In this document: positions 1-64,000 of the stretch, piece after piece | Layout: every line of letters begins with the position of its first letter | Numbering within the stretch: the first letter of the stretch is position 1 | Source: a virus | DNA: 64,000 nucleotides | Virus record (IMG/VR): IMGVR_UViG_3300021493_000001 | Strand: one strand, 5' to 3' | Made by a program: the position numbers and the translations under genes | Notes under the pieces: model-generated | Database searches by the model: none | The model's input: only the letters and a program-made list of their open reading frames with translations | Told to the model about the DNA's origin: nothing

Positions 1-173
1 CGTATATTTTTAGTTTTCTCAAAGAAGCCTTTAAGGTATTTATTCTTTTTAGCTTCTTCCAGAGTATAAGGGCAAGACAAGGCCATTATTTTAGTAGCCT
101 TATCTTTCACTGCTTCTTCACAAGGCTTAATTGCTCTTTGAATTAAAGAGGCTCTTGTAATAATGAATTTCAT
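1..173 (-). CDS. hypothetical protein, runs off window start
   Basis: ATG at 173 and open frame (MKFIITRASLIQRAIKPCEE...) to position 1; translated by hand. Confidence 0.45.
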   Translation of the reverse strand, partial: MKFIITRASLIQRAIKPCEEAVKDKATKIMALSCPYTLEEAKKNKYLKGFFEKTKNI

Positions 174-504
174 TTTTCTTTATAATATCTATTACATCAC
201 CTAGGTGGAATGTCACTATGTCTCCAAGAGATAGGTTAGGAATGAGAACAGGTTTATTATCTAATTCACCATATCCATAAGTTTCAACTATTTTAATGAC
301 TTTAACTCACATTCTTTCTGTTTCAACTACCTCATCAGAACCAAAGATAAGTTTTACCAAATCACCTGGTTCAATATTAAGTAATTCTTCTCTAGTTGGA
401 AGTTCAAAAGTTTCTAAGATAGGTGGTCTGCAAATGTAATATCCGTGGTATGGTGGTGATGCTGAGGTTGTTGCGGATTTGAATTCGTATTTATTCATTT
501 GCAA
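127..504 (-). pseudogene. DUF2314/YegJ-like protein interrupted by in-frame TGA at 307-309
   Basis: ETERM*VKV followed in the same frame by YGELDNKPVLIPNLSLGDIVTFHLGDVIDI, matching the family pattern ERMWV...G.L.N.P......GD.V.F....I.D. Confidence 0.65.
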
Positions 505-835
505 CTCCTTGTTCCGTATTCTCCAATTCTTTTAATCTTTCCTTGCAAAACTCAATCAATTCTTTATATTTATCGGCTATATCTTTTGATGCTAATTCCA
601 ATTTTGACTTAAACTCCTTCTCTGTTTCTCTGACAGCTTTTTCTATGTAACTCTTTATAGCCAAATCAACCAATGCTCCTATATCTCCTTCTACTCTTGC
701 AATTTCAATAAATTTCTTTTCGGGATGTCTTTCCGTTTGCAAATAAACTTCCATAGTTCCAACCTTAATTATCTTCAGCGTTTCTCCTTCAATCGCAATC
801 CAAATTTTCGGCACTACTGGTATTAACATTATCAA
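491..835 (-). CDS. hypothetical protein
   Basis: ORF track; packed with neighbours. Confidence 0.55.
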   Translation of the reverse strand: MIMLIPVVPKIWIAIEGETLKIIKVGTMEVYLQTERHPEKKFIEIARVEGDIGALVDLAIKSYIEKAVRETEKEFKSKLELASKDIADKYKELIEFCKERLKELENTEQGVANE

Positions 836-842
836 TTTCCTA

Positions 843-1046
843 TTAAATTCCCCATCGTTGAATATCTGGTTCTACTCTTACATTCACATTTGGGTTGGGA
901 TGCAGGTATGAAGGATTATCACTTCTCAAGTGGAAGATTGCTTCTGCTTCTCTTCTGGCTTCCTTATAAGCCTCTTTAATATCTTCTGCCTTTACAAAAA
1001 ACTTAACTATATCTCCATATCCTGTTGCTGTAACATTATATGTCAT
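843..1046 (-). CDS. hypothetical protein
   Basis: ORF with GGAGG RBS and ATGA overlap. Confidence 0.6.
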   Translation of the reverse strand: MTYNVTATGYGDIVKFFVKAEDIKEAYKEARREAEAIFHLRSDNPSYLHPNPNVNVRVEPDIQRWGI

Positions 1047-1390
1047 TGTTTACCTCCTTCGTCTTGAGTTATCATCATTTTCCCTGTTAGATATTTTTTA
1101 TACTGTCTAATCCAATATTCATTATTCTTCTTACCATTGATTTCAAAGCCAATATCAATGCACTTACCATTAGGTGAACAAACATATACTTTATAACTAT
1201 TTGGCGGAGCTGGGATAGTTCCTATGATTTGAGGATTATCTTCAAAGAAAGCCCAATCTATCATACTGAAACCATCTTCATTAAAGGTTAGTGGAGAGCA
1301 AATAATTTGTCCTTCTTTGACATTCTTGAAAACCACAAAGCCAATTATTGCATCTCTTTCAACTGTAAAGTCTGAAAGGTTTACATTCAT
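1043..1390 (-). CDS. hypothetical protein
   Basis: ORF with AGGAG RBS. Confidence 0.6.
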   Translation of the reverse strand: MNVNLSDFTVERDAIIGFVVFKNVKEGQIICSPLTFNEDGFSMIDWAFFEDNPQIIGTIPAPPNSYKVYVCSPNGKCIDIGFEINGKKNNEYWIRQYKKYLTGKMMITQDEGGKQ

Positions 1391-1400
1391 TTTCTTCTCC

Positions 1401-1862
1401 TTATTGTAAAGATTTATTTGCCTGAATTATTCTTTCAATGACTGCTAATCTTTGGGTTAAAGCTACATTAGCATTACTTAATTTTTCCAACAAATCATAG
1501 ACTCTTGAGAAATTTTTATATAAATCCATTACTTGTTTATCATAGACAGAAGTCTTATTTTGTTCTGAGAAGCCAGTAAGGAATGATTTAAACTGCTCAT
1601 TAGTTGTTTGGTTTATTCTTAATATTAATTCAATTGCCTCATCCCTAGTAAATTCCTGCTTTATCAAATGTTTAAGCATCGTTCCATATAATTTCGCTTT
1701 CTTCTCAGATAAATTTATCAATCCATCTAAGGCTGAGTCTGTAATATTGTAAATAACATTTTTTATTAACTGCCAGAATTCATCTATTAAATTTTTTATT
1801 TCTGGGTCATTTTTCAAACCTGTTAATACTTCCTTGACATCCTTTAAATCATTAGATTGCAT
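1401..1862 (-). CDS. hypothetical helical protein
   Basis: start moved to ATG 1862 (MQSNDL) behind GGGAGG. Confidence 0.6.
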   Translation of the reverse strand: MQSNDLKDVKEVLTGLKNDPEIKNLIDEFWQLIKNVIYNITDSALDGLINLSEKKAKLYGTMLKHLIKQEFTRDEAIELILRINQTTNEQFKSFLTGFSEQNKTSVYDKQVMDLYKNFSRVYDLLEKLSNANVALTQRLAVIERIIQANKSLQ

Positions 1863-2193
1863 TGTAATCCTCCCGTATATTAACAATTTTGTAATACTTA
1901 TTCCCTTGTTCATCTTCAGTCATTTCAAATTCAAAGATGTAATGAGGGATTTTAAACATTATTTCTATTATATCACAGCATCGGAATTTTGGATGATAAG
2001 CTGTATATTCAATCGTTTCTTGCCAAGGATTATATTTTGCATCTATAACAATAACTTCAGAAAATAAGGTTTTTAGTTGCTTTAATAGTTCTTTATTTTC
2101 TTCATGAATTGCTTTGCGTAATATTTCTGTTGATACATGAAACTTACCAATTTTTAAATATTTTGTTTGGTGTTCTTTATCATTCATATTCAT
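1852..2193 (-). CDS. hypothetical protein
   Basis: ORF with GGAG RBS. Confidence 0.6.
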   Translation of the reverse strand: MNMNDKEHQTKYLKIGKFHVSTEILRKAIHEENKELLKQLKTLFSEVIVIDAKYNPWQETIEYTAYHPKFRCCDIIEIMFKIPHYIFEFEMTEDEQGNKYYKIVNIREDYNAI

Positions 2194-2197
2194 ACTC

Positions 2198-2773
2198 CTA
2201 TTTCTGTTCTTGATTAATTACTGTTTCGCTATTTAACCATTCAGCCACATACCCTTTATATTTAAAAGCCAAGTCCTTGACTTGTTCTTTATTGAGGTCG
2301 CCACCATCACGGAATAAGGTATATATAATAAATTCAACTTTAGGATTAAAATAGTGCCATATCTTTGCAATATGATTTAGATAATGAAAATACTCATAGA
2401 TATGTTTTTCATTATTCAGGTATTCAAAAACGCCTTCAATATCTTTTGGCCATGAGACCAAATACTCTTCTACAATACTTTGCCCTCTTAAAGGATAAGT
2501 AAAGACTGTTTTAATCCATCTATGAGTTTCACCTAACGCAACTATTATATCAGGCCCCCTTAAAGCTGTGATATAATCCCAGAGTGCTTCTTTGCTATGA
2601 TTTTTACATTCTTCCATAATCTCTATAAAAGTCTTGTCTTTATTTTTCTTGCCCATTTCCCTCTCCTTAAATTTAATATAGCGTGAAGGAGCTGATTGAG
2701 TAGTATGACTTTTGTCTTTAGATAGGTTTATTTTGATTAAATCAGGATGGTATGTGCCTTTATTCTGCACCAT
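2198..2773 (-). CDS. hypothetical protein
   Basis: 191-aa ORF, first gene of the leftward unit. Confidence 0.6.
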   Translation of the reverse strand: MVQNKGTYHPDLIKINLSKDKSHTTQSAPSRYIKFKEREMGKKNKDKTFIEIMEECKNHSKEALWDYITALRGPDIIVALGETHRWIKTVFTYPLRGQSIVEEYLVSWPKDIEGVFEYLNNEKHIYEYFHYLNHIAKIWHYFNPKVEFIIYTLFRDGGDLNKEQVKDLAFKYKGYVAEWLNSETVINQEQK

Positions 2774-2780
2774 TAAAATT

Positions 2781-2809
2781 AAATTATCATGTCATTTCTT
2801 ATTTGTCAA
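2781..2809 (-). promoter_or_regulatory. sigma70-type leftward promoter
   Basis: TTGACA (2809-2804), N17, TGn-TAATTT (2786-2781). Confidence 0.6.
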
Positions 2810-2817
2810 GACCTAAC

Positions 2818-2846
2818 TTGACTTTTTCCTTGATTTGTGTTAACTT
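2818..2846 (+). promoter_or_regulatory. sigma70-type rightward (late block) promoter
   Basis: TTGACT (2818-2823), N17, TGn-TAACTT (2841-2846). Confidence 0.55.
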
Positions 2847-2852
2847 TGATAT

Positions 2853-3104
2853 ATGGCAGGAAAGAAAGCTAAAAAAGACAACAAAGTTTCAAGTAAGCCA
2901 AAGCCCACAGTTTCTCCTTCTAAGCCTAAACCTCAATCTCAACCTCAGCCTAGACCGAAGCCTAGACCTATTAAAACATTGGCTGATGCTTTGAATTATC
3001 TTAAAGTTTCAAGGAAAGATGTTGCAAGAGTGCATGAGTTTGAAGACCGATTTCTAATTGATTTGAAAGTTGGTGGGAGACAGGTTGTAGAGAAGACAAA
3101 ATAA
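2853..3104 (+). CDS. small Lys/Pro-rich protein upstream of terminase
   Basis: KP/QP low-complexity N-half; sits where a small terminase would be, but no homology recognised. Confidence 0.6.
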   Translation: MAGKKAKKDNKVSSKPKPTVSPSKPKPQSQPQPRPKPRPIKTLADALNYLKVSRKDVARVHEFEDRFLIDLKVGGRQVVEKTK

Positions 3105-3112
3105 GATAGGGC

Positions 3113-4675
3113 TTGAGTGATTTAGAGGTGATTGAACTTAATTTTAACAGTAGAGGTTTAGCACCGTCTTTAAGAAAAATTTTTCAAAAGGACCCATTAA
3201 TTTTTCCTGAGAAAGTTCTGGGAGTTACTCTTTGGGATAAGCAGAAAGAAATTTTTAGAGCTATCTATGAGAATGAACGAGTTGCAGTGCCTGCGTGTAA
3301 TCATGCAGGCAAAACTCATACCGCTGCATGTCTAACCCTTGCATTTCTTTTTACATATTATCCTTCTAAAGTTATTACAACTTCAGCATTCAAAGAACAA
3401 GTTAAGGATGCATTATGGAGTGAAATCAGAACTAGAGTGAGATATTCAAGAATATCGTTAATGGAAGAAAAGCATGTAACAACTATGGGAATAAATTTAG
3501 GTCCTGATTGGTATGCTGTGGGATTAAGACCTCAAGACTCTTCTCAAGAGGCTTTTCAAGGAAGGCATAGTCCGAATATATTATTAATTCTGGATGAATC
3601 AAGTGGGGTAGGTGAGAATATTTGGGAATCGGCTGAAGGATTAATGACCTCTGCCAATTGTCATTGGCTTGCACTAGGCAATCCATTTGACCCACTTTCA
3701 CCATTTGGAGAAGCTTGTAATAGTGATGAATGGGTAACTATACATATTTCAGCTTATGATACTCCCAATGTTAAGGCAGGAAGAAATATTTATCCTCGGT
3801 TAATGCCTTGGGATTGGCCTGAGAAAAAGAAAAAGCAGTGGGGTGAAGATAGTGCAAGATACCAAATTAGAGTTTTAGGCCAATTTCCTGAAAGAGAAGA
3901 AGAAAAGTTAATTCCATATTCACTTGCAAAACAAGTATTTGAAAGAAAATATAATCGTTGCACTGATGAGACATTGGTAATTGGTCTTGACCCAGCAGGA
4001 TTAGGAAAAGATAAAACAGTTTGGGTTTTAAGACAAGGCTCATCCATTGTTACAATAAAATGGGTTTTGAATGCAACTGATGAGGCAATTGGAAGAAGAA
4101 CTTTAGAATTAGCAGAGACTTATAGAAGTGCTAACAAACCAACGATTATTAATATAGATGGTGGATGGGGAAAAGGGATATATGAATATCTCAGAAAACA
4201 TGGTAATCCTGAAAAAGTGAAGATTAACCTAGTTTTTTTATCTTCTAAACCAGAAAATGATGAAAATGAATATTATAATTTGAGAACTCAAGTTGGTTTT
4301 AGATTGAAAGAGGCTATAGAAAGAGGATTATGTTTATCTCCATCAGCTAGAATAGTAAAGGATGCTTGGCTATCTGATATAACTGCTATAAAAGTCATTG
4401 AAGACCCTAGAACTGGGAAAAGAAAGTTAGAGAATAAAAGAAAGCTGAAGAAGCGGTTAAAGCGTTCTCCTGATTTTTTAGATGCTACATTACTTAGCTT
4501 TGTTTCAAGTTATAGAACTCCTCCTGCTATGGTAACTGTTTCAGAATTTCAATATAAAGAAGCAAATAAAGAAGTGATTGATAATTCTATGTTTCCATCT
4601 ATGATGCACCAATTCAAGATTAAAAGAAGAAATCCAATATTCTTTTTCAGAAATAATATCAGGAGGTTCTCATGA
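3113..4675 (+). CDS. terL: terminase large subunit
   Basis: Walker A ACNHAGKT, Walker B LLILDE, coupling motif GNP, RNase H-like nuclease IGLDPAG and SPDFLDA. Confidence 0.95.
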   Translation: MSDLEVIELNFNSRGLAPSLRKIFQKDPLIFPEKVLGVTLWDKQKEIFRAIYENERVAVPACNHAGKTHTAACLTLAFLFTYYPSKVITTSAFKEQVKDALWSEIRTRVRYSRISLMEEKHVTTMGINLGPDWYAVGLRPQDSSQEAFQGRHSPNILLILDESSGVGENIWESAEGLMTSANCHWLALGNPFDPLSPFGEACNSDEWVTIHISAYDTPNVKAGRNIYPRLMPWDWPEKKKKQWGEDSARYQIRVLGQFPEREEEKLIPYSLAKQVFERKYNRCTDETLVIGLDPAGLGKDKTVWVLRQGSSIVTIKWVLNATDEAIGRRTLELAETYRSANKPTIINIDGGWGKGIYEYLRKHGNPEKVKINLVFLSSKPENDENEYYNLRTQVGFRLKEAIERGLCLSPSARIVKDAWLSDITAIKVIEDPRTGKRKLENKRKLKKRLKRSPDFLDATLLSFVSSYRTPPAMVTVSEFQYKEANKEVIDNSMFPSMMHQFKIKRRNPIFFFRNNIRRFS

Positions 4676-4971
4676 ATAGTGATGATAGGTTATTGAAGAT
4701 AGTAAAAGAAATGTTAAAAGAGACCATTCAAACTCATGTAGGATATATTCGTAAGGATTTAGAACGGTTTGATGGTAATTTCAAGATTTTATTTAAAAAG
4801 CATGATGATACCTTACAGCAAATTGCAAAGCTTAATGCTACAAAGAATAATCACGAGCAAAGAATTGGCAAACTTGAGAATAAAAATCGGGTTAATACAT
4901 TTATTTCAGGTTTGTTTGGCTTTTTAGGAGGAGTGTTTTGGCAAGCCTCAAAGTGGTTTTGGAACAAATAA
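4672..4971 (+). CDS. coiled-coil protein with C-terminal membrane anchor (XhlA/holin-like)
   Basis: heptad-rich body and C-terminal FISGLFGFLGGVFW. Confidence 0.5.
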   Translation: MNSDDRLLKIVKEMLKETIQTHVGYIRKDLERFDGNFKILFKKHDDTLQQIAKLNATKNNHEQRIGKLENKNRVNTFISGLFGFLGGVFWQASKWFWNK

Positions 4972-4987
4972 ATTTAAGGAGGAAGAT

Positions 4988-5212
4988 ATGAAAAGGGCTT
5001 ACACTGAAATGAGCCAAGAGGCATTTAAAGAAATTTTAAAAGATGCTTTACCTGAAGATGCACAGATTTACGGTTTTGAGATAACGCCTAACACAGCAAG
5101 CATTCGTATTTATTTCTACTCAAATGAAGCTCCTGATATGCCTGAAACTACTATGGCGGCCTTTTATTATCCAGTTACAGAAGAAGAGCCTAAGAAACAA
5201 CGGAGGAGATAA
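4988..5212 (+). CDS. hypothetical protein
   Basis: AGGAGG RBS; abuts portal. Confidence 0.65.
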   Translation: MKRAYTEMSQEAFKEILKDALPEDAQIYGFEITPNTASIRIYFYSNEAPDMPETTMAAFYYPVTEEEPKKQRRR

Positions 5213-6523
5213 TTGCCATATTTTATCAAAAAACCAAGTCCCAAGCCTGCAAGATTTTTTGAAGCCACCAAGCTTTCTTTGCCAGGCGGTGAAGAAACAA
5301 AAGAAGAAGATTGGGCTGGGTGGAGAAAAATCTCTGGTGTAGGATTGTTAAGAGAGTTACGCACCGATGTATTTGTTAAGATGAGTCGTTTAGCCAAATG
5401 GCTTTATGACTCAAACCCCTTAGCCAAAAGGATAATTGAATACATCAAGAACTTTGTGGTAGGAGAAGGTATTTATTTTGAGACAACCGATAAACGAGTT
5501 CAAGAAGTATTAAATGCGTTCTGGTTTGATGATGTAAATAATTGGCCTCTTAAACAGCATGATAGAATTTTAGAGTTATGTCTTTATGGTGAGTGTATTT
5601 GGCCTGTTACAGTAAACCCTGCTAATGGTCATGTAAGATTAGGATATATTGACCCTTTGGAAGTTAAAAAGGTTGTGCCTCATGAAGAAAATTGTTTGAT
5701 TTTGGATAAGATTATTTTGTATGCTCCTCTCAATAAGAAAAACGGTAAAAAAAGAGAACTCAAGATAATTCGCAGAGATGAAAATCCAAATAGCGATACT
5801 TATGGATACCTAACAGGTGAAACCTTTTTCTTTGCCATTAACAAAGTTTCAAATGCGACAAGAGGTGCAAGTGATTTGCTACCCTTGATAGATTGGATTG
5901 ATTCTTATGACCAGTTTTTATTTACAAGACTTGAAAGGCAAATGAATATTAATAATTTCTGCTGGGATGTAACTTTAGAGGGTGCAGATGAACATGAAAT
6001 AAAACAATTCCTTGATAATTTACCACCTCCTTCGCCTGGGACAATCAGAGCACATAACGAGAAAGTTAAATGGGATGTAGTTGCTCCTAAGCTTGAAGCA
6101 AGAGATGCAAATCAAGAAAGCCGTTTGATAAGAAATCATATTCTAAGTGGTGCAGGTTTCCCACCTTATTATTTTGCAGATACAGAAGGAGTAAGGGCGG
6201 TTGCTTATGAGCAGGCTTTTCCTACCGAAAAGATGCTTATTACCAGACAGAAATATTTTAAAGCAATGATTGAATATGTATTCAATTTTGTAATAGACCA
6301 AGCAATTCTTCATAAAAGATTACCAAGGAATGTTAATCGTAAGTTTGAAATAATTTTTCCTGAAATATCATTAAGAGATATAGAACGGTTGAGTAGAGCA
6401 TTTAAGAATATCACCTTATCAATAGAGCATTTGAAACAAAATAATTTAATTTCAGATGAAGAAGCTAAAAAGATTATAAGGAATTTATTGAGCCAGATGG
6501 GTGTCAATATTGACAATGAGTGA
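5213..6523 (+). CDS. portal protein
   Basis: position after terminase; 436 aa; typical segments NPLAKRIIEYIKNFVVGEG, LCLYGEC and RGASDL. Confidence 0.85.
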   Translation: MPYFIKKPSPKPARFFEATKLSLPGGEETKEEDWAGWRKISGVGLLRELRTDVFVKMSRLAKWLYDSNPLAKRIIEYIKNFVVGEGIYFETTDKRVQEVLNAFWFDDVNNWPLKQHDRILELCLYGECIWPVTVNPANGHVRLGYIDPLEVKKVVPHEENCLILDKIILYAPLNKKNGKKRELKIIRRDENPNSDTYGYLTGETFFFAINKVSNATRGASDLLPLIDWIDSYDQFLFTRLERQMNINNFCWDVTLEGADEHEIKQFLDNLPPPSPGTIRAHNEKVKWDVVAPKLEARDANQESRLIRNHILSGAGFPPYYFADTEGVRAVAYEQAFPTEKMLITRQKYFKAMIEYVFNFVIDQAILHKRLPRNVNRKFEIIFPEISLRDIERLSRAFKNITLSIEHLKQNNLISDEEAKKIIRNLLSQMGVNIDNE

Positions 6524-7361
6524 TATGAAAAAGAAATGTAATTATATATTGAGTAAGACTGATAAAGCAAATATTGTAAAGGAATATTTAAAAGGCTTGA
6601 GTTCAACCAAGTTGAGTTTGAAATATAATGTAACTCCATCAGCAATTTTGAGCATTCTCAAAAATAGAAAGATTAAGAGACGAAATAGGTCGGATGCTGC
6701 TCGAAAATTAAGTCTTGATATTAATGCATTTCAGAATTCAAATAATGAAGAAGTTGCTTATTGGGCTGGATTTCTTTTAGCAGATGGTTCAGTAATTAAG
6801 ATTGATAATAGTTATCAAATTTCCTTAGTCTTACATCAACGAGATAGAAACCATATTGTAAAATTCAAAAGATTTTTAAAGTCAGAGCATAAGATTTCGA
6901 AAAATCGAGTCTTTTCTGTTTTAAATGTAAGGTCGAGAAAATTAGGATTAGACTTGATTAACTTGGGAGTTATTCCAAATAAGACTTATAAAGATAGCAA
7001 AATTCATAAACAGTTATTAAATAATCGGCATTTTTGGAGAGGAGTGGTAGATGGGGATGGCAGTCTTTGTTTTTGTAATAAATATCCTGTTTTAAATTTA
7101 ATGGGAAGAGAGAATTTGCTTCGAGAATTTTTGATGTTTATTCAATATTTCTTTCCAATGATTAATACTAAAATTATACCGATTAAGAATGAAGTTTGCA
7201 GAATCTTTTTCCGAGCTAATACAGCAAAAAGGGTTACCTATCTTCTATATCATGAAGCAAATGTATTTCTCGATAGAAAAATGGATATGGCATTGAAAAT
7301 CTTAAATTGGGTAAGTAAGAAAAATCAAAATATGTTACTGAGCCAAATGGCGATGAGATAG
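6516..7361 (+). CDS. LAGLIDADG homing endonuclease with N-terminal HTH
   Basis: two motifs AYWAGFLLADGS and HFWRGVVDGDGS. Confidence 0.9.
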   Translation: MSDMKKKCNYILSKTDKANIVKEYLKGLSSTKLSLKYNVTPSAILSILKNRKIKRRNRSDAARKLSLDINAFQNSNNEEVAYWAGFLLADGSVIKIDNSYQISLVLHQRDRNHIVKFKRFLKSEHKISKNRVFSVLNVRSRKLGLDLINLGVIPNKTYKDSKIHKQLLNNRHFWRGVVDGDGSLCFCNKYPVLNLMGRENLLREFLMFIQYFFPMINTKIIPIKNEVCRIFFRANTAKRVTYLLYHEANVFLDRKMDMALKILNWVSKKNQNMLLSQMAMR

Positions 7362-7382
7362 AAAGGCGAGGGGCTTAAGCCA

Positions 7383-10300
7383 GTGCGTATAACTGAACTT
7401 CATTTAGAGCAATTTAAAAAAGAAGGGGTTGATTACGATATTAAACATGCCAAGACCAGATGGAGAGAATTGCTGGCGGACATTAGGTATCTTTTCAATA
7501 ATGCTTTACCAAGGATTTGGAAAGGCGAGAAATGGGGTGATTGGCAGGAAGAAGATTGTTTAAGATATGGAGGTAAGATTATAGATGCCCTTCGTTCTGT
7601 TTATTTTCCTTTGATACCACCCTCTAAAGATGACCCAAGATATAATACAAGCTACTGGAAGGCTTATCGTAAGGCTGAAAAGAAAGGTTATATCAAATCT
7701 AAACCACCTAAACTAGAAGAAGTATCTGAATGGGATAAGAAACGCAAAGAGATAATCAAAACCTCTTTAGAAGAAGCAGAAAGAAAAATAGATGGTCTTT
7801 ATTTAACTTATCCACATGGAGAGTTATTTTGGACTAAAGAAAAAACTTTGTTAGTGAAGACTAGAAAGTTTGATTTATCCAAGCCTCACTATCTAATTGA
7901 TGATGGCTTTTGCTATGGGATTATCTCGTTCAAAGAACCTAAAAGAATTACTAAAAAGCAGTTCTTTACAGAGGATTTAAAGAAAAAGCATCGCATCCTA
8001 GATACAGAAGCTTGGCAGTGGTGGAGAATGTCAAGAGACAATGCAGTTGAGCCTGAACTTTGGGCTTATGAGGTTAAAAAATTTGAACCGTTTGAAATAC
8101 CTGAAAGAGTGAAAATACCAAAGGGAACACAGGTTATAGTTGATGCAGATAACATTGAATTTGTAGGAAAGGATGAAGAACAACCTGCAAGGATTGATTG
8201 GCCTATAATGGCTACCAAGGAAGCAAAGACTGATTACATTAAATTCTATGGCACTAAAGGATATATAGAAGAAGAAAACAATGAACATAAATATCATACC
8301 TGTATTTTGTTATCCTTAAATGACACAAATATCTTATTGGATTATGGTGAGAGGCATCCTGAAGAAATAAAGGAAAGAATAGATGTGATATTGAACTCGC
8401 ATCGGCACATTGACCACATCTGTCCTGAAATATCAAGCTTTGCTTGTCCTTTATATATATCAAAAGAAACTTTGAATAGAGTGGATTTTTCTTTACCCGA
8501 AGATATAAGAATTTATGAAGCTAGAAAAGCATTTAGTATTGGTAATATAAAAATTATTACTTATCCAGTTTATCACTCCATCCGTGCTCCTATGCACATT
8601 TTCAAGATTGAGACAGATAACCTTGCAATTGGAGTAATGACTGATTTTTTAGCCTTTGAAGAAGTAGAAGATGAAGAGTTTTTCTATCCAAATCTAGACA
8701 TAGTCATAATAGACGGTAGTAGCATTACGAAAGATTTAAGAAGATGGAAGGAAGACCATAACTTAATATTTGGTCATAAAAGCGTAATTCACCAAATTGA
8801 AAGAATTAGAGATAGATGTGAAAAAAATCCAATAATAATCCTCACTCATATTGGGCGTGAAGGCATAGAGTGGGGAGACTTACAAATATTACAATATTTA
8901 CATGAAAGATTTGCTGGAATGCACATATATATTGCCAAAGATGGCAGTGTATTTGACTTAAAAACAAGGCGATTTACTGAGGCATTCAAAGGCGAGCAAA
9001 TATGCAAAGATATTGTTGCAAATCTTCCTTCTTTTACATGGATACCTGAATTTACAAGCATTACAGGCTCTACCTTATTTACAAAAGACCATGCACCAAG
9101 AGACTTGGATGTAATGTGCAAAGCAGAGGAGATAAATGGAAAGTGGTATATTCCTATAGATACTTCTCTTTTGCTTAAATTGCAAAGAGCCTATCAATAT
9201 GCAACAAAGAAAGTCTTAGGCAAGGCAATCAAGCCTGAGTTCCCACCTCCAGCATTGATTGGAGCTAATTGGAGTTCTATACCTGCTTATGATTTAAAGC
9301 TTGTGCCTAGAAAAAATCCAGAAGTAAGAAGGACAGGAGAAGAGGAGTTTGAAGAAAAGGTTTATGGAGTAGATTTTAAGGAAAAGTTAAGGTTACGCAC
9401 CAAATCCAAAGATATTGAAAAAATGGCTCAGCAATCCTTAGAAGAGGATAAAGTCAAACCACTTCGTTTCTTTATGCCTCTTAAACCAATACGAGTTCAA
9501 GGAAAGCATGGAGAAAGGAATACACCAGAAAGGCTTGTAGAGTTATTTGAGCCACAGCATTACCCAGTTTATAACTCGGTAAAGAGAGATGGATTCAGGG
9601 TGCAAATTCATGCAGACGGGGATAAAGTTGTAATTTATTCAGAAGATGGCAATGATATAACAAAGCAATTACCTACAATTGTTGATGCAGTTAAAAGACT
9701 TAAAGCAAAATCAGTTGTTTTAGATGCTGAAGTTGAGTTATGGGAGAATGGATATCATCATCCACGAGAAGCAGCCATTGCTAAAATTCATTCTAAAGCA
9801 ATAGATGATAAGGATTTGATTGCTAATTTATTTGATTGTATATATCTAAATGGCGAAGATTTGCATAAAGAGCCATTTGAAAAGAGATGGAAAGCATCAA
9901 ATTCTCTTGGCATCAAATATTCAAAAGAAACTAATTTAAACCCAGAAGAAAAACTTAATATTATTCCCCATATCTTATGCAAAACTCCAAAAGAATTGCT
10001 TAGAGAAACAGAACGCATGAGAAAGGTTAAATCAAGTGAAGGCTGTGTAGCTATTGCCCATAATGCAACCTATCCATTAGATGGCAAACCAGATGACAAT
10101 TCATTTTGTAAGTTTCACAATAATGTAGTTATAAGGGGAATAGTAATTGAACCTGTGCAGACTAAAGTAAGCACGGTATATAATTTATCCTTTGGCTGTT
10201 TAGCAGGTAAGCATGAAATATTAAAGAAAGACCAGACAGAAGTAGGTCCTTATGAAAAAGTTTTAACCATAGGAAGCACTTTTGCTGCACCTTATGTAAA

Positions 10301-12413
10301 ACGAGGTAGTGTAATTGAGGTTGAATGTGAAACAATTAACCATATCATCCATGAAGACATTGAAGGCAATCCAGTAGAAATTACAGCTTGGGCACCTAGA
10401 TTTATGCGGGTAGTGCCAGGGGCTAAACCAGATAGCATAGATGACATTCTTAGAAAAGCTAGAAAAGAAAATCATGTTTTGCAAGAGAAAATAATCAAAT
10501 CAGACGGCACAGTAATATATAAGGAAGCAAGAAAAGAGCTTTATTGCTTTCTTACAGAAGAACCCACATTAACAAGCAAGATTAGTGATAGATTTGGTGC
10601 AGCTAAGTATGCTATATTCTTTGAACCTGCTACTTATCATTTTGAAGCAATAGATTTGTCTAATTTTGTAACAGGAATTGAAATTACAGATTTAATAAAA
10701 GAACGCAGAGCTACAGAAGTTGTTACAAACCAGATAGGAAGATTTAGCAGAGAGGCGTTAGACAAGGCTGGAATTAAGATTGTTTTTGCCCAAGGAAAGG
10801 TTGAGGATTATTTAAATAAAAAACTAGGTGAAAGCCCGCTTTTAAAAGAAGCTATATTAAGAGAGCAAGACCCGTATATGCAATATTTTGACGAAGATAA
10901 AGAGCATAAATTTTGTGCCCAACATCATTACAGGTGTGCTTTGAAAGAAGTTTTAAAAGAAATAGGAAGAGAAGATTTATGGCCTAGAGAAGAACCGAGT
11001 CCAGAGGAATGGGCTAAATTATGGCCTAAGTGGTGGCCTGAAGTAAGAAAGGTATTGGAAGATTATTATGATACCCATCCCAATTTTGAACATTCACCTA
11101 GTGTCCATTGTGATTTACGCATGGAAACAGATACTAAAGGCGTGTTAATTGGTTTTACTCTTAATGACCAAATTAAAGACCGTCCACAATTTTTTCCTTT
11201 GAGATTGAGAAAATCTGAAGGTAAATATAGTGCAGAAGAATATGATGATGACCCTGAGAATTGGAAGATAAATTATAATACTGGTGAGTTTGCTAAAAGA
11301 GTTAAAAAGGGAGGAGCTAAAGCACCTGTTTCTTTGATAAGTGAAAGAAAGGCACAAGAACCAAGTAGTTGGTTAACTTACGAGGGCTTTCAATCTCCGA
11401 GAAATGTGGCTGCTACTAGATATGGCTATGCTTTATTGCATTTGATAAGGAAATTGGGCATTGTTGAGACGGGCATGCAGCTCAATTATTTCCATGAATA
11501 TTTCTTACATTTCCCCAGAGATGGTAATAAGCCTCCATTTTATTGGAGATTGATGTTTAGGTATTTAAAGCGTCCTTTTAAGGAAGCAATTGAAAAGCAA
11601 GATTATGAAACATTATCAGAGTGTGTATATCTTGAAGATGGTGAGGATTTAGAAGAAGGAATTTATTTAGAAGCAGAAAGAATTATACCTGTTTCAGAAG
11701 AGGGGTGGGGGCGAAATCAAGCAGGCTGGTTATGTATATATGGAGTTGATAAAACTCCTTACATTATTTCAGACCGTGCAGTTAAGTTAAAACGCATGTG
11801 CCCTTATCCTTACAGTGCTTTACCTAGATATATCAAAAAACAAATACCGCCTGAGTTTCATTACTGGAAAGAAAAAGACATGAAAAAACGCATTGAAATA
11901 AGGGATGCTTTGGTCAAAGCTATCAAGGAAAAGAAAGTTATTTTGAAAGAAAGCATTGCAAGAGATTATATCCTCCAATTGCATTACAGCGAGCCAGCCG
12001 AATTAATTAAAAGGAAGTCCCCAGCTCACAAACATTGGGATTTGAGAATTGATGGAGACCTAAAAAAGAAAACAGGCCATATATTTCATGCAGTTTTAGA
12101 ATTAAACCCACTTGAAGTTGACTCTACCTCTGCATATTTAAAGAAGTGCAAAGGAGATGAAGGTGGAGTAAATTGGATGGAAGTTGGCAAAGATAAGACA
12201 GTTAAGTTTACTAAAGGATATGGAACATTTGAGAAAAACGAACCTGGGTATGTTAAAGCATTGGACTGGGGTAGAGTATTAGTTTTAGAAGACTCACCCT
12301 TATTTAAAAAGTTTCAATTTAAAGGCAAACAATTAAAAGGAATTTGGATAATGCATAGAAGTAGTCCTGAAACTGATATTTGGACTTTTGAGAGGTCAAA
12401 GGACATTGGTTAA
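7383..12413 (+). CDS. 1676-aa multidomain protein: ASCH-like, MBL-fold hydrolase, nucleotidyltransferase, ATP-dependent DNA ligase, NifX-like and two LigD-type 3'-phosphoesterase domains
   Basis: HRHIDH (MBL); ITGS...RDLDV (Pol beta NTase); ligase motifs KRDG, VLDAE, FDCIY and EGCV; DRFGAAKY...IGRFSREAL (NifB/NifX family); QHHYR...HCDLRME and QLHY...HWDLRID (phosphoesterase). Confidence 0.85.
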   Translation: MRITELHLEQFKKEGVDYDIKHAKTRWRELLADIRYLFNNALPRIWKGEKWGDWQEEDCLRYGGKIIDALRSVYFPLIPPSKDDPRYNTSYWKAYRKAEKKGYIKSKPPKLEEVSEWDKKRKEIIKTSLEEAERKIDGLYLTYPHGELFWTKEKTLLVKTRKFDLSKPHYLIDDGFCYGIISFKEPKRITKKQFFTEDLKKKHRILDTEAWQWWRMSRDNAVEPELWAYEVKKFEPFEIPERVKIPKGTQVIVDADNIEFVGKDEEQPARIDWPIMATKEAKTDYIKFYGTKGYIEEENNEHKYHTCILLSLNDTNILLDYGERHPEEIKERIDVILNSHRHIDHICPEISSFACPLYISKETLNRVDFSLPEDIRIYEARKAFSIGNIKIITYPVYHSIRAPMHIFKIETDNLAIGVMTDFLAFEEVEDEEFFYPNLDIVIIDGSSITKDLRRWKEDHNLIFGHKSVIHQIERIRDRCEKNPIIILTHIGREGIEWGDLQILQYLHERFAGMHIYIAKDGSVFDLKTRRFTEAFKGEQICKDIVANLPSFTWIPEFTSITGSTLFTKDHAPRDLDVMCKAEEINGKWYIPIDTSLLLKLQRAYQYATKKVLGKAIKPEFPPPALIGANWSSIPAYDLKLVPRKNPEVRRTGEEEFEEKVYGVDFKEKLRLRTKSKDIEKMAQQSLEEDKVKPLRFFMPLKPIRVQGKHGERNTPERLVELFEPQHYPVYNSVKRDGFRVQIHADGDKVVIYSEDGNDITKQLPTIVDAVKRLKAKSVVLDAEVELWENGYHHPREAAIAKIHSKAIDDKDLIANLFDCIYLNGEDLHKEPFEKRWKASNSLGIKYSKETNLNPEEKLNIIPHILCKTPKELLRETERMRKVKSSEGCVAIAHNATYPLDGKPDDNSFCKFHNNVVIRGIVIEPVQTKVSTVYNLSFGCLAGKHEILKKDQTEVGPYEKVLTIGSTFAAPYVKRGSVIEVECETINHIIHEDIEGNPVEITAWAPRFMRVVPGAKPDSIDDILRKARKENHVLQEKIIKSDGTVIYKEARKELYCFLTEEPTLTSKISDRFGAAKYAIFFEPATYHFEAIDLSNFVTGIEITDLIKERRATEVVTNQIGRFSREALDKAGIKIVFAQGKVEDYLNKKLGESPLLKEAILREQDPYMQYFDEDKEHKFCAQHHYRCALKEVLKEIGREDLWPREEPSPEEWAKLWPKWWPEVRKVLEDYYDTHPNFEHSPSVHCDLRMETDTKGVLIGFTLNDQIKDRPQFFPLRLRKSEGKYSAEEYDDDPENWKINYNTGEFAKRVKKGGAKAPVSLISERKAQEPSSWLTYEGFQSPRNVAATRYGYALLHLIRKLGIVETGMQLNYFHEYFLHFPRDGNKPPFYWRLMFRYLKRPFKEAIEKQDYETLSECVYLEDGEDLEEGIYLEAERIIPVSEEGWGRNQAGWLCIYGVDKTPYIISDRAVKLKRMCPYPYSALPRYIKKQIPPEFHYWKEKDMKKRIEIRDALVKAIKEKKVILKESIARDYILQLHYSEPAELIKRKSPAHKHWDLRIDGDLKKKTGHIFHAVLELNPLEVDSTSAYLKKCKGDEGGVNWMEVGKDKTVKFTKGYGTFEKNEPGYVKALDWGRVLVLEDSPLFKKFQFKGKQLKGIWIMHRSSPETDIWTFERSKDIG

Positions 12414-12615
12414 GTTTAATTTTAAAAGATTTAAATGTCCAAAGGATAAGCACTTCTTATTTGCTGAAGACATTAAGGATGGTGTGATAGAGGTATATTG
12501 TAAATACTGTAAAACTACATACCGCATGGCTTTTAAAGAAGGTAAACTTATAAGTTTGAGTGAAATTCAGCAAAAGAAAGTTGAGTGTCTTGACAAAATT
12601 AGAAATAAGGTTTAA
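12406..12615 (+). CDS. Mu Com-like zinc-finger protein
   Basis: FKCPKDKHFLF...IEVYCKYCKT, similar to the Com pattern RC..C...L.......EIKC.RC. Confidence 0.65.
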   Translation: MVKFNFKRFKCPKDKHFLFAEDIKDGVIEVYCKYCKTTYRMAFKEGKLISLSEIQQKKVECLDKIRNKV

Positions 12616-12618
12616 CAT
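12590..12618 (+). promoter_or_regulatory. sigma70-type promoter for the capsid gene
   Basis: TTGACA (12590-12595), N17, TAACAT (12613-12618). Confidence 0.6.
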
Positions 12619-12635
12619 AAAAGAAAACTAGAAAA

Positions 12636-12713
12636 CTGCCTCTCAATACGAGAGCAGAGAATCACTTGGGATTAAAGGCTCAGTAAGCAGGAGAGAGGCA
12701 AGCTTGCTGGGCT
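12636..12713 (+). promoter_or_regulatory. structured 5' leader with alternative pairings over the RBS
   Basis: hairpin 12636-12658; hairpin 12677-12713 with AGGAG in its loop; TGCCTCTC (12637-44) is complementary to GAGAGGCA (12693-700). Confidence 0.55.
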
Positions 12714-12714
12714 T

Positions 12715-15048
12715 ATGGAAAATTTCAAACCAAGTGATTTTTTTGAAACCTTCCAAGGTAAGTTTCTTCCTTTACTTGAATCGGCCAGAGGTGATGAATG
12801 GGATGTTGTTTTAATTGAGGCAGGCCGAAGTAAGGGAGGAAGTCAAGGTCAAATCTTATATCCTGAAGAAGTCCTGAAAAGAGCAGTTCCTCTTTTTGAG
12901 AATGCCAAGTGTTATGCCTTTGAATTTAGTGGTCAAATTTATGACCATCTTCCAGAGAATATCAAACAAGCAGTGCCTCAAGGTTTTGCGAAAAATCTTG
13001 TAGGTTATTTTACTTCTCCTAAATTAAAGAAACTTCCCAACGGGAAGAAAGGTATAGTTGCAAAATTTCATGTCATAGCCGATTGGCTTAAATCTGCCCT
13101 TAAAAATGCTGGGAACAAACTACCCGAACTGCTGGGCTTTTCCATAGATGCAGAGGGAATTGTTGATAGAAGTCAAGGCATGGCTTTGTCAATTGATAGA
13201 GTGGATAGTGTTGATTTAGTTACATATCCAGCAGCAGGAGGCAGATTTTTAAGAATGGTGGCATCTAGGCTTGCTGCCAGTATTGGAAAGCAAGAAGAGG
13301 GGCAAAAAGAAGGATTAAATAGAAAAGGAGGTAACAGCATGAACCCTATGTTACTGGCAATCAAAGGATGGAAAAGTGGTCTCCAAGAGGGACAAGCGGT
13401 AGAAGCTACTGATGATGTAGTTTCTGCAATCTTTGGCAATGTATTGGATGAGGAAATAATAAAAGAGTCTCGTGACGAATTAAAGGAGATTATTACTCAA
13501 TGTGTTGGCTTTTTAAGTGAAGGAAAAGAGGAGCTAGCTGAAGCCCTTATTACAGGGATTGTTGAGGCTAAGAAGAAGAAAAAGAAAAAAGACGAGTATC
13601 CTACTCCTGCGGAAAAATATCCAGCACCTCAAAAGGCTTCTACTCAAAACGAGCCTAATGGTGATATGGAAGAGGCTAAAAAGAAAAAGAAAGATGAATA
13701 TCCTGCTTATCCTGAAATTCAGAAACAATCTCAAGACTTAGAAGCTCTCAAAAATGAGATTACCAGATTGAAATTAGAAAAATACTTAGAAGAAGCTCTT
13801 AAAGAGTCTGGTTTGACCAGTGTATCTAAAGAGCAAATCAGAAACATGCAGTTTAGTTCTACTGAAGACATAGACAAGGCTATCGGAAATATGAAAGATT
13901 TAGAAGCCAAGTTTATGCAGGAAGCTGGAGTTTCAAGCAAGGTTGAAGCGGGCAATACAGAAGGTGAAAAAGTATTGCAAATGATTGAGGATGTATTAGA
14001 GGGTAAATCTCATAGCATCAAAGAGGCTTATATCAGGTTTACTGGTGATAGAAAGGTAACTGGTTTAATTAAGGAATGTGCAGGAAGGGGTAAAGCAAGG
14101 ATTACTGAAAGCTTGACAACCTCTGATTGGGCAGAAGCTTTAGGCGATACTTTAAGACGGAAACTTATAAAAGAATATAAGGTATCTGGATTAGATGACT
14201 GGAAAAAGATAGTATCTGATATTGTGCCTTTACCTGATTTTAGAGACCAGCACTGGATTAGATTAGGTGGGTATGGTGAGCTTCCTTCTGTATCTCAAGG
14301 TTCAACCTACACAGAACTTACCTCGCCAACTGATGAGGAAGTGAAGTTATCCGTAGGTAAATATGGTGGCCTTGAATCGGTCACACTGGAAATGATAAAG
14401 AATGATGACATTCTTGCAGTTAGACAAATCCCTAAACGGTTAGCAAGAGCTGCTGCACAGGCTCTCTACAATGCCATATTTGATGATATTTTAAAGGATA
14501 ATGCAACCATTTATGATAATGTTGCTTTATTCCATGCTAGCCATAGTAATTTAGGTTCTACAGCTTTATCACCAACATCCTTTATGGCAACCAGAAAAGC
14601 GATGGGACAGCAGACTGCTTATGGAAATAGTGAGGAGTATTTAAATCTTTATCCTAAATACTTGATTGTGCCACTTGACCTTGAAGATACAGCATTTAAG
14701 CTCTGTCATTCACCTGTGTTTGTAAACACTGCAACATATTATTCTGGTGGTGGTGCATCAGAAGCTGCAACTACTCCTAATATTGTGCCTCAGAAATTTA
14801 AAACTGATTATATCGTAGTGCCTAGATGGACAGATGCTAATGATTGGATTGCTGTGGCTGACCCGAATATGTGTCCTACAATTGTTGTTGGTTTCTTGGA
14901 TGGCAATGAAGAGCCTGAAATATTTATTCAAGACCAGCCTTCAGTTGGTAGCTTATTCTATGCTGATAAAATTGTTTATAAAATCAGGCACATTTGGGGT
15001 GTAGCTGTATTTGATTATAGGCCATTTTATAAACATGCTGTAGGTTAA
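12715..15048 (+). CDS. prohead protease-scaffold-major capsid (Mu gpT-like HK97 fold) fusion
   Basis: N-terminal protease-type region (GFSIDAEG, SVDLVTYPAAGG); charged scaffold; capsid region from ESLTTSDW to YKIRHIWGVAVFDYRPFYK. Confidence 0.9.
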   Translation: MENFKPSDFFETFQGKFLPLLESARGDEWDVVLIEAGRSKGGSQGQILYPEEVLKRAVPLFENAKCYAFEFSGQIYDHLPENIKQAVPQGFAKNLVGYFTSPKLKKLPNGKKGIVAKFHVIADWLKSALKNAGNKLPELLGFSIDAEGIVDRSQGMALSIDRVDSVDLVTYPAAGGRFLRMVASRLAASIGKQEEGQKEGLNRKGGNSMNPMLLAIKGWKSGLQEGQAVEATDDVVSAIFGNVLDEEIIKESRDELKEIITQCVGFLSEGKEELAEALITGIVEAKKKKKKKDEYPTPAEKYPAPQKASTQNEPNGDMEEAKKKKKDEYPAYPEIQKQSQDLEALKNEITRLKLEKYLEEALKESGLTSVSKEQIRNMQFSSTEDIDKAIGNMKDLEAKFMQEAGVSSKVEAGNTEGEKVLQMIEDVLEGKSHSIKEAYIRFTGDRKVTGLIKECAGRGKARITESLTTSDWAEALGDTLRRKLIKEYKVSGLDDWKKIVSDIVPLPDFRDQHWIRLGGYGELPSVSQGSTYTELTSPTDEEVKLSVGKYGGLESVTLEMIKNDDILAVRQIPKRLARAAAQALYNAIFDDILKDNATIYDNVALFHASHSNLGSTALSPTSFMATRKAMGQQTAYGNSEEYLNLYPKYLIVPLDLEDTAFKLCHSPVFVNTATYYSGGGASEAATTPNIVPQKFKTDYIVVPRWTDANDWIAVADPNMCPTIVVGFLDGNEEPEIFIQDQPSVGSLFYADKIVYKIRHIWGVAVFDYRPFYKHAVG

Positions 15049-15082
15049 AAATTAACGGCATAATTAACATAAGGAGGTAACA

Positions 15083-15496
15083 ATGGCAAAAATAATAGCA
15101 GGTGATATTCCTTCTCATACACAATCGGTATTGTTTGAGGTAGCAAGTAGAGGCACGAATGCTGATACCGATAGTAATCTTATGTTTAGAGCACCTAATG
15201 ATATGAAGGTGAAGAAGGCTTATGTTACTTTCAAGAGTGCTTTAACTGGTGCAGATACAAATTATTGCACTGTTAGGTTGAGGAATTTGGGCACAAATGG
15301 GAGTGGCACTACTGATATTGCAACTTTGGCTTTTACTTCGGGCGTGACTGCTTCTGCTAAAGTTCCCAAAGCATTAACTTTAGCATCTGATGTAACTGTG
15401 GATGAAGGTGAAGTTTTGGTAGCCCGTATTGACCATGAAGGTTCTGGTTTAAAATCAGATATAGCAATATTACAAGTTGATTATACTTGGGAATAA
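15083..15496 (+). CDS. putative head decoration protein
   Basis: small beta-rich Thr/Ala/Gly protein directly after the capsid gene. Confidence 0.5.
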   Translation: MAKIIAGDIPSHTQSVLFEVASRGTNADTDSNLMFRAPNDMKVKKAYVTFKSALTGADTNYCTVRLRNLGTNGSGTTDIATLAFTSGVTASAKVPKALTLASDVTVDEGEVLVARIDHEGSGLKSDIAILQVDYTWE

Positions 15497-15504
15497 TTAA
15501 AACG

Positions 15505-15561
15505 GAGTAGCCTAGTCTGGACTAATTGGCAAAGACCTCTAATAGCAGAACTAGGCTACTT
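15505..15561 (+). terminator. inverted repeat between capsid genes and modification enzymes
   Basis: GAGTAGCCTAGT pairs with ACTAGGCTACTT; T-run follows near 15580. Confidence 0.45.
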
Positions 15562-15603
15562 CATATAAACCAGGTTGGCTTTTTTAATGGCACTGGTGTG
15601 AAA

Positions 15604-16791
15604 ATGAATTTTGAATATATTAACCCTTCTCCAACTCTTTTCATTGTTACTGGATGTCCTCGTTCAGGAACTACCTTTCTAATTGAACAAATCAAAGAAC
15701 ATCTCAAAGTGCCAGTGTTGGGATATGACGACCTAGGTTTACACAGAGAGTGGAAGACTGCAATAGCAGCTAATTCCATTCTCTTAGGAGATATATTTGC
15801 AGATTTAAAACCAGAAATGCCTAACAATGTTAACATGGAAAAACAATTTGAAGAATTTAAAGAATTTCTTATATCTAGTAAGGATGAGTTTAGTGAACAT
15901 CCAATGTATTTTTTTAAAGACCCAAGGATTTGTCACACATGGCCATTCTGGATGAGATTATTTGAAATTAGAATTATTCATATAGTTAGAAAATTTGAAG
16001 GCGTTTTTAATAGTATTGACCAAGTAGATAATGTTGGTGGCAAAGAGGTTAGATTTAGATGGATTAAGCCTAAAAATCAATGGAAAGTAATTTGGGAAAA
16101 TCATGTAAATAAAGCTAGAGAAAGCAATGAATATTTACCTTATTTAGAAATACCATTTGAAAGTTTTATTGAAAATCCTAAACCTTGGATTGAAAAGATT
16201 GCTAACTTTGTTAAAGCTCCTGAAAAATGTTTAAATTTAGGTAGTGGTTTAGCACCAAAAGCAGGAGAGGAATGGGTGAATTTGGATTACAATGCTGATT
16301 ATATTCCACCTGCTAAATATGGTGTAAATGGAGTTGTTGCAGATTTGGAAAGTCCATTGCCTTTTAAAGATAATACCTTTAGTTTTATTCTTGCAAACCA
16401 TATCCTTGAACATATCAAAAATTATGAACAATTGATGTGTGAGATATATAGAGTATTAAAAATTGGAGGCAGATTGATAATTAGAGTTCCTTATGCGTTT
16501 TGCCGTGCTGCAATAGCTGACCCATCGCATGTAAGACAGTTCGTTCCTGAGTCGTTCTTTCACTTTTTGCCTGATAATTTAGGGCCAGTTGCAAATCGTA
16601 AATTCTGGGGAACGTTTAAGTTAATTGATTTAGAAATAATTAAGCATGACAGACCAGGGATAGATAGGGGTGAAGTGGGTTCATTTTTCACAGAAATATA
16701 TGTAGAGTTAGAAAAAATACCAAAGCAAGAGCCACCTAAACCAAAATGGATTGAGAGAGACGATGAGCAAAGGCAAGGCAATAATATTTAG
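15604..16791 (+). CDS. sulfotransferase-SAM methyltransferase fusion
   Basis: PAPS loop GCPRSGTT and FKDPR; C-terminal LNLGSG...PLPFKDNTF...HILEHI...EIYRVLKIGG. Confidence 0.85.
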   Translation: MNFEYINPSPTLFIVTGCPRSGTTFLIEQIKEHLKVPVLGYDDLGLHREWKTAIAANSILLGDIFADLKPEMPNNVNMEKQFEEFKEFLISSKDEFSEHPMYFFKDPRICHTWPFWMRLFEIRIIHIVRKFEGVFNSIDQVDNVGGKEVRFRWIKPKNQWKVIWENHVNKARESNEYLPYLEIPFESFIENPKPWIEKIANFVKAPEKCLNLGSGLAPKAGEEWVNLDYNADYIPPAKYGVNGVVADLESPLPFKDNTFSFILANHILEHIKNYEQLMCEIYRVLKIGGRLIIRVPYAFCRAAIADPSHVRQFVPESFFHFLPDNLGPVANRKFWGTFKLIDLEIIKHDRPGIDRGEVGSFFTEIYVELEKIPKQEPPKPKWIERDDEQRQGNNI

Positions 16792-17788
16792 AGGATACAT
16801 GGCCATAGGTGATGCACTTTATACATCTGCATTGCCTAGGTTAATGAAAGAGGATGGCTATGAGCAGGTAGATGTTGCTGTTTGGCAGTCAAACCAGCAT
16901 GTATTTTGGAATAATCCTTATGTTGATAATATCAGAGTATTCCCAAATGATTTAACAGAAACGGAATTTGAATATTATTATAATAAATGGAATGAAGAAT
17001 ATGATGTTATTGTGGATTTAAGGTGGACAATAGAAAGCAAATATTTATTTAGAACGGATGCTCCTTTACCACCGATAGAAGAAAGAAAAAAGAAAAATAA
17101 GGGTAAGAATTATTATAGAGTTACTATGGAAGTTGCAGGATACAAAGTAGATAAAGGCAAGCCTGAATTATATTTATCTGATGAAGAAGAAAAGTTACTT
17201 AATGAATTTAAAAAAGAGAATCCTAAGTTTGTGATTTGGCAGTTATATGGCTCATCCAATGCGAAGCAATTGGTAAGAGCACCGATATGGATTACAGAGA
17301 TTATGAAGCAAGTGCCTGATTGTAAACATTATTTAGTAGGTAATGCCCATTTTAGCACCAAGAGATTATTTGGTTCAGATAATGTTAAATGTGTAGCAGG
17401 TATTTGGGGGTTAAGAACTTCTATGCTAATGTGTAAGTATGCCAATTTAGTAGTTGGGCCTGAATCCGCTATAACCAATGCTTCGGGTGCTTTTGATACG
17501 CCTAAGTTTATAATGTATTCAGGAGTATTACCTGAAAATCTTGGGGGTGATTTTGAAAACCATTATGGTTTCTGTCCTAAATGTGAATGTTATCCTTGCT
17601 ATAAAATCAGTATCAGCCCAAAAGAAGTCTGGAATTTGAAAAAGAGAAAACTTGCTTATGCAAATATGGAAGAATGTAGAGTTAAAGACCCATTTGATTG
17701 TTATAGGTATCTAGGATTTAAATGCACATTAAGCCTTCCAGAACAAGAGATAATAGAGAAGGCTGTGGATATTTTAAAACATAGTTAG
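16763..17788 (+). CDS. glycosyltransferase family 9 (heptosyltransferase-like)
   Basis: AIGDALYTSAL, WNNPYVD and LVVGPESAITNASGAFDTP. Confidence 0.85.
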   Translation: MSKGKAIIFRGYMAIGDALYTSALPRLMKEDGYEQVDVAVWQSNQHVFWNNPYVDNIRVFPNDLTETEFEYYYNKWNEEYDVIVDLRWTIESKYLFRTDAPLPPIEERKKKNKGKNYYRVTMEVAGYKVDKGKPELYLSDEEEKLLNEFKKENPKFVIWQLYGSSNAKQLVRAPIWITEIMKQVPDCKHYLVGNAHFSTKRLFGSDNVKCVAGIWGLRTSMLMCKYANLVVGPESAITNASGAFDTPKFIMYSGVLPENLGGDFENHYGFCPKCECYPCYKISISPKEVWNLKKRKLAYANMEECRVKDPFDCYRYLGFKCTLSLPEQEIIEKAVDILKHS

Positions 17789-17797
17789 GAGGAAGAA

Positions 17798-18103
17798 ATG
17801 ATTGGTGGAGTAACCATAGAAGAATATGATGCTTATGATAAGGAAACAATTACTGTAGGCTCAACAGCAGTGGGCTTTACAAGTAGTAAAATTACCAACT
17901 GTAAAGTTGCCTTTTGCACTCTTGATACAGGTGGTGGAGCAATTAGATATTGGATTGATGGTTCAACGCCAACTGCCACATCAGGGCATTATGTAGCTGC
18001 TGGAGATAGTTTTACCATTGTGGGAACTAATAATATTCGGAATTTTAAAGCAATACGAGTAGGTGCAGATGATGGCACATTACAAGTAACATACAAAAGG
18101 TAA
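17798..18103 (+). CDS. small virion-associated protein
   Basis: AIRYWIDGSTPTATSGH motif; context between head and neck genes. Confidence 0.55.
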   Translation: MIGGVTIEEYDAYDKETITVGSTAVGFTSSKITNCKVAFCTLDTGGGAIRYWIDGSTPTATSGHYVAAGDSFTIVGTNNIRNFKAIRVGADDGTLQVTYKR

Positions 18104-18108
18104 GAGAA

Positions 18109-18666
18109 ATGCGAATACCAGCTAAGTTAGAAAATATAAATAAAGTTTTAGAGCAAATTAAAGCAGATATAAAAAATCGTATTCTAACAGCAGGGCAACG
18201 AACTACTGAGCAAACAACTCAATTAAGCTGGGAATTAATGAAAGAACATGCACCAGTGGCTTCTGGTAGTTTAAGAGGTTCAATAGGGAAGAGAGTTATT
18301 TATGGTTATCCAATAATGTTTGGCGTATCAATGACTGGATTATCACCAAGAAGAAGTAGTGGTGGAGAAGTTTCAACTGGATATGCACAAGCAGTTGAAT
18401 ATGGAGTGCCTGCTGGTGCTTATGGGTATGAGCAACATGGCAGGAATTATTCAGGAGTGCCACCTTGGGGTGAAGGCTCAAGATTATATGAATGGGTTAG
18501 GCTCAGAGGTTTATCTCCTGCTTTGGCTGTTTCTGCTAAGATTGCTCGTAAAATAGGACGGAGGGGGATTACGGCAAAGCATTTTATTAAGAAATCCCAT
18601 TCAGTCTTAGTAGGTAGATTACCAGATGTAGTAAGAAGAATATTTGACAAACATTTGCATTTTTAG
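18109..18666 (+). CDS. HK97 gp10-like neck/tail-completion protein
   Basis: APVASGSLRGSI, YAQAVEYG and KHFIK motifs. Confidence 0.7.
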   Translation: MRIPAKLENINKVLEQIKADIKNRILTAGQRTTEQTTQLSWELMKEHAPVASGSLRGSIGKRVIYGYPIMFGVSMTGLSPRRSSGGEVSTGYAQAVEYGVPAGAYGYEQHGRNYSGVPPWGEGSRLYEWVRLRGLSPALAVSAKIARKIGRRGITAKHFIKKSHSVLVGRLPDVVRRIFDKHLHF

Positions 18667-18681
18667 AGGTAAGTTGGTGTT

Positions 18682-19131
18682 ATGAGTTTAAGCACGATTA
18701 GAAGTGAAATTAAGAGCATAATGGAAGATATTTCTGGAATAGGTAAAGTGTATGATTATTTGCGTTGGGATGAAAGTAGTTGGGAAGGCTTTTTCAATTT
18801 ATTTAAAACTGATAGCACCAAACATGGTTGGATGATAACCAGAATAAGCACAACAGAAGATAGAAGATTTGAGACAGAACATAATTTAAGGCATTATACT
18901 TTCAAAATAATTGGTTTCTATCCGTTGAAAGACAAAAGTGCTACTGAAAAAACTTTTCAAGATTTGATTGAGACTGTATGTTCAACATTTAGGACAAATT
19001 ATAATTTAAATGGGACTTGCTTAGACTCAGACCCACCAGAAGTAACTATAGTAGAAAATCGGATATATGGTTCTATCCTTGCACATTATACAGAAATTTT
19101 ATTAAGAGTTAGAGAAAGAATTACTTTGTAA
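18682..19131 (+). CDS. tail terminator protein
   Basis: size, beta-rich pattern and position before the tail tube. Confidence 0.6.
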   Translation: MSLSTIRSEIKSIMEDISGIGKVYDYLRWDESSWEGFFNLFKTDSTKHGWMITRISTTEDRRFETEHNLRHYTFKIIGFYPLKDKSATEKTFQDLIETVCSTFRTNYNLNGTCLDSDPPEVTIVENRIYGSILAHYTEILLRVRERITL

Positions 19132-19141
19132 GGAGGTAAAG

Positions 19142-19282
19142 ATGGCAAAACGATTAAGATTTCAAAGCAGAGCAGGAGGACATTATTCACCTACTCCTGC
19201 CAAGGCAGATAAAGAGGTTAAGATAACTAAGACAAAAGAACCTAAACAAAATATTAAAGGCAAAGGAGGTAAAGAGAAATGA
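19142..19282 (+). CDS. small basic protein (46 aa, not in ORF track)
   Basis: GGAGG RBS; MAKRLRFQSRAGGHYSP...; ATGA overlap with next gene. Confidence 0.55.
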   Translation: MAKRLRFQSRAGGHYSPTPAKADKEVKITKTKEPKQNIKGKGGKEK

Positions 19283-20253
19283 GCTTATTACTTAGAAGGA
19301 GCGTTTTATTAGGCAAGGTTGAAGATAACTACGGAACGGATGCCTCTCCTACAACTGCGGATGCAATTTTATGTGCAGCTCCTACTGTAACTCCAGCAGG
19401 TGATTTATTAACGAGAGACTTTGTTAGGTCTTCAATTTCACCATATCCTCATGTCATTGGTGCTAAAACAGTGGAAGTAACTTTTGACACAGAAATTAAA
19501 GGTTCAGGCACAAATTCAAGCACATCTACTAGTGCAATCATTCCTGAAATTGGAGTGTTATTTAGGGCATGTGGATTAAGTGAGACTGTAACTTGGGGTT
19601 CTACTTCTGGCACACCTACCACTTATAATGATTTAACTGCATCTTATCAACCTGTATCCACTAATTTTGAAAGTGCTACAATTTATGTTTATTTTGACGG
19701 AGTGCTTCATAAAATAGTTGGATGCAGAGGTAGTGCTGTATTTACTTTAGATGCAGGTGCGTTTCCTAGGATTAGCTGGACTTTCAGAGGATTTTATCAG
19801 GATGTTGTAGATGCAAGTATGGTATCGGGTGTTTATGATGATACCAAACCGCCAATTGTTGAGTCTATCAGTTTAGTATTAGGTTCTTACTCGCCTAAAG
19901 TGCAATCAGTGAGTATTGACCTTGCAAATACTATTGCAGAGATTAGAGATGTAAATGCTTCGGAGGCAATGAGAGAAATCGCAATCACAGCTAGAGATAC
20001 TAATGGAAGAATTAATCCTGAAATGGATTTAGTTGCTAATTATGATTTCTTTGGTATCTGGAAGAATGCCACTGAAAAAGCTATGAGTTGCACAATTGGA
20101 AGTTCAGGTGGAAATCGTGTAATCTTCTCTTGTCCATCAATTCAAGAAAGTAGTTTAGCTTATGGTGATAGAGAAGGAATTAGAGTATTGGACATCCCGA
20201 TTAAGTTAGCAAGTGAATCTGGAGATGATGAGTTAGTAATTAAGTTTACTTAA
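19279..20253 (+). CDS. tail tube (major tail) protein
   Basis: LLGKVEDNYGTDA N-terminus and YGDREG near C-terminus; precedes chaperone and tape measure. Confidence 0.85.
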   Translation: MSLLLRRSVLLGKVEDNYGTDASPTTADAILCAAPTVTPAGDLLTRDFVRSSISPYPHVIGAKTVEVTFDTEIKGSGTNSSTSTSAIIPEIGVLFRACGLSETVTWGSTSGTPTTYNDLTASYQPVSTNFESATIYVYFDGVLHKIVGCRGSAVFTLDAGAFPRISWTFRGFYQDVVDASMVSGVYDDTKPPIVESISLVLGSYSPKVQSVSIDLANTIAEIRDVNASEAMREIAITARDTNGRINPEMDLVANYDFFGIWKNATEKAMSCTIGSSGGNRVIFSCPSIQESSLAYGDREGIRVLDIPIKLASESGDDELVIKFT

Positions 20254-20276
20254 TTTTAAAATTAAAGGAGGTAAAG

Positions 20277-20708
20277 ATGGCAGCACAAGGATTTGACCTC
20301 TCTTTGGATGAGGATGTTATTAGTTTGGTAGATTATCAGCATGGTGAGGAGTTTCAGTTAAAACACTATGTAAGAAGGCCAACGACCTCAGAATACAAAG
20401 AATATAGACGCAAGATTTCTGAATTTAAAGGTGGATTTAGGCGTTTTAAATGGGAAGATAGAGGTGCAGAAGCAGCCGAATGGTTATATGAAAAGATAAT
20501 TCAGAGAGTAGAAGGATATACCTTCAAAGGTAAAAACATTATGTCTGTTACTAAAGAAGAATTGGAAGAGCTTGGTAATAAACGAGGTGAAAAATACTCT
20601 AGTTGGAAATCGTTAATTCCAATCAGGCATAAGATATTTGTAATTGATAAGGTTGCTGGATTAATACTTGAAGGTGAGACAGAGATGGAGGAAGGCTTGG
20701 GGGAATAA
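20277..20708 (+). CDS. tail assembly chaperone G
   Basis: position; ends just after slippery GGGGGAA. Confidence 0.8.
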   Translation: MAAQGFDLSLDEDVISLVDYQHGEEFQLKHYVRRPTTSEYKEYRRKISEFKGGFRRFKWEDRGAEAAEWLYEKIIQRVEGYTFKGKNIMSVTKEELEELGNKRGEKYSSWKSLIPIRHKIFVIDKVAGLILEGETEMEEGLGE

Positions 20709-21004
20709 TTAGGCAATTCTTAAAGCATAGCTGTAATCCTGCGACTTGTGATGCTTATAAGATTTCGCAAGGAAAGGCTTGTGAGGGTTGCCCAGATAAT
20801 CCTGATAACTGGCAGAAAGAATTTGAACCTGAATTGCTTACATTTTCAAATCATATAATTTGGCTGCATACTTTGAGACTTTCGGGATGTGGATTTCAAA
20901 TGGATGACCTTAGTCTTACCGAATGGAAAGGGTTAGAGATACTGGAAAGAGAGTTAAAGAGAAAGGAATTAGAAGATATTGAAGAAATGAAACGCAAGAG
21001 GTAG
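20277..21004 (+). CDS. tail assembly chaperone GT via -1 frameshift
   Basis: G_GGG_GAA at 20699-20705; -1 frame open to TAG at 21002-21004 with no start of its own. Confidence 0.8.
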
Positions 21005-21009
21005 GACAA

Positions 21010-24000
21010 TTGGCAAAGGGCTACGATGTAAGTATCACCATAACTACTCAATGGAGGGAGGGTGGCAAACCACCTTCCCCTCAAAAGATTGAACGAATTA
21101 AAAAGCCTATTCGGGATTTAAATACTGAAATTCGCAAACAACAAGGATTATTATCTAGATTTTATAATAACTGGAAAAGCACTTTTGCTGTTTTTGCTGC
21201 TGGATATGCCTCAGTTGTATTATTCTTGGGAGCTATGAGAGCTTTAAGCAATACAATTACAGGCGGAATTAAAAAGATTGCTGAGTTTGAAGCTTCAGTA
21301 GCTTCCTTAACCGCTAGATTAATATCATTAATCAGAACCAAACCAGGAGAGAGTTTGTCTGCTGGATGGGAACGAATATCTAATTATGTAAAGGATGTAT
21401 ATACCTGGGCTGTCAAATTAGATGCTCAATTCATTGGAACGGCTGAAGAATTAATGGAAGCATTCAAGGCTTTAGCTGACCAAGGAATAATTTTAAATGT
21501 TCAATCTGAAGAACATCGTAAAGCGTGGCTTGCTATTGCTGCTGCTGCTAAAGCAGCCAATCCTCATATTCAAAGACAAGGACAAATATATCAGGAAATC
21601 AGAGGTTTTATTCAGCATATCACAAGACAGGGAAATGAACTTGCAAGACAAGCAAAAGCAATGATTCCGAATTATGAAAAACAAGTTGAACTTCTCTCAA
21701 GTGCAGATGAGTGGGCTAAATTCTTAAATACTCATTTCTTAGGCTATTTGGTCTTATCTCAAAAAATTGGTCAAACTTGGGATGCCATTGTTGCTACATT
21801 TGGAAGTTATTTTAGTTTACTACAAAGGTTTGGATTGAGGCCATTATTTGAAACCTTAAAAAATATCATTCTGGATATGGCAAATTATTTAAGAGAACAC
21901 CTCGTGCCTTTAAGTGCTAATTTTGCCATAATTTGGCGTGAAATTTCTCCTGCTATTCGTTTAGTTGCTGATATATTTGGGATAATATTCAAGACCATTT
22001 CAGCTATATCTCCTGTAATTGCTGCGATTTCCCATGTCATTGGCACACTAGCATCCTTATTTAGAGTGCCACTTAAATTGTTTTCTCTAATGCTAGATAA
22101 GCTTATAGATTATGAAGGACAATTAATTAGAATAGAAAACCAACAGAAACGGACATTCACAATTACAGAAACTGAAAGAAAACTACTGGAACTCAGAAAA
22201 AAAGAAGAAAAAATTGATTTAGCTAAACCATTGCAATTAGCTAAAGAAGCGGAGTTTGAGTTATTAGCAGCAGCTAAAAGTGCGACTTATGCAAGACTTG
22301 AATTAAAACGTCGTGAAATTAAAGCTGAGATGGAGAAAACAAAGACAAAAATTAAAATGTTACTAGAAGAAAGGCAATTAGAACAGAAACTAGCACAAGA
22401 AAGAAAAGAAGAAGCAGAAAAAGAACGAAAAAAATGGGAGAGTGATTATAACAAATGGGTTAAGCTCAATTCAGAACTTAGCCAATTGCAACAGAGATTA
22501 TACAGGATGCCTCTTGGAGGTGGAGCTGAAGCTGGGGAAATAATGTCCCGAATTAATCAAATTAAACCAAAAATATTAGAGCTATCAGAAAGCCTTAATA
22601 AGTATAACAAAGCTCAGGAAGATTATACTAAAAATTCTGAAAAAGCTAAACAAGCTGAGCAAAAGATTGTGGAGCTTAGAGGAAAGTTAACAATATTAAA
22701 TAAATATCTCGCACTTGTTACAAAACAATTAACTGAAGAGGACGAACGTTTAAGAAAAGAAAAAGAAGAAGGAACTAAAAAAGAAATAAGTAATATTCAA
22801 AAAATCCGTGATGCTTACAATGCTTTGTTAATGGATTATGAAAGATATGAAAGCCAAAGAAAAGAAATTTCTCAAGAAATGGCTACTGAGAGATTAAGAA
22901 TTGAGGCTAAGCTTACAGGTAGTCTGGAAGACCAATATAAATATCGTATGAAACAAGTAGAAGAATGGGAAACTCAAAAATTGAACCGAGTTTTATCTAT
23001 CAGAAATGCAATGCTGAAAAAGATTGAAGCGATGGCAAGAAGAATTAGAGAAGAAGCAGCGAAAGAAGGCAGAACATCACTTGACCAATTGACACAAGAA
23101 GAATTAAAAATGCTTGTTAACTTGGTTAAAAAACGAGTTCAAGTAGAAAAAGATGCTGAAGATGCAATAAATGCAATAAGAAGAGCAGGAGCAGATAAAG
23201 GAAAAGAAATCTTTAGAGATATATATACTTATTCTATAGATTTAGCACAAACTTTTCAAAATACAATTTCAGATGCTTTTGAAGGCATAGTATTAGGAAC
23301 TCGGAAACTTTCAGATGTTTTTAAGGCTATGCGAGATGCTTTAGTGCGAGAGTTTGCAACGGGTTTAGCTGGAATGATTACAAAGAAAATTGAATGGGAA
23401 AAAACCTTAATTGGAAATTTAGAAATAAACTTACCTAAAGCATTTGGAAACCCTTTAGAAAAGATAAAATCCATTTGGTCTTCTGCTATGGATTGGCTTA
23501 AAGGCTCAACAGGTAAATTGCTGGGAGCACTGGGCACTGCTACATATGGCATTGCTGGAATGGTGGGAAGTGAACCTTGGCGTGCTATTGGTGGTGCTGG
23601 TGCAACAGCAGCCTTGTTTACAGGCCATCCTGTAATTGCTATGGCAACAATCACAGCAGCAGAAATTGGAAGAGCAATCTTTAAAGGTAGAGTTGAATGG
23701 GTAGGTGTTGGTGCTGGTGCAGCGGGGATACCAATAACTCAGATTGGATTGAGAAGAGGAATTCCTATGAGACCCATTTTAGGAGCGGGTATGTTAGCTG
23801 GTGGAGCATTGGGTGCAATTGGAGGTCAAACTTTGGGAGCTGTGGGTGCAGCTTTAGGTGGAACTGGTGGAACACTCGGTGCGATGCTAGGTGGGGCAGC
23901 ATTTGGTGCTGGTATAGGTCTTGCTGTAGCTGGCATAGTTTCTTTATTTACCTCAATGTTTAGCCGTAAATGGCCAACTATCCGTGGAACAGCAGAGATA

Positions 24001-26154
24001 TCATTAAAAGGTTTAAGTGATAGTCTAGATTATGTTGAAGGGTATATGAGGGAGATTGAAAAATATCTGGATGAACATACTGAAATCTATGCAATGTATA
24101 AGACTAAGTTTGCTAGAATCACAATAATGGAAAAGAGAGATGTCAAAGGAAGCATGGATGAGATTACACAGGCATTTGGTAGTTTTGTAGATGATTTGGT
24201 TGATTTTTACCAAAGTATTCTTCCTTCAACAATGAGATTTGAAGAATTGCCTAGCATTAAAATGACTTTTGGTGCTGGTAAGAAAAACATGGAAAATCTA
24301 GCTAAGCAGTTTGTTAATGAACTGGTATCACAAACATACAATGCTTGGGCAGTGCCAATTGTAGAAGAATATAATAGATTGCTTGGTATGGATTTATTTG
24401 AAAAATTTGGTTTACCTAAAATTGGCGAACTAGTTGGTGGGATTGGACATCGCTGGAATGAGCAAATGAAAAAGTTATATGAGAGACTTAGCAGAGAAGT
24501 ATTACCATCATTAGGAGTTGCTTTCACTTATGCCAAAACAATCATGAACCTAGTGGATAAATATGGAGAGGGATTGGTTGGTATATATAAGGATGAGATT
24601 GCTAATGAACTCGTAAATATGTTAGAGAAATATAAAGGTGAAGTGCAGGGGCTAAAGGAAGAAGAAGTAAAAAAGAAAGCAGAGGAGTTTGGACAAACTG
24701 TCAATGAATACCTGTCAACAGTGGTTTCTATCATTGGTGAGATAGAAGATATTATTGCTCAATATACTTTGAGTTCATTTGAGCAGAATTTACGAGAGAT
24801 AAGAAGCTGGTATCAGGAAAAACTAGCTGAGCTTACTTCTTTGGGCTTGTCCACAGAGAGGTTGCTGCTTGCTGTCACATTGAAGATTAAAAATCTTATA
24901 GAACAATCAGTAATTGCACCTCTTAAATCTTTATATGTCTCCATTCAGCAATTTAGATTGCCTGAGCCTGCTTTTGTTTCATGGCAGGTTGCACAATTAG
25001 AAACTAAATGGGGGCCAATCTGGGGTGATATTGATGCCTTGGCAGGTAGATGGGATGAGTTGATTGCAGATGCCTCAACATATTTTAGCTTATTACAGAG
25101 ACAGTTTGAATTTGAGGCACAAGCCATTAGGGCAAGGGCAGAAGAAAGAAAAGCACAAATCAGGACTGAAGCGGAAGCACAAAGAGCAGTGATGCAGGAG
25201 AGGCTGAATGGAATACAAGAAGAAACCTCAGCACTCCGAGAACAAAAGAGAGAGTTAGAAAGCATTAAAGAACAATGGAAAGGTGTGATAGATAGTATAA
25301 AGCAAAGGCTACAAGAATTACAGTTTGGCCCTGAAGCACCAGTGCAGTCTTGGGCTGCCTATCAGGTCAAATGGGCTGAACTAGTGGAAGCAGCAAAGAC
25401 TAGTCCTGAAGCTGCACAAGAGCTAATTGAATTTTCAAAGAGGTATTTAGAAATAGCTAAGATATATGCACCAAGTCAATACCTAGACATTTGGCAACAA
25501 GTAGTAAGCACCTTACAGGATGTTGAAAATAATGCGGTTTCTGAAATAGATTTATTACAGACACAGATTGATGCAATAGAAAGGCAGACAGAGGCACTAG
25601 AAAATAGGGCTAGAGATATTGAGCGTTCAATGAACAATATTGGCAGTGATTTATCAGCACGGTTAGCTGCAATAGATGCCCAAGCAGAGCAACAAATTAC
25701 ATTGCTAAGACAAGAGTATGCCAACAGGATGATGGCAATCCATGACCGTCTAAGAGAAGTGGGTGAGTATCTTGCAAAGCAGATAGAAGAGCAAATGCCA
25801 GAAGATATTAGACTGCTTACAGCAACAGCAAACTGGCTAGAGAAAATATACAATTATTTAACTGGCGTTCCATCGGCACAAACAGGTGGAGTAACTACAA
25901 GAGAGGGTCTATATCATCTCCATGCAGGGGAAACAATATTACCACGTAATACAAATATTAAGGTTGAGATTGACAGTGATAAACTAGGTAAGTCAATTGC
26001 ATCATCATTACTAAGTGCTGGTGTAACTAGTGGGTCTGGTTCTCAATCTATCCATCTGCATATAGACGGTAGAGAAATAGCAACAGTTACAGCCGAGCAA
26101 ATGAGGCGAGGTCACTCTGAACTGATTAAGCAAGTAAGGAGGGTGTCGCACTAG
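21010..26154 (+). CDS. tape measure protein
   Basis: 1714 aa helical protein, Gly/Ala hydrophobic segment, C-terminal LYHLHAGETILP. Confidence 0.92.
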   Translation: MAKGYDVSITITTQWREGGKPPSPQKIERIKKPIRDLNTEIRKQQGLLSRFYNNWKSTFAVFAAGYASVVLFLGAMRALSNTITGGIKKIAEFEASVASLTARLISLIRTKPGESLSAGWERISNYVKDVYTWAVKLDAQFIGTAEELMEAFKALADQGIILNVQSEEHRKAWLAIAAAAKAANPHIQRQGQIYQEIRGFIQHITRQGNELARQAKAMIPNYEKQVELLSSADEWAKFLNTHFLGYLVLSQKIGQTWDAIVATFGSYFSLLQRFGLRPLFETLKNIILDMANYLREHLVPLSANFAIIWREISPAIRLVADIFGIIFKTISAISPVIAAISHVIGTLASLFRVPLKLFSLMLDKLIDYEGQLIRIENQQKRTFTITETERKLLELRKKEEKIDLAKPLQLAKEAEFELLAAAKSATYARLELKRREIKAEMEKTKTKIKMLLEERQLEQKLAQERKEEAEKERKKWESDYNKWVKLNSELSQLQQRLYRMPLGGGAEAGEIMSRINQIKPKILELSESLNKYNKAQEDYTKNSEKAKQAEQKIVELRGKLTILNKYLALVTKQLTEEDERLRKEKEEGTKKEISNIQKIRDAYNALLMDYERYESQRKEISQEMATERLRIEAKLTGSLEDQYKYRMKQVEEWETQKLNRVLSIRNAMLKKIEAMARRIREEAAKEGRTSLDQLTQEELKMLVNLVKKRVQVEKDAEDAINAIRRAGADKGKEIFRDIYTYSIDLAQTFQNTISDAFEGIVLGTRKLSDVFKAMRDALVREFATGLAGMITKKIEWEKTLIGNLEINLPKAFGNPLEKIKSIWSSAMDWLKGSTGKLLGALGTATYGIAGMVGSEPWRAIGGAGATAALFTGHPVIAMATITAAEIGRAIFKGRVEWVGVGAGAAGIPITQIGLRRGIPMRPILGAGMLAGGALGAIGGQTLGAVGAALGGTGGTLGAMLGGAAFGAGIGLAVAGIVSLFTSMFSRKWPTIRGTAEISLKGLSDSLDYVEGYMREIEKYLDEHTEIYAMYKTKFARITIMEKRDVKGSMDEITQAFGSFVDDLVDFYQSILPSTMRFEELPSIKMTFGAGKKNMENLAKQFVNELVSQTYNAWAVPIVEEYNRLLGMDLFEKFGLPKIGELVGGIGHRWNEQMKKLYERLSREVLPSLGVAFTYAKTIMNLVDKYGEGLVGIYKDEIANELVNMLEKYKGEVQGLKEEEVKKKAEEFGQTVNEYLSTVVSIIGEIEDIIAQYTLSSFEQNLREIRSWYQEKLAELTSLGLSTERLLLAVTLKIKNLIEQSVIAPLKSLYVSIQQFRLPEPAFVSWQVAQLETKWGPIWGDIDALAGRWDELIADASTYFSLLQRQFEFEAQAIRARAEERKAQIRTEAEAQRAVMQERLNGIQEETSALREQKRELESIKEQWKGVIDSIKQRLQELQFGPEAPVQSWAAYQVKWAELVEAAKTSPEAAQELIEFSKRYLEIAKIYAPSQYLDIWQQVVSTLQDVENNAVSEIDLLQTQIDAIERQTEALENRARDIERSMNNIGSDLSARLAAIDAQAEQQITLLRQEYANRMMAIHDRLREVGEYLAKQIEEQMPEDIRLLTATANWLEKIYNYLTGVPSAQTGGVTTREGLYHLHAGETILPRNTNIKVEIDSDKLGKSIASSLLSAGVTSGSGSQSIHLHIDGREIATVTAEQMRRGHSELIKQVRRVSH

Positions 26155-26639
26155 TGGCTAAGTCATTTTTCTCTTGGCAATGGGCAGATGGTTGGGAATG
26201 GGGTGATGGATGGCAGTGGTGCAGTATTTCAGGCAAAATGGCTGATTATTTACCTCACAAAGAACCAGATTATGATGCAGAGTTTCCTGATTTACCTGTG
26301 GAGAGTTTGTCTGAGAATATAGATACAGAGTGTAGGATAGTTGAGACAGAAGACAATGATGAGGAAAGGGTGGCTATGAGTGAACCATTTTTTATAGTCA
26401 CACTGAACTTCCCTCAACTAAGTAAAAACCAGATTGCAACACTGTTTGATTTTTATTTTAATGAAAATAAGGCTAATGGTAGGATTAATTCTTTCAAATG
26501 GACACATCCCACAGATAACTGCACTTATGTAGTGCGGTTTGATACGGATTTAGAGAGTGGTCTTAAAAGAGGATTTTATGCTGATAGTTTTTCAATTGAT
26601 TTACGAGTGTTGGGGTGGGATACATTAGATTTAGATTGA
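26154..26639 (+). CDS. distal-tail (Dit)-like protein with Trp-rich N-terminus
   Basis: follows tape measure; FKWTHP...YVVRFDTD; N-terminal WQWADGWEWGDGWQW. Confidence 0.6.
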   Translation: MAKSFFSWQWADGWEWGDGWQWCSISGKMADYLPHKEPDYDAEFPDLPVESLSENIDTECRIVETEDNDEERVAMSEPFFIVTLNFPQLSKNQIATLFDFYFNENKANGRINSFKWTHPTDNCTYVVRFDTDLESGLKRGFYADSFSIDLRVLGWDTLDLD

Positions 26640-26651
26640 AGAGGTTAGGGT

Positions 26652-27875
26652 ATGGCAGATAAACGAGTATATTCATGTGTTGCGTTAACTGGCGGGGCTT
26701 CAGGTGCTCTTGATGCTTTGCCATATAATTCATTGCAAGACGGCGAGTTAGCATTCACTGTGACAGATGATTATATTTATGTTCATGTCTTTGATGCTAG
26801 TAGCTCATCCTCAGAAAGCTCACCAGATGTAATTACACCTGATGACGTAGGCTCAAACACAGGGCGATGGTTGCTCAGGCTTAGTTTTCTTGAACCATTA
26901 TATGTAGATAGGACAAATAGTAGGTTAGGGCTGGGTAAGAGTCCTAGTTATCAACTTGATATGACTGGTAGTATAAATCTAGAGAACACCACTCATGCCA
27001 ATCAGTATGGGATTATATACAAAGAAGGGACTGCGTTTTTTCATAACTTTAATTATGGTGATAATGGAACTGTAACCACTGTTGGGCATAATCTCTTTAT
27101 CGGTGAGAATGCGGGTAACCTCACTATGGGGTCAACAGCAACTCAAACTTACCATAGTAGCTATAATATTGGGATAGGAGATGATGTGCTTCATGCCAAT
27201 ACTACTGGTTATCAGAATGTAGGGATTGGCCCGTTAGCTCTTAGCTCAAACACTTCTGGAGTTGAAAATTCAGTAGTGGGGTATAATGCACTTCATGCTA
27301 ATACTACTGGTAGGTATAATTCAGGATTAGGAACACGAGTGCTTTCTTACAATTCTAGTGGTGATTATAACTCAGGATTAGGAAATCGGGCACTTGGAAA
27401 TAATACTACTGGAGATTACAATGTAGGGATAGGATATAATGCAGGACGATATATTGCTAACGGCTCTGACCCTAATCAAACTTCTAATCAATGTATTTTT
27501 ATTGGTTCTGATACCAAAGCATCTGCTGATGGTGTTACTAATGAGATAGTAATCGGTTATGATGCGACTGGAAAAGGAAGCAATACAATAGTATTAGGGA
27601 ATGATAGTATTACAAAGACATTTTTAAAGGGTAGTGTTAGCATAGGAGTAGCAGACCCTGAAGAGGCAGTCCATGCGTCTGGAAAAGGTTATTTTACCGA
27701 AGGTGTTAGAGTAAGAGAGGATGTAGATGATTATGGTGGTAATTTCACAAATTATACCCCTCCAACTGGTGCTAGTGCCTTGATTATTTTAGCAGCAGAC
27801 ACTAATGCGTCTAACCCAGGTCAAAGGCTTTATGCTTATGTAAATGGAAGTTGGAGATATGTAGATTTAACTTAG
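26652..27875 (+). CDS. tail fibre/spike with N-x-G-x-x-AL repeats
   Basis: tandem 14-aa repeats NxxxGxxAL. Confidence 0.7.
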   Translation: MADKRVYSCVALTGGASGALDALPYNSLQDGELAFTVTDDYIYVHVFDASSSSSESSPDVITPDDVGSNTGRWLLRLSFLEPLYVDRTNSRLGLGKSPSYQLDMTGSINLENTTHANQYGIIYKEGTAFFHNFNYGDNGTVTTVGHNLFIGENAGNLTMGSTATQTYHSSYNIGIGDDVLHANTTGYQNVGIGPLALSSNTSGVENSVVGYNALHANTTGRYNSGLGTRVLSYNSSGDYNSGLGNRALGNNTTGDYNVGIGYNAGRYIANGSDPNQTSNQCIFIGSDTKASADGVTNEIVIGYDATGKGSNTIVLGNDSITKTFLKGSVSIGVADPEEAVHASGKGYFTEGVRVREDVDDYGGNFTNYTPPTGASALIILAADTNASNPGQRLYAYVNGSWRYVDLT

Positions 27876-27884
27876 GAGTTTTGA

Positions 27885-28136
27885 ATGGGTAGATTTATTA
27901 AGTTTAAGAAACCAACCAGAAAACAGCTTTTGGAACGGATTGTTTTACTTGAGGGGGAGATTAGAAAGGTAAGAACTGAAACATTAAAGATAGTGGAACA
28001 AGAATTGAATACTAGAACTGCACAATTGCAAGATTTGTTAACTGAAATAACTGCATTGGTTGCTCTTTTAAAAGATAAAGGAGTAGCTACTCAAAAAGAA
28101 ATAAACGAATGGTTAGAAAAGAAGAGAAATGGCTAG
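27885..28136 (+). CDS. small coiled-coil protein, possible fibre chaperone
   Basis: heptad pattern and position. Confidence 0.5.
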   Translation: MGRFIKFKKPTRKQLLERIVLLEGEIRKVRTETLKIVEQELNTRTAQLQDLLTEITALVALLKDKGVATQKEINEWLEKKRNG

Positions 28137-30186
28137 CTATTATGTAGATGCAACTTTAGGTGATGACAGCAACCCTGGGACACAAACCCAGCCTTGGAAG
28201 ACTGTATCTAAAGTAAACTCTATTAGTTTTAGTGCTGGTGATAATATATATTTTAAAAGAGGGGAAGTTTGGCGAGAAACTTTAACCGTTCCTTCTTCTG
28301 GTTCAGATGGAAATCTTATTACCTTTGGAGCGTATGGGAATGGTGATAAACCTAAGATAACAGGGGCAGATATTGAGACAGGTTGGACAGGACCAGATGA
28401 AAATGGTGTTTGGCAAATTAGTGATAGTATATGGGAACACCAGATTCTATTGGAAGATGGTGAAAAATTGTATAGGTTACAATCTTCAGACCCTGCTGAT
28501 TTAAGTCTAGGTCAATTTGGCGGTGACTCCAACCATATTTATTATAAACCAACTTCAGGCACTCCTGATGACCATGTTCTTGAATTAGGGGTTAGAAAAT
28601 ATCCACTTTATATCAATGGGAAATCTTATATAAAAGTGGAGAATTTGAGGTTTGAAGCAGGGGCTTATACATCTGCTGACCCATATAAATCTCGCACCGT
28701 GGTGGCAATTCATGATTGTAATTCTTGTAAGATTTCCAATTGTGAGGTTCATTTTGGAGGATTTTTCGGAATAAGTCTTAATAATGCTACTAATTGTGAT
28801 ATTGAAAACACTGAAGTTACATATATTGGAAGGCGTGGGATTAATATTGGTGCTGATTGCTCAGATATTACGATAAGTTATTGCCATGTCCATCATATTG
28901 GGAAGAAAGATACTCTCAATTCAGAAGGCATTTCTACAGGGGATAAAGAGGGAATCGCTATATCTGCCTTTAGTTCAGAAGGTTCTCAAGAGCCTTACAA
29001 TATTACGATTGAATATAATGAAATACATGATAATGGGACAGATTATGCAGAAAAAAGCACAAATTGTAAAGGGATTTGCATCTCTCAAGGTGGAGCTGAT
29101 AGTGGAAATATAACTAATGTTACAATTAGATATAATAAAATTTATAACTGTGATGGTAAGGGAATTTCACTGGAGGGAGTAAATGGAGACTATGAAATTT
29201 ATTATAATATTGTCTTTAATAATGGGATAGGAGAACAGGATAGTGGGACTTCTCCTTGGGGTGGCCTTATAATGGGCACTGCTACAGGGACTGCAAATGT
29301 TAAGATATTCAATAATGTATTTTGGAAAAATGATGGAGGACCTGGAACAGGTGTAAAGACAAATGTTCGTATTAGTGTGGGTTCGGGTTCAACTCTAGCT
29401 CTTTCCTTCAAAAATAATATAGTTGGCCTTTTCCAAGATGCCAATGGTTATGATTTATATTTTGCTTCTTCAGGCACTCTTAATCTGGATTCTGATTATA
29501 ACCTGTTTTATGAAGACTCAGATAGTAAGAATTGCATATATTGGAATGGCGACACTTATGATTATGCACATATTCTTGGGAGTGAGTCGGGTTATTGGTC
29601 TCATGACCATTCACAAGACTCTCATTCTTTATGTCAAAATCCACTCTTTATAGATGCAGATAATTATGACTTCCATCTCCAAATTTCTTCCCCCTGTATT
29701 GATACAGGGATAGGTGTTGGATTGACGGAAGATTATGAAGGTAACTCTGTTCCAAGAGGTGAAGGGGTTGACATTGGTGCTTACGAGAGGATGACAGGTG
29801 AAATGTGGAACTATCTGGATTCTTTAACACCTGATTATGATTACTCTTTGCCCATAGAACCACAAGAGACAATGGTGGAAGATGGCGAACCTTGGCAAAA
29901 AATATTGCTAGGTAGTGGATTTGATGAAAAGCGGATAGAGCTAGGGGATGTAAAGTTTTATGTTACCTTAAAATGGCCTACATTGACAAAAAGTGAAAGT
30001 AATGAATTGTTTAGTTTTTATTTAGGGGTGGAGAAGACAAAGACCTTTAAATGGCAAAATCCTAAAGACAGCCATGACTATGTAGTGCGATTTGATACAA
30101 AAATGAAAAGGACAATAGCAGCAGGAGGATTATACTCAATTGACCCAGTGCGATTGAGAGTTTTAGGTAATTATTCAGAGGGATAA
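28129..30186 (+). CDS. right-handed beta-helix (pectin-lyase-like) protein fused to a C-terminal Dit-like domain
   Basis: YYVDATLGDDSNPGT, GDNIYFKRG, many PbH-like repeats and DIGAYE; C-terminus resembles 26154-26639. Confidence 0.8.
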   Translation: MASYYVDATLGDDSNPGTQTQPWKTVSKVNSISFSAGDNIYFKRGEVWRETLTVPSSGSDGNLITFGAYGNGDKPKITGADIETGWTGPDENGVWQISDSIWEHQILLEDGEKLYRLQSSDPADLSLGQFGGDSNHIYYKPTSGTPDDHVLELGVRKYPLYINGKSYIKVENLRFEAGAYTSADPYKSRTVVAIHDCNSCKISNCEVHFGGFFGISLNNATNCDIENTEVTYIGRRGINIGADCSDITISYCHVHHIGKKDTLNSEGISTGDKEGIAISAFSSEGSQEPYNITIEYNEIHDNGTDYAEKSTNCKGICISQGGADSGNITNVTIRYNKIYNCDGKGISLEGVNGDYEIYYNIVFNNGIGEQDSGTSPWGGLIMGTATGTANVKIFNNVFWKNDGGPGTGVKTNVRISVGSGSTLALSFKNNIVGLFQDANGYDLYFASSGTLNLDSDYNLFYEDSDSKNCIYWNGDTYDYAHILGSESGYWSHDHSQDSHSLCQNPLFIDADNYDFHLQISSPCIDTGIGVGLTEDYEGNSVPRGEGVDIGAYERMTGEMWNYLDSLTPDYDYSLPIEPQETMVEDGEPWQKILLGSGFDEKRIELGDVKFYVTLKWPTLTKSESNELFSFYLGVEKTKTFKWQNPKDSHDYVVRFDTKMKRTIAAGGLYSIDPVRLRVLGNYSEG

Positions 30187-33147
30187 ATGAGAAGTCTGGA
30201 CAGCACACAAAATTATTTACTAGGTAAAACTTATAAATCAGCCATTTGGCTGTTTGATATAACGGATAAATATGATAATTCATACCACTGGTCAACTAGG
30301 GAATACACATACAATTCAACCACTTACTCTTTTAATATAGTAGATTTCCCTGGTATCACTTTAAACCGAAATCAATCAGAAGCAGGTATCATCGCACCTA
30401 ATGAAGTGAGAATTGAAATAGGAAACAAAGACAATGCTTACACGGCAGACAATTTTATAGATGGCAGTGTTTTAATTTACTTATTGATAGATGATACTCT
30501 GATTGCCAAATGGAAGTTTAACATTATAAGGGCTTATGGAAGCTATCAATCAATTACTTTAGAGTGTGAAGACTTCTTACAAAAGTATTTAGAAGGTGCA
30601 TATCCTAACACGCAATATGTAAAAGCCTTATTCCCAGACAATTATTATGAAGATGAAGACCTTTGTGTGCCTGTATGTTTTGGCACTGCATACATTCCTT
30701 TACGGCCTGTGGAGATAGATGGGGATAGATATTACTTGCTCGGTTCTACTGACAATACTTATACAATTGCCGAGGTTCATACACCTGCTGAATGGGGCAT
30801 AAAACAGTCATGGTCTTCCTCTAGCTATACTTTTACTCAATCCACTAAGACAGACCAGTTCGGTAACTCTTGGCGGGTGTTTCAGCCTATCATAGCTGAT
30901 TCTAATTTAGATGGCACTCCAGATGCTTGTGGCGTATGGATTAGTGGGCAAAAGATACTGGATATGCCAACTAAATTTAGCTACAACACTACTACCAACC
31001 CAGCAAACATTATAAAAGAGATACTAAAAGATTTTGGTGTGCCTGATGATGAGATAGATGATGATTCATTTACCAGTGCAGCCTCTACTTTTACTAGTTG
31101 GGGTTTGGAGTGGAATGGTGGTTTTTGGAAAAAATCAACTAGACAGTCTATGCTATCCACTCTACTAAATATGTGCCATGCTAGAATACTGGTTAGAGAT
31201 AAACTAGTGCTGTCTGTCCTATCTAAGACAAGCCAAAAGACAATTACCACTTCATTAGTAGTCAAGGAAAGCTTTGATTACTCCAAACTATCAGAGGAGC
31301 TATCTGATAGTGGGTATGTGGCATGGCAAAAAGAGGACGAGCCACAGGACAATATGCTTAAAGCCTTAGTCCCAGGTAAAGGTTCTACCACTGATTATAT
31401 TAGCGATGAAACAGTATTTATTCCTTGGGTTCAAAATGCAGTTCATGTCCAAAAGCTAGCCTGCTTAGTGTTTCAGCGTAAGTTTTTCAAAGTTGCTCAA
31501 ATATCTTTTACTGGTAGAAGTGAATTGCTGGCACTTGAACCAGGGGATGTAATCACAATAAATGGAGATAACTATGGTGGTGAGTATAAAGTAGTCATAG
31601 ACAGTATAGAGATAGGTAGTGATTTACTGGTCAAGGTGACAGCTACCCGATACTCCATTGAGCTGGATGATTGGGACGATTTAACTCAGTTTAGTGATAT
31701 AACCATTTATACCACCGTCCCCTCTGCATGGGAAAACTTGCCTTCAGGTTATGGTTATGGGTTGCGCTGGGATAGAGACCAAGCTACCTTGTTTGTAGCG
31801 GGCACAGTTAGAGTTACTGGTGGTTTTATTGCTGATGCTGGTGGTTTTATCCGTTCGGGGCAAACTGCTTTTGATACAGGCACAGGGTTTTTCCTAGGTG
31901 CAAATGATAGTGGCACTCCACTGTTCTCTGTGGGTAGTTCTAGTGGGAAAAAGATTACATGGAATGGCACAACATTGACAATCAAAGGGGACTTAGTATT
32001 TGACAGCTATAATTACTGGTATCCTGGGGGGAATTTTAGAGTTGGTTCTAGCAGCCATTATTTGTATTGGGATGGCTCAACCTTTACTGTTCAAGGCAAA
32101 CTGGTTGCACAGAGTGGCTCTAGTATTCATGGTGCTTATATAACAGATGCTACCATTACCAATGTCAAGATTTCTGATATATCGGCTACAAAAATCAATG
32201 CAGGATATATTGTTACTACGCAGTTGGATACAGGCTCTCCCCCTTCTACTGGATGTATTTTAGATGGCAATGGCTTACGAGCTTATAAATCAGGCACAAT
32301 GGTAGTGGATATAAGTGAAGACCCATATTTTAGAGGTGAAGCTCATTTGGGGGATGATAATGATTTTGTGCAAATTGGTGAGCAAAATACTCTTTGTCAG
32401 GTTCGTTTTTATGCAGATGGAGTGTTGCAGGGCCGTGTTTTTTCTTTAGCTTATAACACAGGCGATATATATGTTGAAGCTAATGATAATTTAATTTTAC
32501 AAGCAGGCACTGGAGGCGATGTTTCTATCAAAGCAAATGCTGAAGCTAGATTGAAGATTTCTAGTGACATCACTATTTATAGGTCGGTAAAACCGTATTC
32601 AAATATTACTTATGACCTTGGGAGTAGCTCTTATGCATGGAACAATATTTATGGGAAAAATGTTCGCACTGATGAGTTGTATGATAAGGGCACAGGTAGA
32701 ATAGATTTTCATTGCAGGATAGCACCTTCATCGCATATTACCTATGATAATGGATTGAGTAACTATGCTTGGAACAATGTTTATTATTGCACAGCAAATG
32801 GTGTTTGCTCACTTGGAATGGTGGAAGAAATAGCAGACCCGCTTGAACTACTCAAAAATATTAAGGCTAGCAAAGACAAATACACAACAAAGGAAATTCC
32901 CAAAGCAGATTATAAGACTTTACCCAAATTCATTAAGACAATAAAATACAGTGATTTAAAGAAAGATGAAGAAGATTTTGAAGAGCATTTACAAAGTATT
33001 TTATCCAAAAATGCAGAAATAACTTATGAGGATGATAAAAAAGTAACGGTGAGAATAGAAGCATTGGATGTGACAGCTACTTTAAGCCTGTTGTTAGGTG
33101 CTATAAGGCAATTAAGTAAAAAGATAGAAGCGTTAGAAGGACATTAA
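30187..33147 (+). CDS. central tail hub/fibre (Tal/gpJ-like) with C-terminal chaperone-like region
   Basis: 986 aa; IRSGQTAFDTGTGFFLG; DLGSSSYAWNNIY repeat; terminal coiled coil. Confidence 0.75.
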   Translation: MRSLDSTQNYLLGKTYKSAIWLFDITDKYDNSYHWSTREYTYNSTTYSFNIVDFPGITLNRNQSEAGIIAPNEVRIEIGNKDNAYTADNFIDGSVLIYLLIDDTLIAKWKFNIIRAYGSYQSITLECEDFLQKYLEGAYPNTQYVKALFPDNYYEDEDLCVPVCFGTAYIPLRPVEIDGDRYYLLGSTDNTYTIAEVHTPAEWGIKQSWSSSSYTFTQSTKTDQFGNSWRVFQPIIADSNLDGTPDACGVWISGQKILDMPTKFSYNTTTNPANIIKEILKDFGVPDDEIDDDSFTSAASTFTSWGLEWNGGFWKKSTRQSMLSTLLNMCHARILVRDKLVLSVLSKTSQKTITTSLVVKESFDYSKLSEELSDSGYVAWQKEDEPQDNMLKALVPGKGSTTDYISDETVFIPWVQNAVHVQKLACLVFQRKFFKVAQISFTGRSELLALEPGDVITINGDNYGGEYKVVIDSIEIGSDLLVKVTATRYSIELDDWDDLTQFSDITIYTTVPSAWENLPSGYGYGLRWDRDQATLFVAGTVRVTGGFIADAGGFIRSGQTAFDTGTGFFLGANDSGTPLFSVGSSSGKKITWNGTTLTIKGDLVFDSYNYWYPGGNFRVGSSSHYLYWDGSTFTVQGKLVAQSGSSIHGAYITDATITNVKISDISATKINAGYIVTTQLDTGSPPSTGCILDGNGLRAYKSGTMVVDISEDPYFRGEAHLGDDNDFVQIGEQNTLCQVRFYADGVLQGRVFSLAYNTGDIYVEANDNLILQAGTGGDVSIKANAEARLKISSDITIYRSVKPYSNITYDLGSSSYAWNNIYGKNVRTDELYDKGTGRIDFHCRIAPSSHITYDNGLSNYAWNNVYYCTANGVCSLGMVEEIADPLELLKNIKASKDKYTTKEIPKADYKTLPKFIKTIKYSDLKKDEEDFEEHLQSILSKNAEITYEDDKKVTVRIEALDVTATLSLLLGAIRQLSKKIEALEGH

Positions 33148-33189
33148 GGAAAGAGGGTAAAATGAGTATAATAATATGGAGGGTAAGTA

Positions 33190-33774
33190 ATGAATAAGAG
33201 ATTGGCTGAAGGGAGTTTATTGTTATTAGGGGTTTTTATGGTAGGGATTGTTACCATCCCACATCATTTTACTTTCAGAAGTGACCCCTTGTTTAAAAGG
33301 GGTTTTGATATTCAAGGAGTATGGAGCTACTATGAGATGCGACTGCAAACAAACAACCGAGCAATTCCTACCTGTATTGGAACCACCAATGGGTTCTTGA
33401 AGTTTGATGTGAAAGAGAATAGATATGAGTATAGAATTGAGGGGGATAATGTGGATACGCATGGAGATTATTTTTATGAGACCTCTTCCTACCCAGCCAC
33501 TGTATATTTTGATGACATGGATTTATCTCATTGGCCTGTTGTTAATGTTAGGTTAAGTAGTGCTGATTGGCTTCGTCTGAAAGTTGTAAATGAAAACTGT
33601 ATGATGATATTTTTTTGGTTAGATGAACATAAGGTAACTATAACTTCAATGTTATATAGAACTAACCAAGGTTATTTTAAAAGGCCATTTTATAGTTGCC
33701 CAACAATGCAAAAATATTACAGAGTTGAAGAGGGCTTAAACATATTGGACAATTGTGCAAGGGAAAGCAATTAA
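33190..33774 (+). CDS. hypothetical exported/membrane-anchored protein
   Basis: N-terminal hydrophobic segment. Confidence 0.55.
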   Translation: MNKRLAEGSLLLLGVFMVGIVTIPHHFTFRSDPLFKRGFDIQGVWSYYEMRLQTNNRAIPTCIGTTNGFLKFDVKENRYEYRIEGDNVDTHGDYFYETSSYPATVYFDDMDLSHWPVVNVRLSSADWLRLKVVNENCMMIFFWLDEHKVTITSMLYRTNQGYFKRPFYSCPTMQKYYRVEEGLNILDNCARESN

Positions 33775-33790
33775 AGGAGGGGCAATATAG

Positions 33791-34195
33791 ATGAAAAAGA
33801 AAGTAAAAGTAAAGAATGTGTTTTTTGAGAAGTTCGCTGTTGAGGCACAAAAACTCCAGCAAAAACAGTTGCCTATGGTTCTCTCTTTTTGGATTACCCG
33901 TAACTTTGACAAAATAGGGAAAGAGGCTGAACCATATTTTACTATGAAGCGAAAGCTGGCAGAGAAATACAGCGTGAAAGATGAAAAAGGCAAATTTAAA
34001 GTAGATGCTCAAGGTAATTATCAAATTGAAAATATATCTAAGTTTATTGAAGAGCTTAGGGAGCTACAAGAGCAAGAGATAGAGATGGAGCTGGATGTAG
34101 TAAAAGTCAAACTAAAGGATTTGCAAAAGATAAAGGTAGAGATAACTCCAGCAGAGATGTCTTGTTTAACGCCGTTCTTAGAAATTGAAGAATAA
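33791..34195 (+). CDS. DUF1617-like phage protein
   Basis: QLPMVLSFWITRN...KRKLAEKY...ELQEQEIE pattern. Confidence 0.55.
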   Translation: MKKKVKVKNVFFEKFAVEAQKLQQKQLPMVLSFWITRNFDKIGKEAEPYFTMKRKLAEKYSVKDEKGKFKVDAQGNYQIENISKFIEELRELQEQEIEMELDVVKVKLKDLQKIKVEITPAEMSCLTPFLEIEE

Positions 34196-34205
34196 GGAGG
34201 ATTGA

Positions 34206-34451
34206 ATGGCAGAGATAAGTGAAGAAATCATAAGTAGCGAGTTATTAAGAAAGAAAAGGCGAGTGCAGTTTAAAGCACCTTCTGCAAGCACGGATGATAC
34301 AATTGTATTAGGAGATTATACGACTGTTCATGGTTGTTGTCTTATGAAAGAGGATGGGACTTCAGTTGCTTGCACGGTATCAGGTAATGAAATTACAATA
34401 ACAGGCAGTGCTAGCTCAGAAGATTTATACGGATTTGCCATTGTAAGTTAA
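34206..34451 (+). CDS. hypothetical protein
   Basis: AGGAGG RBS. Confidence 0.6.
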   Translation: MAEISEEIISSELLRKKRRVQFKAPSASTDDTIVLGDYTTVHGCCLMKEDGTSVACTVSGNEITITGSASSEDLYGFAIVS

Positions 34452-34452
34452 A

Positions 34453-34644
34453 TTGAAATGGAGAGTAGAAAAACATGCTGATGAGTGGTGGATTAGAATT
34501 AAATATAATATGTTCCAGTTAAGAGAGACAGAGATAGTGATGGTAGAGGTAGAAGACTTGCTTTATGCAGGTTCAAATAAAAAAGATGAAAATAAAATGG
34601 CTAAATTATTTAGAAAAATATATGGTAAGGAGGTTCAGGAATGA
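34453..34644 (+). CDS. hypothetical protein
   Basis: packed ORF with ATGA overlap. Confidence 0.5.
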   Translation: MKWRVEKHADEWWIRIKYNMFQLRETEIVMVEVEDLLYAGSNKKDENKMAKLFRKIYGKEVQE

Positions 34645-35051
34645 GAAAATTAATTACTACATTAGCTTTTGTATTAATGCTTTTACCTTTATTGGCTGGT
34701 GCTGTGGTTCATACCTACATCATCGTTCCAGAGGCTACAGCAATGGATTTTATAGCTCGGTGGGGTTATGACTGTCCTGGCTGGGAAACAAAGTTTGTCT
34801 TGTATTTGAAAAATCCAGACGATACTTGGACACAAATACAGGAGTTTACCTCTAAATGCAGTGATGGTGAAACAGGCATGAAGAGTTTTGAAGAGGCTTT
34901 TACTTATGATGTTATCTCAGTTGGACAAAATTACACATTTGGTTTAAGCGCGAAGAATGCAGATAATGAAAGTGGCAAAACTGAGGTAACAATCTATATT
35001 CCCTATCCAGTGCCTGAAGTTCCTCAAAGCTTTCAAGTGGAGGTTCAATGA
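34641..35051 (+). CDS. signal-peptide protein with FN3/Ig-like domain
   Basis: MRKLITTLAFVLMLLPLLAGA; YTFGLSAKNADNESG; PEVPQSF. Confidence 0.65.
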   Translation: MRKLITTLAFVLMLLPLLAGAVVHTYIIVPEATAMDFIARWGYDCPGWETKFVLYLKNPDDTWTQIQEFTSKCSDGETGMKSFEEAFTYDVISVGQNYTFGLSAKNADNESGKTEVTIYIPYPVPEVPQSFQVEVQ

Positions 35052-35569
35052 TGCCTGCTGAATTGCTTGTAAAAGCTTGTGATGCAACCCACAGCAATGA
35101 AGTAAAAGACCTGCGGGGTTGCTATAAAAAAGGCTATGTGGTTGTAATTAAGCCTGATGGTTGGAAATGGGGTAAGGAAGAACTAAACAAAGAAAAGTTC
35201 TATATTATCCGAGTTAAGGATGCTGAGCCAGAGGATTTGGTTCATCTTCTTGATTTTCATAAAATAATTATTGGCTCTAGGTATCATGCTGTATCAGATA
35301 AACTTGGTGTTCTTGTTACAAGCACAGACAAAGACACTGCACAAAGTGAATGCCTGAAAAAATGTAAACTAGTGGCTCAAGAGTTAAGTCATTTTGGAGT
35401 AACAGTGAATGAGCCAGACTACAATATCAAAGTTGAAGAAGAACCAGAAATCCATACAATAGCACGGAGGCGGTATAAGATTGATGTTAGTGGAATAGAG
35501 GATAGTTTAAAGAAAGGCATAGTTGAGGTAAGTGCAAAAGATTTAAAAATCGTTGACCAGAGGCAATAA
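35048..35569 (+). CDS. hypothetical protein
   Basis: translationally coupled on both sides. Confidence 0.65.
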   Translation: MMPAELLVKACDATHSNEVKDLRGCYKKGYVVVIKPDGWKWGKEELNKEKFYIIRVKDAEPEDLVHLLDFHKIIIGSRYHAVSDKLGVLVTSTDKDTAQSECLKKCKLVAQELSHFGVTVNEPDYNIKVEEEPEIHTIARRRYKIDVSGIEDSLKKGIVEVSAKDLKIVDQRQ

Positions 35570-37614
35570 TGGCAACTGAGAGTGTTAAAATAGTTGACCC
35601 AGACAATGGTGCAGGGACGGATTATACCAGCTTGAGTGCTTGGGAAGCAGGAGAACAAAAGGATTTGGTAACAGCTGATGAGATAGCTGTTGCTAAATGC
35701 CGATGCACGGGTGGAAGTGCAGACACTTCTTATGTAGATATTGATGGATGGACTACTGATGAAACTCATTATATTAAGATTTGGACTGACCCAAGTGAAA
35801 ATTATAGGCATGATGGGAAATGGAATACGAGTAAATATCGGTTGGACGGGACTACAGCTTGGAATCTTTTTACAATAGATGAAGCTTACGTCAAAGCAGA
35901 AGGCATCCAAGTTGGCCTTAGTAGTAGCAATAATCGAAGAGGTATCAATATTGGCCCAAATGCTAGCGGTAAGATTGATGTTTCCTATTGTATCGTAAAA
36001 GCGAGTGTAACTCTGAATAGTTACGGATATGGCATTCGTGTTGGTGCCCCATCTGGGTCTATTGTGAGAATATGGAATAATTTAGTATATGATATTGTAA
36101 ATTCGGATGGAGATGGAACAGGTATTAGTTCAGGTAGCTATGAAGCTTATGTTTATAATAATACAGTTATAGATTGTGGTGAATATGGTATTTTTTGTGG
36201 GGGTTCCAACTCAGTCGTAAAAAATTGTTTATGCAAAGGTAATGGCACTGATTTTGCGGCTTGGGGGGATGATTGGTCTACTAATTCTGATTATAATGCT
36301 TCCTCAGATGGAACAGCACCTGGAGCTAATTCAAGAACAAACCAAACCTTCACCTTTGTTGATGAAGCAAATGATAACTTCCACTTGGCTTCCAATGATG
36401 CTGGGGCAAAGGATTACGGCACAGATTTATCCTCCGACCCAAACTTAGCCTTTTCAGATGACATAGACGGTGAGACACGAAGCGGAACTTGGGATATTGG
36501 AGCGGATGAGTATGTGGCGGCTGGAGGAGCAATAACTAAGATAATGGATGAAACTATCTCAGTATCTGAAACTCTAATAAGACGGCTTTATGCAAATCGT
36601 TTTATCGGAGAAACAGTTGCAATTACTGAAACTATGCCAAGGAGAGGGTATTCAAATCGTTTGATGGACGAGACAGTTTCTATATCTGAAGGAATATTAA
36701 GAAGACTAAGGTCAAATAGAATTATAAACGAGACAATATCAATTGCTGAAGCATTATCTCGTAGAGCATTCTCAACTAGAGTTATAAATGAAACACTAAG
36801 CATAACTGAGACAGTGCTTAGGCGATTAAGAGCTATAAGGATTATCAGTGAGACTATATCCATATCTGAAAGCTTGGTTAGAAGATTACGGTCGGTAAGA
36901 TTAATCAATGAAACGGTTAGTATAACAGAGAGCTTTGTCCGTTCATGTGTTAGCACGGTAGTTAAGATAATGAGTGAAACAGTGTCTATAACAGAAACTT
37001 TAGTAAGACGGTTGCATTCAAGGAGAATAATGGATGAGACACTATCAATCTCTGAAGGAATTTTGAGGCGTCTTCGTTCAGTTAGAGCTATGGCAGAGAA
37101 TATCTCCATAAGTGAGGTATTAAGTCGTAGAGCATTTTTGACTAAGATAATCAATGAAACTGTAAGCATTACTGAGACTTTTGTTCGCTCTTGTATAGCG
37201 GGTATTGTAAAAATAATGGATGAGACAGTTTCTATAACGGAAGGTTTAATAAGAAAATGCACTAGCAATAGAATAATGCAGGAAACATTGAGCATTCTTG
37301 AAATTTTGAATAGAAAATGTAAAATGTCAAAGATAATGGCTGAAACAATGTCTATTGCAGAAACAATTGTTAGAAGATGTAGAGCAACCAGAGTTTTAAA
37401 TGAAACTGTTAATATTACTGAAACAGTTGTCCGTTCTTGTGTTGCTACATTAGTAAAGATTATGAATGAAGTCATAACAATTTCAGAAGGTTTAGTCAAA
37501 ATTACAACCTTGGTAAAACTAGCAGTTGGTAAAATCAGTTTTCAAGCTCACCGTGCATCAGTAAGTTTCAAAAAGTTTATGGCTAAAATAAGCTTTTTAA
37601 GAAAAGGAGATTAA
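35569..37614 (+). CDS. beta-helix virion protein with C-terminal 20-aa tandem repeats
   Basis: DYTSLSAWEA, PbH repeats and WDIGADEY, followed by about 16 repeats. Confidence 0.8.
   Translation: MATESVKIVDPDNGAGTDYTSLSAWEAGEQKDLVTADEIAVAKCRCTGGSADTSYVDIDGWTTDETHYIKIWTDPSENYRHDGKWNTSKYRLDGTTAWNLFTIDEAYVKAEGIQVGLSSSNNRRGINIGPNASGKIDVSYCIVKASVTLNSYGYGIRVGAPSGSIVRIWNNLVYDIVNSDGDGTGISSGSYEAYVYNNTVIDCGEYGIFCGGSNSVVKNCLCKGNGTDFAAWGDDWSTNSDYNASSDGTAPGANSRTNQTFTFVDEANDNFHLASNDAGAKDYGTDLSSDPNLAFSDDIDGETRSGTWDIGADEYVAAGGAITKIMDETISVSETLIRRLYANRFIGETVAITETMPRRGYSNRLMDETVSISEGILRRLRSNRIINETISIAEALSRRAFSTRVINETLSITETVLRRLRAIRIISETISISESLVRRLRSVRLINETVSITESFVRSCVSTVVKIMSETVSITETLVRRLHSRRIMDETLSISEGILRRLRSVRAMAENISISEVLSRRAFLTKIINETVSITETFVRSCIAGIVKIMDETVSITEGLIRKCTSNRIMQETLSILEILNRKCKMSKIMAETMSIAETIVRRCRATRVLNETVNITETVVRSCVATLVKIMNEVITISEGLVKITTLVKLAVGKISFQAHRASVSFKKFMAKISFLRKGD
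36538..37500 (+). repeat. about 16 copies of a 20-aa (60-nt) repeat [KR]I[MI]xET[IV]SI[ST]ExLxRR
   Basis: read directly from the translation; three 22-aa variants end in RSC. Confidence 0.9.
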
Positions 37615-37833
37615 ATGTTTAAAAAATTAATACAAAGATTTGATTATCTGCATGATAAATTATTTGAAAGATTAATTAATCAGAAATGGTATAGACGGAT
37701 TTTTGGTCGTTATTTCACTTCACTTTATATAACTAAAGATAATATTAAAGGAAGTGTAGAATGGTGCTTAGTGAAAGGTTTTGATAAGGAAGGTGGATAC
37801 ATAGCGAGATTTAAATTCAGGAAGCGGGATTAA
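37615..37833 (+). CDS. hypothetical protein
   Basis: AGGAG RBS. Confidence 0.5.
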   Translation: MFKKLIQRFDYLHDKLFERLINQKWYRRIFGRYFTSLYITKDNIKGSVEWCLVKGFDKEGGYIARFKFRKRD

Positions 37834-37995
37834 GAATATTGGGCAATGTTATATATTTAAGGAGAAAATGTAAAATGCTTAAAAGACTACTCAGAAAAAT
37901 CTTACGATATGTAAGAGAAAAAATGATAAGGGAAAAAATTGATATTTCAGATAATATGATTGTGGTTTTAAATCCAAAGAAGGAGGGAAAGAAGA

Positions 37996-38568
37996 ATGTT
38001 ACTCGGTAAGAAGATTAAGTTGGGTAGGTTTGGAAAGATTTGGGTGCCATTAAGGGTAATGTTTGATGAAGAATTAGCTTTACTGTCTGATGCTCTTGTT
38101 GTTCTTGTGAACGAAAAGACAGCAGACCGTATTATTATCCCTGGACGCAATATTGTAACCGATGCGGGTGATACATATTATGCTCAAAAGGCTTGTGGTG
38201 AAACTCCAACCAATGATTTTAATTCCCTTTATTTAGCAACAGCAGGCCCTGACCCAGTTGGCAAATCAGATGATTATGATGATTTTACAGTAGCTAGTGG
38301 CAGTGAAAAAGCCGTAAGCACAGGTTATCCTAAAACTAATGATGATGACAGTGATAATACAGGTAGTGGTGTAGATGTCATAACTTGGAAATTTGAATAT
38401 TCAACTAGTGATGGGCCTTTTAGTAGCATAACTCATTCATTTATTTCAGTAGCTTCTGCTAGCAGTGGTAGTGCAATATTGAATAGTTACAAATGGGCAT
38501 CTAGCTGGGATAAAGATGGCTCAACCTCTTGTAAAGTATTTGCAAACCATACTGAGAATGGGACATAA
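37996..38568 (+). CDS. putative virion structural protein
   Basis: GRNIVTDAG...; Ser/Thr/Gly-rich composition. Confidence 0.6.
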   Translation: MLLGKKIKLGRFGKIWVPLRVMFDEELALLSDALVVLVNEKTADRIIIPGRNIVTDAGDTYYAQKACGETPTNDFNSLYLATAGPDPVGKSDDYDDFTVASGSEKAVSTGYPKTNDDDSDNTGSGVDVITWKFEYSTSDGPFSSITHSFISVASASSGSAILNSYKWASSWDKDGSTSCKVFANHTENGT

Positions 38569-38571
38569 GCA

Positions 38572-38925
38572 ATGCCAATAGATTTAGAATTTAGCATTAC
38601 TGAAAAAGGTAGTGTGGCAATTCAGGCTAGCTTTACTGATGAGGATGGCGATGCTATCTCGGCTAGCCTGATAAAATCCATTAAATGGACGCTGAAAGAT
38701 GTATTTACTGGCAGGATTGTAAATAATAGAGAGGATGTTTCTGTTGATGTGGATAATCCTGTTTATATTTTCTTATCAGATGATGATTTGAAAATTATCA
38801 ATAGGCGAAATGAAACAGAACAAAAGGAATTGATTGTTGATGTTATTTATGACAGCAAATATAAAACCAATGCGAGATTACATGAGTCATGTTTATTTAA
38901 GGTTGCTAGATTGACTTCTGGTTAG
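38572..38925 (+). CDS. BppU-like/Ig-fold virion protein
   Basis: SFTDEDGDAI...IKWTL. Confidence 0.45.
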   Translation: MPIDLEFSITEKGSVAIQASFTDEDGDAISASLIKSIKWTLKDVFTGRIVNNREDVSVDVDNPVYIFLSDDDLKIINRRNETEQKELIVDVIYDSKYKTNARLHESCLFKVARLTSG

Positions 38926-38957
38926 TTGGTGTAATAATAAGTTAGAGGTTTTTTTAA

Positions 38958-39632
38958 ATGACCAAAGAAGAATTTTTAAAAAGAATAGATAAAGAATTAA
39001 AGGATACGGCTAAATTTCTTAATGACCCTGATAAATCTCAAGCCTTGGATGATGCAATTTATCAATACTCAAAGGACAGACCCAGAATTAGAATGAAAGA
39101 GTATGATGGTGATGGTAGTAGCTATGATTTCTTATTGCCTGATGATTTCATTGGAACTTTCAGTTGGATAAAAATGGTGGAATATCCAGCAGGAAAGCAA
39201 GAACCTAGAATTATTAAAGAAGAGAAATACGCTGTTTATTTCAAGAATGAACTTTATTATCTCCGTTTGAAGTATGATACTCCGTCTTCCAGTGAGAGTT
39301 TAAGAGTATGGTATACTACTTTACATAACGAGGGAACAATCCCAGAGAGTGATACAAGACTGGTTGTTAAATTGGCTACTTCTTATTGTTTTAGAATGTT
39401 AGCGGCTAGATTTGCTCAATCCAAAGACAGCACCATTGATGCTGATGTAGTGGATTATAGAAGTAAAACAAGTCAATATACAGCTTTAGCAGATAAGCTT
39501 GAGAATGAATATAACCGAGTAATCGGAAGAGGGAAAACAGGACACACTCCTGCATTTTCATTCAAGGATTGGGATAGAACTCTAAGTGAAGGCAAAGGCA
39601 AGTTCCTTTTCCACAGACCTCTGTATAGATAA
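38958..39632 (+). CDS. putative head-tail adaptor
   Basis: ALDDAIYQYSKDRP...YDFLLPDDF...LRVWYTTLH...VKLATSYC pattern. Confidence 0.55.
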   Translation: MTKEEFLKRIDKELKDTAKFLNDPDKSQALDDAIYQYSKDRPRIRMKEYDGDGSSYDFLLPDDFIGTFSWIKMVEYPAGKQEPRIIKEEKYAVYFKNELYYLRLKYDTPSSSESLRVWYTTLHNEGTIPESDTRLVVKLATSYCFRMLAARFAQSKDSTIDADVVDYRSKTSQYTALADKLENEYNRVIGRGKTGHTPAFSFKDWDRTLSEGKGKFLFHRPLYR

Positions 39633-39820
39633 TGGCGGTTGAAATATTCAACATAGAGAAGGCATTAAAAGACGAGATTAAACGATTACGCAAGGCTAAA
39701 ACTGAAACTGTGAATAATTTACATGAAATTTATATGGGTAAGAAGGGTAGGCTTAAAACTAAATTACGAAAAAGGTTAAAGGAAATTTTTGATTTATATA
39801 AAGAGGAGAAAGATGATTAA
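39632..39820 (+). CDS. small basic protein
   Basis: coupled ORF. Confidence 0.5.
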   Translation: MAVEIFNIEKALKDEIKRLRKAKTETVNNLHEIYMGKKGRLKTKLRKRLKEIFDLYKEEKDD

Positions 39821-40808
39821 AACATTACACAAACAGCTTAAAGAAAAGAGAGGATATATAGGCCATTCCAATACACTCTTACCAGTAATAGAAAAAGGAA
39901 AAGAAACAGAGCAAAGGGGCATCAGAGTATATGTGAAAAAGAAATTGCCTTTAGATTATGTGAGCAAGAAGGATTTAATTCCAAGATATCACAATGAAAC
40001 AAGATTAGATGTTGTTGAGATTGGCGAGGTGAATGCACTAAAAGTAGATAAGACAACTAAAACTCGTCCTGTTAGTATAGGGCTTAGTATAGGAAACTGG
40101 CTCATTTCTGCTGGAAGCTTGGGAATATTTCCTGTTTATAAAGAAGATAAAATTTTAGTAGCTTCTAATAGTCATGTTCTCTGTCCTGATGCTAGTTTAA
40201 GTCCTGAAGAAATTAACGAAAAACGGATTTTACAGCCTGGAGCATATCATGGAAAACAGAATCCAGATAATGTAGTAGGGGAGTATTATTGGCATAAACA
40301 GATTGTTCCAATGGATATAGGATGTCCAATTGGTAACTTTATTGTTAAAGTGCTTAACTTCTTAGCTAAGTTACTTGGGAGTTCAAGCAGACTTAGTTTA
40401 TCCAGAGATAATGTAAATCATATTGACTTTGCTGTTTATGAACCATCAGTAGAACATATAGCAAAAATTGCTGATGGTTCATTTGATGAAGATTTACCAT
40501 TTATTGGTTTACTGTTTGCTGGAAGTGAACAAGTAGGAGTGATATGTAAAGCAGAGTATATGGTAAAAGAAGGATATAGTTTTGCTGTCCCAATAAAGAA
40601 AGTGAAGGAAAAGGATGAGGTAATTGGGTGCTCGTTTTGGTGTAATTACAAAACGATTGTAACAGACCCATCTGCTACCATTCAAGTTGGTTACAAAAAC
40701 TTTCAAGCTTTATTTGATGATGTAATACTGGTAAAAAATGAAAAAGTAATAAAGGGAGGATGGAGCGGTAGTGGTTGGAGATTGGTAAATAAAGGAGAAG
40801 ACAAATGA
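39813..40808 (+). CDS. trypsin-like serine protease with N-terminal prodomain (Nal1-like)
   Basis: GIRVYVKKK/DVVEIG prodomain; triad SNSH, IDFA and GGWSGS. Confidence 0.7.
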   Translation: MIKTLHKQLKEKRGYIGHSNTLLPVIEKGKETEQRGIRVYVKKKLPLDYVSKKDLIPRYHNETRLDVVEIGEVNALKVDKTTKTRPVSIGLSIGNWLISAGSLGIFPVYKEDKILVASNSHVLCPDASLSPEEINEKRILQPGAYHGKQNPDNVVGEYYWHKQIVPMDIGCPIGNFIVKVLNFLAKLLGSSSRLSLSRDNVNHIDFAVYEPSVEHIAKIADGSFDEDLPFIGLLFAGSEQVGVICKAEYMVKEGYSFAVPIKKVKEKDEVIGCSFWCNYKTIVTDPSATIQVGYKNFQALFDDVILVKNEKVIKGGWSGSGWRLVNKGEDK

Positions 40809-41122
40809 GCAAAGTAATAGCAGAAAATGAGAACTGGAGAATAAGGCAAGCTGAAGGTGATAATTATGCTCTTACTTGTGGGAAGGGGCATTTTACATTC
40901 TATATCAAAGGCAAGAATGAAAAGTTAGTATTTTATAATATGCTTAAATCAGTAGAAGCAAAAATTAAGGATGTAGCTTTTATTACCTTTGGTGGCTGGT
41001 TTGCTTTATATCTAACAGTGGAAGATATAGCATTTCTTTTAGAAAATCTCCCTATGACTGATGCAGAGAAAGAGGCAAGTATGAGTGCTGAAATGGTGGA
41101 CGAAAAAATAACCATTCAGTGA
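40805..41122 (+). CDS. hypothetical protein
   Basis: coupled ORF. Confidence 0.6.
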   Translation: MSKVIAENENWRIRQAEGDNYALTCGKGHFTFYIKGKNEKLVFYNMLKSVEAKIKDVAFITFGGWFALYLTVEDIAFLLENLPMTDAEKEASMSAEMVDEKITIQ

Positions 41123-41123
41123 G

Positions 41124-41777
41124 ATGGAAAATAAAAGAATAATTTGTATTAGTGACCTTCACATTCCTTACACCAGCCAATACTTCATACCCTTTGCCGA
41201 TTATGCCTGTAAAGCTGATAAGGTAATTTTTAATGGTGACACCTTTGACTTATTAAAATGTTCTGTAAAGGAAATTAAAAATTGCTACATGGGGCAAGAG
41301 TTAATAAAGGCAGTTAAGAAAGTTGTAAAGAAGACTGAGGCAATTTTTATAGTAGGTAATCATGATGAAGAACTAGATGAGAAACTTCCTAAGTTATTAG
41401 ACATGGAAGTCATCACATTTCCATTCTATCGCATGGGCAGGATAGGCTTTGTGCATGGTTATCAGTTTGACCCTCTTTGCAAGCATTGGAATTGGCGATT
41501 ATTATCAAAGTTTGCACCTTGGTTTTTCAACCCACCCAGTGAATGGAAGCTAAGAGATAGGGAAAAATGGAAAGAAAAAATCGGACAGATATATGCTGAG
41601 GCCTTTTCTTTCTTAGAGAAAGCTCATTGGTGTAGAATATTAGTTATAGGGCATACTCATTATCCGTCTGTTCATACTTTGGAAACAGGCCAGAAATTGG
41701 CTGATTGTGGAGACTGGTTAGATAGTAGAAGTTGGATAGAGATTGAAAGAGGTAAAGTAGAAGTTAAGACATTATGA
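41124..41777 (+). CDS. calcineurin-like metallophosphoesterase (LpxH-like)
   Basis: SDLH, GDTFD, GNHD, HG, GHTH and GDW motifs. Confidence 0.85.
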   Translation: MENKRIICISDLHIPYTSQYFIPFADYACKADKVIFNGDTFDLLKCSVKEIKNCYMGQELIKAVKKVVKKTEAIFIVGNHDEELDEKLPKLLDMEVITFPFYRMGRIGFVHGYQFDPLCKHWNWRLLSKFAPWFFNPPSEWKLRDREKWKEKIGQIYAEAFSFLEKAHWCRILVIGHTHYPSVHTLETGQKLADCGDWLDSRSWIEIERGKVEVKTL

Positions 41778-41956
41778 ATAAACAAGAAGTAGAGGCAAGA
41801 AGACTTGTTACTTTAATTAAGCAGTGGGCATTAGAGGCTAGAACTAGATGCCCTGAAACAGAAGACCCAGAAGAATGCCAAAGGTGTATAAAACAACTAC
41901 TTAAAGCGTGTAAAAGATTTGAAAGGTTGATGATTTTAATTGGAGGTTTAAAATGA
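41774..41956 (+). CDS. hypothetical protein
   Basis: ATGA overlaps. Confidence 0.5.
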   Translation: MNKQEVEARRLVTLIKQWALEARTRCPETEDPEECQRCIKQLLKACKRFERLMILIGGLK

Positions 41957-42324
41957 AAAAATTATCTATTATTTTTCTTTGTTTCATATTACTAGGTTGT
42001 GCTGGTATGAGTAAGCTTACTGAGAATTATGATAATTTTATGAAACAGGCTGATGAATTAGCCATTGTTCTTTGCTCGCATAGTGAATTCTCCACTTGTT
42101 ACTGGCAAGCTGCACTGGGAGATGATATAAATAAGCTACCTGCTGAAGCTTTGAATATACTGGATGAGATTGAACAAACAGTGAAAGGAAAAACAGCAGA
42201 TGAGTTAACGGAGTGTGAGAAGGGTAAATTATTAGGATTATGGCAGAGGTTTGGTTCTTTGGTAAGTAAGGATATAATAGAAAGAGTTGTGCCTTATATG
42301 ATTAAGTTTGTGGGGGCTTTGTAA
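41953..42324 (+). CDS. lipoprotein
   Basis: MKK, hydrophobic stretch and lipobox LLGC. Confidence 0.7.
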   Translation: MKKLSIIFLCFILLGCAGMSKLTENYDNFMKQADELAIVLCSHSEFSTCYWQAALGDDINKLPAEALNILDEIEQTVKGKTADELTECEKGKLLGLWQRFGSLVSKDIIERVVPYMIKFVGAL

Positions 42325-42521
42325 TGGATGCCAATCAAGCTTATTTCTGGACAAAAGAATGGCAGGAAGCAGAAAAAGAAGCTTCAGAAGACATAAAGCA
42401 AGGCAGATTGTCACCTGTCTTTTCTTCAGCCCAAGAAGGGGTTAAGTATCTCAGGGATAAAGCAAACAAGCTTAAAAATAAAAACAAAATAGGAGAGCAT
42501 CATGCCAGTCAGAAAGTATAG
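42324..42521 (+). CDS. protein resembling the C-terminal module of AbrB/MazE-type antitoxins
   Basis: QAYFWTKEWQEAEKEASEDIKQGR motif. Confidence 0.6.
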   Translation: MDANQAYFWTKEWQEAEKEASEDIKQGRLSPVFSSAQEGVKYLRDKANKLKNKNKIGEHHASQKV

Positions 42522-42795
42522 AAAAAAGCCAGTCATAGTAGAGGCAATACAATGGACTGGAGATAATTTAAGGGAAGTTATTGACTTTACAGGGCTTCAC
42601 CCATCAGCAGGGAAATGGACTTGGGAAGAGTTTGAGGAAGTGGTAAAAAAGAAAGGGCTTAAAATATTTACACTTGAAGGAGTGAAAAAGGCTAGTGTAG
42701 GAGATTACATAATTAAAGGTGTTGAAGGCGAAATTTACCGATGTAAGCCCAGTATATTTGAAAAACTTATGAGTTGGTGGAATAAAAAATGCTAA
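42502..42795 (+). CDS. conserved phage protein (KYRKKPVIVEAIQW family)
   Basis: KYRKKPVIVEAIQW...GDYIIKGVEGEIYRCKP. Confidence 0.75.
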   Translation: MPVRKYRKKPVIVEAIQWTGDNLREVIDFTGLHPSAGKWTWEEFEEVVKKKGLKIFTLEGVKKASVGDYIIKGVEGEIYRCKPSIFEKLMSWWNKKC

Positions 42796-42828
42796 TTAAA
42801 TTCCTTGCTTAATTAAATTAATGTAAGT

Positions 42829-43038
42829 CTAATATTCTGCTTTCTCCTCCTTTTCCATCCAAACTCTAAATTTCCAACCGCATTCGCAATCAAAAGTAAT
42901 TGAATTTTTGGAAACATCCTTTTCTTTTGGGCAAGAGAAAGTCATTGTAAACTCATCCCCTTCTGGCCAATGAACAAATGCATATTTCTTACCACATTTA
43001 GGACACTGCCAATTAAGACTACAAAGTTTTTCTTTCAT
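42829..43038 (-). CDS. zinc-ribbon protein
   Basis: CPKC and CECG. Confidence 0.6.
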   Translation of the reverse strand: MKEKLCSLNWQCPKCGKKYAFVHWPEGDEFTMTFSCPKEKDVSKNSITFDCECGWKFRVWMEKEEKAEY

Positions 43039-43226
43039 ATCTTCTCCACCTCACTCAGCAATAAATAAAACTTACCCCTATTTGGCACTTCCACCCTCAC
43101 TTGCTTAGGCTCGTCATTACATACATGCACTACAATAGCCTCCTCTCCACATATATTAAGCTCCTTGGTATAGAAATTAGGTAAAATTCTTACTTTATCA
43201 CCGACCTTGAAATTGGTTTGGGTCAT
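43035..43226 (-). CDS. SH3/KOW-like small protein
   Basis: FKVGDKVRI; similar to 52026-52262. Confidence 0.55.
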   Translation of the reverse strand: MTQTNFKVGDKVRILPNFYTKELNICGEEAIVVHVCNDEPKQVRVEVPNRGKFYLLLSEVEKI

Positions 43227-43751
43227 TGTTTTCCTCCATCTCTAAAATTTTATCAGCAATTACTTTGGCTGTTTCTTTTGGCCTGTTCTCAATTATATCT
43301 ATTTCTTCAAAAGACAATTTAAAACGCACCAATATTTTTCTAACTGCCTCAGTTACTTCAGCATCTTCTCTTTTCTAGACCGCATAAAGAAAGTATATAA
43401 ATTAACTCCATGAAAATCTAACAAAGAAATTGTATTCAATGGCAATCCAGCTAATAAACGATAAGCACAATTATCAACTATGCCTCTGTCTGCTACAATT
43501 ATCTTGTCTCTATGCATCAGATAACTAGCAATAGTGCAGAAGTCTAGTGCATTTTCAAAGTAATTGTAGGCTGAGTGATTAGTAAAGATTTTTTCCTTCC
43601 AAGTATCTCTTATGCCCATTTCCACCAATATCCAATGGGCAAATTCACCTACAAAGGCAAATTTTTCAGGTGGTAGGAATTTTTTAAGATAAACAAAAGT
43701 AGTTGTCTTGCCAATACCATGGCTTCCACTTAATGCGTAAACTTTAATCAT
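43198..43751 (-). pseudogene. P-loop NMP-kinase/AAA_28-like protein split by a -1 frameshift near 43374
   Basis: GSHGIGKTT and DRGIVD motifs; frame stops at 43353 while the -1 frame (43374-43198) supplies a kinase-like tail. Confidence 0.55.
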
Positions 43752-43977
43752 GAGTTAAGTTCCTTCATTCCAATTTTATAAAGTTTCTCTATTTCTTCTT
43801 TAGTTAAAGGCCAACCAAAATTATTTACTTCTTCAGATATAGTAGCTACCTTTTTCACCGTTTTGATAAATCCTAGCTTCATTCTCCTCTTTTTCATACA
43901 CTAGTAAAATTACAGCATCTCCGTTTGCCTGTGAAAGTAGTTTATTTATTACCCATTCAACCTGTTTTTTAACCTTG

Positions 43978-44196
43978 TCATTCATTGATTATCCTCCTTT
44001 TCTTTCCTTTTCTTTCTCTAGCCTTCGCATAACACTCCTCATTACAACAGTGATAGGGACCGTAACAAGTTAAGATAGACCGTTCAAGATGAAAATCTTT
44101 AATATAATCTTTTCCGTCACTAGTCCATGAAATAATACCTTCTTTTCCGCAACCATCACATTTACCAAATTTTATCCCTCTTATCCTTTTCGCCAT
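43978..44196 (-). CDS. small Cys-rich protein
   Basis: CDGC...CCNEEC. Confidence 0.55.
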   Translation of the reverse strand: MAKRIRGIKFGKCDGCGKEGIISWTSDGKDYIKDFHLERSILTCYGPYHCCNEECYAKARERKGKKRRIINE

Positions 44197-44311
44197 TTTA
44201 ACTCCTTGCTTTATAACTAATTCCCCATAATAGCAAGTATAATGAGAAATAAAATAATTCCAATGAAATATGAAAATGCAACAAAATTATCTTCCATTGT
44301 TCTCCTCCTTT

Positions 44312-44536
44312 TTACCACTTAAAAGCATTCTCTATCAGCCTTACTCTTGTTACTAGCCTAGGATAATCTTCCTTGAATAAAGCTATTGCCTCATAGGTCA
44401 TTAAAAAACGGTTAAATCTTTCTACATCCTCCAATTTAATAGAGCTACGAACCAAGGCAATAATTGAATCAACCTGATTTGCAATACGTAACCAATATTC
44501 TTCATCTGGCTTTGTTTGAGTTACTTTTTCTGGCAT
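44312..44536 (-). CDS. hypothetical protein
   Basis: GGAG RBS. Confidence 0.55.
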   Translation of the reverse strand: MPEKVTQTKPDEEYWLRIANQVDSIIALVRSSIKLEDVERFNRFLMTYEAIALFKEDYPRLVTRVRLIENAFKW

Positions 44537-44550
44537 AGTTTACTCTCCTT

Positions 44551-44811
44551 TCAAATAAATCTTTTGCTGACTTTGTTTGACATAAATAACATCTTACATT
44601 CTCTTTCAGCCTCTTTGTAAAGTTTAGCTACCAGCTCTATTTTCTCTAATTCCCTATCTCCTGCATGTTCAAACCCCAAGTCTTGATTATCTAAGAAATT
44701 CCTATAAGTTTGATAAGCATCATCCAAATTATCAGATATAACATAAACAGTTTTATATTGACTACCAAAAAACCCTTTAACTGTTACTTTAAAAAGACAA
44801 AGTGTGTTCAT
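44551..44811 (-). CDS. hypothetical protein
   Basis: GAAGG RBS. Confidence 0.55.
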   Translation of the reverse strand: MNTLCLFKVTVKGFFGSQYKTVYVISDNLDDAYQTYRNFLDNQDLGFEHAGDRELEKIELVAKLYKEAERECKMLFMSNKVSKRFI

Positions 44812-44838
44812 TGTTTACCTTCTTTATCTTTTAAAATA

Positions 44839-45378
44839 CTAAAAATTCTCCCAAACTATTTTAGCCCTTTCCTCACCAAATTTGCTTAAATGGCATGTAA
44901 TTTCTTCTTCTGCTTGCTTTAGTTCTATTTCAGATATTGGAATATATTCAATCTTAAATTCTTTCTCCTCTTCCTTAGTAATCTCATTAAAATAATGCAA
45001 TGCCAACGCTGAGGCATCCCGTCTTAATGGTGCAAGCATACTGGCACTTGAAAGAGCACATACAATCTCTGCTTTTGTGAGTGGTTGCATTAGGTCAAAG
45101 ATTTGCTTCTTACTCCATCTCTTTCCAACTTTTTTCAGTCTGTCTGCAATCTCTTTGCAGTGAGAACGGAAAATCCAAGGTGCAAAATCGGGTCCAATGA
45201 GCTTTGAACGAAAAGCTAAAAAACACTTATCTACAAGAGGATAATCTTCTTTATTTTCTTTTATAACTTCCTCTGCAACTTTTATTTGAGCAAAGGCTGA
45301 TACACCATAATTAAGAAAATCGTCACTAATGAGATTATTTATTAAATTTAACTTTCCACTTTCTCTTTTCTCTATCAT
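44839..45378 (-). CDS. hypothetical protein
   Basis: 179-aa ORF. Confidence 0.6.
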   Translation of the reverse strand: MIEKRESGKLNLINNLISDDFLNYGVSAFAQIKVAEEVIKENKEDYPLVDKCFLAFRSKLIGPDFAPWIFRSHCKEIADRLKKVGKRWSKKQIFDLMQPLTKAEIVCALSSASMLAPLRRDASALALHYFNEITKEEEKEFKIEYIPISEIELKQAEEEITCHLSKFGEERAKIVWENF

Positions 45379-45862
45379 AATAATACCCCTGTTTATTTAA
45401 ATATTGTAATAAACAAGAAACAGAGAGTTTACAAATTTTACTGAATTTTGTTACACTATATTGTTTCAAAACTGCTTCTATCCCACCATATTTTTCAAAT
45501 GCCTCACTCGCCAAACCATGTGGAGCGTTATTATATATTGGTGGTTTAATTTCAATTCCTATCCTCCGTAACCCTTCCTGTATTGTATGATAATCAAATC
45601 CCCATCGCTTCCCCATTTCTATCGTGCCCTTTTCTTTATACTGTTTCCTTAATTCTTCCTTTACTCTTTCAGCATCACATCCATAATAATAAAAAGCATT
45701 CCAAAGAAAAGACCCATTAGAGCATCTAGATAAAGCACAAGCAACTGCACTCTTAACTTTTTCAGCAAGAGTAGGATTAAGTTTATCAGCCCATTCAAAT
45801 AATTCTTTGCCTTCTTTGTTTGAGATAAATAATCTAAGTTCCTTTCCATGATACTTACTCAT
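45335..45862 (-). CDS. putative HTH DNA-binding protein
   Basis: two helix-turn-helix-like segments. Confidence 0.5.
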   Translation of the reverse strand: MSKYHGKELRLFISNKEGKELFEWADKLNPTLAEKVKSAVACALSRCSNGSFLWNAFYYYGCDAERVKEELRKQYKEKGTIEMGKRWGFDYHTIQEGLRRIGIEIKPPIYNNAPHGLASEAFEKYGGIEAVLKQYSVTKFSKICKLSVSCLLQYLNKQGYYYDREKRKWKVKFNK

Positions 45863-46026
45863 TTTTTATCATCTCCACTCTTAAACCAAATCCTCTCTTG
45901 GGTAGCCATTCAGTTCCAATAAATTTCTTTATCTTTACCGCTCTTGGCGTTTCCTCTATAACTTTTACCTCTTTAGTTATAAACCACAAACCAAGATTAA
46001 AATCTTTTCCCAAATTAATGCTCTTT

Positions 46027-46338
46027 TCATTCTAATTCCTTACTTATTTGCTCTGTATCTATAGGCCCATACACAGTGAAAGGTGAAGAAGGTTTATACT
46101 CAATCTTATTTTTCTTTTCCCAATCTTCATTCACAAGCAACTGTAATGCCCTAACAGTTTTTGAATTTTTAAACTTTACAGGCTTTTTCCTTCTGCTAGC
46201 ATACCTGATGTATTGATTTAGCCAACACCTCACACAATATTTACTTTTTGGAATAGCAGGTTTCCCACAGATGATACACCTACCCTCCTCCAACATTTTC
46301 CTTTGCCATTTTAACTGGCGTGAGATGATTTCTTTCAC
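46027..46338 (-). CDS. zinc-finger protein
   Basis: CIICGKPA...YCVRC. Confidence 0.55.
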   Translation of the reverse strand: MKEIISRQLKWQRKMLEEGRCIICGKPAIPKSKYCVRCWLNQYIRYASRRKKPVKFKNSKTVRALQLLVNEDWEKKNKIEYKPSSPFTVYGPIDTEQISKELE

Positions 46339-46978
46339 GATTGCCTCCTACAATTATTAACAATTTAATTACTAACAATTCAACATACCTATCCCATACT
46401 TTCTTTCTCCTAAGATGGTGGTAACAAACGGTGCATAATCCTGCACTATGATGCTTTCTCAATCTCTTACAATGGGTGCAAATTACTTTGTTGCCTCTTG
46501 TTACTTCTCTTATTCCGTATTTTATCTTTTTGTCTCGTTTAAGATACCCATAACAATGAACACACAACCCTTTACTTTTATGAATACGCATCTGTCCGCA
46601 TCTTTTGCAGATAATAAAACGGATATGTCTTCTTCTAGGGTCATTAAAAAGAACTTCCTTGAAATAGTATTGAGGCTCACCAAGTAATATGGCAAAGAGA
46701 TATGTTTCATTCTCAATTATCTTAGGTATCAATGCCAATTTATCATCAAATGACATCTTTTTAATCTTATCAACCATCTTGTTTATCAGCATCACTTTAT
46801 TATGTTTTCTCGTATTCATTCCAATAAACTTAATCCGTGTCCATAATTCCATGATTTCTCCGCTAACTCTTTTCTCTAATACCCAATCCAACTGCTTTTC
46901 AGTGAAACATGCCTTTACTGTGCTCAGGTCAAGAGGTGCATCAAGTTGTAATTGTATTGAAGGTTGGGGGTAAAACAT
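46280..46978 (-). CDS. protein with two CxxC...H...GLCxxCY zinc motifs
   Basis: CKRC...HKSKGLCVHCY and CTHC...HHSAGLCTVCY. Confidence 0.6.
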   Translation of the reverse strand: MFYPQPSIQLQLDAPLDLSTVKACFTEKQLDWVLEKRVSGEIMELWTRIKFIGMNTRKHNKVMLINKMVDKIKKMSFDDKLALIPKIIENETYLFAILLGEPQYYFKEVLFNDPRRRHIRFIICKRCGQMRIHKSKGLCVHCYGYLKRDKKIKYGIREVTRGNKVICTHCKRLRKHHSAGLCTVCYHHLRRKKVWDRYVELLVIKLLIIVGGNRERNHLTPVKMAKENVGGG

Positions 46979-46981
46979 TGC

Positions 46982-47197
46982 TTACTTATAATCATTTATA
47001 TCGTTTAAGACACCTCTGATTTTTTCCTTAATGTATTTTGCCTTTTCCAATATCGTTTTGAGATGGGAAATAACTATACCAATACAAATCAAGAAAAAGC
47101 CAAAATCATTCAAGGAAGAACGAACAATTGTTACTGCTGTAATTTTCCACCCCAAGTAACAAAGAAGAAATCCAACCAAAAAATAGAGAGCATTCAT
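46982..47197 (-). CDS. small two-TM membrane protein
   Basis: two hydrophobic stretches. Confidence 0.55.
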   Translation of the reverse strand: MNALYFLVGFLLCYLGWKITAVTIVRSSLNDFGFFLICIGIVISHLKTILEKAKYIKEKIRGVLNDINDYK

Positions 47198-47259
47198 TTT
47201 CTACTCCTTTTTGTTTTTATATTCTTTCTTTAACTCCTTATAAGCCTGCCTTCTTGCAT

Positions 47260-47517
47260 TCATATTTCTTCTTTATTAGGTTTCTTTTGTAGTTCAATTG
47301 GCAAACGATTAGGAGGCCAAGATGGCAAAGAAAGAGAAAATTCATCATTTTCTTCATAAACTATTCGTCCCGACATACTATGCGTATGCCTTAATAACTT
47401 ATTCAATTTTTCTACTTCTTCTATTAAAATAACTATTTCTCTTCTCAAAACTTCTAACTTTTGTGTATTACCCATTTCATCCCAATACGGTGGTCTATTT
47501 GCTACACACTTTTCCAT
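47260..47517 (-). CDS. hypothetical protein
   Basis: GGAGG RBS. Confidence 0.55.
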   Translation of the reverse strand: MEKCVANRPPYWDEMGNTQKLEVLRREIVILIEEVEKLNKLLRHTHSMSGRIVYEENDEFSLSLPSWPPNRLPIELQKKPNKEEI

Positions 47518-47539
47518 TTTTACCTCCTTTGTTTATAAT

Positions 47540-47887
47540 TTACTTGGCCTTTTCTATATAATCTTCGCTTCCAAAATCTTTGTCATTATCCTTTTCTATT
47601 GCAATATTAGGTGCTATATCTGCAACATCAATATCATATATAGTAACAACATTTACATTATTCTTTGGCTCAGGAATATCTAAACCTCTTTCAAGACTGA
47701 CTTCTATCCATGCTCTCTTTGCCTCTTGTAATTTTCTAAGAGCCTCTTCTCTAGTTCTACCTTCAGCTCCACAACCAGGTAATTCAGGTATTTCTGCACC
47801 AAAATATTCCTCGCCATCATGGTCAAAGTCTTTTTTAATTACGATATGATAAGGTAAACTGAGATAGTATGATAAATTCTTCTTCAT
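47540..47887 (-). CDS. hicB: HicB-family antitoxin (solo)
   Basis: YLSLPYHIVI...AEIPELPGCGAEGRTREEAL...AWIEVSLERGLDIPEP. Confidence 0.85.
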   Translation of the reverse strand: MKKNLSYYLSLPYHIVIKKDFDHDGEEYFGAEIPELPGCGAEGRTREEALRKLQEAKRAWIEVSLERGLDIPEPKNNVNVVTIYDIDVADIAPNIAIEKDNDKDFGSEDYIEKAK

Positions 47888-48103
47888 GTTTTAACCTCAT
47901 TTATTCTTTTATTCCATTCATCATTAAAAAATATCATACAGCTTATTAAACATTTGGTGTGCCCATTCAAACAATCCTCGTTTTCTTAATTCCTCTTCCA
48001 GCTTTGTAGCATTATCATCATCGGCTTCGGGATAACTGAATATATACACTCGCTAAATTTTTTATCATCATAATTGCTATAATCTATATTCATTTGTTAC
48101 CTC

Positions 48104-48397
48104 CTATAAATTACTTTTATCGGTGGACTTAAATTGCGAGTTTTTTTCTAATAAGAAGTAATTTTCTTTATCAATTATTTTACTTAGTAATATTCTAGTT
48201 TCACAATCAGATAGAGTTTCCCAACTCTGATATTTATACATTGCACGAAATTGTTGTGCCTTACCACACTTTTCACATATTCTAAATCCTGCTTTTATTA
48301 AATTGGAACACTTTTCTCCCAAAAATGTATATGTGTTATTTGAATATACATATTTCCACTTATGCCAACAAAGATTGAATTTTTCTAAAATTCCCAT
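48104..48397 (-). CDS. hypothetical Cys/His protein
   Basis: CWHKW...CEKCG. Confidence 0.55.
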   Translation of the reverse strand: MGILEKFNLCWHKWKYVYSNNTYTFLGEKCSNLIKAGFRICEKCGKAQQFRAMYKYQSWETLSDCETRILLSKIIDKENYFLLEKNSQFKSTDKSNL

Positions 48398-48819
48398 ACC
48401 ACACTCTCCCCCTTATAAAACTTCCTTCTAATTATCTTCCCAATCAAATGTAAACTATCACATCCCAATATAAAGATATCCACATGCCCGTCTTCTCTTT
48501 TAACCCATACCTGCACCATGTCTTCTTTGCCCCAAGGCACTATTTGCAAGGCTTTCTTTTTCTCACCCACTCCTGTATGTAATGTAGCTTGTATCCATAA
48601 AGTAGGCTTGTTTTCTTTCTTAGCAATTAAATCTACACAACCAAATACATCATTTCTTTGGCTGATATAAATCGTTTTTATTTTTTTAGTTTTCTTATCT
48701 TTTATTTTAAGCATTCTCCCTACAGGCTTTTGATTATGAACAATCCAGCCTAATTCTTTAAGCCAATCCTTAACCCATTTTTGAAACCTTAATCCTTTTT
48801 CTCTGCGAGTATCTTTCAA
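48385..48819 (-). CDS. PD-(D/E)xK nuclease, Holliday-junction-resolvase-like
   Basis: KGLRFQKWVKDWL...DVFGCVDLIAKK...WIQAT. Confidence 0.7.
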   Translation of the reverse strand: MKDTRREKGLRFQKWVKDWLKELGWIVHNQKPVGRMLKIKDKKTKKIKTIYISQRNDVFGCVDLIAKKENKPTLWIQATLHTGVGEKKKALQIVPWGKEDMVQVWVKREDGHVDIFILGCDSLHLIGKIIRRKFYKGESVVWEF

Positions 48820-48820
48820 T

Positions 48821-49348
48821 TTATTCTCCTTTACACAATTTTTCTTTTAAAGCTTGATAATCTTCATCAGAAACTTCAATCTCTACACCATCAATGATTA
48901 TTGTATGCTTTTTAGGAATGGGGCGGGCATATTTCCATGACATAATGCTAAAACTGTTACCCTTTTTAAATTCATTTAGGCTATTATCATCTGAATATAC
49001 ACATATATAAGGGTAATCGCTACCATCAATATAACCTACATAAATTCTTTTTTCCCATTTATTCCCAGATTGACTGACTTCAATAAGCTCTCCAAATTTA
49101 AAGGCGTAACCTTCAAACATTTCATCAGTCCAACAATATTGTCCATCATCTTCTTCAATGTAGTAATAATTGTTCCAGACTTCTTTTATAGTAACAATCT
49201 GTCCGCAAAATTTTCTATTTGTCTTAGGAAATGTGAATGGAGTTCCAAGAAAGCTAATACTATTACATACCAATTTATTCCCTCTTAACATTGCCTCCCA
49301 CTGACGGACTCTTACTTTGTCTCCTTCTTTGTAACGCATTTTACTCAT
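48821..49348 (-). CDS. hypothetical protein (tandem SH3-like)
   Basis: YKEGDKVRVR and FKFGELIEVS. Confidence 0.6.
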   Translation of the reverse strand: MSKMRYKEGDKVRVRQWEAMLRGNKLVCNSISFLGTPFTFPKTNRKFCGQIVTIKEVWNNYYYIEEDDGQYCWTDEMFEGYAFKFGELIEVSQSGNKWEKRIYVGYIDGSDYPYICVYSDDNSLNEFKKGNSFSIMSWKYARPIPKKHTIIIDGVEIEVSDEDYQALKEKLCKGE

Positions 49349-50303
49349 CCTCCTCTTCTTCTCCTTGCCTTAATATTTCCTTCAATTGTCCTCTATGATG
49401 ACAATCCTCTAAATGAACCAAACGGCCATTTTCTTCAAACTTTAAATAAATCTCTTTGCCTTCTGTGTAATATTCACTTTGCCGAACTTTTGTAAATTGC
49501 AAAATTGGATATTCTTTCCGTTTATCTTCACCATCATACAGGATTTCAAAACCGTAAGCAGGCCGTTGGAGTGAGCTTTCCCTGCCATAAGGTTTTAACT
49601 TCCCGTATTCTTCTTTGGCTTGCCAAAATAAAAAGATTAGGTTTTTATGTCCTTCTTGTAGTTTGCGAATGAACTTGTTTACTCTGTCATACCTGCCTGT
49701 CAAATCCGCCCAGTCCCAGATGATTATGCTGTTTTTACTTATTGCAAGGGGTTTCATAAATGGGTCTGTAATAGGGATAAACCTAATCTTCCCTTGTTCT
49801 TCCCATTCAATCATTTGTTCTACATCAACTAACTTAGCAAACCTGTAAGCAATATTTTCTTTGCATTCAGAATAGTAATAATGAACAGGCAATCCTTTTT
49901 GCAGGTAAAAAAGAGCTATGTTTATAGCAAAGTAACTCTTACCCTGCCCATAACTCGCATAAATTAAGATGATGTCTGATGGAAACAACAAACATTTATA
50001 TCCAATGCCAAATGGTAAGGGTATCTTTAATTCAGGTTTTAACATATCTTGGAAGGAAGTGGGTGTGGTATGCTTGATGATGCGATAATCCCTTGAATTG
50101 ACTTTCTCTACTTTGCCAAACTCAACAGCCTTGTTCAATATCTTATATGCCGTTGAATATTGGTTGCTACTTAACCCAAGAGTTTGCATCATCTCTTTTA
50201 TAGTAAAAACAAATTCACCGTCATAGTCTTGGAAACTGTCTAAATACTCCAAGACCAACTTTAAAACAGAACCCTTCTGCGCCGTTCCAGACTTAATGGA
50301 CAT
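49341..50303 (-). CDS. wHTH plus RecA/DnaB-like ATPase (probable replicative helicase)
   Basis: ASYGQGKS Walker A, IIIWD Walker B, WQA and KVR. Confidence 0.7.
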   Translation of the reverse strand: MSIKSGTAQKGSVLKLVLEYLDSFQDYDGEFVFTIKEMMQTLGLSSNQYSTAYKILNKAVEFGKVEKVNSRDYRIIKHTTPTSFQDMLKPELKIPLPFGIGYKCLLFPSDIILIYASYGQGKSYFAINIALFYLQKGLPVHYYYSECKENIAYRFAKLVDVEQMIEWEEQGKIRFIPITDPFMKPLAISKNSIIIWDWADLTGRYDRVNKFIRKLQEGHKNLIFLFWQAKEEYGKLKPYGRESSLQRPAYGFEILYDGEDKRKEYPILQFTKVRQSEYYTEGKEIYLKFEENGRLVHLEDCHHRGQLKEILRQGEEEEDE

Positions 50304-51341
50304 TTATCCTTCCTGTCTGGTTGAGGAGACGGATTGCTTCCTAGCTACTCTCTCGGCAAGAAGTTTGATATTAATTGCTCCAATTATATCAGCATCTTCC
50401 TTATGCCCACAGCCAATACAATGAAACAATTCTCCTTGCCGATTCGCTTTATCAGTTAATCCACATAACGGGCAAGTAATGGAAGTATTACATGGATTAA
50501 CCTTTATTACCCCAAAACCTTTGAGGCTTGAAAGCTCCATCAATTTCTTTGCCAACCATTTATATGGCCAATTATTATTATCTCTCCTAAATTTTTTAGT
50601 TCTATTTTTCTTGCCTTTAAACAATAAATCCTCAACAGCAAAATCAGTATCAGGATAAAGCTTTATTAGCTCTTTAGCATAGTGATTAAGCCATTGTTTA
50701 GTAGGTGATAAACAATGCTTATAAGTCCTCCATTTCGTTCTTATTTTTAAGCCTTTCAATTCTTTACCTAAAACTTTACCATCAGAAGTTACAATCGGTT
50801 TATTTAAACCTACATCAATGCCGATAATATTTTTATTCTCTTGTTTAATTTCGGGAAACTCCACAAAGCATTGCATATAATAATTGCCATTGATTTTCAA
50901 TAATTTAAAGCTCCTTCTTAATTTTCCTTTATTAACTGCTTCGTTAAAGATTTTAGTCCGTTTACAAGGCAGAATTATCCTTTTTCTTGGTGTAGTAGAA
51001 ATTACTTTAAACCAAATATTGAACTCCTTTGTTTTAAATTCAGGAATAATATAGGCACTAAACTGATTTAAATCTATTTCCTTGCCTTTGAAATATGGCC
51101 TTTCCTTTTGTTTGGTTTTTTTTGCACCTTTAACTATTTGCCAAGCTTTTTGAGAAGCATCCCTAACAAGTCTTCCACCCCTGCAATATTCTTTAGGAGG
51201 ATATGAACCTTTTATGTCTTTAAATGTCCAAAACAGCTTTATTTTGTGATTTACTTGGTCTTGCCAAAAAGCAATAAGTTTATTTAGTTCCTTGATTTTA
51301 TTTTTATTTGCATAAATTTTTAGTTTGTAAGATTTAATCAT
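50304..51341 (-). mobile_element. tnpB: TnpB RNA-guided endonuclease (IS200/IS605/IS607-type), no transposase
   Basis: RuvC-I GIDVG, RuvC-II VEDL, zinc finger CPLCG...CIGCG, RuvC-III DADIIGAINI. Confidence 0.92.
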
Positions 51342-51408
51342 AATTTACCTTACTTGATTATAAAATTAATAAATGTTTTAACCATTCAGTTCAAGCCCAG
51401 ATGCCACT

Positions 51409-51555
51409 TTAGTCTTTGATTTTAAAATACTGCTTCAATGCCTGCCTGATTATGTAGCTCCGATTGACATCTTTCTTTTCGCACTCCTTGTCAATCCTTA
51501 CCAAGTAATCAAGAGGTAAGGAAACAGTTACCGTGGTATTTCTTCCTCGTTGCAT
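51409..51555 (-). CDS. CopG/ribbon-helix-helix protein (48 aa, not in ORF track)
   Basis: TVTVSLPLDYLVRIDKEC...NRSYIIRQALKQYF. Confidence 0.7.
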   Translation of the reverse strand: MQRGRNTTVTVSLPLDYLVRIDKECEKKDVNRSYIIRQALKQYFKIKD

Positions 51556-51557
51556 TT

Positions 51558-51944
51558 TCATTTTGTTCCTCCTGTAAATTGTTTTATACTAAATATACCA
51601 AAATGGTATGCTTGTCGTATATGGTGTAATTGTCTTTCATCCAATACCATTAAGAACTTCCCTGTGTCTGTATCAAAGTCTGTATCAAACATTATACCTT
51701 TCAATGTTATATCTGCAATTTCCCATACTTCAAATCCATTTTCTTCTATTTCTTGAGCAATTAGTTTCATAATCTCATACAATATTTTTACTCTTGTCGC
51801 ACGCTTTATTTCTTCTTCAAATTGTGCATACACATATTTATTGAATGTTTCTATTGTTTTAAGAGCAAATATTCTTTCAATACTAACACCAAAACTTTCA
51901 TCTCTAATTTTCAAATCCAAATAATCATCTATTTTCTTACTCAT
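51558..51944 (-). CDS. hypothetical protein
   Basis: GGAG RBS. Confidence 0.6.
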   Translation of the reverse strand: MSKKIDDYLDLKIRDESFGVSIERIFALKTIETFNKYVYAQFEEEIKRATRVKILYEIMKLIAQEIEENGFEVWEIADITLKGIMFDTDFDTDTGKFLMVLDERQLHHIRQAYHFGIFSIKQFTGGTK

Positions 51945-52025
51945 AAACTCTCCTTTATTGAAATAAGTTTTTCTTGTATTTCAAGTTTGCTTAATAAATT
52001 GAAATAATGTTTATTCTTCATCTCC

Positions 52026-52262
52026 TTATCCCTTAATTTTCTTTAACTCCATTGGATGCAAATAAAATACATTATCACCTATCTCTACTTTAACTTTGAC
52101 TACTATGTTAGAAAAGGACAGAAGTTGAATTACTTTTGCCGTTTTCCCTACAATATCAAATGTTTCTGCATATGGACAAGGTAAAATTTCAACAATGTCT
52201 CCTATTTTAAAAGGTTGTTCCATTTTAAAGTCCCTCAAAGCTAGTTGGTATTTCATCTTCAA
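52026..52262 (-). CDS. SH3/KOW-like small protein
   Basis: FKIGDIVEIL. Confidence 0.55.
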   Translation of the reverse strand: MKMKYQLALRDFKMEQPFKIGDIVEILPCPYAETFDIVGKTAKVIQLLSFSNIVVKVKVEIGDNVFYLHPMELKKIKG

Positions 52263-52635
52263 TCATAATTGGATTTACTGTCTTTTTAGGTAAAGAGTTA
52301 ACCCATTCTATAAACTTTTCTTTTAAAGGGTCAGATATTCCAACCTGATTATCATCCCATGCATAAGCTCCTATCCCAAAAAACCTTTCATTTGTGTTTA
52401 TATCAAAAATAACCATAAATATGGCATTATAAGGAGATTTAAATCGCTCAGCATATAAAAAGAAAGAATTAGTTTCTAATTCTCCATTAAAAACACTAAT
52501 CGTTTTGCCTTCAACCTTTATATGAACCCAATTTTTATACAATTTTATTTCAGTTCCATTTGAGCATTTAAAAACTGGGTTTTTACTTTTCCCGTTTTCA
52601 TCCCATGCCTTATAATCCCAATTTCCTGAAGACAT
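52225..52635 (-). CDS. hypothetical protein
   Basis: GGAGG RBS. Confidence 0.6.
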   Translation of the reverse strand: MSSGNWDYKAWDENGKSKNPVFKCSNGTEIKLYKNWVHIKVEGKTISVFNGELETNSFFLYAERFKSPYNAIFMVIFDINTNERFFGIGAYAWDDNQVGISDPLKEKFIEWVNSLPKKTVNPIMIEDEIPTSFEGL

Positions 52636-52852
52636 TTTAAGCCTCCTTAATACAATAATTTAATTTCGTGAAAAAGTTTGAATTTGCTAAACTCTCTATA
52701 ATTCATTAAAAACTTAACCAATTTTGCCTCCATATTCAAACTTTGAATTTCATTGCTTTGTCTAAATATCCAATATATCATTCTTAAAAGCACCTTTCAA
52801 AATTTTGCTCAAAATGTATGAGGGGGTAGTTAAATAAATAATATATAATATA

Positions 52853-53008
52853 TTATTCTGTTTCATCTTTCTCAATCTCGTCAATTATTCTTTTAATATC
52901 GGCTAGGGTATCTGCTGAAATAGATACGGTCTCATTCTTTGTAGCTGTATATCTTTTATTTTTTAAAAAGATTTTATAGCCTTTATACTCTTCTATAAAA
53001 GTTTTCAT
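52853..53008 (-). CDS. small hypothetical protein (not in ORF track)
   Basis: MKTFIEEYKGYKIF...; translated by hand. Confidence 0.45.
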   Translation of the reverse strand: MKTFIEEYKGYKIFLKNKRYTATKNETVSISADTLADIKRIIDEIEKDETE

Positions 53009-53011
53009 CCT

Positions 53012-53377
53012 TCAAAACTCCTCATATTTACTTTCAATCAGTAATATTTCTTCATAAGTTTCCATTGCAACTTTAAAATAATCTTCTATTTTTTGAATGT
53101 TCTCATATCTTTGTTTAAAATTACTTATTATTCTTGTAAGGTCTTCAAAGCTAAATGGTGTTGACTTTGAACTATGTTTAAATTTTATTTTAACAAGACC
53201 AAGAGAAGTTGGGATTATTTGTGTTTCCACATTTAGAGTTATCACATCCCATATTTTATCTTGCATTTCTTCAGCAAATATATCTGCATTGGCTTTTATC
53301 CATTGTTCTCTTGCATTATAGTTACCTACATCATCAATCAAGTTCTTTGTTATTTTCATTTTAAAACTCCTTACCAC
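53012..53377 (-). CDS. hypothetical protein
   Basis: ORF track. Confidence 0.55.
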   Translation of the reverse strand: MVRSFKMKITKNLIDDVGNYNAREQWIKANADIFAEEMQDKIWDVITLNVETQIIPTSLGLVKIKFKHSSKSTPFSFEDLTRIISNFKQRYENIQKIEDYFKVAMETYEEILLIESKYEEF

Positions 53378-53589
53378 TTTTCTTATCTATATGTTTAAAA
53401 CAAATTTGAGCACAAATACAAGAAACTAGCCCAACTAATAATGCAACAATAAACAATATCAACTTTTCCATTTAAAACTCCTCCATATTTTGTTTCTGAG
53501 CAAGGTTTAATGGCTTAGACATACTTTTATATGTCTTTAAGGTTAAAACTGCCTCAGCGTTGAAATATGTGCGTCTGAGAGCGGATGGG

Positions 53590-54147
53590 CTATTCATTGC
53601 ATACCCAGCTTTTAATCGTTCTCTCGTTGCCCAAAAAATTTATTTTTATATTATTCAATGCCCATTGATTAACAGCTATTGCTCCTAAAGAAGCAACAAG
53701 GCAAATAAAAGCCTTTGCACCACGCCAAGTGCAAATATCAAATCCGTCTTGTGCTTTTTCAGGTTTAAATTCTTTATCCCAAACTACCTCAAATGTTCTT
53801 TCTGCCGAATAGGCTATATGAATGGCATGAGGGCAAGATATTAAGGCTCGGCTTTCAGCATTATCAAAACAATCCAAGCAAAGGTCAAATTGGTCTAATG
53901 CTGGTTTTGTATCAATTTTAAGTTTTTGAGCTTGAGTAATTATTCCATATTGGTCATATAAATTGAGCTGTAAGGCTTCACTTTTATACAATCCTATTTG
54001 AGAAGGTCTAAACCATTGATTAGGAATATTCCTAGTTTCAACTTTATCATAATCAAATAGATAGTATCCCCAATCTGGATGAGCACCAACCAAAATATAA
54101 GCTAAATTGCTACCCAATGCACCACAGCCAAAAATAGCTATTTTCAT
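53590..54147 (-). CDS. ThiF/MoeB/E1-like adenylyltransferase
   Basis: GCGALG, DYDKVETRNIPNQ, K and DCFDNAESR; candidate catalytic Cys in FDICT; start moved to ATG 54147 behind GAGGT. Confidence 0.9.
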   Translation of the reverse strand: MKIAIFGCGALGSNLAYILVGAHPDWGYYLFDYDKVETRNIPNQWFRPSQIGLYKSEALQLNLYDQYGIITQAQKLKIDTKPALDQFDLCLDCFDNAESRALISCPHAIHIAYSAERTFEVVWDKEFKPEKAQDGFDICTWRGAKAFICLVASLGAIAVNQWALNNIKINFLGNERTIKSWVCNE

Positions 54148-54149
54148 TT

Positions 54150-54581
54150 TTACCTCACTACATAATCTAAATGAAAGCACATTTTCAATCCCTTACAAAG
54201 TGGCTCTTGAAATTCGGGAGAAGGCAAAATTACATTTTTTAAATAGTCTCCAAAAATATCATACACACCAGTAAATATAGAACCTTCATACTTAAAAACA
54301 AAATCTCCAGATTTAGGTTGATATACAGTAAAGAGTGAATGATGAGGTGCAAATGCTAATTCAAGTGCTTCATAAAATTCATTGTCTATATTACTCAGAC
54401 TAACTCCTATTTCAGACGAATGAGTATGAATTACAATCCAGTCTTGGGGATAGAGTTGATGCAGTTTCCACCATTCTAAAAAATCAAATTTTACAGAGGC
54501 ACTATTGCCAATTTTAATTTGGACAAAATTCCTAAACGCCCCTTCAGTGCCTAAAATTACACCTACTTCTTTAAATGCCAT
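54150..54581 (-). CDS. JAB/MPN+ metallopeptidase
   Basis: N-terminal Glu (FKEVG) and JAMM motif HTH-x8-SNID. Confidence 0.75.
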   Translation of the reverse strand: MAFKEVGVILGTEGAFRNFVQIKIGNSASVKFDFLEWWKLHQLYPQDWIVIHTHSSEIGVSLSNIDNEFYEALELAFAPHHSLFTVYQPKSGDFVFKYEGSIFTGVYDIFGDYLKNVILPSPEFQEPLCKGLKMCFHLDYVVR

Positions 54582-54807
54582 ATTTATTCCTCATTCTATA
54601 TTGTAATTTATTAAACCTTTTCATATAATTATCCCAACATTTAAGCCATAACTTTTGCAAGCCCAACCATTGACAATCAATAATACCCAAAGATAAAATA
54701 CAAGGTAAATCTTCTAAAACTATAACCATTGTAGATACTAAAAACCAGAAAGCTAATTGTAAATCAAGATGAATAATGAAATTTTTAGTTTCTATTATCC
54801 GTTTCAT
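54571..54807 (-). CDS. small hypothetical protein within the Ubl operon
   Basis: fills the gap exactly between flanking genes. Confidence 0.4.
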   Translation of the reverse strand: MKRIIETKNFIIHLDLQLAFWFLVSTMVIVLEDLPCILSLGIIDCQWLGLQKLWLKCWDNYMKRFNKLQYRMRNKYGI

Positions 54808-55683
54808 TTAAAATCGTGTTTTATAAATTAAATCCTTCTCAATAAATTCTTGAGCTGTTAATACCATGCTTTTAAGAGATAAAATATTGTCCATGCCTTC
54901 CACACAGAATCCTGCTTCTTTTATCTGGAAGTTATTAGGATTGATTAAGCTGTTAAATTTTTCTCCTTGCACAGACCAGATAATTTCTAAGTTATTTCCA
55001 CGCTGTTTCAGCTCAATTAAATGGCCATTTACTTCTTCTAATGCAGATTTAACCCGTCCTACCAAAGTTTTCTTAAATTCTTCTTCTTTTTGGGCTTTTA
55101 GCAATTCTTGTTGAGTTTTATATTCTAATACATACAGAAAATATAAATACCTTAACTCAGGAGTTAATCCTTTTATATCTATAATGGGCTTATCTATATC
55201 TAAATATTGTTTAGTTATAAATTTATCTTTTAATTTAATTAAAAGCGGATTGCTTGGATATTCCCAGCCGTAAAAAAACATTACCTTGGCTGGGGTTGCA
55301 ATTGGAATAATTGCATAAGACTGCCAGTCTAAATCTGTGCGTAATAAATGAAGTGGCTGGGAAGAATTAGTTGTTATATCCCATTTCGTTTTAAGCAAAT
55401 TGAATGAATAAGGCACAAATTCATTATGAAACCCATATCCTGTAAATGCTCTATTTTGATAAATAAGCTTTACATCCAAGACTGAAGCTTGAGTTATTTC
55501 TACATTGCCTTTACACATTTCAATCCAATACCAGCCATCATTCCAATTTCTTGCTCGTAAATATTTAGAAATATCTAGGGTATAAATATCGCTGTAAGCT
55601 ACTCCATTTAATACAGGTGCTAGAAACTTCATTTTTTCTTCATAAATTGACCTGATAGTTTTAAGAATTTTACTATATTGCAT
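54808..55683 (-). CDS. uncharacterised protein with C-terminal AGFCVEGMD motif (E2-like candidate)
   Basis: coupled to the vWA gene; G-x-C-hydrophobic motif reminiscent of the E2 GxICL. Confidence 0.55.
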   Translation of the reverse strand: MQYSKILKTIRSIYEEKMKFLAPVLNGVAYSDIYTLDISKYLRARNWNDGWYWIEMCKGNVEITQASVLDVKLIYQNRAFTGYGFHNEFVPYSFNLLKTKWDITTNSSQPLHLLRTDLDWQSYAIIPIATPAKVMFFYGWEYPSNPLLIKLKDKFITKQYLDIDKPIIDIKGLTPELRYLYFLYVLEYKTQQELLKAQKEEEFKKTLVGRVKSALEEVNGHLIELKQRGNNLEIIWSVQGEKFNSLINPNNFQIKEAGFCVEGMDNILSLKSMVLTAQEFIEKDLIYKTRF

Positions 55684-57226
55684 AATACCACTCTGGCAGT
55701 GTTAATAAGGGTGTGTTCATGATTTCTTCTATAATAGCCATTTGCCCTTTCATAGCAACCTTAATAGCTTCCATGACTAAAGCTGAATTGGTAACCGTTT
55801 CATAACTTAAAACAGATACAGGAATTCCATTATCTTTATAAGCTATTTCTAATTGATTACCTCGTCCAAAACCAGGATAATCACACCAACAATCTATAAT
55901 TACACAAGCTTTGGGCTTATCTTTATAGTCTTTAATTTTCTGTGTAAGATTCCCCATATTATGACCTTCTACCAGTTCTGTGATAAATATATCCACATCC
56001 GCCCCAAACTTTCTTGCTTCAGGATATAAGGCAAAACAATCAGTAGCCCCATACGGTCTAATTCCAAATAAGATTTGTGCAAAAGCATCTTCTACAAATT
56101 CATTAGGCAGAGGTAAAACCTTACCATAAACATTAAAAACGCCCCATCTAAAATTTTCTTCAGGATTAGATACCATTTCTGCAACTAACGGTGCAACCTT
56201 TTTAGCAACCCTAATCGCATCTTCCATACTTCCAGATATATCAATATGAAGGAATACTTTACCTATTTCTGCCTTTTCAAAATCTTCTTTATGAACCTTA
56301 GCTCTAGCTTTCTTCATTGAAGACTTCAGTTTAGAAGAAATCTTTTTAACTCTAGTAACCCTATCTACAGCAGTGCGAGATTGTGAAATCTTTTTTTCAT
56401 ATAATTTTTTAATTTCTTTATAAGCCCATAACCCTTTATCTTCAAATAACTTACTTAAAATTAACACTTCATCAGGGTTAGCCACATATAACAAAGCAAT
56501 TGCAATTTCAGGTGTTACTTCAGGAATTGCACCCAAGGCTCTTTGAACCTTGATTTTCTCTTTAATAATTCTTTCTGCAATTTCTTTGGTAGTTAACCCA
56601 TCAAAATTTAAGCCTTCTTCAATTTTTACAGGGGTAGTTTTTTGTTTCCATCTAAGGATGGATGCAGTTTCAGGAGAAGGTGCAAGGTGCATTAAACGGT
56701 AAAGGTTTATATAAGTTTTAGATAATCCCTTATTCTTAATGCCTCTGATATAAAACGGGTTTTTCTCTCTATATTTAATATATTTTTTTACAGCAGTATT
56801 CAAAACAACAGGCCAATGCCTTGCATAAGGAAGGCCATTCGTCCCCCATTTAAGACACCCTAATTGTTTAACTCTAAGCACAAGTCTAGGTTCAAGCTCT
56901 TGAATTGCAGCAGCACTTACTATTCTAAAATTAGGCTTCCTATATTTTGAATTAGGTGAAAAAGGCAGTCCATCTGCAATAGACAAGGCATTTGAATAGG
57001 TTGTAAAGACTTTAAGGTCTTTTGATTGACTGTTTTTGATAATCCAAGAAGTGAAATGAGCTAGAAACACTGAGTCATTTTGAGATATATTATAAAACTG
57101 CTTGAGAATATTTAGAGCTTTATCTTGGTTTAACTTACCTTTCTGCCATAGGTGTTGGCAACCCTGAATAAGTAAGTTATATGCATTTAACCTTTCTTCT
57201 GGTAAAAGAGAAGGTAGCTCCTTCAT
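55673..57226 (-). CDS. TROVE/Ro60-like helical protein with C-terminal vWA domain
   Basis: MIDAS IDISGSM, GATD and IFITE; long helical N-terminus (DSVFLAHF...KDLKVF); start at ATG 57226 behind GGAGG. Confidence 0.7.
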   Translation of the reverse strand: MKELPSLLPEERLNAYNLLIQGCQHLWQKGKLNQDKALNILKQFYNISQNDSVFLAHFTSWIIKNSQSKDLKVFTTYSNALSIADGLPFSPNSKYRKPNFRIVSAAAIQELEPRLVLRVKQLGCLKWGTNGLPYARHWPVVLNTAVKKYIKYREKNPFYIRGIKNKGLSKTYINLYRLMHLAPSPETASILRWKQKTTPVKIEEGLNFDGLTTKEIAERIIKEKIKVQRALGAIPEVTPEIAIALLYVANPDEVLILSKLFEDKGLWAYKEIKKLYEKKISQSRTAVDRVTRVKKISSKLKSSMKKARAKVHKEDFEKAEIGKVFLHIDISGSMEDAIRVAKKVAPLVAEMVSNPEENFRWGVFNVYGKVLPLPNEFVEDAFAQILFGIRPYGATDCFALYPEARKFGADVDIFITELVEGHNMGNLTQKIKDYKDKPKACVIIDCWCDYPGFGRGNQLEIAYKDNGIPVSVLSYETVTNSALVMEAIKVAMKGQMAIIEEIMNTPLLTLPEWYYAI

Positions 57227-57276
57227 TTGAGCCTCCAAAATTTTATATTTAAGCTCCTAAGTTGCAGGAATTGTTT

Positions 57277-57352
57277 TGGCCAGCTAAACGGGACTTGAAC
57301 CCGTAACCATCAGCTTTTGGAGCTGATGCCTATCCAATTGGGCGATTAGCTT
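57277..57352 (-). tRNA. atypical 76-nt tRNA-like RNA (Trp-like body, anticodon register ambiguous CCA/CAA)
   Basis: acceptor AAGCTAA/TTAGCTG, G73 and encoded CCA; D loop AATTGG; anticodon stem TCAGC/GCTGA with loop TCCAAAA; T arm ACGGG-TTCAAGT-CCCGT. Confidence 0.8.
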
Positions 57353-57391
57353 GTAAATTCCTGCATTAGAGGAGCTTGTTGTTATCAAAAC

Positions 57392-57482
57392 GACTCCTAA
57401 GTGAGAAGAACTCCTAGAGTGGGCTAGGCCCCATTCCTGATTCCACATATCAGGTGCTTGTAAGTTCTTCTCAAGAGGAGTC
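57392..57482 (-). ncRNA. 91-nt three-way-junction structure
   Basis: GACTCCT/AGGAGTC and TGAGAAGAACT/AGTTCTTCTCA closing stems; inner hairpins CCTGAT/ATCAGG and CCTAG/CTAGG. Confidence 0.55.
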
Positions 57483-57713
57483 ATACAATCCCGCCTCTGC
57501 TTTAGGTAAAATATAAATTGTATCTGTATCCGTCATTTTTCTTACCGTATAAATGTAGCCTTCAGTATCAGCCTCAATATTAACTCCTGTTTCTTCCAAA
57601 ATAACAGGGGCACATGCTTTAAGTATTTCAGTTTCAGGTGTATCCATTGTAATGCCCATTTGTTGAGCATCCAAAGGAACTTCCTTACTTTCTAAAAGGA
57701 CTTTGATTTCCAT
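57471..57713 (-). CDS. ubiquitin-like (beta-grasp) protein with PKAEAG plus LYDSS tail
   Basis: 80 aa; beta-grasp-like pattern ending TIYILPKAEAG; heads the E1/JAB operon. Confidence 0.65.
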   Translation of the reverse strand: MEIKVLLESKEVPLDAQQMGITMDTPETEILKACAPVILEETGVNIEADTEGYIYTVRKMTDTDTIYILPKAEAGLYDSS

Positions 57714-57739
57714 CTCTTTCCCTCCGTTTAATTATCTAT

Positions 57740-57768
57740 ATAATAAAACAAGTAATTTATTTTGTCAA
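57740..57768 (-). promoter_or_regulatory. strong sigma70-type promoter of the Ubl operon
   Basis: TTGACA (57768-63), N17, TATTAT (57745-40), then GGAGG and ATG 57713. Confidence 0.75.
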
Positions 57769-58307
57769 GTCTTGGGTCTTATTTTTTTAAGAATAATTTT
57801 TTTTCCTTCTTGAGTGGTTCTAATGCCTGTAATAAAGTAATTGGCCTTTCTTAACTGTTTCCACCATTTTGCTGCAATTTCACTGTCTGCTACAGTTATT
57901 GAATGAACCTTGTTGCTATTATAGGCACTTATAACTCGTAACAAAGCATTATATTCCATATCATTAGGATTAGGTAGCTTACAATTTTTTATTTTAAATT
58001 TGTCATAAGGGTCTGGTTGAGGTTCTTCTGGATGTTCGTGGTGGTATTTAATTCTTACTTTGTTTATGACTTGTTGTGGAGATAGTATTTCTTTTTTTAA
58101 TTTATCAAGTAGAAAAAAACAGAAAGCTGCAAAACAATTTTTTTTAGCTACCAATTTACAAAAATTTTCCACTGCTTCAATAAATTCTAAATCGGTGTAG
58201 TCATCGCTGATAGTAATCAGCCTTATCATTTCTTTCTCATGAACCACTACCTCGTTTTTCTTGGCAATATCCATAAAGATTTCAAGCCTACTGTCTAGAT
58301 TGTGCAT
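57765..58307 (-). CDS. hypothetical protein
   Basis: 180-aa ORF. Confidence 0.6.
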   Translation of the reverse strand: MHNLDSRLEIFMDIAKKNEVVVHEKEMIRLITISDDYTDLEFIEAVENFCKLVAKKNCFAAFCFFLLDKLKKEILSPQQVINKVRIKYHHEHPEEPQPDPYDKFKIKNCKLPNPNDMEYNALLRVISAYNSNKVHSITVADSEIAAKWWKQLRKANYFITGIRTTQEGKKIILKKIRPKT

Positions 58308-58749
58308 TATTTTTGTCTCCTTGGTTGAAAGTTATACACCCATTCTTTCTTAACCAAATTAATGTTTTAGCACGGGCATTTGCTTCAAGCTCTTCTATAA
58401 AATAACATCCTTTAAGAGCTATTGCTTCATAATAATAATGGAAGCCATCTTCATTCTTTTCTATTCTTAAAAATCTCAATTCTGGCAAATAAAATGGCAA
58501 CCACTCACCTAATTCTGAGTTAGTATAAGCTTTAATATAATCTTGCAAATGATGGTATTCAAATATAAAAAATTCTTCATATTGTTTTGGTTTGTAAAAA
58601 TACATTTTATCCATAGTGAAAAATAAATCATAGAACTCGCTATCTTTCCTTAAACACCAAAACCAGCCTGGTTCATTTTGAGGAAACCCTAACTCCTTTA
58701 ATTTCTTACTTAATTCCAAATTTGCTACTTCTTTTTTTGCCCAGTCCAT
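58288..58749 (-). CDS. conserved phage hypothetical protein
   Basis: LELSKKLKELGFPQ...AYTNSELGEWLP...EANARAK pattern. Confidence 0.65.
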   Translation of the reverse strand: MDWAKKEVANLELSKKLKELGFPQNEPGWFWCLRKDSEFYDLFFTMDKMYFYKPKQYEEFFIFEYHHLQDYIKAYTNSELGEWLPFYLPELRFLRIEKNEDGFHYYYEAIALKGCYFIEELEANARAKTLIWLRKNGCITFNQGDKNNAQSRQ

Positions 58750-59035
58750 TATTATCCTCCTTATCTATTTCATTTAATATTTCTTCTCTGCACGCATTGT
58801 AACCATCTTTATATGCACAAATTACCCTAAATTGTAGGTCGGGATTTTTTACATCGTCATTATCGTAATGTTGCATATCAGGCACTAATGAACGAGCATA
58901 AGTTTTAAAAAATTTGGTCAATTCCGAAATAACTCTCTTAAAATCTTGTTCTCCTATTAAAGCTAAGTTGCCTTCTTCATCATAAGTCCAAGCACAGTCC
59001 TCAATTATTTTTTTGATTTCTTTTTCAATTTTCAT
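58706..59035 (-). CDS. hypothetical protein
   Basis: GYNACREEIL phage motif. Confidence 0.6.
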   Translation of the reverse strand: MKIEKEIKKIIEDCAWTYDEEGNLALIGEQDFKRVISELTKFFKTYARSLVPDMQHYDNDDVKNPDLQFRVICAYKDGYNACREEILNEIDKEDNNGLGKKRSSKFGIK

Positions 59036-59039
59036 TTCT

Positions 59040-59237
59040 TTACCTTCTTCTTATAAAATTATATGTTGTTTCTGAACATTTAGTTGCAGTAGATTTTTGA
59101 CGCCCCTTTAATGAATGAGCATAGGACTTAAAAAGCTTAACAAGCTCTTCTACCTTTCTTATTTTTTCTTGCTTAGAAGATTTGCAAGGTGTTTCAGAAA
59201 ATATTATTTTCTCTATCTCTTTTTTAATTTCTTCCAT
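59040..59237 (-). CDS. hypothetical protein
   Basis: AGGAG RBS. Confidence 0.5.
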   Translation of the reverse strand: MEEIKKEIEKIIFSETPCKSSKQEKIRKVEELVKLFKSYAHSLKGRQKSTATKCSETTYNFIRRR

Positions 59238-59248
59238 GATTGTCTCCT

Positions 59249-60319
59249 TTAAACATCCTTTAAAATACCCGAAACAAAAGGCTTAATGTGGCTATCATAC
59301 AAACCGTCCTTCTCTTCTTCAGTAGTCGTCCAGACCTTTTCAGGCTTGGGATATTGCACGCCTGGCTTATCCTCCCATCGCCTCTGAGCAAGAAAGGTGC
59401 TGGGATATACTATAAAATTTAATTCTGCATTAGGCCATTCATACTTTATGTAATTCTCTAAGCCTTCCATTATTTGGTTAAATAAAGCTTCATCAGGATT
59501 TATTTTAAGCCACTCTGCTAAAGCTCCTACTTTGTTTACTTTCCGTGGATATTGTGTCCAAAATTTCTCAAATAAAACTCTTTGCTTTTTAATGTTTTCT
59601 GGTGATAAATTATTTGGTGGTTTATAAGACGGAGGAGGTTGTTGTTTTTCTTTTCCACTGATGAATTCACTTTTCTCCTTTGAATCTTTAGAGCTATATA
59701 GATTATTATTTATGTGTTTTTTATTACTTTCTTTAAAAGAGGGTTTAAATAAATTATTATCTTTGGTAGTATTCTTTAAAGTAGTCTTACTAGTAGTCTC
59801 TGGTATCGTTGTTTCTTTTTGAGCTGAGCGTGTTTCATTTTGATTTAACCGTGTATCATTTTGTAACACCCCTGTTTCATTTTGATTTAACCGTGTATCA
59901 ACCCCTGTATCAACCTCCATATCGTTTGAGGATAAATCTTGTTCAATTTCTTTTACTATTACACTTTTTAATTTAGTAATATTATTATAGTTTAGTGTAA
60001 ACCACCGTGTTTTATCATATTTTTTTACATTAAAATTTCCAACAATAATAAGCCCTTGGTCTATTAAACTTTTAATAGTTCTATTTATTGTAGCTATACT
60101 CCAGAAGGGAAAGACCTTTTTTTGTATGTCTCTTACACTTTGATATGTCCATTTCTGTCCATTCTTTTCATGGGGTGAAACTTGCAACCAGAAATCTAAT
60201 TGTAGTAATAAAATACTTTCATTAAACCCAATCTCCTTTGCTAAAGAGGGATATATTCTGAGTGTTGTTGGGTCATTGGCTACAAATATTCTTTTCATTA
60301 CCTTCTCCTTTGTTTTCAT
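59249..60319 (-). CDS. phage replication initiator
   Basis: LAKEIGFNESILLLQLDFW wHTH N-terminus; FEKFWTQYPRKVNK...YPSTFLAQRRWED C-terminus; internal DNA repeats. Confidence 0.8.
   Translation of the reverse strand: MKTKEKVMKRIFVANDPTTLRIYPSLAKEIGFNESILLLQLDFWLQVSPHEKNGQKWTYQSVRDIQKKVFPFWSIATINRTIKSLIDQGLIIVGNFNVKKYDKTRWFTLNYNNITKLKSVIVKEIEQDLSSNDMEVDTGVDTRLNQNETGVLQNDTRLNQNETRSAQKETTIPETTSKTTLKNTTKDNNLFKPSFKESNKKHINNNLYSSKDSKEKSEFISGKEKQQPPPSYKPPNNLSPENIKKQRVLFEKFWTQYPRKVNKVGALAEWLKINPDEALFNQIMEGLENYIKYEWPNAELNFIVYPSTFLAQRRWEDKPGVQYPKPEKVWTTTEEEKDGLYDSHIKPFVSGILKDV
59831..59900. repeat. two 28-bp direct repeats (putative ori iterons)
   Basis: TGTTTCATTTTGATTTAACCGTGTATCA at 59831-59858 and 59873-59900. 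Confidence 0.75.
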
Positions 60320-60590
60320 ATAAGAAATATTTGTATCCTATCCATTTTCCTTTGTTATCTTTAACTTGTTTTCTAACTAACAATCCTGCTTTTTCTAACT
60401 CCCAAATAGCATCTTGGATAGACGACTTACCTTCCTTGAGATGTTTTCTCATTTCATCAATTGAAAAATTTTGTCCATTTGATTTGGATTGGAGATAGAC
60501 CCATAGTCCTTTTGCTTTTAAAGATAATGTAGAGTCATTGATAATTTTATTAGGAATAATTGTATAATTGTCTTTTAATTCATTTCTCAT
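60273..60590 (-). CDS. HTH replication-initiator N-terminal-like protein
   Basis: NYTIIPNKIINDSTLSLKAKGLWVYL...ELEKAGLL. Confidence 0.75.
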   Translation of the reverse strand: MRNELKDNYTIIPNKIINDSTLSLKAKGLWVYLQSKSNGQNFSIDEMRKHLKEGKSSIQDAIWELEKAGLLVRKQVKDNKGKWIGYKYFLYENKGEGNEKNICSQ

Positions 60591-60611
60591 TTTATTTTAC
60601 CTTCCAAAATA

Positions 60612-60826
60612 AAAAACCCACACAGACAAGACAAGACTTTTTGACATGATGGAGGGCCAAAAGATAATCTTGCCTGCCTGTGCGGGTCTTTATTTTCAGG
60701 ATACCCTCCATCATTTGATTTATTCTTACCAAATTATTTTGGGCTTGTCAATATCAAAATTGCCCACACAAGCAAACAGGCGAGAAAGGGAGGAGAAAAA
60801 GGTGGGACCTGTTTGCCTGTGCAGGC
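60612..60826 (-). promoter_or_regulatory. structured intergenic control region upstream of the initiator genes
   Basis: three inverted-repeat pairs, U-tract and opposed TTGACA boxes at 60641 (+) and 60751 (-). Confidence 0.6.
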
Positions 60827-60832
60827 CATAAT

Positions 60833-62074
60833 TTAAAATAACTCCTCTAATTCTTTTGCTTTGGTATCAATGGTTAAATAAATTTCCGTTGCCTCTTCTT
60901 CATTTGGGATATCATAAATACTGTTGTATCCCCTTTCTTTCAAAACCTCATTTACCAACTCACGGTCATAGTTTGATAATTGTTCTTCTAACTCTACAAG
61001 CCACTGTGCTGGCTGAGCTTTCTTTTCTGGTTTAGTTTTTTTAGATTTTGGGGAAGGAGTAGCAGGCTTATTTTTTGCTTCCCATTGTTTAAATTTGACT
61101 TCAAACCTATCCATATTCTCCATGCTTTTCTTTTTCACATATTCCACAGAGCAATTAACATGGTTTGCTATGACTTTAACATATTCTTCTACTTTTTGTT
61201 TATCCAGTCCTTTTTCAGCAATTATGTCTTCAAAAGATATTACTCTTTCAGGTTCTGGAGCTTGGTTTTCAATTTGTTTTGGTTTTTCATCCTTTTTTTC
61301 TTTGCTTTTTTTAGCTTCTATATCAATTACCTTCCCTTGGAAGGTTACTTCTTCCTTTTTAGGTTCTTCTTCAATATTAGGCAGTCCAAAATCCTCTTCC
61401 TCTTCAGAGATTGCCAATTCTAGTTCTGGTGTTTTTGGTTTCATTTTAAGCATCTTTAATATGGCACTTTTCCGCATCATAGCTTCAGGCCACAAATGCC
61501 AAGGGCTATCTTTACGACCTGATTGTTCAGCCTTTTGATAAGATAAAGACATTTTTCTCCGTTTTTCAATTTCTTCCATTCTGATAATATCAAAACTTTC
61601 TTTATCATCCTTTCTCCATACAGCATAAGCTAAATAAGGTTTACCTGGGTTTTTGGGTGCTGGTTTATGATGCACATAAGCATCAGTGCCCAGTTGATAA
61701 TCAAACTTATCATTCTCATAAACCACATGAGCTTCCACTTCAGCTCCCGTTACTCTGTAAATTAGCTCAATTAATCCCTGATAACCTCTTTGAGCATTAC
61801 ATTCCAAAGGACGCCCAGGTTTTTTATTGTTATGCCTTGGTATTAGGTAAACATTGTCTCCCCCAGGCAGTAAACCCCACTCCGCACACTTTAGGAGTGC
61901 ATTCAATAGACTTTCAGGCGTGCATTGCTGTAATTGTGGGTTCTTAAATAGAGCATTCCAGAAAGCGGCAATCAAGACATCCTTTTTTATCCACTTAGGT
62001 AATACTTTTAACTTTTCACTTGTTTCAGGTGAAACTAATTTGGCCTTGATGACTTCTAATTGATTTTTTTTCAT
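60833..62074 (-). CDS. recT: RecT-family single-strand annealing recombinase with charged C-terminal extension
   Basis: LQQCTPESLLNALLKCAEWGLLP...YLIP...GYQGLIEL...EAMMRKSAI. Confidence 0.9.
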   Translation of the reverse strand: MKKNQLEVIKAKLVSPETSEKLKVLPKWIKKDVLIAAFWNALFKNPQLQQCTPESLLNALLKCAEWGLLPGGDNVYLIPRHNNKKPGRPLECNAQRGYQGLIELIYRVTGAEVEAHVVYENDKFDYQLGTDAYVHHKPAPKNPGKPYLAYAVWRKDDKESFDIIRMEEIEKRRKMSLSYQKAEQSGRKDSPWHLWPEAMMRKSAILKMLKMKPKTPELELAISEEEEDFGLPNIEEEPKKEEVTFQGKVIDIEAKKSKEKKDEKPKQIENQAPEPERVISFEDIIAEKGLDKQKVEEYVKVIANHVNCSVEYVKKKSMENMDRFEVKFKQWEAKNKPATPSPKSKKTKPEKKAQPAQWLVELEEQLSNYDRELVNEVLKERGYNSIYDIPNEEEATEIYLTIDTKAKELEELF

Positions 62075-62274
62075 TGCTTACCCTCCTTATCTTTATAACA
62101 TTTTTCACATAAAAATTTACACACAAGATTTTTTTGTTTTAGTGAACAGACAATATATTTATTATCTTGCATTTTTAAAATACATCCACATTTACAGCAT
62201 CTCAAATTATTATCCTCAGGTTCTTTGGAATAATTAAAAAGTTCTTCACTCATTTTCTTTATCCATCTTTCCAT
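62071..62274 (-). CDS. small zinc-finger protein
   Basis: CCKCG...CEKC. Confidence 0.55.
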   Translation of the reverse strand: MERWIKKMSEELFNYSKEPEDNNLRCCKCGCILKMQDNKYIVCSLKQKNLVCKFLCEKCYKDKEGKQ

Positions 62275-62951
62275 TATATCCTCCTTGTAGCTATTTCTAC
62301 TTCTTGGTATATTTCAATCCCTGGTATTTTCCTTATCCCCGCTCTAATTGCTGCATTCACTTTTTTATCATCCACCTTTTCAATCTTAAATTCATCTGGC
62401 ACTTCTTTAATATTTATCACTCTAAAAGTCCACCGCTTTCTTTCATACACAGTTCCATCTTCCGTGCTTACTTTCAATTTTTCTTTAGGCATAGCAATTT
62501 CAGGCAACTTTACTGGTTCAATACCCTTTTCCTTGGCTTCTTTGTCCAGTTGCTTTTGTAGTTTTTTTCTTTCTTCCTCAGCCTTCTTTTCCATTTCCCG
62601 CCTTTCTAATTCAAGGCGAGTTTTGTAATCTTTTATCTTGGCCTTTAAATCCCGTTCCAGTTTTAACAATGGATTAAGAAATTCTTTAGCTCTAGCATTA
62701 ACCTTCCTTACAAATTGGTTAGGAATAGCTACTCTCTTTTTCCGTTCCTCATCCAATTTCTTTTCACACTTCTTAATCATTACCAGCATTTCACTAGCTT
62801 TCTCGCATGTCTCATCATTTACAACTTCAAGAGCCTTTACTTCTTTTCCTAATTCATCAAATCTCTTTTTTAAGGCCAAAAAAGCATTTTGTGCTTCTAT
62901 CAAAGCTAAATTGGCCTTAAACTCTGTAAATACTCCATTGCTACTTTGCAT
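62274..62951 (-). CDS. coiled-coil protein, Gp157/Gam-like
   Basis: long coiled coil; C-terminal VPDEF...IRKIPGIEIYQE. Confidence 0.65.
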   Translation of the reverse strand: MQSSNGVFTEFKANLALIEAQNAFLALKKRFDELGKEVKALEVVNDETCEKASEMLVMIKKCEKKLDEERKKRVAIPNQFVRKVNARAKEFLNPLLKLERDLKAKIKDYKTRLELERREMEKKAEEERKKLQKQLDKEAKEKGIEPVKLPEIAMPKEKLKVSTEDGTVYERKRWTFRVINIKEVPDEFKIEKVDDKKVNAAIRAGIRKIPGIEIYQEVEIATRRI

Positions 62952-63129
62952 CGTTGCCTCCTACATTCCCTATTATTTTTATTATCAGTTCAACATCTTC
63001 TATATTTCTCCAAGTGATGCCATCATATTCATTCCATCCTAATCCAACTTTACCTTTAAATAAATCTAATACTTTAACATCAATCATTTGTGATGAAATT
63101 TTATCCCAAGCTTTAATCTTAATCTTCAT
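62941..63129 (-). CDS. short YopX-like protein
   Basis: IKIKAWDK. Confidence 0.6.
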   Translation of the reverse strand: MKIKIKAWDKISSQMIDVKVLDLFKGKVGLGWNEYDGITWRNIEDVELIIKIIGNVGGNDAK

Positions 63130-63523
63130 TTTTACCTCCCTTTAATAAGTTTGGATTTTCCCATATATTTCCTATTACTTCAATATCATTTTCACTATCT
63201 GGGTCAGCACTCCAATATGTTTCTGTGTTATCATTCCATTGAAAAACAAAAGCTCCATGTTTAAAGACGACTCTTCCTATCTGGCCACAATCATTTTTTA
63301 CTATATCATCTTTATAGATTTCCTTTCCATTTTTATCTTTACAATTTATATAAAGCATAGGAACAAATCTATCTGGATATTTAGCATTTATAAAAACCTC
63401 GGTATATCCAAGTGCAGGAGAAGTATATTTGTATATATAAGCGGTATTATCGCTATAAAATACACCAACATTTTCAATCATTTTCTTTTCTTTTTTATCC
63501 CAAGCTCTAACTTTAATCTCCAT
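63119..63523 (-). CDS. YopX-family protein
   Basis: IKVRAWDK...DKNGKEIYKDDIV...EVIGNIWENPNLL. Confidence 0.85.
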   Translation of the reverse strand: MEIKVRAWDKKEKKMIENVGVFYSDNTAYIYKYTSPALGYTEVFINAKYPDRFVPMLYINCKDKNGKEIYKDDIVKNDCGQIGRVVFKHGAFVFQWNDNTETYWSADPDSENDIEVIGNIWENPNLLKGGKNED

Positions 63524-63540
63524 CTTTGCCTCCTTTAAAT

Positions 63541-63999
63541 TTATCCTTTCAAATATCTCCAACCATTCAAAAAACCTAGGAATGCCTGAAAAGCTTTGGG
63601 GATTTCCTCATCACATACTACATCAACAATGGCAGGCTTTCCGTCTTTTCTTAATCGTATTGCTGCTACCTTATTTGGCTTTAGTTTTTCAGGTAGTGCA
63701 TAATAATAAGCACTCAACTGAATGAACCATGCTTTATTTGCTACTTCAGATGTTTTCAAGTCCCATAGCCACTTTTCACCTTTCCATTCAACCAACATAT
63801 CAGGATGTCCTTTATAAATAAATTGTTCATGTTTCACTTCAAACTCAGCCTTGATTAATTTTGCAGGTAACAGGCTTCTAAAGGATTGGACATAGCCTTC
63901 CAACTCGCCGTATTCAGGCACAAACAAATCTTGCAATTCAGCCACACAATACTTATGAATTAGTTTGCCTCGTTCACAGGCTAACTCCAGCGTGTTACT
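63541..63999 (-). CDS. PD-(D/E)xK exonuclease (Cas4/RecE-like), 5' end outside window
   Basis: ERGKLIH...YKGHPDML...WDLKTS...QLSAY; frame open to the window edge; adjacent to RecT module. Confidence 0.8.
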   Translation of the reverse strand, partial: SNTLELACERGKLIHKYCVAELQDLFVPEYGELEGYVQSFRSLLPAKLIKAEFEVKHEQFIYKGHPDMLVEWKGEKWLWDLKTSEVANKAWFIQLSAYYYALPEKLKPNKVAAIRLRKDGKPAIVDVVCDEEIPKAFQAFLGFLNGWRYLKG

Positions 64000-64000
64000 T

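Follow-up and report, generated by a model that had tools for sequence, protein, structure and literature searches.

A giant multidomain protein encoded among the head genes of a hydrothermal-vent virus probably serves as a head-borne DNA repair kit

Why would a tailed virus place, between its portal gene and the gene for its capsid precursor, a single protein of 1676 amino acids that carries a DNA ligase and DNA end-cleaning domains? The gene lies on a 64,000-nucleotide stretch of viral DNA (IMG/VR record IMGVR_UViG_3300021493_000001; hereafter the window), which comes from a tailed virus of hydrothermal-vent metagenomes. An initial annotation made from the sequence had described one ORF that strings together ASCH-like, MBL hydrolase, Pol-beta nucleotidyltransferase, ATP-dependent ligase, NifX-like and two LigD-type 3'-phosphoesterase (PE) domains, and had proposed that the product is packaged and injected with the DNA. 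The ORF is present as described: it opens with a GTG start codon, and counterparts of its product (P0001) occur on independent metagenome contigs at 100%, 95% and 94% identity. The features discussed below are the following (amino acid positions refer to P0001).

5213..6523, + strand, portal protein (phrog_10963, 1.1e-39)
6501-7361, free-standing LAGLIDADG endonuclease ORF, between the portal and giant genes
7383..12413, + strand, giant ORF encoding P0001, 1676 aa
7383..7766, + strand, N-terminal helical domain, aa 1-128 (AF2 pLDDT 63-92; no known family)
7803..8165, + strand, ASCH-like beta-barrel, aa 141-261 (VIA fold matches)
8217..8951, + strand, MBL-fold phosphodiesterase, RNase Z/ElaC/PhnP-like, aa 279-523 (Pfam, Foldseek, VIA, motif)
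8988..9452, + strand, candidate minimal nucleotidyltransferase region, aa ~536-690 (G-S-x10-D-x-D motif, aa 562-576)
9453..10502, + strand, ATP-dependent DNA ligase, adenylation and OB domains, aa 691-1040 (Pfam, PDB alignment)
10566..10820, + strand, NifX/Nitro_FeMo-Co-like domain, aa 1062-1146 (Pfam and PDB profile match)
10902..11570, + strand, PE1, LigD-type 3'-phosphoesterase domain, aa ~1174-1396 (homology to PE2; LigD_N in relatives)
11694..11942, + strand, conserved region between the PE domains, aa ~1438-1520 (family motif DQTPYVLS..RAV...PP.G.SALP)
11955..12407, + strand, PE2, LigD-type 3'-phosphoesterase domain, aa 1525-1675 (retains H-W-D-L-R)
12715..15048, + strand, protease-scaffold-major capsid protein precursor, 777 aa (its protease part is presumed to be what would cleave P0001)

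One polypeptide joins at least seven domains, and relatives gain, lose, permute or split them. The claimed ATP-dependent ligase with a KxDG motif was borne out by Pfam (PF01068, 73.4 bits against a cut-off of 26.2) and by alignment to Thermococcus ligase over the adenylation and OB domains; the domain aligns to the structures 9dfa, 3rr5 and 4eq5. Motif I reads K734-R-D-G and is invariant in five relatives, and the 4eq5 alignment reaches aa ~1024, with a motif-VI-like P-R-F-x-R opposite L-R-F-P-R. P0001 does not carry the Lig1-type N-terminal DNA-binding domain.

Both of the claimed LigD-type PE domains were recovered, by different routes. PE2 superposes on the PE structure 3p43 (VIA Z 15.6, rmsd 2.2 Å, 120 of the 124 residues of 3p43), and its significant Foldseek matches in the PDB are exclusively LigD PE structures. 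The PE1 sub-alignment gave chance matches only against PDB sequences, and we therefore tied this domain to the family through its homology to PE2 (hhalign 97.3%, E 1.9e-11) and through relatives, which match Pfam LigD_N at the equivalent position. PE1 carries a helical insert of ~55 aa between its two His motifs, and its H..R...H.D.R pattern is invariant in all 40 family members compared; the catalytic motif of PE2 varies across the family, though H..H.D.R is kept in P0001. LigD_N itself (PF13298) has no match in P0001, even at E≤10 on the isolated PE segments, yet 5 of 40 relatives match it (best E 1e-6) and the family profile finds 3p4h (E 4.1e-6). The PE domains therefore form a divergent, atypical branch of the superfamily. 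What we take to be the second catalytic His/Tyr pair of Pseudomonas aeruginosa LigD is apparently replaced in PE1 by an E-P-x-x-W family consensus, in which case the domain may catalyze a different reaction from LigD.

The remaining domains were recovered to different degrees. The MBL hydrolase is confirmed by Pfam (Lactamase_B_3, 27.2 bits against a cut-off of 24), by an HxHxDH motif (HRHIDH, aa 340-345) and by structure matches to the RNase Z/ZipD/PhnP group (Foldseek E 4e-6 to 6b9v; VIA Z 9.7 to 2cbn); AF2 pLDDT over this domain is moderate only. The NifX-like domain likewise exceeds its Pfam cut-off (PF02579, aa 1064-1146, 28.5 bits against 26.3), its family profile matches 1rdu (E 3.8e-6), and one relative, P0006, has two copies. 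The ASCH-like domain stands at the level of the fold, with VIA Z scores of 5.7-6.9, a range (below 8) that can reflect a common fold, to five ASCH-family structures (5guq at Z 6.9, then 2kku, 1wk2, 9kyf and 6kir), but neither the full protein nor the isolated segment matches Pfam ASCH (PF04266). A relative, P0163, has a weak Pfam ASCH match (E 0.033), and an Atlas match of the region is lead-level (score 0.80, ASCH in 16% of members). As for the Pol-beta nucleotidyltransferase, its GS-x10-DLD motif is invariant in five relatives, but the isolated segment has neither a Pfam nor a PDB profile match at E≤10 and no usable Atlas match, AF2 pLDDT falls below 50, and the candidate third Asp varies among relatives; weak DUF6932 matches occur in three relatives (E 0.0023-0.07). 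Its identity is an unverified, motif-based lead. The N-terminal domain had no fold match among the Foldseek and VIA matches listed, both lists being filled by MBL matches, and an Atlas search with aa 1-275 returned lead-level scores of 0.80-0.81.

The gene does lie where it had been placed, between portal and protease/capsid, with the LAGLIDADG ORF after the portal gene as an added detail; this ORF is missing from the 94-95% identical relatives. The order portal, giant gene, protease/capsid recurs in the window and in L006, L008, L005, L007, L001, L003/L004 and L011. The giant gene follows the portal gene in no fewer than eight divergent viral contigs, among them that of the archaeal virus ANMV-1, and this position is kept down to 24-27% identity (ANMV-1). 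MuF proteins usually occupy it. We rejected membership of that family for P0001, which shares only the gene position and has no Pfam or PHROG match to MuF (PF04233) at E≤1 or E≤0.1. Packaging into the head is conventionally argued from fusion to MuF, to portal or to a capsid-processing peptidase (PMC9503650; PMC5512222). Fusions to prohead proteases occur in the family: the PE-PE module is fused immediately upstream of the protease in P0052, P0055, P0109 and P0021, and the N-terminal domain immediately upstream of an XkdF protease in P0163, P0164 and P0167. Prohead proteases were found in 4 of the 40 family members scanned (three S78_2, one S78). In the window the protease is joined to the capsid protein and separate from the giant protein, so that physical incorporation of P0001 rests on analogy with these relatives.

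A second line of evidence comes from the linkers. We observed a hydrophobic-x-Glu-Ala/Ser motif at nearly every domain border of P0001 and also in the scaffold of the neighboring protease-capsid precursor. Eight of the nine sites in P0001 fall in linkers, which account for 19% of its length; 1.57±1.21 would be expected from a compartment-preserving shuffle, and none of 5000 shuffles reached eight. Control motifs showed no linker enrichment in P0001. Relatives at 38-49% identity have sites at the corresponding borders, the capsid precursor holds 11 against 3.0±1.6 expected, and a site of the form S-[IL]-[KR]-E/A-Y-I-R (slash, candidate cut) directly ahead of the capsid domain is conserved in four relatives. 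The occurrence of the motif both at domain borders and in the precursor scaffold suggests cleavage within the prohead. A point against is that the candidate motif is short; that this protease would recognize it is a prediction.

Could the position among the head genes reflect nothing but timing? P0001 would then be a late cytoplasmic repair enzyme, never packaged, that seals and cleans replicated or concatemeric DNA for the terminase. Many phages require a ligase to make replication or packaging substrates, we found no second ligase among the window ORFs scanned, no MuF or capsid-targeting domain was found, and in the relative L007 the C-terminal part (equivalent to aa 1429-1676) is a free-standing gene of 249 aa. 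These observations are all compatible with an unpackaged enzyme. Such an enzyme explains less well why several relatives have a prohead protease fused directly to the PE-PE module or to the N-terminal domain, why the post-portal position is conserved in very divergent viruses, and why protease-site-like motifs cluster in linkers. We regard it as unlikely, although it survives better than the other alternatives.

The composition of the family bears on what a packaged protein would do. The PE-PE module defines a family of 888 clusters (50% identity) at E≤1e-3, or 211 at E≤1e-30. Scanning 40 members, we found the ligase in 27, a Dam methylase in nine, and a UDG and a C5 methylase in one each; the Dam domain of P0005 is inserted into a linker. 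Inteins interrupt the MBL HxHxDH motif (P0004), the N-terminal domain (P0007) and the ligase domain of relatives, which suggests that these are conserved, selected sites. Seen from its accessories, P0001 might be a packaged counter-defence protein in which DNA joining is secondary and the ligase/PE core is one anti-restriction tool of several: the MBL domain, like Apyc1, would break down cyclic-nucleotide immune signals, modified nucleic acids would be bound by the ASCH-like domain, and DNA protection would come from the methylases of relatives. Apyc1 is indeed among the MBL matches (7u2s, Foldseek E 1.4e-3; 7u2r, Z 6.9), the relative P0008 has a faint PF23023 match, a Dam, C5 or UPF0020 methylase occurs in 13 of the 40 relatives, and such mixtures of activities are typical of polyvalent proteins (PMC5512222). 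The top MBL matches, however, are RNase Z/ElaC/PhnP rather than Apyc1, the domain is degenerate and its motif lost in P0009, most of the family does not have it, and what is conserved is the ligase and PE1, the catalytic residues of the latter without exception. We consider a primarily counter-defensive protein improbable, a shade more so than the unpackaged enzyme. That the domains are largely non-catalytic blocks of an internal head, scaffold or ejection-channel structure derived from repair enzymes would fit the patchy PE2 motif, the ANMV-1 PE2 without its His motif and the MBL motif gone from P0009, but it is very hard to reconcile with invariant ligase motif I and PE1 H..H.D.R residues, an intact HxHxDH in P0001 and inteins that target these motifs in relatives.

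The described systems closest to P0001 each share a part of it. Bacterial LigD (PE, LIG and POL domains, working with Ku) resembles it in combining an ATP-dependent ligase with LigD-type PE in one polypeptide, and H..H.D.R is found in both PE domains of P0001. In contrast to LigD, P0001 is viral, is encoded in a head module and places a tandem pair of PE domains, both below the LigD_N threshold, C-terminal to the ligase. It has the PE1 insert and the extra MBL, ASCH-like and NifX-like domains as well, and it does not have the AEP-type POL domain. Nor did we find Ku among the about 20 window ORFs scanned. Of the structures for LigD and stand-alone archaeal PE proteins (3n9b, 3p43, 3p4h, 5dmp), 3p43 superposes on PE2 as given above. 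Genome circularization in the mycobacteriophages Omega and Corndog relies on a phage Ku and the host LigD (Pitcher et al. 2006, cited in PMC12848934). The common point would be NHEJ-type end joining of an incoming phage genome, but those phages encode Ku and borrow LigD, whereas this virus encodes ligase and PE in its head module, with Ku undetected in the ORFs scanned. The 'ATP-dependent DNA ligase' of ANMV-1 (AJP62006.1, KP703175) has the same ligase-PE-PE core directly after the portal gene. At 866 aa it is shorter than P0001 and has neither the N-terminal part nor the ASCH-like, MBL and NifX-like ones, and its annotation records the ligase only and names the portal protein a 'MutT-like hydrolase'.

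Among 50,697 deposited phage genomes ANMV-1 is the sole carrier of the module, no family member is in culture, and viral structures in BFVD gave no match at E≤0.001. Cultured phages and the viral structure library thus hold hardly a trace of the family, which marks a blind spot. A genome-contig profile search returned only a 116-aa PE fragment from an Elusimicrobia MAG, which is uninformative.

Phages are known to package enzymes that modify the host or protect DNA, such as Alt, P1 DarB, N4 vRNAP and MuF-fused toxins. P0001 comes closest to the concept of the "polyvalent" virion protein, described from phages and conjugative elements (Iyer, Burroughs, Anand, de Souza, Aravind 2017; PMC5512222), for which P1 DarB and MuF-fused effectors are the experimental anchors. 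The P0001 family shows the late virion-gene location and/or head-protein fusion that mark such proteins, together with multiple unrelated effector domains in large proteins of variable architecture and recurrent methylase partners, and P0001 is predicted to act at or shortly after DNA entry. It differs in its anchor, which is a prohead protease or the post-portal position and not MuF. PMC5512222 mentions ligase solely as RNA ligase, and LigD, ASCH and metallo-beta-lactamase are unmentioned there; our literature search turned up no relevant paper on phage virions that carry a ligase or LigD-PE as cargo.

We therefore favor, at a probability of roughly 0.55, the reading of P0001 as a polyvalent head-module protein around a LigD-like DNA end-repair core that is packaged, cut and ejected with the DNA. 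The core is the ATP-dependent ligase followed by the two tandem PE domains, with the N-terminal helical domain, the ASCH-like barrel, the MBL phosphodiesterase, the possible nucleotidyltransferase and the NifX-like domain as lineage-specific accessories. The protein would be produced alongside the late head genes and built into the procapsid, where the prohead protease would probably cut the inter-domain linkers after the Glu of the hydrophobic-x-Glu-Ala/Ser motif. The fragments would then exit together with the DNA; once inside the next cell, cleaning of blocked 3' ends would fall to the PE and MBL domains, and sealing of nicks or joining of ends to the ligase, ahead of any viral gene expression. 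Packaging, cleavage, ejection and substrate are all inferred, in contrast to the domain identities, the conserved gene position, the fusions in relatives and the linker enrichment of the motif, which are shown. The packaging claimed in the initial annotation gains comparative support from the conserved post-portal position, the prohead-protease fusions of relatives and the motif at domain borders, but not from a MuF domain. Some points weigh against this reading: we detected no MuF and no further known capsid-targeting domain, portal and tail would have to let through a 190-kDa protein or pieces of it, and end-joining would have to proceed with no Ku-like end-binding partner among the ORFs scanned. 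Genome circularization, or repair of cuts made by restriction or Cas nucleases, had been proposed as the use and may apply, while an anti-restriction role is speculative. No less plausible is the mending of virion DNA damaged by heat or chemicals: the habitat is hydrothermal vents, and a UDG domain occurs in one relative.

More tentatively, and at somewhat less than even odds, we extend this reading to a large group of tailed viruses, most of them uncultured. Their capsids would carry an autonomous DNA repair kit that is loaded via the prohead-protease system, split at the hydrophobic-x-Glu-Ala/Ser linkers and brought in along with the genome. Such a kit would consist of ligase and LigD-type end cleaners, to which different lineages add MBL, UDG or methylase modules, and would mend nicks, blocked ends or restriction cuts before viral genes are expressed. 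Vents and sediments appear to be common habitats of the group, whose hosts are possibly archaea. Indirect hints of such hosts are ANMV-1, an Alba gene on L003 and the archaeal-virus-like XkdF proteases of relatives; sigma-70-like sites are not enriched in the window (66 against 74±8.5 expected).

The candidate protease cleavage rule provides a direct and cheap biochemical prediction, and the ligase and PE domains of a vent virus may serve as thermostable enzymes. If P0001 is packaged, its ligase and end-cleaning set would represent a different strategy, that of a virus supplying the machinery to repair its own breaks. Such a strategy could account for the lasting infectivity of virions long resident in hot or reducing sediments, the closure of non-cohesive or damaged genome ends on entry, and the tolerance of some viruses to restriction or Cas cuts.

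The giant gene is a single unbroken ORF of 1676 codons (7383-12413, + strand) with a GTG start and a purine-rich stretch upstream. Other metagenome contigs encode the same protein at 100%, 95% and 94% identity, so the ORF recognized in the initial annotation holds and is not an assembly accident; further contigs encode relatives at 38-49% identity. Matching sequence words are present in sequencing runs that many studies made of hydrothermal vents and marine sediments, and two runs other than the source contain 61-69% of them. The neighboring genes (large terminase, portal, protease-scaffold-capsid precursor and tail genes) identify a tailed virus. As had been claimed, the giant gene lies between portal and protease/capsid, with a LAGLIDADG ORF additionally separating it from the portal gene.

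Features of the window
3113-4675, large terminase
5213-6523, portal
6501-7361, + strand, free-standing LAGLIDADG-type endonuclease ORF, 286 aa (phrog_4645; near-threshold Pfam LAGLIDADG_3)
7383-12413, + strand, giant gene
12388-12615, + strand, small zinc-ribbon ORF (C-P-x-x-x-H ... C-x-x-C), overlapping the end of the giant gene
12715-15048, + strand, protease-scaffold-major-capsid precursor, 777 aa
downstream of the capsid precursor in the gene list, tail genes
41124-41777, + strand, calcineurin-like phosphoesterase
50304-51341, - strand, TnpB-like ORF (Cas12f1-like TNB domain)
53590-54180, - strand, ThiF-family E1-like ORF
57277-57352, - strand, tRNA-Leu(CAA)
60833-62074, - strand, RecT

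The LAGLIDADG ORF looks like a recent homing-endonuclease insertion; it is missing in L006 and L008, contigs with 94-95% identical relatives, in which portal and giant gene are immediate neighbors. Both contigs keep the zinc-ribbon ORF as a 69-aa gene. A TTGACA-17-TAACAT site lies upstream of the capsid gene (12590-12618), and prohead protease, lysine-run scaffold and major capsid protein form one ORF here and likewise in L005, L006, L007 and L008. The structural block also holds a sulfotransferase-methyltransferase fusion (15526-16791, + strand; Pfam Sulfotransfer_3, Methyltransf_11), which L006 shares.

A profile of aa 1155-1676 retrieved 888 clusters (50% identity) at E<=1e-3 and 211 at E<=1e-30, most of them multi-domain proteins of 600-2200 aa. 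The AF2 model of this C-terminal third is good (23 sequences, pLDDT 83), and its only significant Foldseek matches in the PDB are seven LigD 3'-phosphoesterase (PE) chains. The domain at the C-terminal end (PE2, aa 1525-1675) aligns with 3p43 at Z 15.6 and rmsd 2.2 A over 120 of 124 residues (VIA-align, AF2 model), and is also reached by sequence profile (3p4h, E 4.1e-6). By hhalign (probability 97.3%, E 1.9e-11), PE2 has a homologue in the domain upstream of it (PE1, aa ~1174-1396), and Pfam LigD_N matches the PE1 position in 5 of 40 relatives. The H..R...H.D.R residues of PE1 are the same in every one of the 40 family members aligned, which does not hold for the PE2 motif; in the lineage of the giant protein, a helical insert of ~55 residues separates the two His motifs of PE1. 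Neither domain of the giant protein attains the Pfam threshold. The two LigD-type PE domains originally proposed are, on these comparisons, both genuine but divergent.

Profile searches confirmed outright three further proposed domains: an ATP-dependent DNA ligase (73.4 bits, cut-off 26.2), a Nitro_FeMo-Co/NifX-like domain (28.5 bits, cut-off 26.3) and a metallo-beta-lactamase (MBL) fold (27.2 bits, cut-off 24), with HRHIDH at aa 340-345. The ligase can be aligned to Thermococcus DNA ligases over the adenylation and OB domains, with K734 (KxDG) and a P-R-F-x-R resembling motif VI inside the aligned part; it lacks an N-terminal DNA-binding domain of the Lig1 type. For aa 1-690 the AF2 model is moderate only (mean pLDDT 58 from 5 sequences). 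In it, the MBL part resembles RNase Z, ZipD, ElaC and PhnP (Foldseek 4e-6; VIA Z 9.7), and aa 141-261 match five ASCH-family structures (VIA Z 5.7-6.9). With a weak Pfam ASCH match at the equivalent position of one relative, the suggested ASCH-like domain stands as a fold-level indication. Of the suggested Pol-beta nucleotidyltransferase (NT region, aa ~536-690), what stands is a G-S-x10-D-x-D motif invariant in 5 relatives, with weak DUF6932 matches in 3 relatives; PDB profile search, Atlas and the AF2 model added no support.

A giant-type gene follows the portal gene in the window and in L006, L008, L005, L007, L001, L003/L004 and L011. The deposited archaeal virus ANMV-1 encodes an 866-aa ligase-PE-PE protein, also downstream of a portal-type gene (KP703175.1, 1913-3193; PHROGs phrog_146, E 2e-30); the record's annotation of the latter as MutT-like phage hydrolase is, judging from this match, probably wrong. 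An Alba-domain gene between terminase and portal of another related virus (L003:5815-6057) is a hint that some of the family infect archaea. Domain content and order vary among relatives: P0008 stops after PE1, the remainder being a separate 249-aa gene; P0006 (L005:2392-7626, 49% identity) has two NifX-like copies; P0009 has lost the MBL motif; P0005 carries a Dam methylase within a linker; and P0010-P0012, among others, have the permuted order MBL-ASCH-N-ligase. Pfam scans of 40 wider family members found DNA ligase in 27, Dam methylase in 9, LigD_N in 5, prohead protease in 4 (3 S78_2, 1 S78), UPF0020 methylase in 3, AAA in 2, and UDG and C5 methylase in 1 each. Most telling are the prohead-protease fusions. 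The PE-PE module immediately precedes a prohead protease in the same chain in P0052, P0055, P0109 and P0021, and the helical N-terminal domain of the giant protein immediately precedes an XkdF protease in P0163, P0164 and P0167. L011 has the gene order portal, ligase protein, PE-PE-protease, 200-aa ORF, HK97-type capsid. Fusion to MuF, portal or a capsid-processing peptidase is the basis on which head packaging has been inferred (PMC9503650; PMC5512222).

Several relatives contain inteins: P0004 (L008:6001-12099) inside the MBL HxHxDH motif (NSH|C...N|CHIDH), P0007 in the N-terminal domain at a conserved G-N|S-G-Y-P site (GN|C...N|SGYP), and P0010 and P0012 in the ligase domain, that of P0010 containing a LAGLIDADG domain. 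Sites to which inteins home are usually conserved and under functional constraint, and insertion at these three kinds of site argues that the MBL, N-terminal and ligase domains are active. The L003 portal gene likewise bears an intein.

The T4 prohead protease cuts after Glu (P1) where P3 is hydrophobic. The pattern hydrophobic-x-Glu-Ala/Ser occurs nine times in the giant protein, eight times in linkers and once at PE2 entry. Linkers were set independently (AF2 pLDDT below 50, or gaps between Pfam/PDB envelopes) and make up 19% of the protein; 1.57+-1.21 occurrences were expected there, and none of 5000 shuffles, with residues shuffled separately inside linkers and inside domains, reached eight. 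No such concentration in linkers was seen for five control patterns in which P1 or P1' was a different residue, nor for the pattern lacking the hydrophobic residue. The sites mark the borders N/ASCH, MBL/NT, ligase/NifX and NifX/PE1, the PE1 end, the L007 gene-split point and PE2 entry, and the same borders bear the motif in the relatives at 38-49% identity, although linkers are poorly conserved. The capsid precursor has 11 sites against 3.0+-1.6 expected, mostly in the scaffold part, and S-[IL]-[KR]-E|A-Y-I-R is conserved just upstream of the capsid domain in 4 relatives. Cleavage of the giant protein at this motif is a well-motivated prediction from sequence rather than a finding.

The best reading is that of a polyvalent protein of the head module, built on a core like that of LigD. 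It would probably enter the procapsid and probably be split into individual enzymes; blocked 3' ends would be cleaned by the PE domains together with the RNase Z/PhnP-like MBL and then sealed by the ligase, a sequence that fits the domain content, and the NT region may add nucleotides. An unpackaged enzyme, made late and acting in the cytoplasm, remains a rival; the protease fusions count against it, as does the invariance of the catalytic residues. Another is a packaged counter-defence protein with an Apyc1-like MBL; as the main role this is disfavored by the pattern of MBL matches and by a conserved core consisting of ligase and PE1. Non-catalytic, structural domains also remain a rival, opposed by the same fusions and catalytic residues as the cytoplasmic enzyme.

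Read as a polyvalent head-module protein, the giant protein is a candidate kit for end joining to circularize the genome. Omega and Corndog, according to work cited in PMC12848934, do this with host LigD, whereas the window virus encodes a LigD-like core itself. Repair of host-nuclease cuts is another candidate. A third, at least as likely in view of the vent habitat and of a relative that carries a UDG domain, is the mending of nicks and abasic-site breaks that virions accumulate in hot or reducing habitats.

The giant protein would belong with the known polyvalent virion proteins, but we did not find its cargo described: the 2017 survey (PMC5512222) mentions no DNA ligase, LigD, ASCH or MBL component, and no phage with a packaged ligase or LigD-PE turned up in literature searches. 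The module occurs in ANMV-1 only among 50,697 phage genomes deposited, and the viral structure library (BFVD) gave no significant match. The window adds a single-chain version whose accessories are MBL, ASCH-like and NifX-like domains, together with a quantitative linker-motif test and the intein pattern of the relatives.

What the first reader, a model, noticed from the sequence alone, without database searches (positions are those of the whole stretch)
53590..57768. Phage-encoded ubiquitin-like conjugation operon (Ubl, RNAs, TROVE/vWA, E2 candidate, JAB, E1)
Seen: behind its own near-consensus promoter, one tightly coupled unit encodes a small beta-grasp-like protein ending PKAEAG(LYDSS), two structured RNAs, a helical+vWA protein, a Cys-motif protein, a JAMM peptidase and a ThiF/E1 enzyme. 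No ThiS/MoaD pathway genes (thiG, moaE) are nearby. Known: E1+E2+JAB+Ubl operons (Bil, CBASS Cap2/Cap3) conjugate proteins in bacterial antiviral defence. Inference: here the phage carries the machinery, with a different partner set. It could tag host or competing-phage proteins, reverse host Ubl defence, or modify the RNP or tRNA. I do not know of a characterised system with this composition.
Basis: partly seen in the sequence, partly recalled or inferred. Interest (0 to 1): 0.93.

Follow-up and report, generated by a model that had tools for sequence, protein, structure and literature searches.

The report
Phage Ro60-Y RNA operon with ubiquitin-like module
A phage from hydrothermal-vent metagenomes carries one operon that joins a Ro60-type RNA-binding ring protein and its tRNA-mimicking small RNAs to a tiny ubiquitin-like protein, its activating enzyme, a trimming protease and a cysteine protein, a link between RNA surveillance and protein tagging that I found in no paper I could search.

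Summary
On the minus strand, behind an 11/12 sigma-70-like promoter, lie an 80-aa protein, two structured RNAs, a 521-aa protein, a 291-aa Cys protein, a JAMM peptidase and a minimal ThiF/E1.

The 521-aa protein is a Ro60/Rsr homologue by predicted fold. The RNAs are Y-RNA-like: a bipartite terminal stem, and on RNA2 a tRNA-like tip. They form a covarying family found in every related locus.

The 80-aa protein keeps an invariant C-terminal Gly followed by 0-5 variable residues. In 17 of the 98 Ro-family hits it is fused to the N-terminus of Ro60. No other fusion partner was found. Ubl, RNA, Ro60, the Cys protein, JAB and E1 recur together at 40-45% identity in independent phage contigs.

The E2 call for the 291-aa protein is weak: a low-confidence model and UBC/RWD/UEV-like matches at Z 4-6. 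The beta-grasp fold was not tested. The 78-aa ORF is a strain-specific insertion.

My best reading is a Ubl activation and conjugation module wired to a phage Ro60-Y RNA particle. Its target is unknown. I found no paper describing it, but this scan has already noted the same cassette on other DNA (35 notes, at least 26 genomes).

The parts
57740..57768 (-). Sigma-70-like promoter TTGACA-17-TATTAT in front of the operon
   Evidence: 11 of 12 matches, the joint-best in 53000-58400. This is a consensus match only; function is not shown.
57471..57713 (-). Ubl candidate, 80 aa. The predicted mature part ends at Gly75 (57713..57489). The tail LYDSS is encoded by the 5' stem of RNA1.
   Evidence: Gly75 is invariant in 8 homologues, with tails of 0-5 residues. 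It is fused to Ro60 in 17 of 98 family hits, and all 33 longer proteins found are such fusions. E1-Ubl complex: weak support. The fold was not tested.
57392..57482 (-). RNA1: Y-RNA-like hairpin. Outer stem GACUCCU/AGGAGUC, internal loop, inner stem GAGAAGAAC/GUUCUUCUC, motif UUACAAGC. No tRNA-like tip.
   Evidence: The stems are conserved in L001/L003, with a compensatory C-G to U-A change in the outer stem. The apical part varies.
57251..57377 (-). RNA2: Y-RNA-like, with a bipartite terminal stem carrying a complete tRNA-like cloverleaf (57277..57352) at its tip
   Evidence: Rfam tRNA 48 bits. The flanks pair at -27 kcal/mol, against -2 to -12 for ordinary phage tRNAs. 29 of 33 pairs show compensatory changes in 8 sequences. 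Model R1 scores 137 bits here and at least 83 bits in every independent locus. The 'anticodon' differs among 93-96% relatives.
55673..57238 (-). Ro60/Rsr-like protein (TROVE-type helical ring plus vWA). The probable true start is the ATG at 57226, behind GGAGG.
   Evidence: AF2 mean pLDDT 86. Foldseek top 12 hits are all Ro60/TROVE structures over the full length, E 1.7e-8 to 2.7e-5. The profile hits Xenopus Ro60 vWA at E 3.8e-4. MIDAS residues D333, S335, S337 and T399 are invariant.
54808..55683 (-). 291-aa conserved Cys protein (p291), the candidate E2-like component. N-terminal beta-rich part, long helix, C-terminal alpha/beta domain with AGxCxxGxD.
   Evidence: The family has 670 clusters. 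C260 is conserved in at least 90% and G258 is invariant across 39 diverse members. VIA matches for residues 203-285: FANCL UBC-RWD Z 5.8, Tsg101 UEV, Cap2 E2 domain, Ubc9, RWDs. The model is poor (pLDDT 62). No Pfam or PDB sequence match.
54571..54807 (-). 78-aa ORF in a window-specific ~225-bp insertion; not a conserved part of the system
   Evidence: Absent in L001, L002 and L003, where p291 abuts JAB. No homologue in any locus.
54150..54581 (-). JAB/JAMM metallopeptidase, 143 aa
   Evidence: E5, H52, H54, S63 and D66 are invariant in 6 homologues. The motif is found in every locus that reaches the E1 gene. Sub-threshold profile hits to Rpn11/AMSH over the motif.
53590..54180 (-). Minimal E1-like adenylyltransferase (ThiF family). 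The probable start is the ATG at 54147, giving 185 aa.
   Evidence: Pfam ThiF 1.2e-11; NCBIfam ThiF 6.6e-15; PADLOC Cap2 E1 part. PDB profile hits MoeB, MccB, UBA5, SAE2, Uba4 and ThiF. Invariant GxGxxG, R39, D92/D95/N96 and Cys139.

Best explanation
The operon encodes a phage Ro60-Y RNA ribonucleoprotein that is genetically wired to a small ubiquitin-like (Ubl) activation and processing module.

Shown by computation:
- A Ro60-fold protein with an intact vWA MIDAS site.
- Two Y-RNA-like RNAs of a covarying family.
- A small protein with an invariant C-terminal Gly.
- A JAMM peptidase and a ThiF-type E1 with catalytic residues conserved, including an invariant Cys.
- A conserved Cys protein.
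- All of these kept together across distant phage contigs.

Inferred mechanism:
1. The Ubl is made as a precursor, either with a short tail or as an N-terminal fusion to Ro60.
2. JAB cuts after the conserved Gly.
3. E1 adenylates that Gly and probably forms a thioester on Cys139.
4. The Ubl passes to Cys260 of the 291-aa E2/RWD-like protein.
5. It is then conjugated to a target at or near the Ro60-Y RNA particle: Ro60 itself, a host RNA-decay or repair factor recruited by the Y RNA, or a host defence protein.

The likely biological role is protection or repair of RNA, or counter-defence, during infection.
For: Ro60 identity: AF2 pLDDT 86 and full-length Foldseek matches to phage phiLo, Xenopus, human and Deinococcus Ro60. 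The profile also hits the Ro60 vWA domain.

RNAs: z = -4.1. 29 of 33 pairs carry compensatory changes. Covariance-model hits of at least 83 bits occur in each independent locus, including untrained ones.

Ubl behaviour: invariant Gly75 with tails of 0, 1, 2 or 5 residues. There are 17 Ubl-Ro60 fusions among 98 Ro-family hits, joined at IPNSTAG|linker. All 33 longer proteins carrying the domain are such fusions.

Enzymes: catalytic motifs of E1 and JAB are invariant.

Co-occurrence: Ubl, Ro60, p291, JAB and E1 are all present in L006, L007/8, L009 and L010 at 40-45% Ro identity, despite HNH and other insertions. More distant p291 relatives still sit beside Ro-like, JAB or ThiF genes.

E1-Ubl complex: weak support. 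The score was 0.57, against 0.00 for the best of 3 controls. That mark was reached by 58 of 80 solved complexes and 2 of 110 mismatched pairs. At 0.60 or under it was reached by only 7 of those 80, and by both mismatches that passed. The runs agree in at least 86% of contacts, and the partner's pLDDT is at least 88. My own alignments were used, and a pass may reflect likeness to solved E1-Ubl complexes.

p291: the C-terminal domain matches the UBC/RWD/UEV fold class, and the conserved Cys sits just after the last strand.

Biological context from papers: phage phiLo Ro60 binds two upstream Y-like RNAs and host PNPase (PMC12135203). The Ro60-like gp130 of phage Bas63 counters the Ppl defence system (PMC11482910).
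Against: - The beta-grasp fold of the 80-aa protein was not tested. It has no Pfam, PDB-profile or Atlas link.
- The p291 model is poor (pLDDT 62, pTM 0.34). Its fold matches are Z 4-5.8, a range the tool flags as common for unrelated folds. Foldseek found nothing significant. p291 hits no E2, RWD or Prok-E2 Pfam model.
- The Ubl ends in Ala-Gly, not Gly-Gly.
- JAB trimming of a tailed Ubl also occurs in sulfur-carrier pathways, so it does not separate conjugation from sulfur transfer.
- No target, E3 or effector is identifiable.
- JAB and E1 were not seen in L004/5 or (E1 only) L012, where the fetched stretch or contig ends too early to tell.
Confidence: 0.55

Rival explanations
1. Sulfur-carrier reading. 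E1 adenylates the Ubl, which becomes a thiocarboxylate. Its sulfur is then used to thiolate RNA: the tRNA-like Y RNA, or host or phage tRNAs held by Ro60. This would resemble Urm1/Uba4 or Thermus TtuB/TtuC. JAB only matures the carrier, and the Cys protein relays persulfide or is a new thiolation factor.
For: - The best E1 matches are MoeB, ThiF, Uba4 and MccB-type adenylyltransferases.
- The operon centres on tRNA-shaped RNAs.
- Tail trimming by JAB is known in sulfur-carrier pathways (QbsD/QbsE, Mec/CysO; from my own knowledge).
- Conserved cysteines on E1 and p291 would suit a persulfide relay.
Against: - No PP-loop ATPase (TtuA/Ncs6 type), ThiG, MoaE, rhodanese or cysteine desulfurase lies in the operon or its surroundings.
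- The E1 is a bare 185-aa adenylation domain.
- The p291 C-terminal domain looks UBC/RWD-like, not like a thiolation enzyme.
- An exclusive fusion to Ro60, which is not an enzyme, is hard to explain on this reading.
Confidence: 0.17
2. Non-covalent regulator reading. The small protein is a Ubl-type ligand or chaperone of Ro60, for example binding the vWA MIDAS site through its invariant acidic residue, as the UBL domains of Rsa4 and Ytm1 bind the Rea1 MIDAS domain. JAB releases it from the fusion, and E1 caps or recycles it. No third-party target is tagged.
For: - Ro60 is the only fusion partner found.
- The Ro60 MIDAS residues are invariant.
- E40 and D24 of the Ubl are invariant.
- Rea1 MIDAS appears among the vWA fold matches (rank 47). 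The UBL-MIDAS precedent itself comes from my own knowledge.
Against: - A conserved ATP-dependent E1 with an invariant Cys, plus a conserved Cys protein, would be superfluous for simple binding.
- The strictly conserved C-terminal Gly points to C-terminal chemistry.
Confidence: 0.1
3. Ubl-to-RNA reading. The E1-made Ubl-adenylate is chemically like an aminoacyl-adenylate. It would be transferred to the 3' end of the tRNA-like Y RNA, giving a Ubl-RNA ester held on Ro60.
For: - RNA2 carries a full cloverleaf with a 7-bp acceptor-like stem, followed in the window group by G-CCA.
- M. smegmatis YrlA is cut by RNase P and receives CCA (PMC4201824).
Against: - The encoded CCA is not conserved in the distant loci.
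- The acceptor end is buried in a roughly 19-bp extension stem, which would have to be processed first.
- I know of no precedent, and no tRNA-synthetase-like editing or transfer domain was seen.
Confidence: 0.05
4. Chance neighbours. An ordinary phage Ro60-Y RNA locus happens to lie beside an unrelated Ubl/E1/JAB cassette.
For: Phage genomes are mosaics, and insertions (HNH genes, the 78-aa ORF) do occur inside the cluster.
Against: - The same set recurs in independent contigs at 40-45% identity, despite rearrangement.
- There are Ubl-Ro60 gene fusions.
- Distant p291 relatives keep the same neighbours.
Confidence: 0.03

Closest known systems
Bacterial and phage Ro60 (Rsr)-Y RNA particles: Salmonella rsr-yrlBA-rtcBA, M. 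smegmatis YrlA/YrlB, Deinococcus Rsr-Yrn1-PNPase (PMC4201824); Thermus phage phiLo Ro60 with Yrl1/Yrl2 (PMC12135203; PDB 9KOP, 9L5Y)
   Same: - Ro60 fold with a vWA domain.
- One to three small RNAs encoded beside it on the same strand.
- RNA ends paired in a long stem with an internal loop.
- A tRNA-like module on one RNA.
- A shorter second RNA, like YrlB.
- Carried by a phage.
   Different: - No Pfam TROVE sequence match.
- No Rfam Y_RNA or YrlA match, and no GNCGAA/CGAA motif. UUACAWGC and ACUUR are conserved instead.
- The tRNA-like module is a non-permuted cloverleaf joined through its acceptor stem, unlike permuted YrlA.
- The locus always carries Ubl, E1, JAB and the Cys protein, which no described Ro60 locus does.
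- No RtcB/RtcA in this operon.
Bacterial Ubl-conjugation operons with Ubl, E1, E2 and JAB: Bil (BilABCD), type II CBASS Cap2/Cap3, and the operon types of Iyer et al. 2006 (PMC1779556)
   Same: - A small protein with a C-terminal Gly.
- A ThiF-type E1 with a conserved Cys.
- A JAMM peptidase.
- A Cys protein whose C-terminal domain resembles the UBC/RWD fold.
- Tightly coupled genes.
   Different: - Encoded by a phage, not by a host defence island.
- The E1 is a bare 185-aa adenylation domain, not fused to an E2.
- The E2 candidate matches no known E2 family by sequence and has a large extra N-terminal part.
- The Ubl ends in AG.
- The set is coupled to Ro60 and Y RNAs, and the Ubl is often fused to Ro60.
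E2-less dual-function Ubl systems: Thermus TtuB/TtuC/TtuA with a JAMM peptidase, archaeal SAMP/UbaA/HvJAMM1, and yeast Urm1/Uba4 (PMC5349211, PMC2948915, PMC4443979)
   Same: - A minimal MoeB/ThiF-like E1.
- A Ubl with a C-terminal Gly.
- A JAMM peptidase.
- A functional link to tRNA-shaped RNA.
   Different: - No PP-loop thiolation enzyme and no rhodanese domain.
- A conserved extra Cys protein.
- Fusion of the Ubl to Ro60.

Membership tests
Ro60/Rsr (TROVE + vWA) | Helical-repeat ring followed by a vWA domain, matching solved Ro60 structures over the full length | tested here: met
   AF2 pLDDT 86. Foldseek ranks 1-13 are all Ro60/TROVE entries (9kop, 9l5y, 9nf8, 1yvp, 2i91, 2nvo), E 1.7e-8 to 2.7e-5, 535-603 aligned columns.
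Ro60/Rsr (TROVE + vWA) | Intact MIDAS motif (DxSxS ... T ... D) in the vWA domain | tested here: met
   D333, S335, S337 and T399 are invariant, and D421 is nearly invariant, in 40 sequences.
Ro60/Rsr (TROVE + vWA) | Sequence match to Pfam TROVE (PF05731) | tested here: not met
   No Pfam family at E up to 0.1, and none precomputed for 98 relatives. Only the vWA part reaches Ro60 by profile (E 3.8e-4).
Ro60/Rsr (TROVE + vWA) | Binds Y RNA and misfolded RNA | not testable with these tools
   Needs EMSA or RIP.
Y RNA / YrlA | 5' and 3' ends paired in a long stem with an internal loop; encoded next to Ro60 on the same strand | tested here: met
Y RNA / YrlA | tRNA-like module | tested here: met
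   Rfam tRNA 48 bits. However, it is non-permuted and joined by the acceptor stem, unlike YrlA as described in PMC4201824.
Y RNA / YrlA | Ro-binding motif GNCGAAN0-1G / CGAA | tested here: not met
   No CGAA anywhere in 57251..57482 (sequence).
Y RNA / YrlA | Match to an Rfam Y-RNA-type covariance model | tested here: not met
   Only tRNA matched, at gathering score and at E up to 10.
Ubl-E1-E2-JAB conjugation operons (Bil, CBASS type II) | Small modifier with an exposed or exposable C-terminal Gly | tested here: met
   Gly75 invariant; tails of 0-5 residues, or fusion.
Ubl-E1-E2-JAB conjugation operons (Bil, CBASS type II) | Beta-grasp fold of the modifier | not tested
The only indirect hint is the partner pLDDT of 88 in the complex run.
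Ubl-E1-E2-JAB conjugation operons (Bil, CBASS type II) | E1 adenylation domain with nucleotide-binding residues and a conserved Cys | tested here: met
Ubl-E1-E2-JAB conjugation operons (Bil, CBASS type II) | E2: UBC fold with a catalytic Cys | tested here: inconclusive
   The Cys is conserved. UBC/RWD/UEV-class matches reach only Z 4-5.8 on a pLDDT-62 model. Foldseek was not significant. No E2 Pfam or PADLOC hit.
Ubl-E1-E2-JAB conjugation operons (Bil, CBASS type II) | JAMM peptidase with E...HxH...S..D | tested here: met
Sulfur-carrier Ubl pathways (ThiS/MoaD/TtuB/Urm1) | Sulfur-using partner enzyme (ThiG, MoaE, TtuA/Ncs6) or a rhodanese domain in the neighbourhood | tested here: not met
   None among the operon proteins or 20 neighbouring ORFs. 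The E1 is 185 aa with no extra domain.

The most novel reading that the evidence does not exclude
The cassette is a new class of system in which a ubiquitin-like protein is directed by an RNA particle. Ro60 and its tRNA-mimic Y RNA select the substrate, which could be a damaged or foreign RNA-protein complex or the RNA itself. E1, the Cys protein and JAB then write and erase a Ubl mark on that substrate. This might include a Ubl ester on the tRNA-like 3' end. It would be the first RNP-guided, or RNA-directed, Ubl modification pathway.
Probability: 0.12. Interest if true: 0.95.

Novelty: new variant of a known kind. Interest (0 to 1): 0.8.

Why it matters
Ro60-Y RNA particles are conserved from bacteria to humans, where Ro60 is a major autoantigen, yet their bacterial and phage roles are still poorly defined. 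Bacterial ubiquitin-like cascades have only recently been tied to phage defence.

A conserved operon, reinforced by a recurrent Ubl-Ro60 gene fusion, that links the two suggests that RNA surveillance and Ubl chemistry act on a common substrate during infection. It offers a compact set of five proteins and two RNAs that could be reconstituted in vitro.

It would also give Ro60 biology a new, testable partner. And it would show phages, not only hosts, using Ubl machinery.

Tried and rejected
Sequence-family searches:
- Pfam, PHROGs, NCBIfam and PADLOC found no family for the Ubl, Ro, p291 or p78 proteins. For JAB they gave only a sub-threshold PADLOC hit (PDC-M16B, E 0.0065).
- Rfam found no Y_RNA or YrlA match, only tRNA.
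- INPHARED phages gave no DNA match and no tblastn match to the Ro protein.
- The PDB profile search found nothing for the Ubl or p291, and only sub-threshold Rpn11/AMSH hits for JAB.

Structure-based searches:
- ESM Atlas by features found nothing for the Ubl or p291.
- Atlas by shape for p291 gave only TM scores up to 0.26 (normalised by the query), which is uninformative.
- Foldseek against PDB for p291 gave no hit at E up to 0.001. The weak top rows were Csm1 and Knl1 RWD-like domains.

Genome searches:
- No whole genome is held for the window.
- The genome-contig scan returned only three short MAG contigs, so I could not test the earlier notes' claim of bacterial chromosomal copies.

Expression:
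- No RNA holder is listed among the sequencing runs.

The ARPP-1 lead:
- A 322-aa neighbour of P0013 carries Pfam ARPP-1.
- None of the 13 or 39 p291 relatives scanned hit ARPP-1. The meaning of that family stays unresolved.

Literature:
- Burroughs & Aravind 2016 (PMC5062991), which treats TROVE and Band-7 RNA-repair systems, is not held. I could not check whether it mentions this linkage.

Rejected readings:
- RNA2 as an ordinary tRNA-Leu. It has no long variable arm, its anticodon loop changes with indels among 93-96% relatives, and it has a 19-bp flanking stem.
- The 78-aa ORF as an E2. It is absent from close relatives.

Full report
**1. What is there**

The window is a tailed-virus contig. 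It carries a large terminase, portal, tape measure, RecT, exonuclease and a DnaD-like loader, at about 34% G+C. No whole genome is held for it.

Three IMG/VR contigs are 93-96% identical across the region (L001-L003). Near-identical DNA sits in runs labelled hydrothermal-vent and sediment metagenomes. Three runs hold at least 86% of the sampled words, and one of them may be the source.

The finding lies on the minus strand. It begins with TTGACA-17-TATTAT at 57768..57740, which matches 11 of 12 positions, the joint-best score in the region (a + strand site at 54670-54699 also reaches 11/12). The genes then follow in this order:

| Element | Coordinates | Note |
|---|---|---|
| 80-aa ORF | 57713..57471 | |
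| Non-coding stretch | 57470..57239 | 232 nt |
| 521-aa ORF | 57238..55673 | Better start is ATG 57226, behind GGAGG |
| 291-aa ORF (p291) | 55683..54808 | |
| 78-aa ORF | 54807..54571 | |
| 143-aa ORF | 54581..54150 | |
| ThiF ORF | 54180..53590 | Probable start ATG 54147 |

The genes overlap or abut.

**2. The large protein is a Ro60 homologue**

No sequence library names it. It does have about 100 relatives at 40-50% identity, with an invariant MIDAS motif.

A profile of the family hits the vWA domain of Xenopus Ro60 (E 3.8e-4). The AF2 model has mean pLDDT 86. It aligns over its full length with every solved Ro60/TROVE structure, and these fill the top of the Foldseek list: phage phiLo 9KOP/9L5Y, human, Xenopus and Deinococcus Rsr, at E 1.7e-8 to 2.7e-5. 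Isolated vWA domains only appear below them.

**3. The RNAs are Y-RNA-like and form a real family**

The intergenic stretch folds far better than shuffles (z = -4.1) into two units of the same design.

RNA1 (57482..57392) has these parts:
- outer stem GACUCCU/AGGAGUC
- internal loop
- inner stem GAGAAGAAC/GUUCUUCUC
- a variable tip

RNA2 (57377..57251) has these parts:
- outer stem AGCUCCU/AGGAGCU
- internal loop
- inner stem GCAGGAAUU/AAUUCCUGC
- a complete tRNA-like cloverleaf at the tip (Rfam tRNA 48 bits)

The tip is not a decoding tRNA:
- ARAGORN calls it Leu(CAA) here, Tyr(GUA) in L001 and unassignable in L003.
- The anticodon loop carries indels among these 93-96% relatives.
- Leu and Tyr tRNAs in bacteria need a long variable arm, which is absent here (my own knowledge).

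Across all fetched loci, the tRNA-like elements next to the cassette have flanks that pair at -17.5 to -30 kcal/mol. Ordinary tRNAs of the same phage arrays give -2 to -12.

Eight such elements align with 33 consensus pairs, and 29 of these carry compensatory double changes. The conserved unpaired motifs are UUACAWGC and ACUUR. A covariance model built from them (R1) finds further copies it was not trained on:
- L007 11448-11582, 83 bits
- L006 9463-9606, 78 bits
- L001 5719-5832, 62 bits

Ordinary tRNAs score 25-42 bits.

Compared with published Y RNAs, the stem-loop-stem design, the position beside Ro60 and the pairing of a long and a short RNA are the same (PMC4201824, PMC12135203). Three things differ:
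- The CGAA motif is missing.
- No Rfam Y-RNA model matches.
- The tRNA-like module is not permuted.

**4. The small protein behaves as a Ubl precursor tied to Ro60**

Homologues lie beside the Ro gene in every independent locus. Gly75 is invariant. What follows it varies:

| Locus | Residues after the conserved Gly |
|---|---|
| L007 | none |
| L001, L003 | L |
| L009 | V |
| L010 | I |
| L004 | II |
| window | LYDSS |

The window's longer tail arises because a one-base difference removes the stop used in L001/L003. Translation then runs into the 5' stem of RNA1.

In 17 of the 98 Ro-family hits the same domain is fused to the N-terminus of Ro60. The junction is ...IPNSTAG | short linker | Ro60. 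A search for any longer protein carrying the domain returned 33 proteins. All are about 600-635 aa Ubl-Ro60 fusions, apart from one truncated fragment.

This resembles ubiquitin-ribosomal-protein fusions that a peptidase must cut. It argues for a direct functional tie between the Ubl and Ro60.

The beta-grasp fold itself was not tested. The two structure jobs went to Ro60 and p291, and sequence and Atlas searches were blank.

**5. E1 and JAB**

The E1 is a bare adenylation domain of about 185 aa:
- Pfam ThiF 1.2e-11
- NCBIfam ThiF 6.6e-15
- The E1 half of Cap2 models in PADLOC
- PDB profile hits to MoeB, MccB, UBA5, SAE2, Uba4 and ThiF

GxGxxG, R39, D92/D95/N96 and a Cys in D-I-C (Cys139) are invariant in six homologues.

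The 143-aa protein keeps E5, H52-x-H54, S63 and D66 invariant. A protein with this JAMM motif lies just upstream of the E1 gene in L006 and L007/8, and near it in L009 and L010.

An E1 + Ubl(1-75) complex prediction gave weak support:
- Score 0.57, against 0.00 for the best of 3 controls.
- That mark was reached by 58 of 80 solved complexes and 2 of 110 mismatches.
- At 0.60 or under it was reached by only 7 of those 80, and by both passing mismatches.
- The runs agree in at least 86% of contacts.
- The partner's pLDDT is at least 88.

I used my own alignments. A pass may also reflect memory of solved E1-Ubl complexes.

**6. The Cys protein (p291)**

p291 has a large family: 670 clusters at E up to 1e-3. 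It has no Pfam or PDB sequence relative.

G258 is invariant. C260 and D265 are at least 90% conserved in 39 very diverse members, within the motif AGxCxSGxD. In the closer set, KGxTPE, GR, W236, N244 and a C-terminal TR are also invariant.

The AF2 model is poor overall (pLDDT 62) but reaches about 80 over residues 175-285. That region forms a long helix, a four-stranded meander, the Cys loop and a helix.

An exhaustive structural comparison put UBC-superfold domains on top for residues 203-285:
- FANCL UBC-RWD, Z 5.8
- Tsg101 UEV
- The E2 domain of Cap2
- BRISC UEV
- GCN2 RWD
- Ubc9
- Several kinetochore RWDs

About a quarter of the 50 rows shown belong to this fold class. These Z values lie in the range the tool flags as unreliable. 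Foldseek found nothing significant. I therefore call p291 an E2/RWD-like candidate, not an E2.

**7. Co-occurrence**

In contigs whose Ro protein is only 40-45% identical, the full set recurs: Ubl, Y-like RNA, Ro60, p291, JAB and E1. This holds for L006, L007/8, L009 and L010. HNH endonucleases, Band-7 genes or small ORFs are inserted between members.

Two loci are incomplete:
- L004/5 shows Ubl, RNA, Ro60 and p291, but the fetched stretch ends 1.2 kb after p291.
- L012 shows Ro60, p291 and JAB before its contig ends.

Much more distant p291 relatives still keep the same neighbours: a Ro-like protein (L016), a JAB (L015) or a ThiF gene (P0259 contig).

The 78-aa ORF is the exception. It sits in a ~225-bp insertion absent from L001-L003 and has no homologue elsewhere.

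**8. How it most likely works**

Shown:
- The parts exist.
- Their catalytic motifs are conserved.
- They are linked, both by gene order and by gene fusion.

Inferred, in order:
1. JAB exposes Gly75.
2. E1 adenylates it and may form a Cys139 thioester.
3. p291 Cys260 accepts the Ubl.
4. The Ubl is attached to a target at the Ro60-Y RNA particle.

The phage setting points to RNA protection, RNA repair or counter-defence. So do the neighbours in relatives: Band-7, RNA ligase, and RlaP next to the distant P0098. Published work agrees: phiLo Ro60 damps host PNPase (PMC12135203), and the Ro60-like gp130 of Bas63 counters Ppl (PMC11482910).

The rivals are as follows:
- A sulfur-carrier role for RNA thiolation. 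No thiolation enzyme, rhodanese, ThiG or MoaE is nearby.
- A non-covalent Ubl-MIDAS regulator.
- Ubl transfer to the tRNA-like RNA.
- Chance adjacency, which the synteny and fusions argue against.

**9. Novelty**

Each component is of a known kind. The combination is not described in any paper I could search.

The Asgard-virus preprint lists a Ro60 and three ThiF-like genes in Nidhogg viruses, but as separate items. I could not read Burroughs & Aravind 2016, which treats TROVE and Band-7 RNA-repair systems.

This scan has already reported the same cassette on other DNA: 35 notes in at least 26 genomes. Those notes are unchecked, and one is marked 'part of it fell'. My verdict rests on the tests above.

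What this window adds is a compact ~4.2-kb version in a ~61-64 kb phage. It shows the RNA stem overlapping the Ubl tail, and its close relatives let the tRNA-mimic be told apart from a true tRNA.

Noticed in passing
window 54571-54807 (-): A 78-aa ORF with one hydrophobic stretch sits in a ~225-bp insertion between p291 and JAB. The insertion is absent from three 93-96% identical relatives. It also carries a strong promoter-like site on the + strand (54670-54699, 11/12).
   Followed up: partly
window 57471-57490 versus L001 5610-5640: A one-base difference removes the TAA stop used in L001/L003. The Ubl ORF therefore reads on into the 5' stem of RNA1 (tail LYDSS instead of L). The stem keeps pairing through a compensatory change (GACUCCU/AGGAGUC versus GACUUCU/AGAAGUC).
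   Followed up: yes
L001 5719-5832: The close relative L001 has a third Y-like RNA copy with a shorter tRNA-like tip (R1 62 bits). The window and L003 lack it.
   Followed up: partly
L006 5108-6337; L009 6185-6991: A Band-7/SPFH gene lies directly upstream of the Ro60-like gene in two distant loci. SPFH and TROVE modules have both been proposed as RNA-repair scaffolds (abstract of Burroughs & Aravind 2016, recalled from memory; paper not held).
   Followed up: no
L004 6256-6810; L006 12004-12600; L009 12228-12812; P0013 contig: HNH or NUMOD4 homing-endonuclease genes are repeatedly inserted between members of the cassette, yet the cassette stays complete.
   Followed up: no
L011 157-7630: The most distant Ro-like relative (P0098, 26% identity) is followed by an RlaP nucleotidyltransferase, an NAD-dependent DNA-ligase-like protein and a PARP-domain protein, with no ThiF in the 9 kb seen. 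This may be a different Ro60 partner set.
   Followed up: no
P0013 contig (no DNA held), gene at 8747-9715: A 322-aa protein with Pfam ARPP-1 (PF20208) follows the Ro gene in this locus, which also has a ThiF gene. p291 relatives do not hit ARPP-1, so its relation to the cassette is unclear.
   Followed up: partly
window 3113-4675 (+); P0060: The large terminase's best match in GenBank phages is a virus assigned to Methanosarcinales (32% identity). One Ro-family member is labelled as from a Methanofastidiosum MAG. However, the window has bacterial-type RecT and DnaD-like genes and a sigma-70-like promoter. The host is unknown.
   Followed up: no
window 49341-51341 (-): A transposase-like gene (PHROG 506/12300) and an adjacent 320-aa ORF of no known family lie 2 kb downstream of the operon, inside the phage.
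   Followed up: no

What the first reader, a model, noticed from the sequence alone, without database searches (positions are those of the whole stretch)
55673..57377. Ro60-like gene preceded by a tRNA mimic held in a long closing stem (Y-RNA-like architecture)
Seen: the tRNA-like unit is flanked by an inverted repeat. AAGCTCC-N5-TGCAGGAATT (57251-57272) pairs with AATTCCTGCA-N5-GGAGCTT (57356-57377), so leader and trailer form a 17-bp helix with an internal loop below the acceptor stem, directly upstream of the TROVE/vWA gene. Known: bacterial Ro60 (Rsr) binds Y RNAs made of a long 5'/3' stem plus a tRNA-like domain and encoded next to ro. The canonical Ro-binding sequence is not evident here. 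Inference: a divergent phage Ro60/Y-like RNP linked to the Ubl system.
Basis: partly seen in the sequence, partly recalled or inferred. Interest (0 to 1): 0.8.

Follow-up and report, generated by a model that had tools for sequence, protein, structure and literature searches.

The report
Phage Ro60-like protein with new Y-like RNAs
An uncultured phage encodes a very divergent relative of the RNA-binding ring protein Ro60 and, just upstream, two small structured RNAs (one a tRNA look-alike) of a new family, all inside a ubiquitin-like gene cassette, a link I found in no paper.

Summary
The tRNA-like unit (57277-57352, minus strand) sits inside an 8-bp plus 10-bp closing helix with an internal loop.

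The 517-aa gene (55673-57226, minus strand) matches no Pfam, PHROG or NCBIfam model, but its predicted fold matches Ro60. Its N-terminal domain alone ranks the three Ro60 structures first among 48,161 chains. The C-terminal vWA domain has an intact MIDAS site.

The closing helix is not a local accident. It is a conserved module:
- a covarying lower stem;
- an internal loop (5' C-N-N-N, 3' ACUU);
- a covarying 10-bp upper stem;
- an invariant (U)ACAAGC junction.

I found 75 non-redundant copies in 39 loci, always on the strand of a homologous Ro60-like gene, and none in a reversed-sequence control. The window holds two copies, and the second (57392-57482) has a non-tRNA core. Cores elsewhere are tRNA mimics in normal or circularly permuted order. 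Their anticodons look random.

The canonical Ro-binding motif is absent, and Rfam YrlA matches only below threshold.

The genes lie in a conserved operon: Ubl, RNAs, Ro60-like, cysteine protein, JAB, E1. In some phages the Ubl is fused to the Ro60-like protein.

Binding of the RNAs by the protein is inferred, not shown. This scan has already noted the same system on other DNA; I found no paper describing it.

The parts
57740..57768 (-). Sigma-70-like promoter (TTGACA, 17 nt, TATTAT) ahead of the Ubl gene. It is the likely start of the operon transcript that carries both RNAs.
   Evidence: 11 of 12 consensus positions. This is a consensus match only. No terminator-like site with a U run separates it from the Ro60-like gene.
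57471..57713 (-). Small ubiquitin-like protein, 80 aa. The conserved end is ...PKAEAG, followed by a 5-residue tail (LYDSS) whose codons form the 5' strand of RNA unit A.
   Evidence: homologues lie upstream of the Ro60-like gene in about 65 loci. The C-terminal Gly is invariant and about half of the proteins end exactly at it; it is fused to the Ro60-like protein in 6 loci. The beta-grasp fold was not tested.
57392..57482 (-). RNA unit A. It has the same closing module (7-bp lower stem, loop CUUG / CACUU, 10-bp upper stem, ACAAGC junction) around a 42-nt core of two small hairpins. The core is not tRNA-like.
   Evidence: descriptor scan. MFE -40.8 kcal/mol, z -4.4. Homologous units occur in L001, L002, L011, L013 and L014.
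57252..57376 (-). RNA unit B: the closing module around a tRNA mimic. The covariance model places it at 57249-57379.
   Evidence: model R1 scores 123 bits, E 5e-27, and this is its only hit in the 64-kb window.
57370..57377 (-). Unit B lower stem, 5' strand (AAGCUCCU). It pairs with 57251-57258.
57251..57258 (-). Unit B lower stem, 3' strand (AGGAGCUU).
57356..57365 (-). Unit B upper stem, 5' strand (UGCAGGAAUU). It pairs with 57263-57272.
57263..57272 (-). Unit B upper stem, 3' strand (AAUUCCUGCA).
57259..57262 (-). ACUU, the 3' side of the internal loop and a family signature. It lies opposite CUAA at 57366-57369.
   Evidence: CUU is invariant in alignment A5. ACUU, with or without one extra base, occurs in 58 of 75 non-redundant units.
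57349..57355 (-). Junction UACAAGC, a family signature. Its last G and C start the acceptor-like stem.
   Evidence: ACAAGC is exact in 67 of 75 units.
57277..57352 (-). tRNA mimic, 76 nt, with an encoded CCA. It has an A1-G72 mismatch, C at position 33, a possible 8-bp anticodon stem with a 5-nt loop, and a Leu anticodon (CAA) on a short-variable-arm body.
55673..57226 (-). Ro60-like protein, 517 aa. The N-terminal TROVE-like helical domain spans about residues 1-320. The C-terminal vWA domain carries MIDAS residues D329, S331, S333 and T395.
54808..55683 (-). Conserved 291-aa protein of unknown fold with one invariant cysteine (C260, in AGFCxxG).
   Evidence: present in 46 loci. No match in Pfam, NCBIfam, PDB or the ESM Atlas.
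54150..54581 (-). JAB/JAMM metallopeptidase, 143 aa.
   Evidence: E5, H52, H54, S63 and D66 are invariant; the top PDB profile matches are AMSH-like, STAMBP, Rpn11-like and BubCD. Present in 37 loci.
53590..54180 (-). ThiF/E1-like adenylating enzyme, 196 aa.
   Evidence: Pfam ThiF E 1.2e-11, and NCBIfam ThiF and PRTRC ThiF models. Present in 16 loci.

Best explanation
The 517-aa gene encodes a highly divergent phage homologue of Ro60: a TROVE-type helical ring domain followed by a vWA domain with an intact metal site. Directly upstream, on the same transcript, lie two small RNAs of a previously undescribed Y-RNA-like family. Each RNA has two parts.

1. A conserved closing module made by the 5' and 3' ends. 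It consists of a lower stem, an internal loop with C on the 5' side and ACUU on the 3' side, a 10-bp upper stem, and a (U)ACAAGC junction.
2. A variable core. In unit B the core is a tRNA mimic; in unit A it is two small hairpins.

I infer that the module is the docking site for the Ro60-like protein, playing the part of the bulged helix of Y RNAs. The 10-bp upper stem is one helical turn, so the two invariant single-stranded motifs lie on one face of the helix. I infer that the variable core is the effector end, presenting a tRNA shape to some tRNA-binding host or phage factor. I also infer that the RNAs are cut out of the operon transcript.

Shown here: the Ro60 fold, the RNA structure and its covariation, the strict genetic coupling, and the operon context.

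Inferred: binding, processing, and what the particle does. The operon also encodes a ubiquitin-like protein, a JAB peptidase, an E1-like enzyme and a cysteine protein. Because the Ubl is fused to the Ro60-like protein in some phages, the particle probably works with, or is controlled by, that tagging module.
For: Protein
- The AlphaFold model has pLDDT 86.9.
- The 13 best Foldseek PDB matches are all Ro60/TROVE structures aligned over the full length, including Thermus phage phiLo Ro60 (E 5e-9 to 1e-5).
- VIA-align gives Z 14-16 over about 425 residues.
- The N-terminal 320 residues folded alone (pLDDT 85) rank Deinococcus Rsr (Z 12.5, 271 aa), Xenopus Ro60 (Z 11.9, 283 aa) and phiLo Ro60 (Z 11.7, 256 aa) first among 48,161 chains. 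The next match has Z 8.3 over about 100 aa.
- The family profile finds human Ro60 as the best PDB sequence (E 1.2e-5).
- MIDAS residues are invariant, and 9 of 66 distant relatives hit Pfam vWA_Ro60.

RNA
- The fold has z -5.3.
- All 18 of 18 closing-stem pairs covary.
- The descriptor scan found 58 units. All 56 in the loci are on the gene strand, and the reversed-sequence control gave 0.
- The covariance model found 137 matches at E <= 0.01, all on the gene strand.
- There are 75 non-redundant units in 39 loci, at a median of 559 nt from the gene.
- In a reverse test, an RNA pattern was searched in IMG/VR. 5 of 65 hits passed the stem filter and all 5 carry the gene. 59 of the other 60 do not.
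- Among phages with 94-96% identical protein, the module is invariant while the tRNA core and anticodon differ.

Mimic rather than decoder
- 8 of 36 called anticodons are Leu, Ser or Tyr on short-arm bodies. 2 are stop anticodons. 4 have A34 outside Arg. 12 of 50 units are not called as tRNA at all.
- 18 cores are circularly permuted (T arm, closed 7-bp acceptor hairpin, D arm), and 27 of 30 predicted pairs are compensatory.
- The module also encloses non-tRNA cores.

Precedent
- Bacterial and phage Y RNAs lie within 4 kb of Ro60 on the same strand and mimic tRNA (PMC4201824).
- phiLo Ro60 binds two upstream Y-like RNAs (PMC12135203).
Against: - No experiment or read data shows that the RNAs accumulate or bind the protein.
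- The canonical Ro-binding motif (GGUCCGA, or GNCGAAN0-1G) is absent from both window units.
- Rfam Y_RNA and YrlA do not match the window. They match relatives only below threshold (27-32 bits against a gathering score of 69).
- Pfam TROVE does not match the protein, and Foldseek on the N-terminal domain alone is weak (E 0.01, TM 0.5).
- The co-occurrence evidence cannot separate the Ro60-like protein from the other four conserved operon proteins as the RNA's partner.
- Unit B keeps a full cloverleaf and an encoded CCA, so release of a tRNA-sized species is possible.
Confidence: 0.6

Rival explanations
1. The RNAs belong to the ubiquitin-like arm of the operon rather than to the Ro60-like protein. 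The module or the tRNA-like end would be recognised by the E1-like enzyme, the JAB peptidase or the cysteine protein. Examples are sulfur transfer from a thiocarboxylated Ubl to a tRNA-like T loop, as in Thermus TtuB/TtuC, or acyl transfer of the activated Ubl to a CCA end. The Ro60-like protein would then have another role.
For: The Ubl, JAB, E1-like and cysteine-protein genes are as conserved around the RNAs as the Ro60-like gene. The RNA units sit at varying intergenic positions inside this operon. About 10 of 50 standard-order units encode NCCA. Ubl, E1 and JAB triads are known sulfur-carrier systems (established knowledge of ThiS/MoaD/TtuB-type systems; not tested here).
Against: The only protein of the operon with a known RNA-binding fold and a precedent for adjacent tRNA-like RNAs is the Ro60-like one (PMC4201824). 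Most units lack CCA, and many have a closed acceptor hairpin. No PP-loop or other tRNA-thiolation enzyme signature was found in the 291-aa protein.
Confidence: 0.15
2. Unit B is simply the precursor of a working phage tRNA. The closing helix is a leader-trailer processing stem, cut for example by RNase III or a phage enzyme, that releases a 76-nt decoder.
For: Rfam scores it as tRNA at 48 bits, with all tertiary-interaction nucleotides, and CCA is encoded. The family's anticodons cover many amino acids and include suppressor-type anticodons. Ordinary tRNA arrays lie nearby in some relatives.
Against: In the window the anticodon loop has C33 and can close to a 5-nt loop. There is an A1-G72 mismatch, and a Leu anticodon sits on a short-arm body. 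Near-identical phages have different anticodons, one of them undeterminable, while the stem is invariant. The same module encloses non-tRNA cores and permuted cores with closed acceptor hairpins, which cannot yield a tRNA. Ordinary tRNAs in the same contigs lack the module.
Confidence: 0.1
3. The module is a selfish or mobile insertion (MITE-like or intron-like, perhaps spread by the neighbouring HNH endonucleases) that has colonised tRNA genes. It would have no function with the Ro60-like protein.
For: The module occurs at three different positions relative to the tRNA scaffold: around it, at the variable loop of permuted forms, and as a hairpin between the D and anticodon arms. HNH endonuclease genes lie beside the RNA arrays in 20 loci.
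Against: Stem sequences differ in almost every copy yet stay paired, which shows selection on RNA structure rather than on a mobile DNA sequence. Every copy is on the operon strand. There are no copies elsewhere in the 64-kb window, nor in viral contigs that lack the gene.
Confidence: 0.07
4. The structures act in cis on the operon mRNA, as processing, stability or translational control elements, and are not stable trans-acting RNAs.
For: They are probably co-transcribed with the flanking genes, with one promoter-like site upstream and no intervening terminator. Unit A overlaps the last codons and stop codon of the Ubl gene.
Against: Units occur in arrays of up to 7-8 and up to 2 kb or more from the gene, upstream or downstream. 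Elaborate tRNA mimicry is unnecessary for a cis element.
Confidence: 0.05

Closest known systems
Deinococcus radiodurans Rsr with Yrn1 Y RNA (PMC4201824)
   Same: A Ro60 ring protein with an adjacent same-strand RNA. The RNA's 5' and 3' ends form the long protein-binding stem. Its other end resembles a tRNA in normal D, anticodon, T order, so the long stem takes the place below the acceptor stem, as in window unit B.
   Different: Yrn1 keeps the metazoan-type Ro-binding helix, which is absent here. Yrn1 has only partial D-arm features, whereas unit B is a full cloverleaf with CCA. The protein here is too divergent for the Pfam TROVE model. There is no Ubl/JAB/E1 operon in Deinococcus.
Salmonella and Mycobacterium Rsr with YrlA (Rfam RF02553; PMC4201824), including mycobacteriophage versions
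   Same: A tRNA-mimicking Y RNA encoded within 4 kb of Ro60 on the same strand. The permuted relatives of the window RNA share the order T arm, closed acceptor stem-loop, D arm, and score weakly with the YrlA model (27-32 bits).
   Different: The GNCGAAN0-1G motif is absent. The matches are below the gathering score of 69. The permuted forms here keep an anticodon arm and attach the closing stem at the variable-loop position. The window's own unit is not permuted.
Thermus phage phiLo Ro60 with Yrl1/Yrl2 (PMC12135203; PDB 9KOP, 9L5Y)
   Same: A phage-encoded Ro60 with two Y-like RNAs just upstream of the gene. It is the best structural match to the window protein (Foldseek E 5e-9; Z 15.8).
   Different: Sequence identity is 12-15%. 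The phiLo RNAs carry the CGAA motif and are not described there as tRNA cloverleaves; the paper's text mentions tRNA only twice, in reference titles. No Ubl cassette is reported there.
Prokaryotic Ubl, E1 and JAB systems (ThiS/MoaD-type carriers, Thermus TtuB/TtuC, Bil/Bub and CBASS Cap2/Cap3 conjugation systems)
   Same: A small protein ending in Gly, a JAMM peptidase with the full catalytic set, and a ThiF-type adenylating enzyme in one operon.
   Different: None of these is known to me, or appeared in the searched papers, together with a Ro60-like protein or tRNA-like RNAs. No recognisable E2 is present.

Membership tests
Ro60 / TROVE proteins | N-terminal HEAT-like helical domain with the Ro60 (TROVE) fold | tested here: met
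   Residues 1-320 folded alone give Ro60 structures as the top 3 of 48,161 chains: Z 12.5, 11.9 and 11.7 over 256-283 aa. The next match has Z 8.3 over about 100 aa. The full-length model aligns only to Ro60 structures over its whole length.
Ro60 / TROVE proteins | Match to the Pfam TROVE model (PF05731) or another curated family model | tested here: not met
   There is no Pfam hit at E <= 1 apart from a chance DUF, and no PHROG or NCBIfam hit. None of 66 distant relatives hits TROVE, though 9 hit vWA_Ro60 PF25045.
Ro60 / TROVE proteins | C-terminal vWA domain with a MIDAS metal site (DxSxS...T...D) | tested here: met
   D329, S331, S333 and T395 are invariant, and D412/D417 nearly so. vWA structures match at Z about 13. 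The family profile matches human Ro60 at E 1.2e-5 over residues 241-458.
Ro60 / TROVE proteins | Binds Y RNA on the outer ring surface and RNA 3' ends in the central hole | not testable with these tools
   This needs RIP, EMSA or a structure. The complex tool takes no RNA.
Y RNAs (Rfam Y_RNA RF00019, YrlA RF02553) | Encoded near the Ro60 gene on the same strand | tested here: met
   The two units lie 25 and 165 nt upstream of the ATG on the same strand. In relatives, all units are on the gene strand at a median of 559 nt.
Y RNAs (Rfam Y_RNA RF00019, YrlA RF02553) | 5' and 3' ends pair into a long stem with a bulge or internal loop; the other end is a variable module | tested here: met
Y RNAs (Rfam Y_RNA RF00019, YrlA RF02553) | Conserved Ro-binding sequence (GGUCCGA, or GNCGAAN0-1G) | tested here: not met
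   It is absent from both window units. The family's invariants are ACUU and (U)ACAAGC instead. 26 of 75 relatives have GUYC-C ... CUU-GRAC around the loop, a loose resemblance to GGUC-C ... UUGAC of human Y RNAs (the 3' ends of hY4 and hY5 were read from primers). The window units do not.
Y RNAs (Rfam Y_RNA RF00019, YrlA RF02553) | Score at or above the Rfam gathering threshold | tested here: not met
   There is no Y_RNA or YrlA match at E <= 10 in the window region. YrlA scores 27-32 bits against 69 on permuted relatives.
Functional (decoding) tRNA | Cloverleaf with conserved tertiary nucleotides | tested here: met
   Rfam tRNA scores 48.2 bits. The columns that appear to correspond to U8, A14, G18-G19, G53-U54-U55-C56 and A58 are conserved in A5. 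That mapping to tRNA numbering is my own reading of the conserved columns.
Functional (decoding) tRNA | Canonical 7-nt anticodon loop with U33, and a body that fits the anticodon's amino-acid class | tested here: not met
   The window unit has C33 and can form an 8-bp stem with a 5-nt loop. It carries Leu CAA on a short-variable-arm body and has an A1-G72 mismatch. Family-wide, 8 of 36 anticodons are Leu, Ser or Tyr on 73-78-nt bodies.
Functional (decoding) tRNA | Anticodon conserved among close relatives | tested here: not met
   The anticodon is CAA in the window, GUA in L001 and L011, and undeterminable in L002. These phages have 94-96% identical Ro60-like proteins and an identical closing module.

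The most novel reading that the evidence does not exclude
The operon encodes a single machine in which a Ro60-type ring, loaded with modular tRNA-mimic RNAs, is coupled to ubiquitin-like chemistry. The Ubl would be released from its tail, or from the Ro60-like protein itself, by the JAB peptidase and activated by the E1-like enzyme. It would then be attached to, or would regulate, the RNP or the factors that its tRNA mimics capture. This would be a direct link between RNA surveillance and protein tagging, used by phages during infection.
Probability: 0.25. Interest if true: 0.9.

Novelty: new variant of a known kind. Interest (0 to 1): 0.75.

Why it matters
Ro60 and its Y RNAs are conserved from bacteria to humans, yet what the variable end of a Y RNA does is known in only a few cases.

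- **A natural experiment.** This is a large phage family of Ro60-like proteins that sequence models miss. It has a new RNA partner family in which one fixed module is joined to tRNA mimics in at least two, probably three, different topologies, often in arrays.
- **The tRNA shape itself seems to be under selection.** Its anticodons look random.
- **A testable recognition site.** The module gives a clean, mutable candidate binding site for the protein.
- **A functional link not described before.** The conserved embedding in a Ubl, JAB and E1 operon, and the natural Ubl-Ro60-like fusions, point to a tie between an RNA particle and ubiquitin-like modification that I found in none of the papers searched.
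- **An annotation fix.** These units are currently called as odd tRNAs (Leu, Tyr, suppressor and so on) in phage genomes.

Tried and rejected
**Searches that found nothing**
- Pfam, PHROGs and NCBIfam on the 517-aa protein gave nothing useful.
- A single-sequence search against PDB sequences gave only a chance hit.
- tblastn against 50,697 GenBank phage records gave no match, so no cultured representative was found there.
- The ESM Atlas gave nothing for the 291-aa protein and only a weak JAB lead for the 143-aa protein. A profile of the 291-aa family against PDB gave no credible hit.
- Four searches for papers linking TROVE/Ro60 to Ubl, JAB or ThiF, or describing permuted tRNA-like RNAs in phages, found none. 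A fifth query failed on term length.

- The search for related loci with the broad alignment A1 failed for lack of a conserved stretch. It worked with A4.
- No whole genome is held for this window.

**Inconclusive tests**
- Complex prediction of the Ubl with the Ro60-like protein gave no verdict (score 0.00). I do not count it either way.
- Foldseek on the N-terminal domain alone was weak (E 0.01). VIA-align was then used to separate Ro60 from other helical repeats.
- The covariance model with default filters did not find unit A in the window. Unit A rests on the descriptor scan and on homologous units.

**Readings considered and rejected**
- That adjacent permuted units pair across units. In L038 the stems of neighbouring units are not complementary to each other, only within a unit (my check on the printed stems).
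- That removing the module would restore a canonical tRNA, as with an archaeal-type BHB intron. The lengths left behind would not give a normal variable loop or 26/27 junction. This is inference from the sequences.


Full report
**1. The observation**

The minus strand of 57249-57379 reads, 5' to 3', as follows:
- lower stem, 5' strand: AAGCUCCU
- loop: CUAA
- upper stem, 5' strand: UGCAGGAAUU
- junction: UACAAGC
- a 76-nt tRNA-like unit ending in CCA
- AAAC
- upper stem, 3' strand: AAUUCCUGCA
- loop: ACUU
- lower stem, 3' strand: AGGAGCUU

The lower helix has one more pair than stated, giving 8 + 10 bp.

ARAGORN calls 57277-57352 tRNA-Leu(CAA), and Rfam tRNA scores 48.2 bits. The stretch folds into the proposed shape with MFE -49 kcal/mol and z -5.3 against shuffles.

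As a tRNA the unit is odd:
- an A1-G72 mismatch;
- one broken D-stem pair;
- C instead of U at position 33;
- an anticodon arm that can zip into 8 bp with a 5-nt loop;
- a Leu anticodon on a body without the long variable arm.

**2. The protein**

The gene most likely starts at the ATG at 57226, behind GGAGG, and encodes 517 aa. Pfam, PHROGs, NCBIfam and a single-sequence PDB search give nothing.

It has about 75 close relatives (40-50% identity) in metagenomes, all unnamed. More distant relatives carry vWA models.

Structure evidence:
- An AlphaFold model built on 69 sequences has pLDDT 86.9.
- Its 13 best Foldseek matches in the PDB are all Ro60 structures aligned end to end. They are Thermus phage phiLo, Xenopus, human and Deinococcus Ro60 (E 5e-9 to 1e-5). 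VIA-align gives Z 14-16 over about 425 residues.
- A vWA domain alone already gives Z about 13, so I folded residues 1-320 separately (pLDDT 85). I compared that model with 48,161 representative chains.
- The three Ro60 representatives came first (Z 12.5, 11.9 and 11.7, covering 256-283 residues). The next match had Z 8.3 over about 100 residues. Foldseek alone was weak on this domain.

Sequence evidence:
- The family profile finds human Ro60 as the best PDB sequence (E 1.2e-5).
- The MIDAS residues D329, S331, S333 and T395 are invariant.

I conclude that the protein has the Ro60 architecture, although it fails the Pfam TROVE sequence test.

**3. The closing stem is a conserved module**

In two viral contigs with 94-95% identical protein, the closing stem, its loops and the junction are identical to the window. 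The enclosed tRNA-like core differs at many positions and carries a different or undeterminable anticodon.

Reading the upstream regions of more distant loci showed the same design with completely different stem sequences. The design is a 7-8-bp lower stem, an internal loop with C first on the 5' side and ACUU on the 3' side, a 10-bp upper stem, and (U/C)ACAAGC.

Counts:
- A descriptor scan over the 91 loci then held and the window found 58 units. All 56 in the loci are on the strand of the Ro60-like gene. The same sequences reversed gave none.
- On an alignment of 21 units, all 18 closing-stem pairs change on both sides with pairing kept. Covariation is 0.70, against 0.23 in shuffles and at most 0.21 in slid controls.
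- A covariance model built from that alignment hits the window once (123 bits). It gives 137 matches in 82 loci, all on the gene strand. The matches to model positions 28-103 only are ordinary tRNAs without the module.
- After pooling and de-duplication there are 75 units in 39 loci.
- Of 28 distinct loci with at least 3 kb on both sides, 19 have a unit that passes the strict filter. Most of the other nine have divergent units or covariance-model matches.
- In the de-duplicated loci, 51 units are upstream and 17 downstream of the gene, at a median of 559 nt.

Module conservation:
- The 5' loop starts with C in 71 of 75 units.
- ACAAGC is exact in 67 of 75.
- The three lower-stem pairs next to the loop are pyrimidine-purine.

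**4. Reverse test**

I searched IMG/VR for an RNA-only pattern: TACAAGC, a gap, a T-loop, a gap, then ACTT. It gave 65 loci. Five passed the stem filter, and all five carry a Ro60-like gene on the same strand, including one contig not found through the protein. Of the other 60, 59 have no such gene. The module therefore appears specific to these operons.

**5. The window has two units**

Unit A (57392-57482, minus strand) has the same module around a 42-nt core of two hairpins. It folds with z -4.4. Its 5' strand overlaps the last codons and the stop codon of the upstream small gene.

A strong sigma-70-like site (11 of 12) lies at 57768-57740, and no terminator with a U run follows it. Both RNAs are therefore probably cut from the operon transcript. 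That processing is inferred.

**6. The cores are mimics, in several topologies**

Of the 75 units, 40 have a tRNA-like core in normal order, 18 in permuted order, 14 are not tRNA-like, and 3 are unclear.

RNAalifold on 18 permuted units predicts, without any guidance, the two closing stems, a T arm, a 7-bp acceptor-like hairpin closed by a loop, and a D arm. 27 of 30 predicted pairs are compensatory. An anticodon-like arm follows. The closing stem therefore leaves these mimics at the variable-loop position.

Rfam YrlA, which has the same T, acceptor stem-loop, D order, scores 27-32 bits on such units, well below its gathering score of 69.

Among 50 normal-order units:
- ARAGORN anticodons.
- Eight are Leu, Ser or Tyr on 73-78-nt bodies.
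- Two are stop anticodons.
- Four have A34 outside Arg.
- Twelve units are not called as tRNA at all.

Together with the anticodon turnover among near-identical phages, this argues that the anticodon is not selected for decoding, while the elbow nucleotides are conserved.

A third arrangement appears in some arrays: a tRNA-shaped RNA with free acceptor ends and the module as a hairpin between the D and anticodon arms. I saw it only by eye and by folding.

**7. Operon context**

Clustering the ORFs of all loci shows a conserved, co-oriented set.
- **Small protein, about 80 aa.** It is conserved upstream in about 65 loci. Its C-terminal Gly is invariant (...P-K/N-S-V/T-A-G). About half of the proteins end exactly there and the rest have short tails.
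- **Ro60-like protein.**
- **A protein of about 285 aa.** It has one invariant cysteine and no recognisable family.
- **JAB peptidase.** The full E, HxH, S, D set is invariant, and its best PDB profile matches are AMSH, Rpn11 and BubCD.
- **ThiF/E1-like enzyme**.

In at least six loci the small protein is fused to the N terminus of the Ro60-like protein, and the conserved AG sits one or two residues before the Ro60-like start. The RNA units sit at different intergenic positions of this operon in different phages. What the link does is unknown.

**8. Comparison with what is known**

Bacterial and phage Y RNAs are found within 4 kb of Ro60 on the same strand. They carry a Ro-binding motif near the 5' end (GNCGAAN0-1G, related to GGUCCGA of vertebrates) and mimic tRNA (PMC4201824). 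Thermus phage phiLo Ro60 binds two upstream Y-like RNAs with a CGAA motif and can engage host PNPase (PMC12135203).

The window system works like these in layout. It fails family membership on three counts: the binding motif, the Rfam scores and the Pfam TROVE model.

There is a loose resemblance at the loop. 26 of 75 units read GUYC-C on the 5' side and CUU-GRAC on the 3' side. Human Y RNAs read GGUC-C and UUGAC (primer sequences). The window's own units do not show this, and I treat it as a lead only.

No GenBank phage carries the protein, and no paper in the library links TROVE/Ro60 with Ubl, JAB or ThiF genes.

**9. Earlier notes of this scan**

The scan has already flagged this kind of operon on other DNA, with 42 notes in at least 33 genomes. 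Several follow-ups reached the same reading: a Ro60-like particle with tRNA-shaped RNAs joined to a Ubl module. One of them was later marked as partly fallen, without saying which part. These are unchecked AI notes. One note, which read an anticodon arm as replaced by an insert holding CATACAAGCAA, led me to look for the third topology.

**10. Verdict**

The best reading (0.6) is a new variant of the Ro60-Y RNA particle. In it, the conserved closing module is the protein's docking site and the tRNA mimic is the effector end.

The main uncertainty is which operon protein binds the RNAs, and what the particle and the Ubl module do together. Expression data could not be obtained.

Noticed in passing
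L039:3746-4150, L061:3734-4138, L041:939-1343, L077:3707-4171, L038:3641-4105, L082:822-1286: Natural fusions of the small Gly-ended ubiquitin-like protein to the N terminus of the Ro60-like protein. The conserved ...NSTAG sits one or two residues before the Ro60-like start. This looks like a cleavable precursor, as in ubiquitin-ribosomal protein fusions.
   Followed up: partly
L004:2845-2995, L008:2115-2262, L005:2320-2475, L048:2092-2240: A third topology: tRNA-shaped RNAs with free 7-bp acceptor ends (one with CCA). The module (ACUU or a variant, a lower stem closed by a loop, a C-loop, then ACAAGC) sits as a hairpin between the D arm and an anticodon-like arm. In L004 the 9-bp upper stem pairs; in L008 it does not obviously pair.
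   Followed up: partly
L037:115-1620: An array of seven to eight module units, mixing normal and permuted tRNA mimics, upstream of one Ro60-like gene. Rfam tRNA hits with long 'inserts' in such arrays span two neighbouring permuted units and are artefacts of the tandem arrangement.
   Followed up: partly
L009:1902-2206: A 536-kb viral contig whose vWA protein is only 24% identical to the window protein. It also has two upstream units with a variant module (ACACGA junction, ACUC loop), so the RNA-protein pairing extends to a distant branch.
   Followed up: partly
L004:3335-3922 and 19 other loci: An HNH endonuclease gene (Pfam HNH, E 3e-11) lies between the RNA array and the Ro60-like gene in about 20 loci. 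It is probably a homing endonuclease insertion.
   Followed up: partly
L004:7038-7859, L004:5586-6155, L036:2695-3276: Band 7/SPFH (8 loci), LemA and CoiA-type nuclease genes recur beside the operon in subsets of loci.
   Followed up: no
window 54582-54807: A 226-nt gap lies between the 291-aa gene and the JAB gene. The only ORF there (78 aa, Trp/Cys-rich) is not conserved in any other locus and is probably not a gene. Nothing else was identified in the gap.
   Followed up: no
window 57740-57768 (minus strand): A near-consensus sigma-70-type promoter (TTGACA, 17 nt, TATTAT) lies just upstream of the Ubl gene.
   Followed up: no
L038:7269-8084, L065:750-1950, L008:1-700: Ordinary tRNA gene arrays without the module, and in L008 a tmRNA, lie in the same contigs near the operon.
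   Followed up: no
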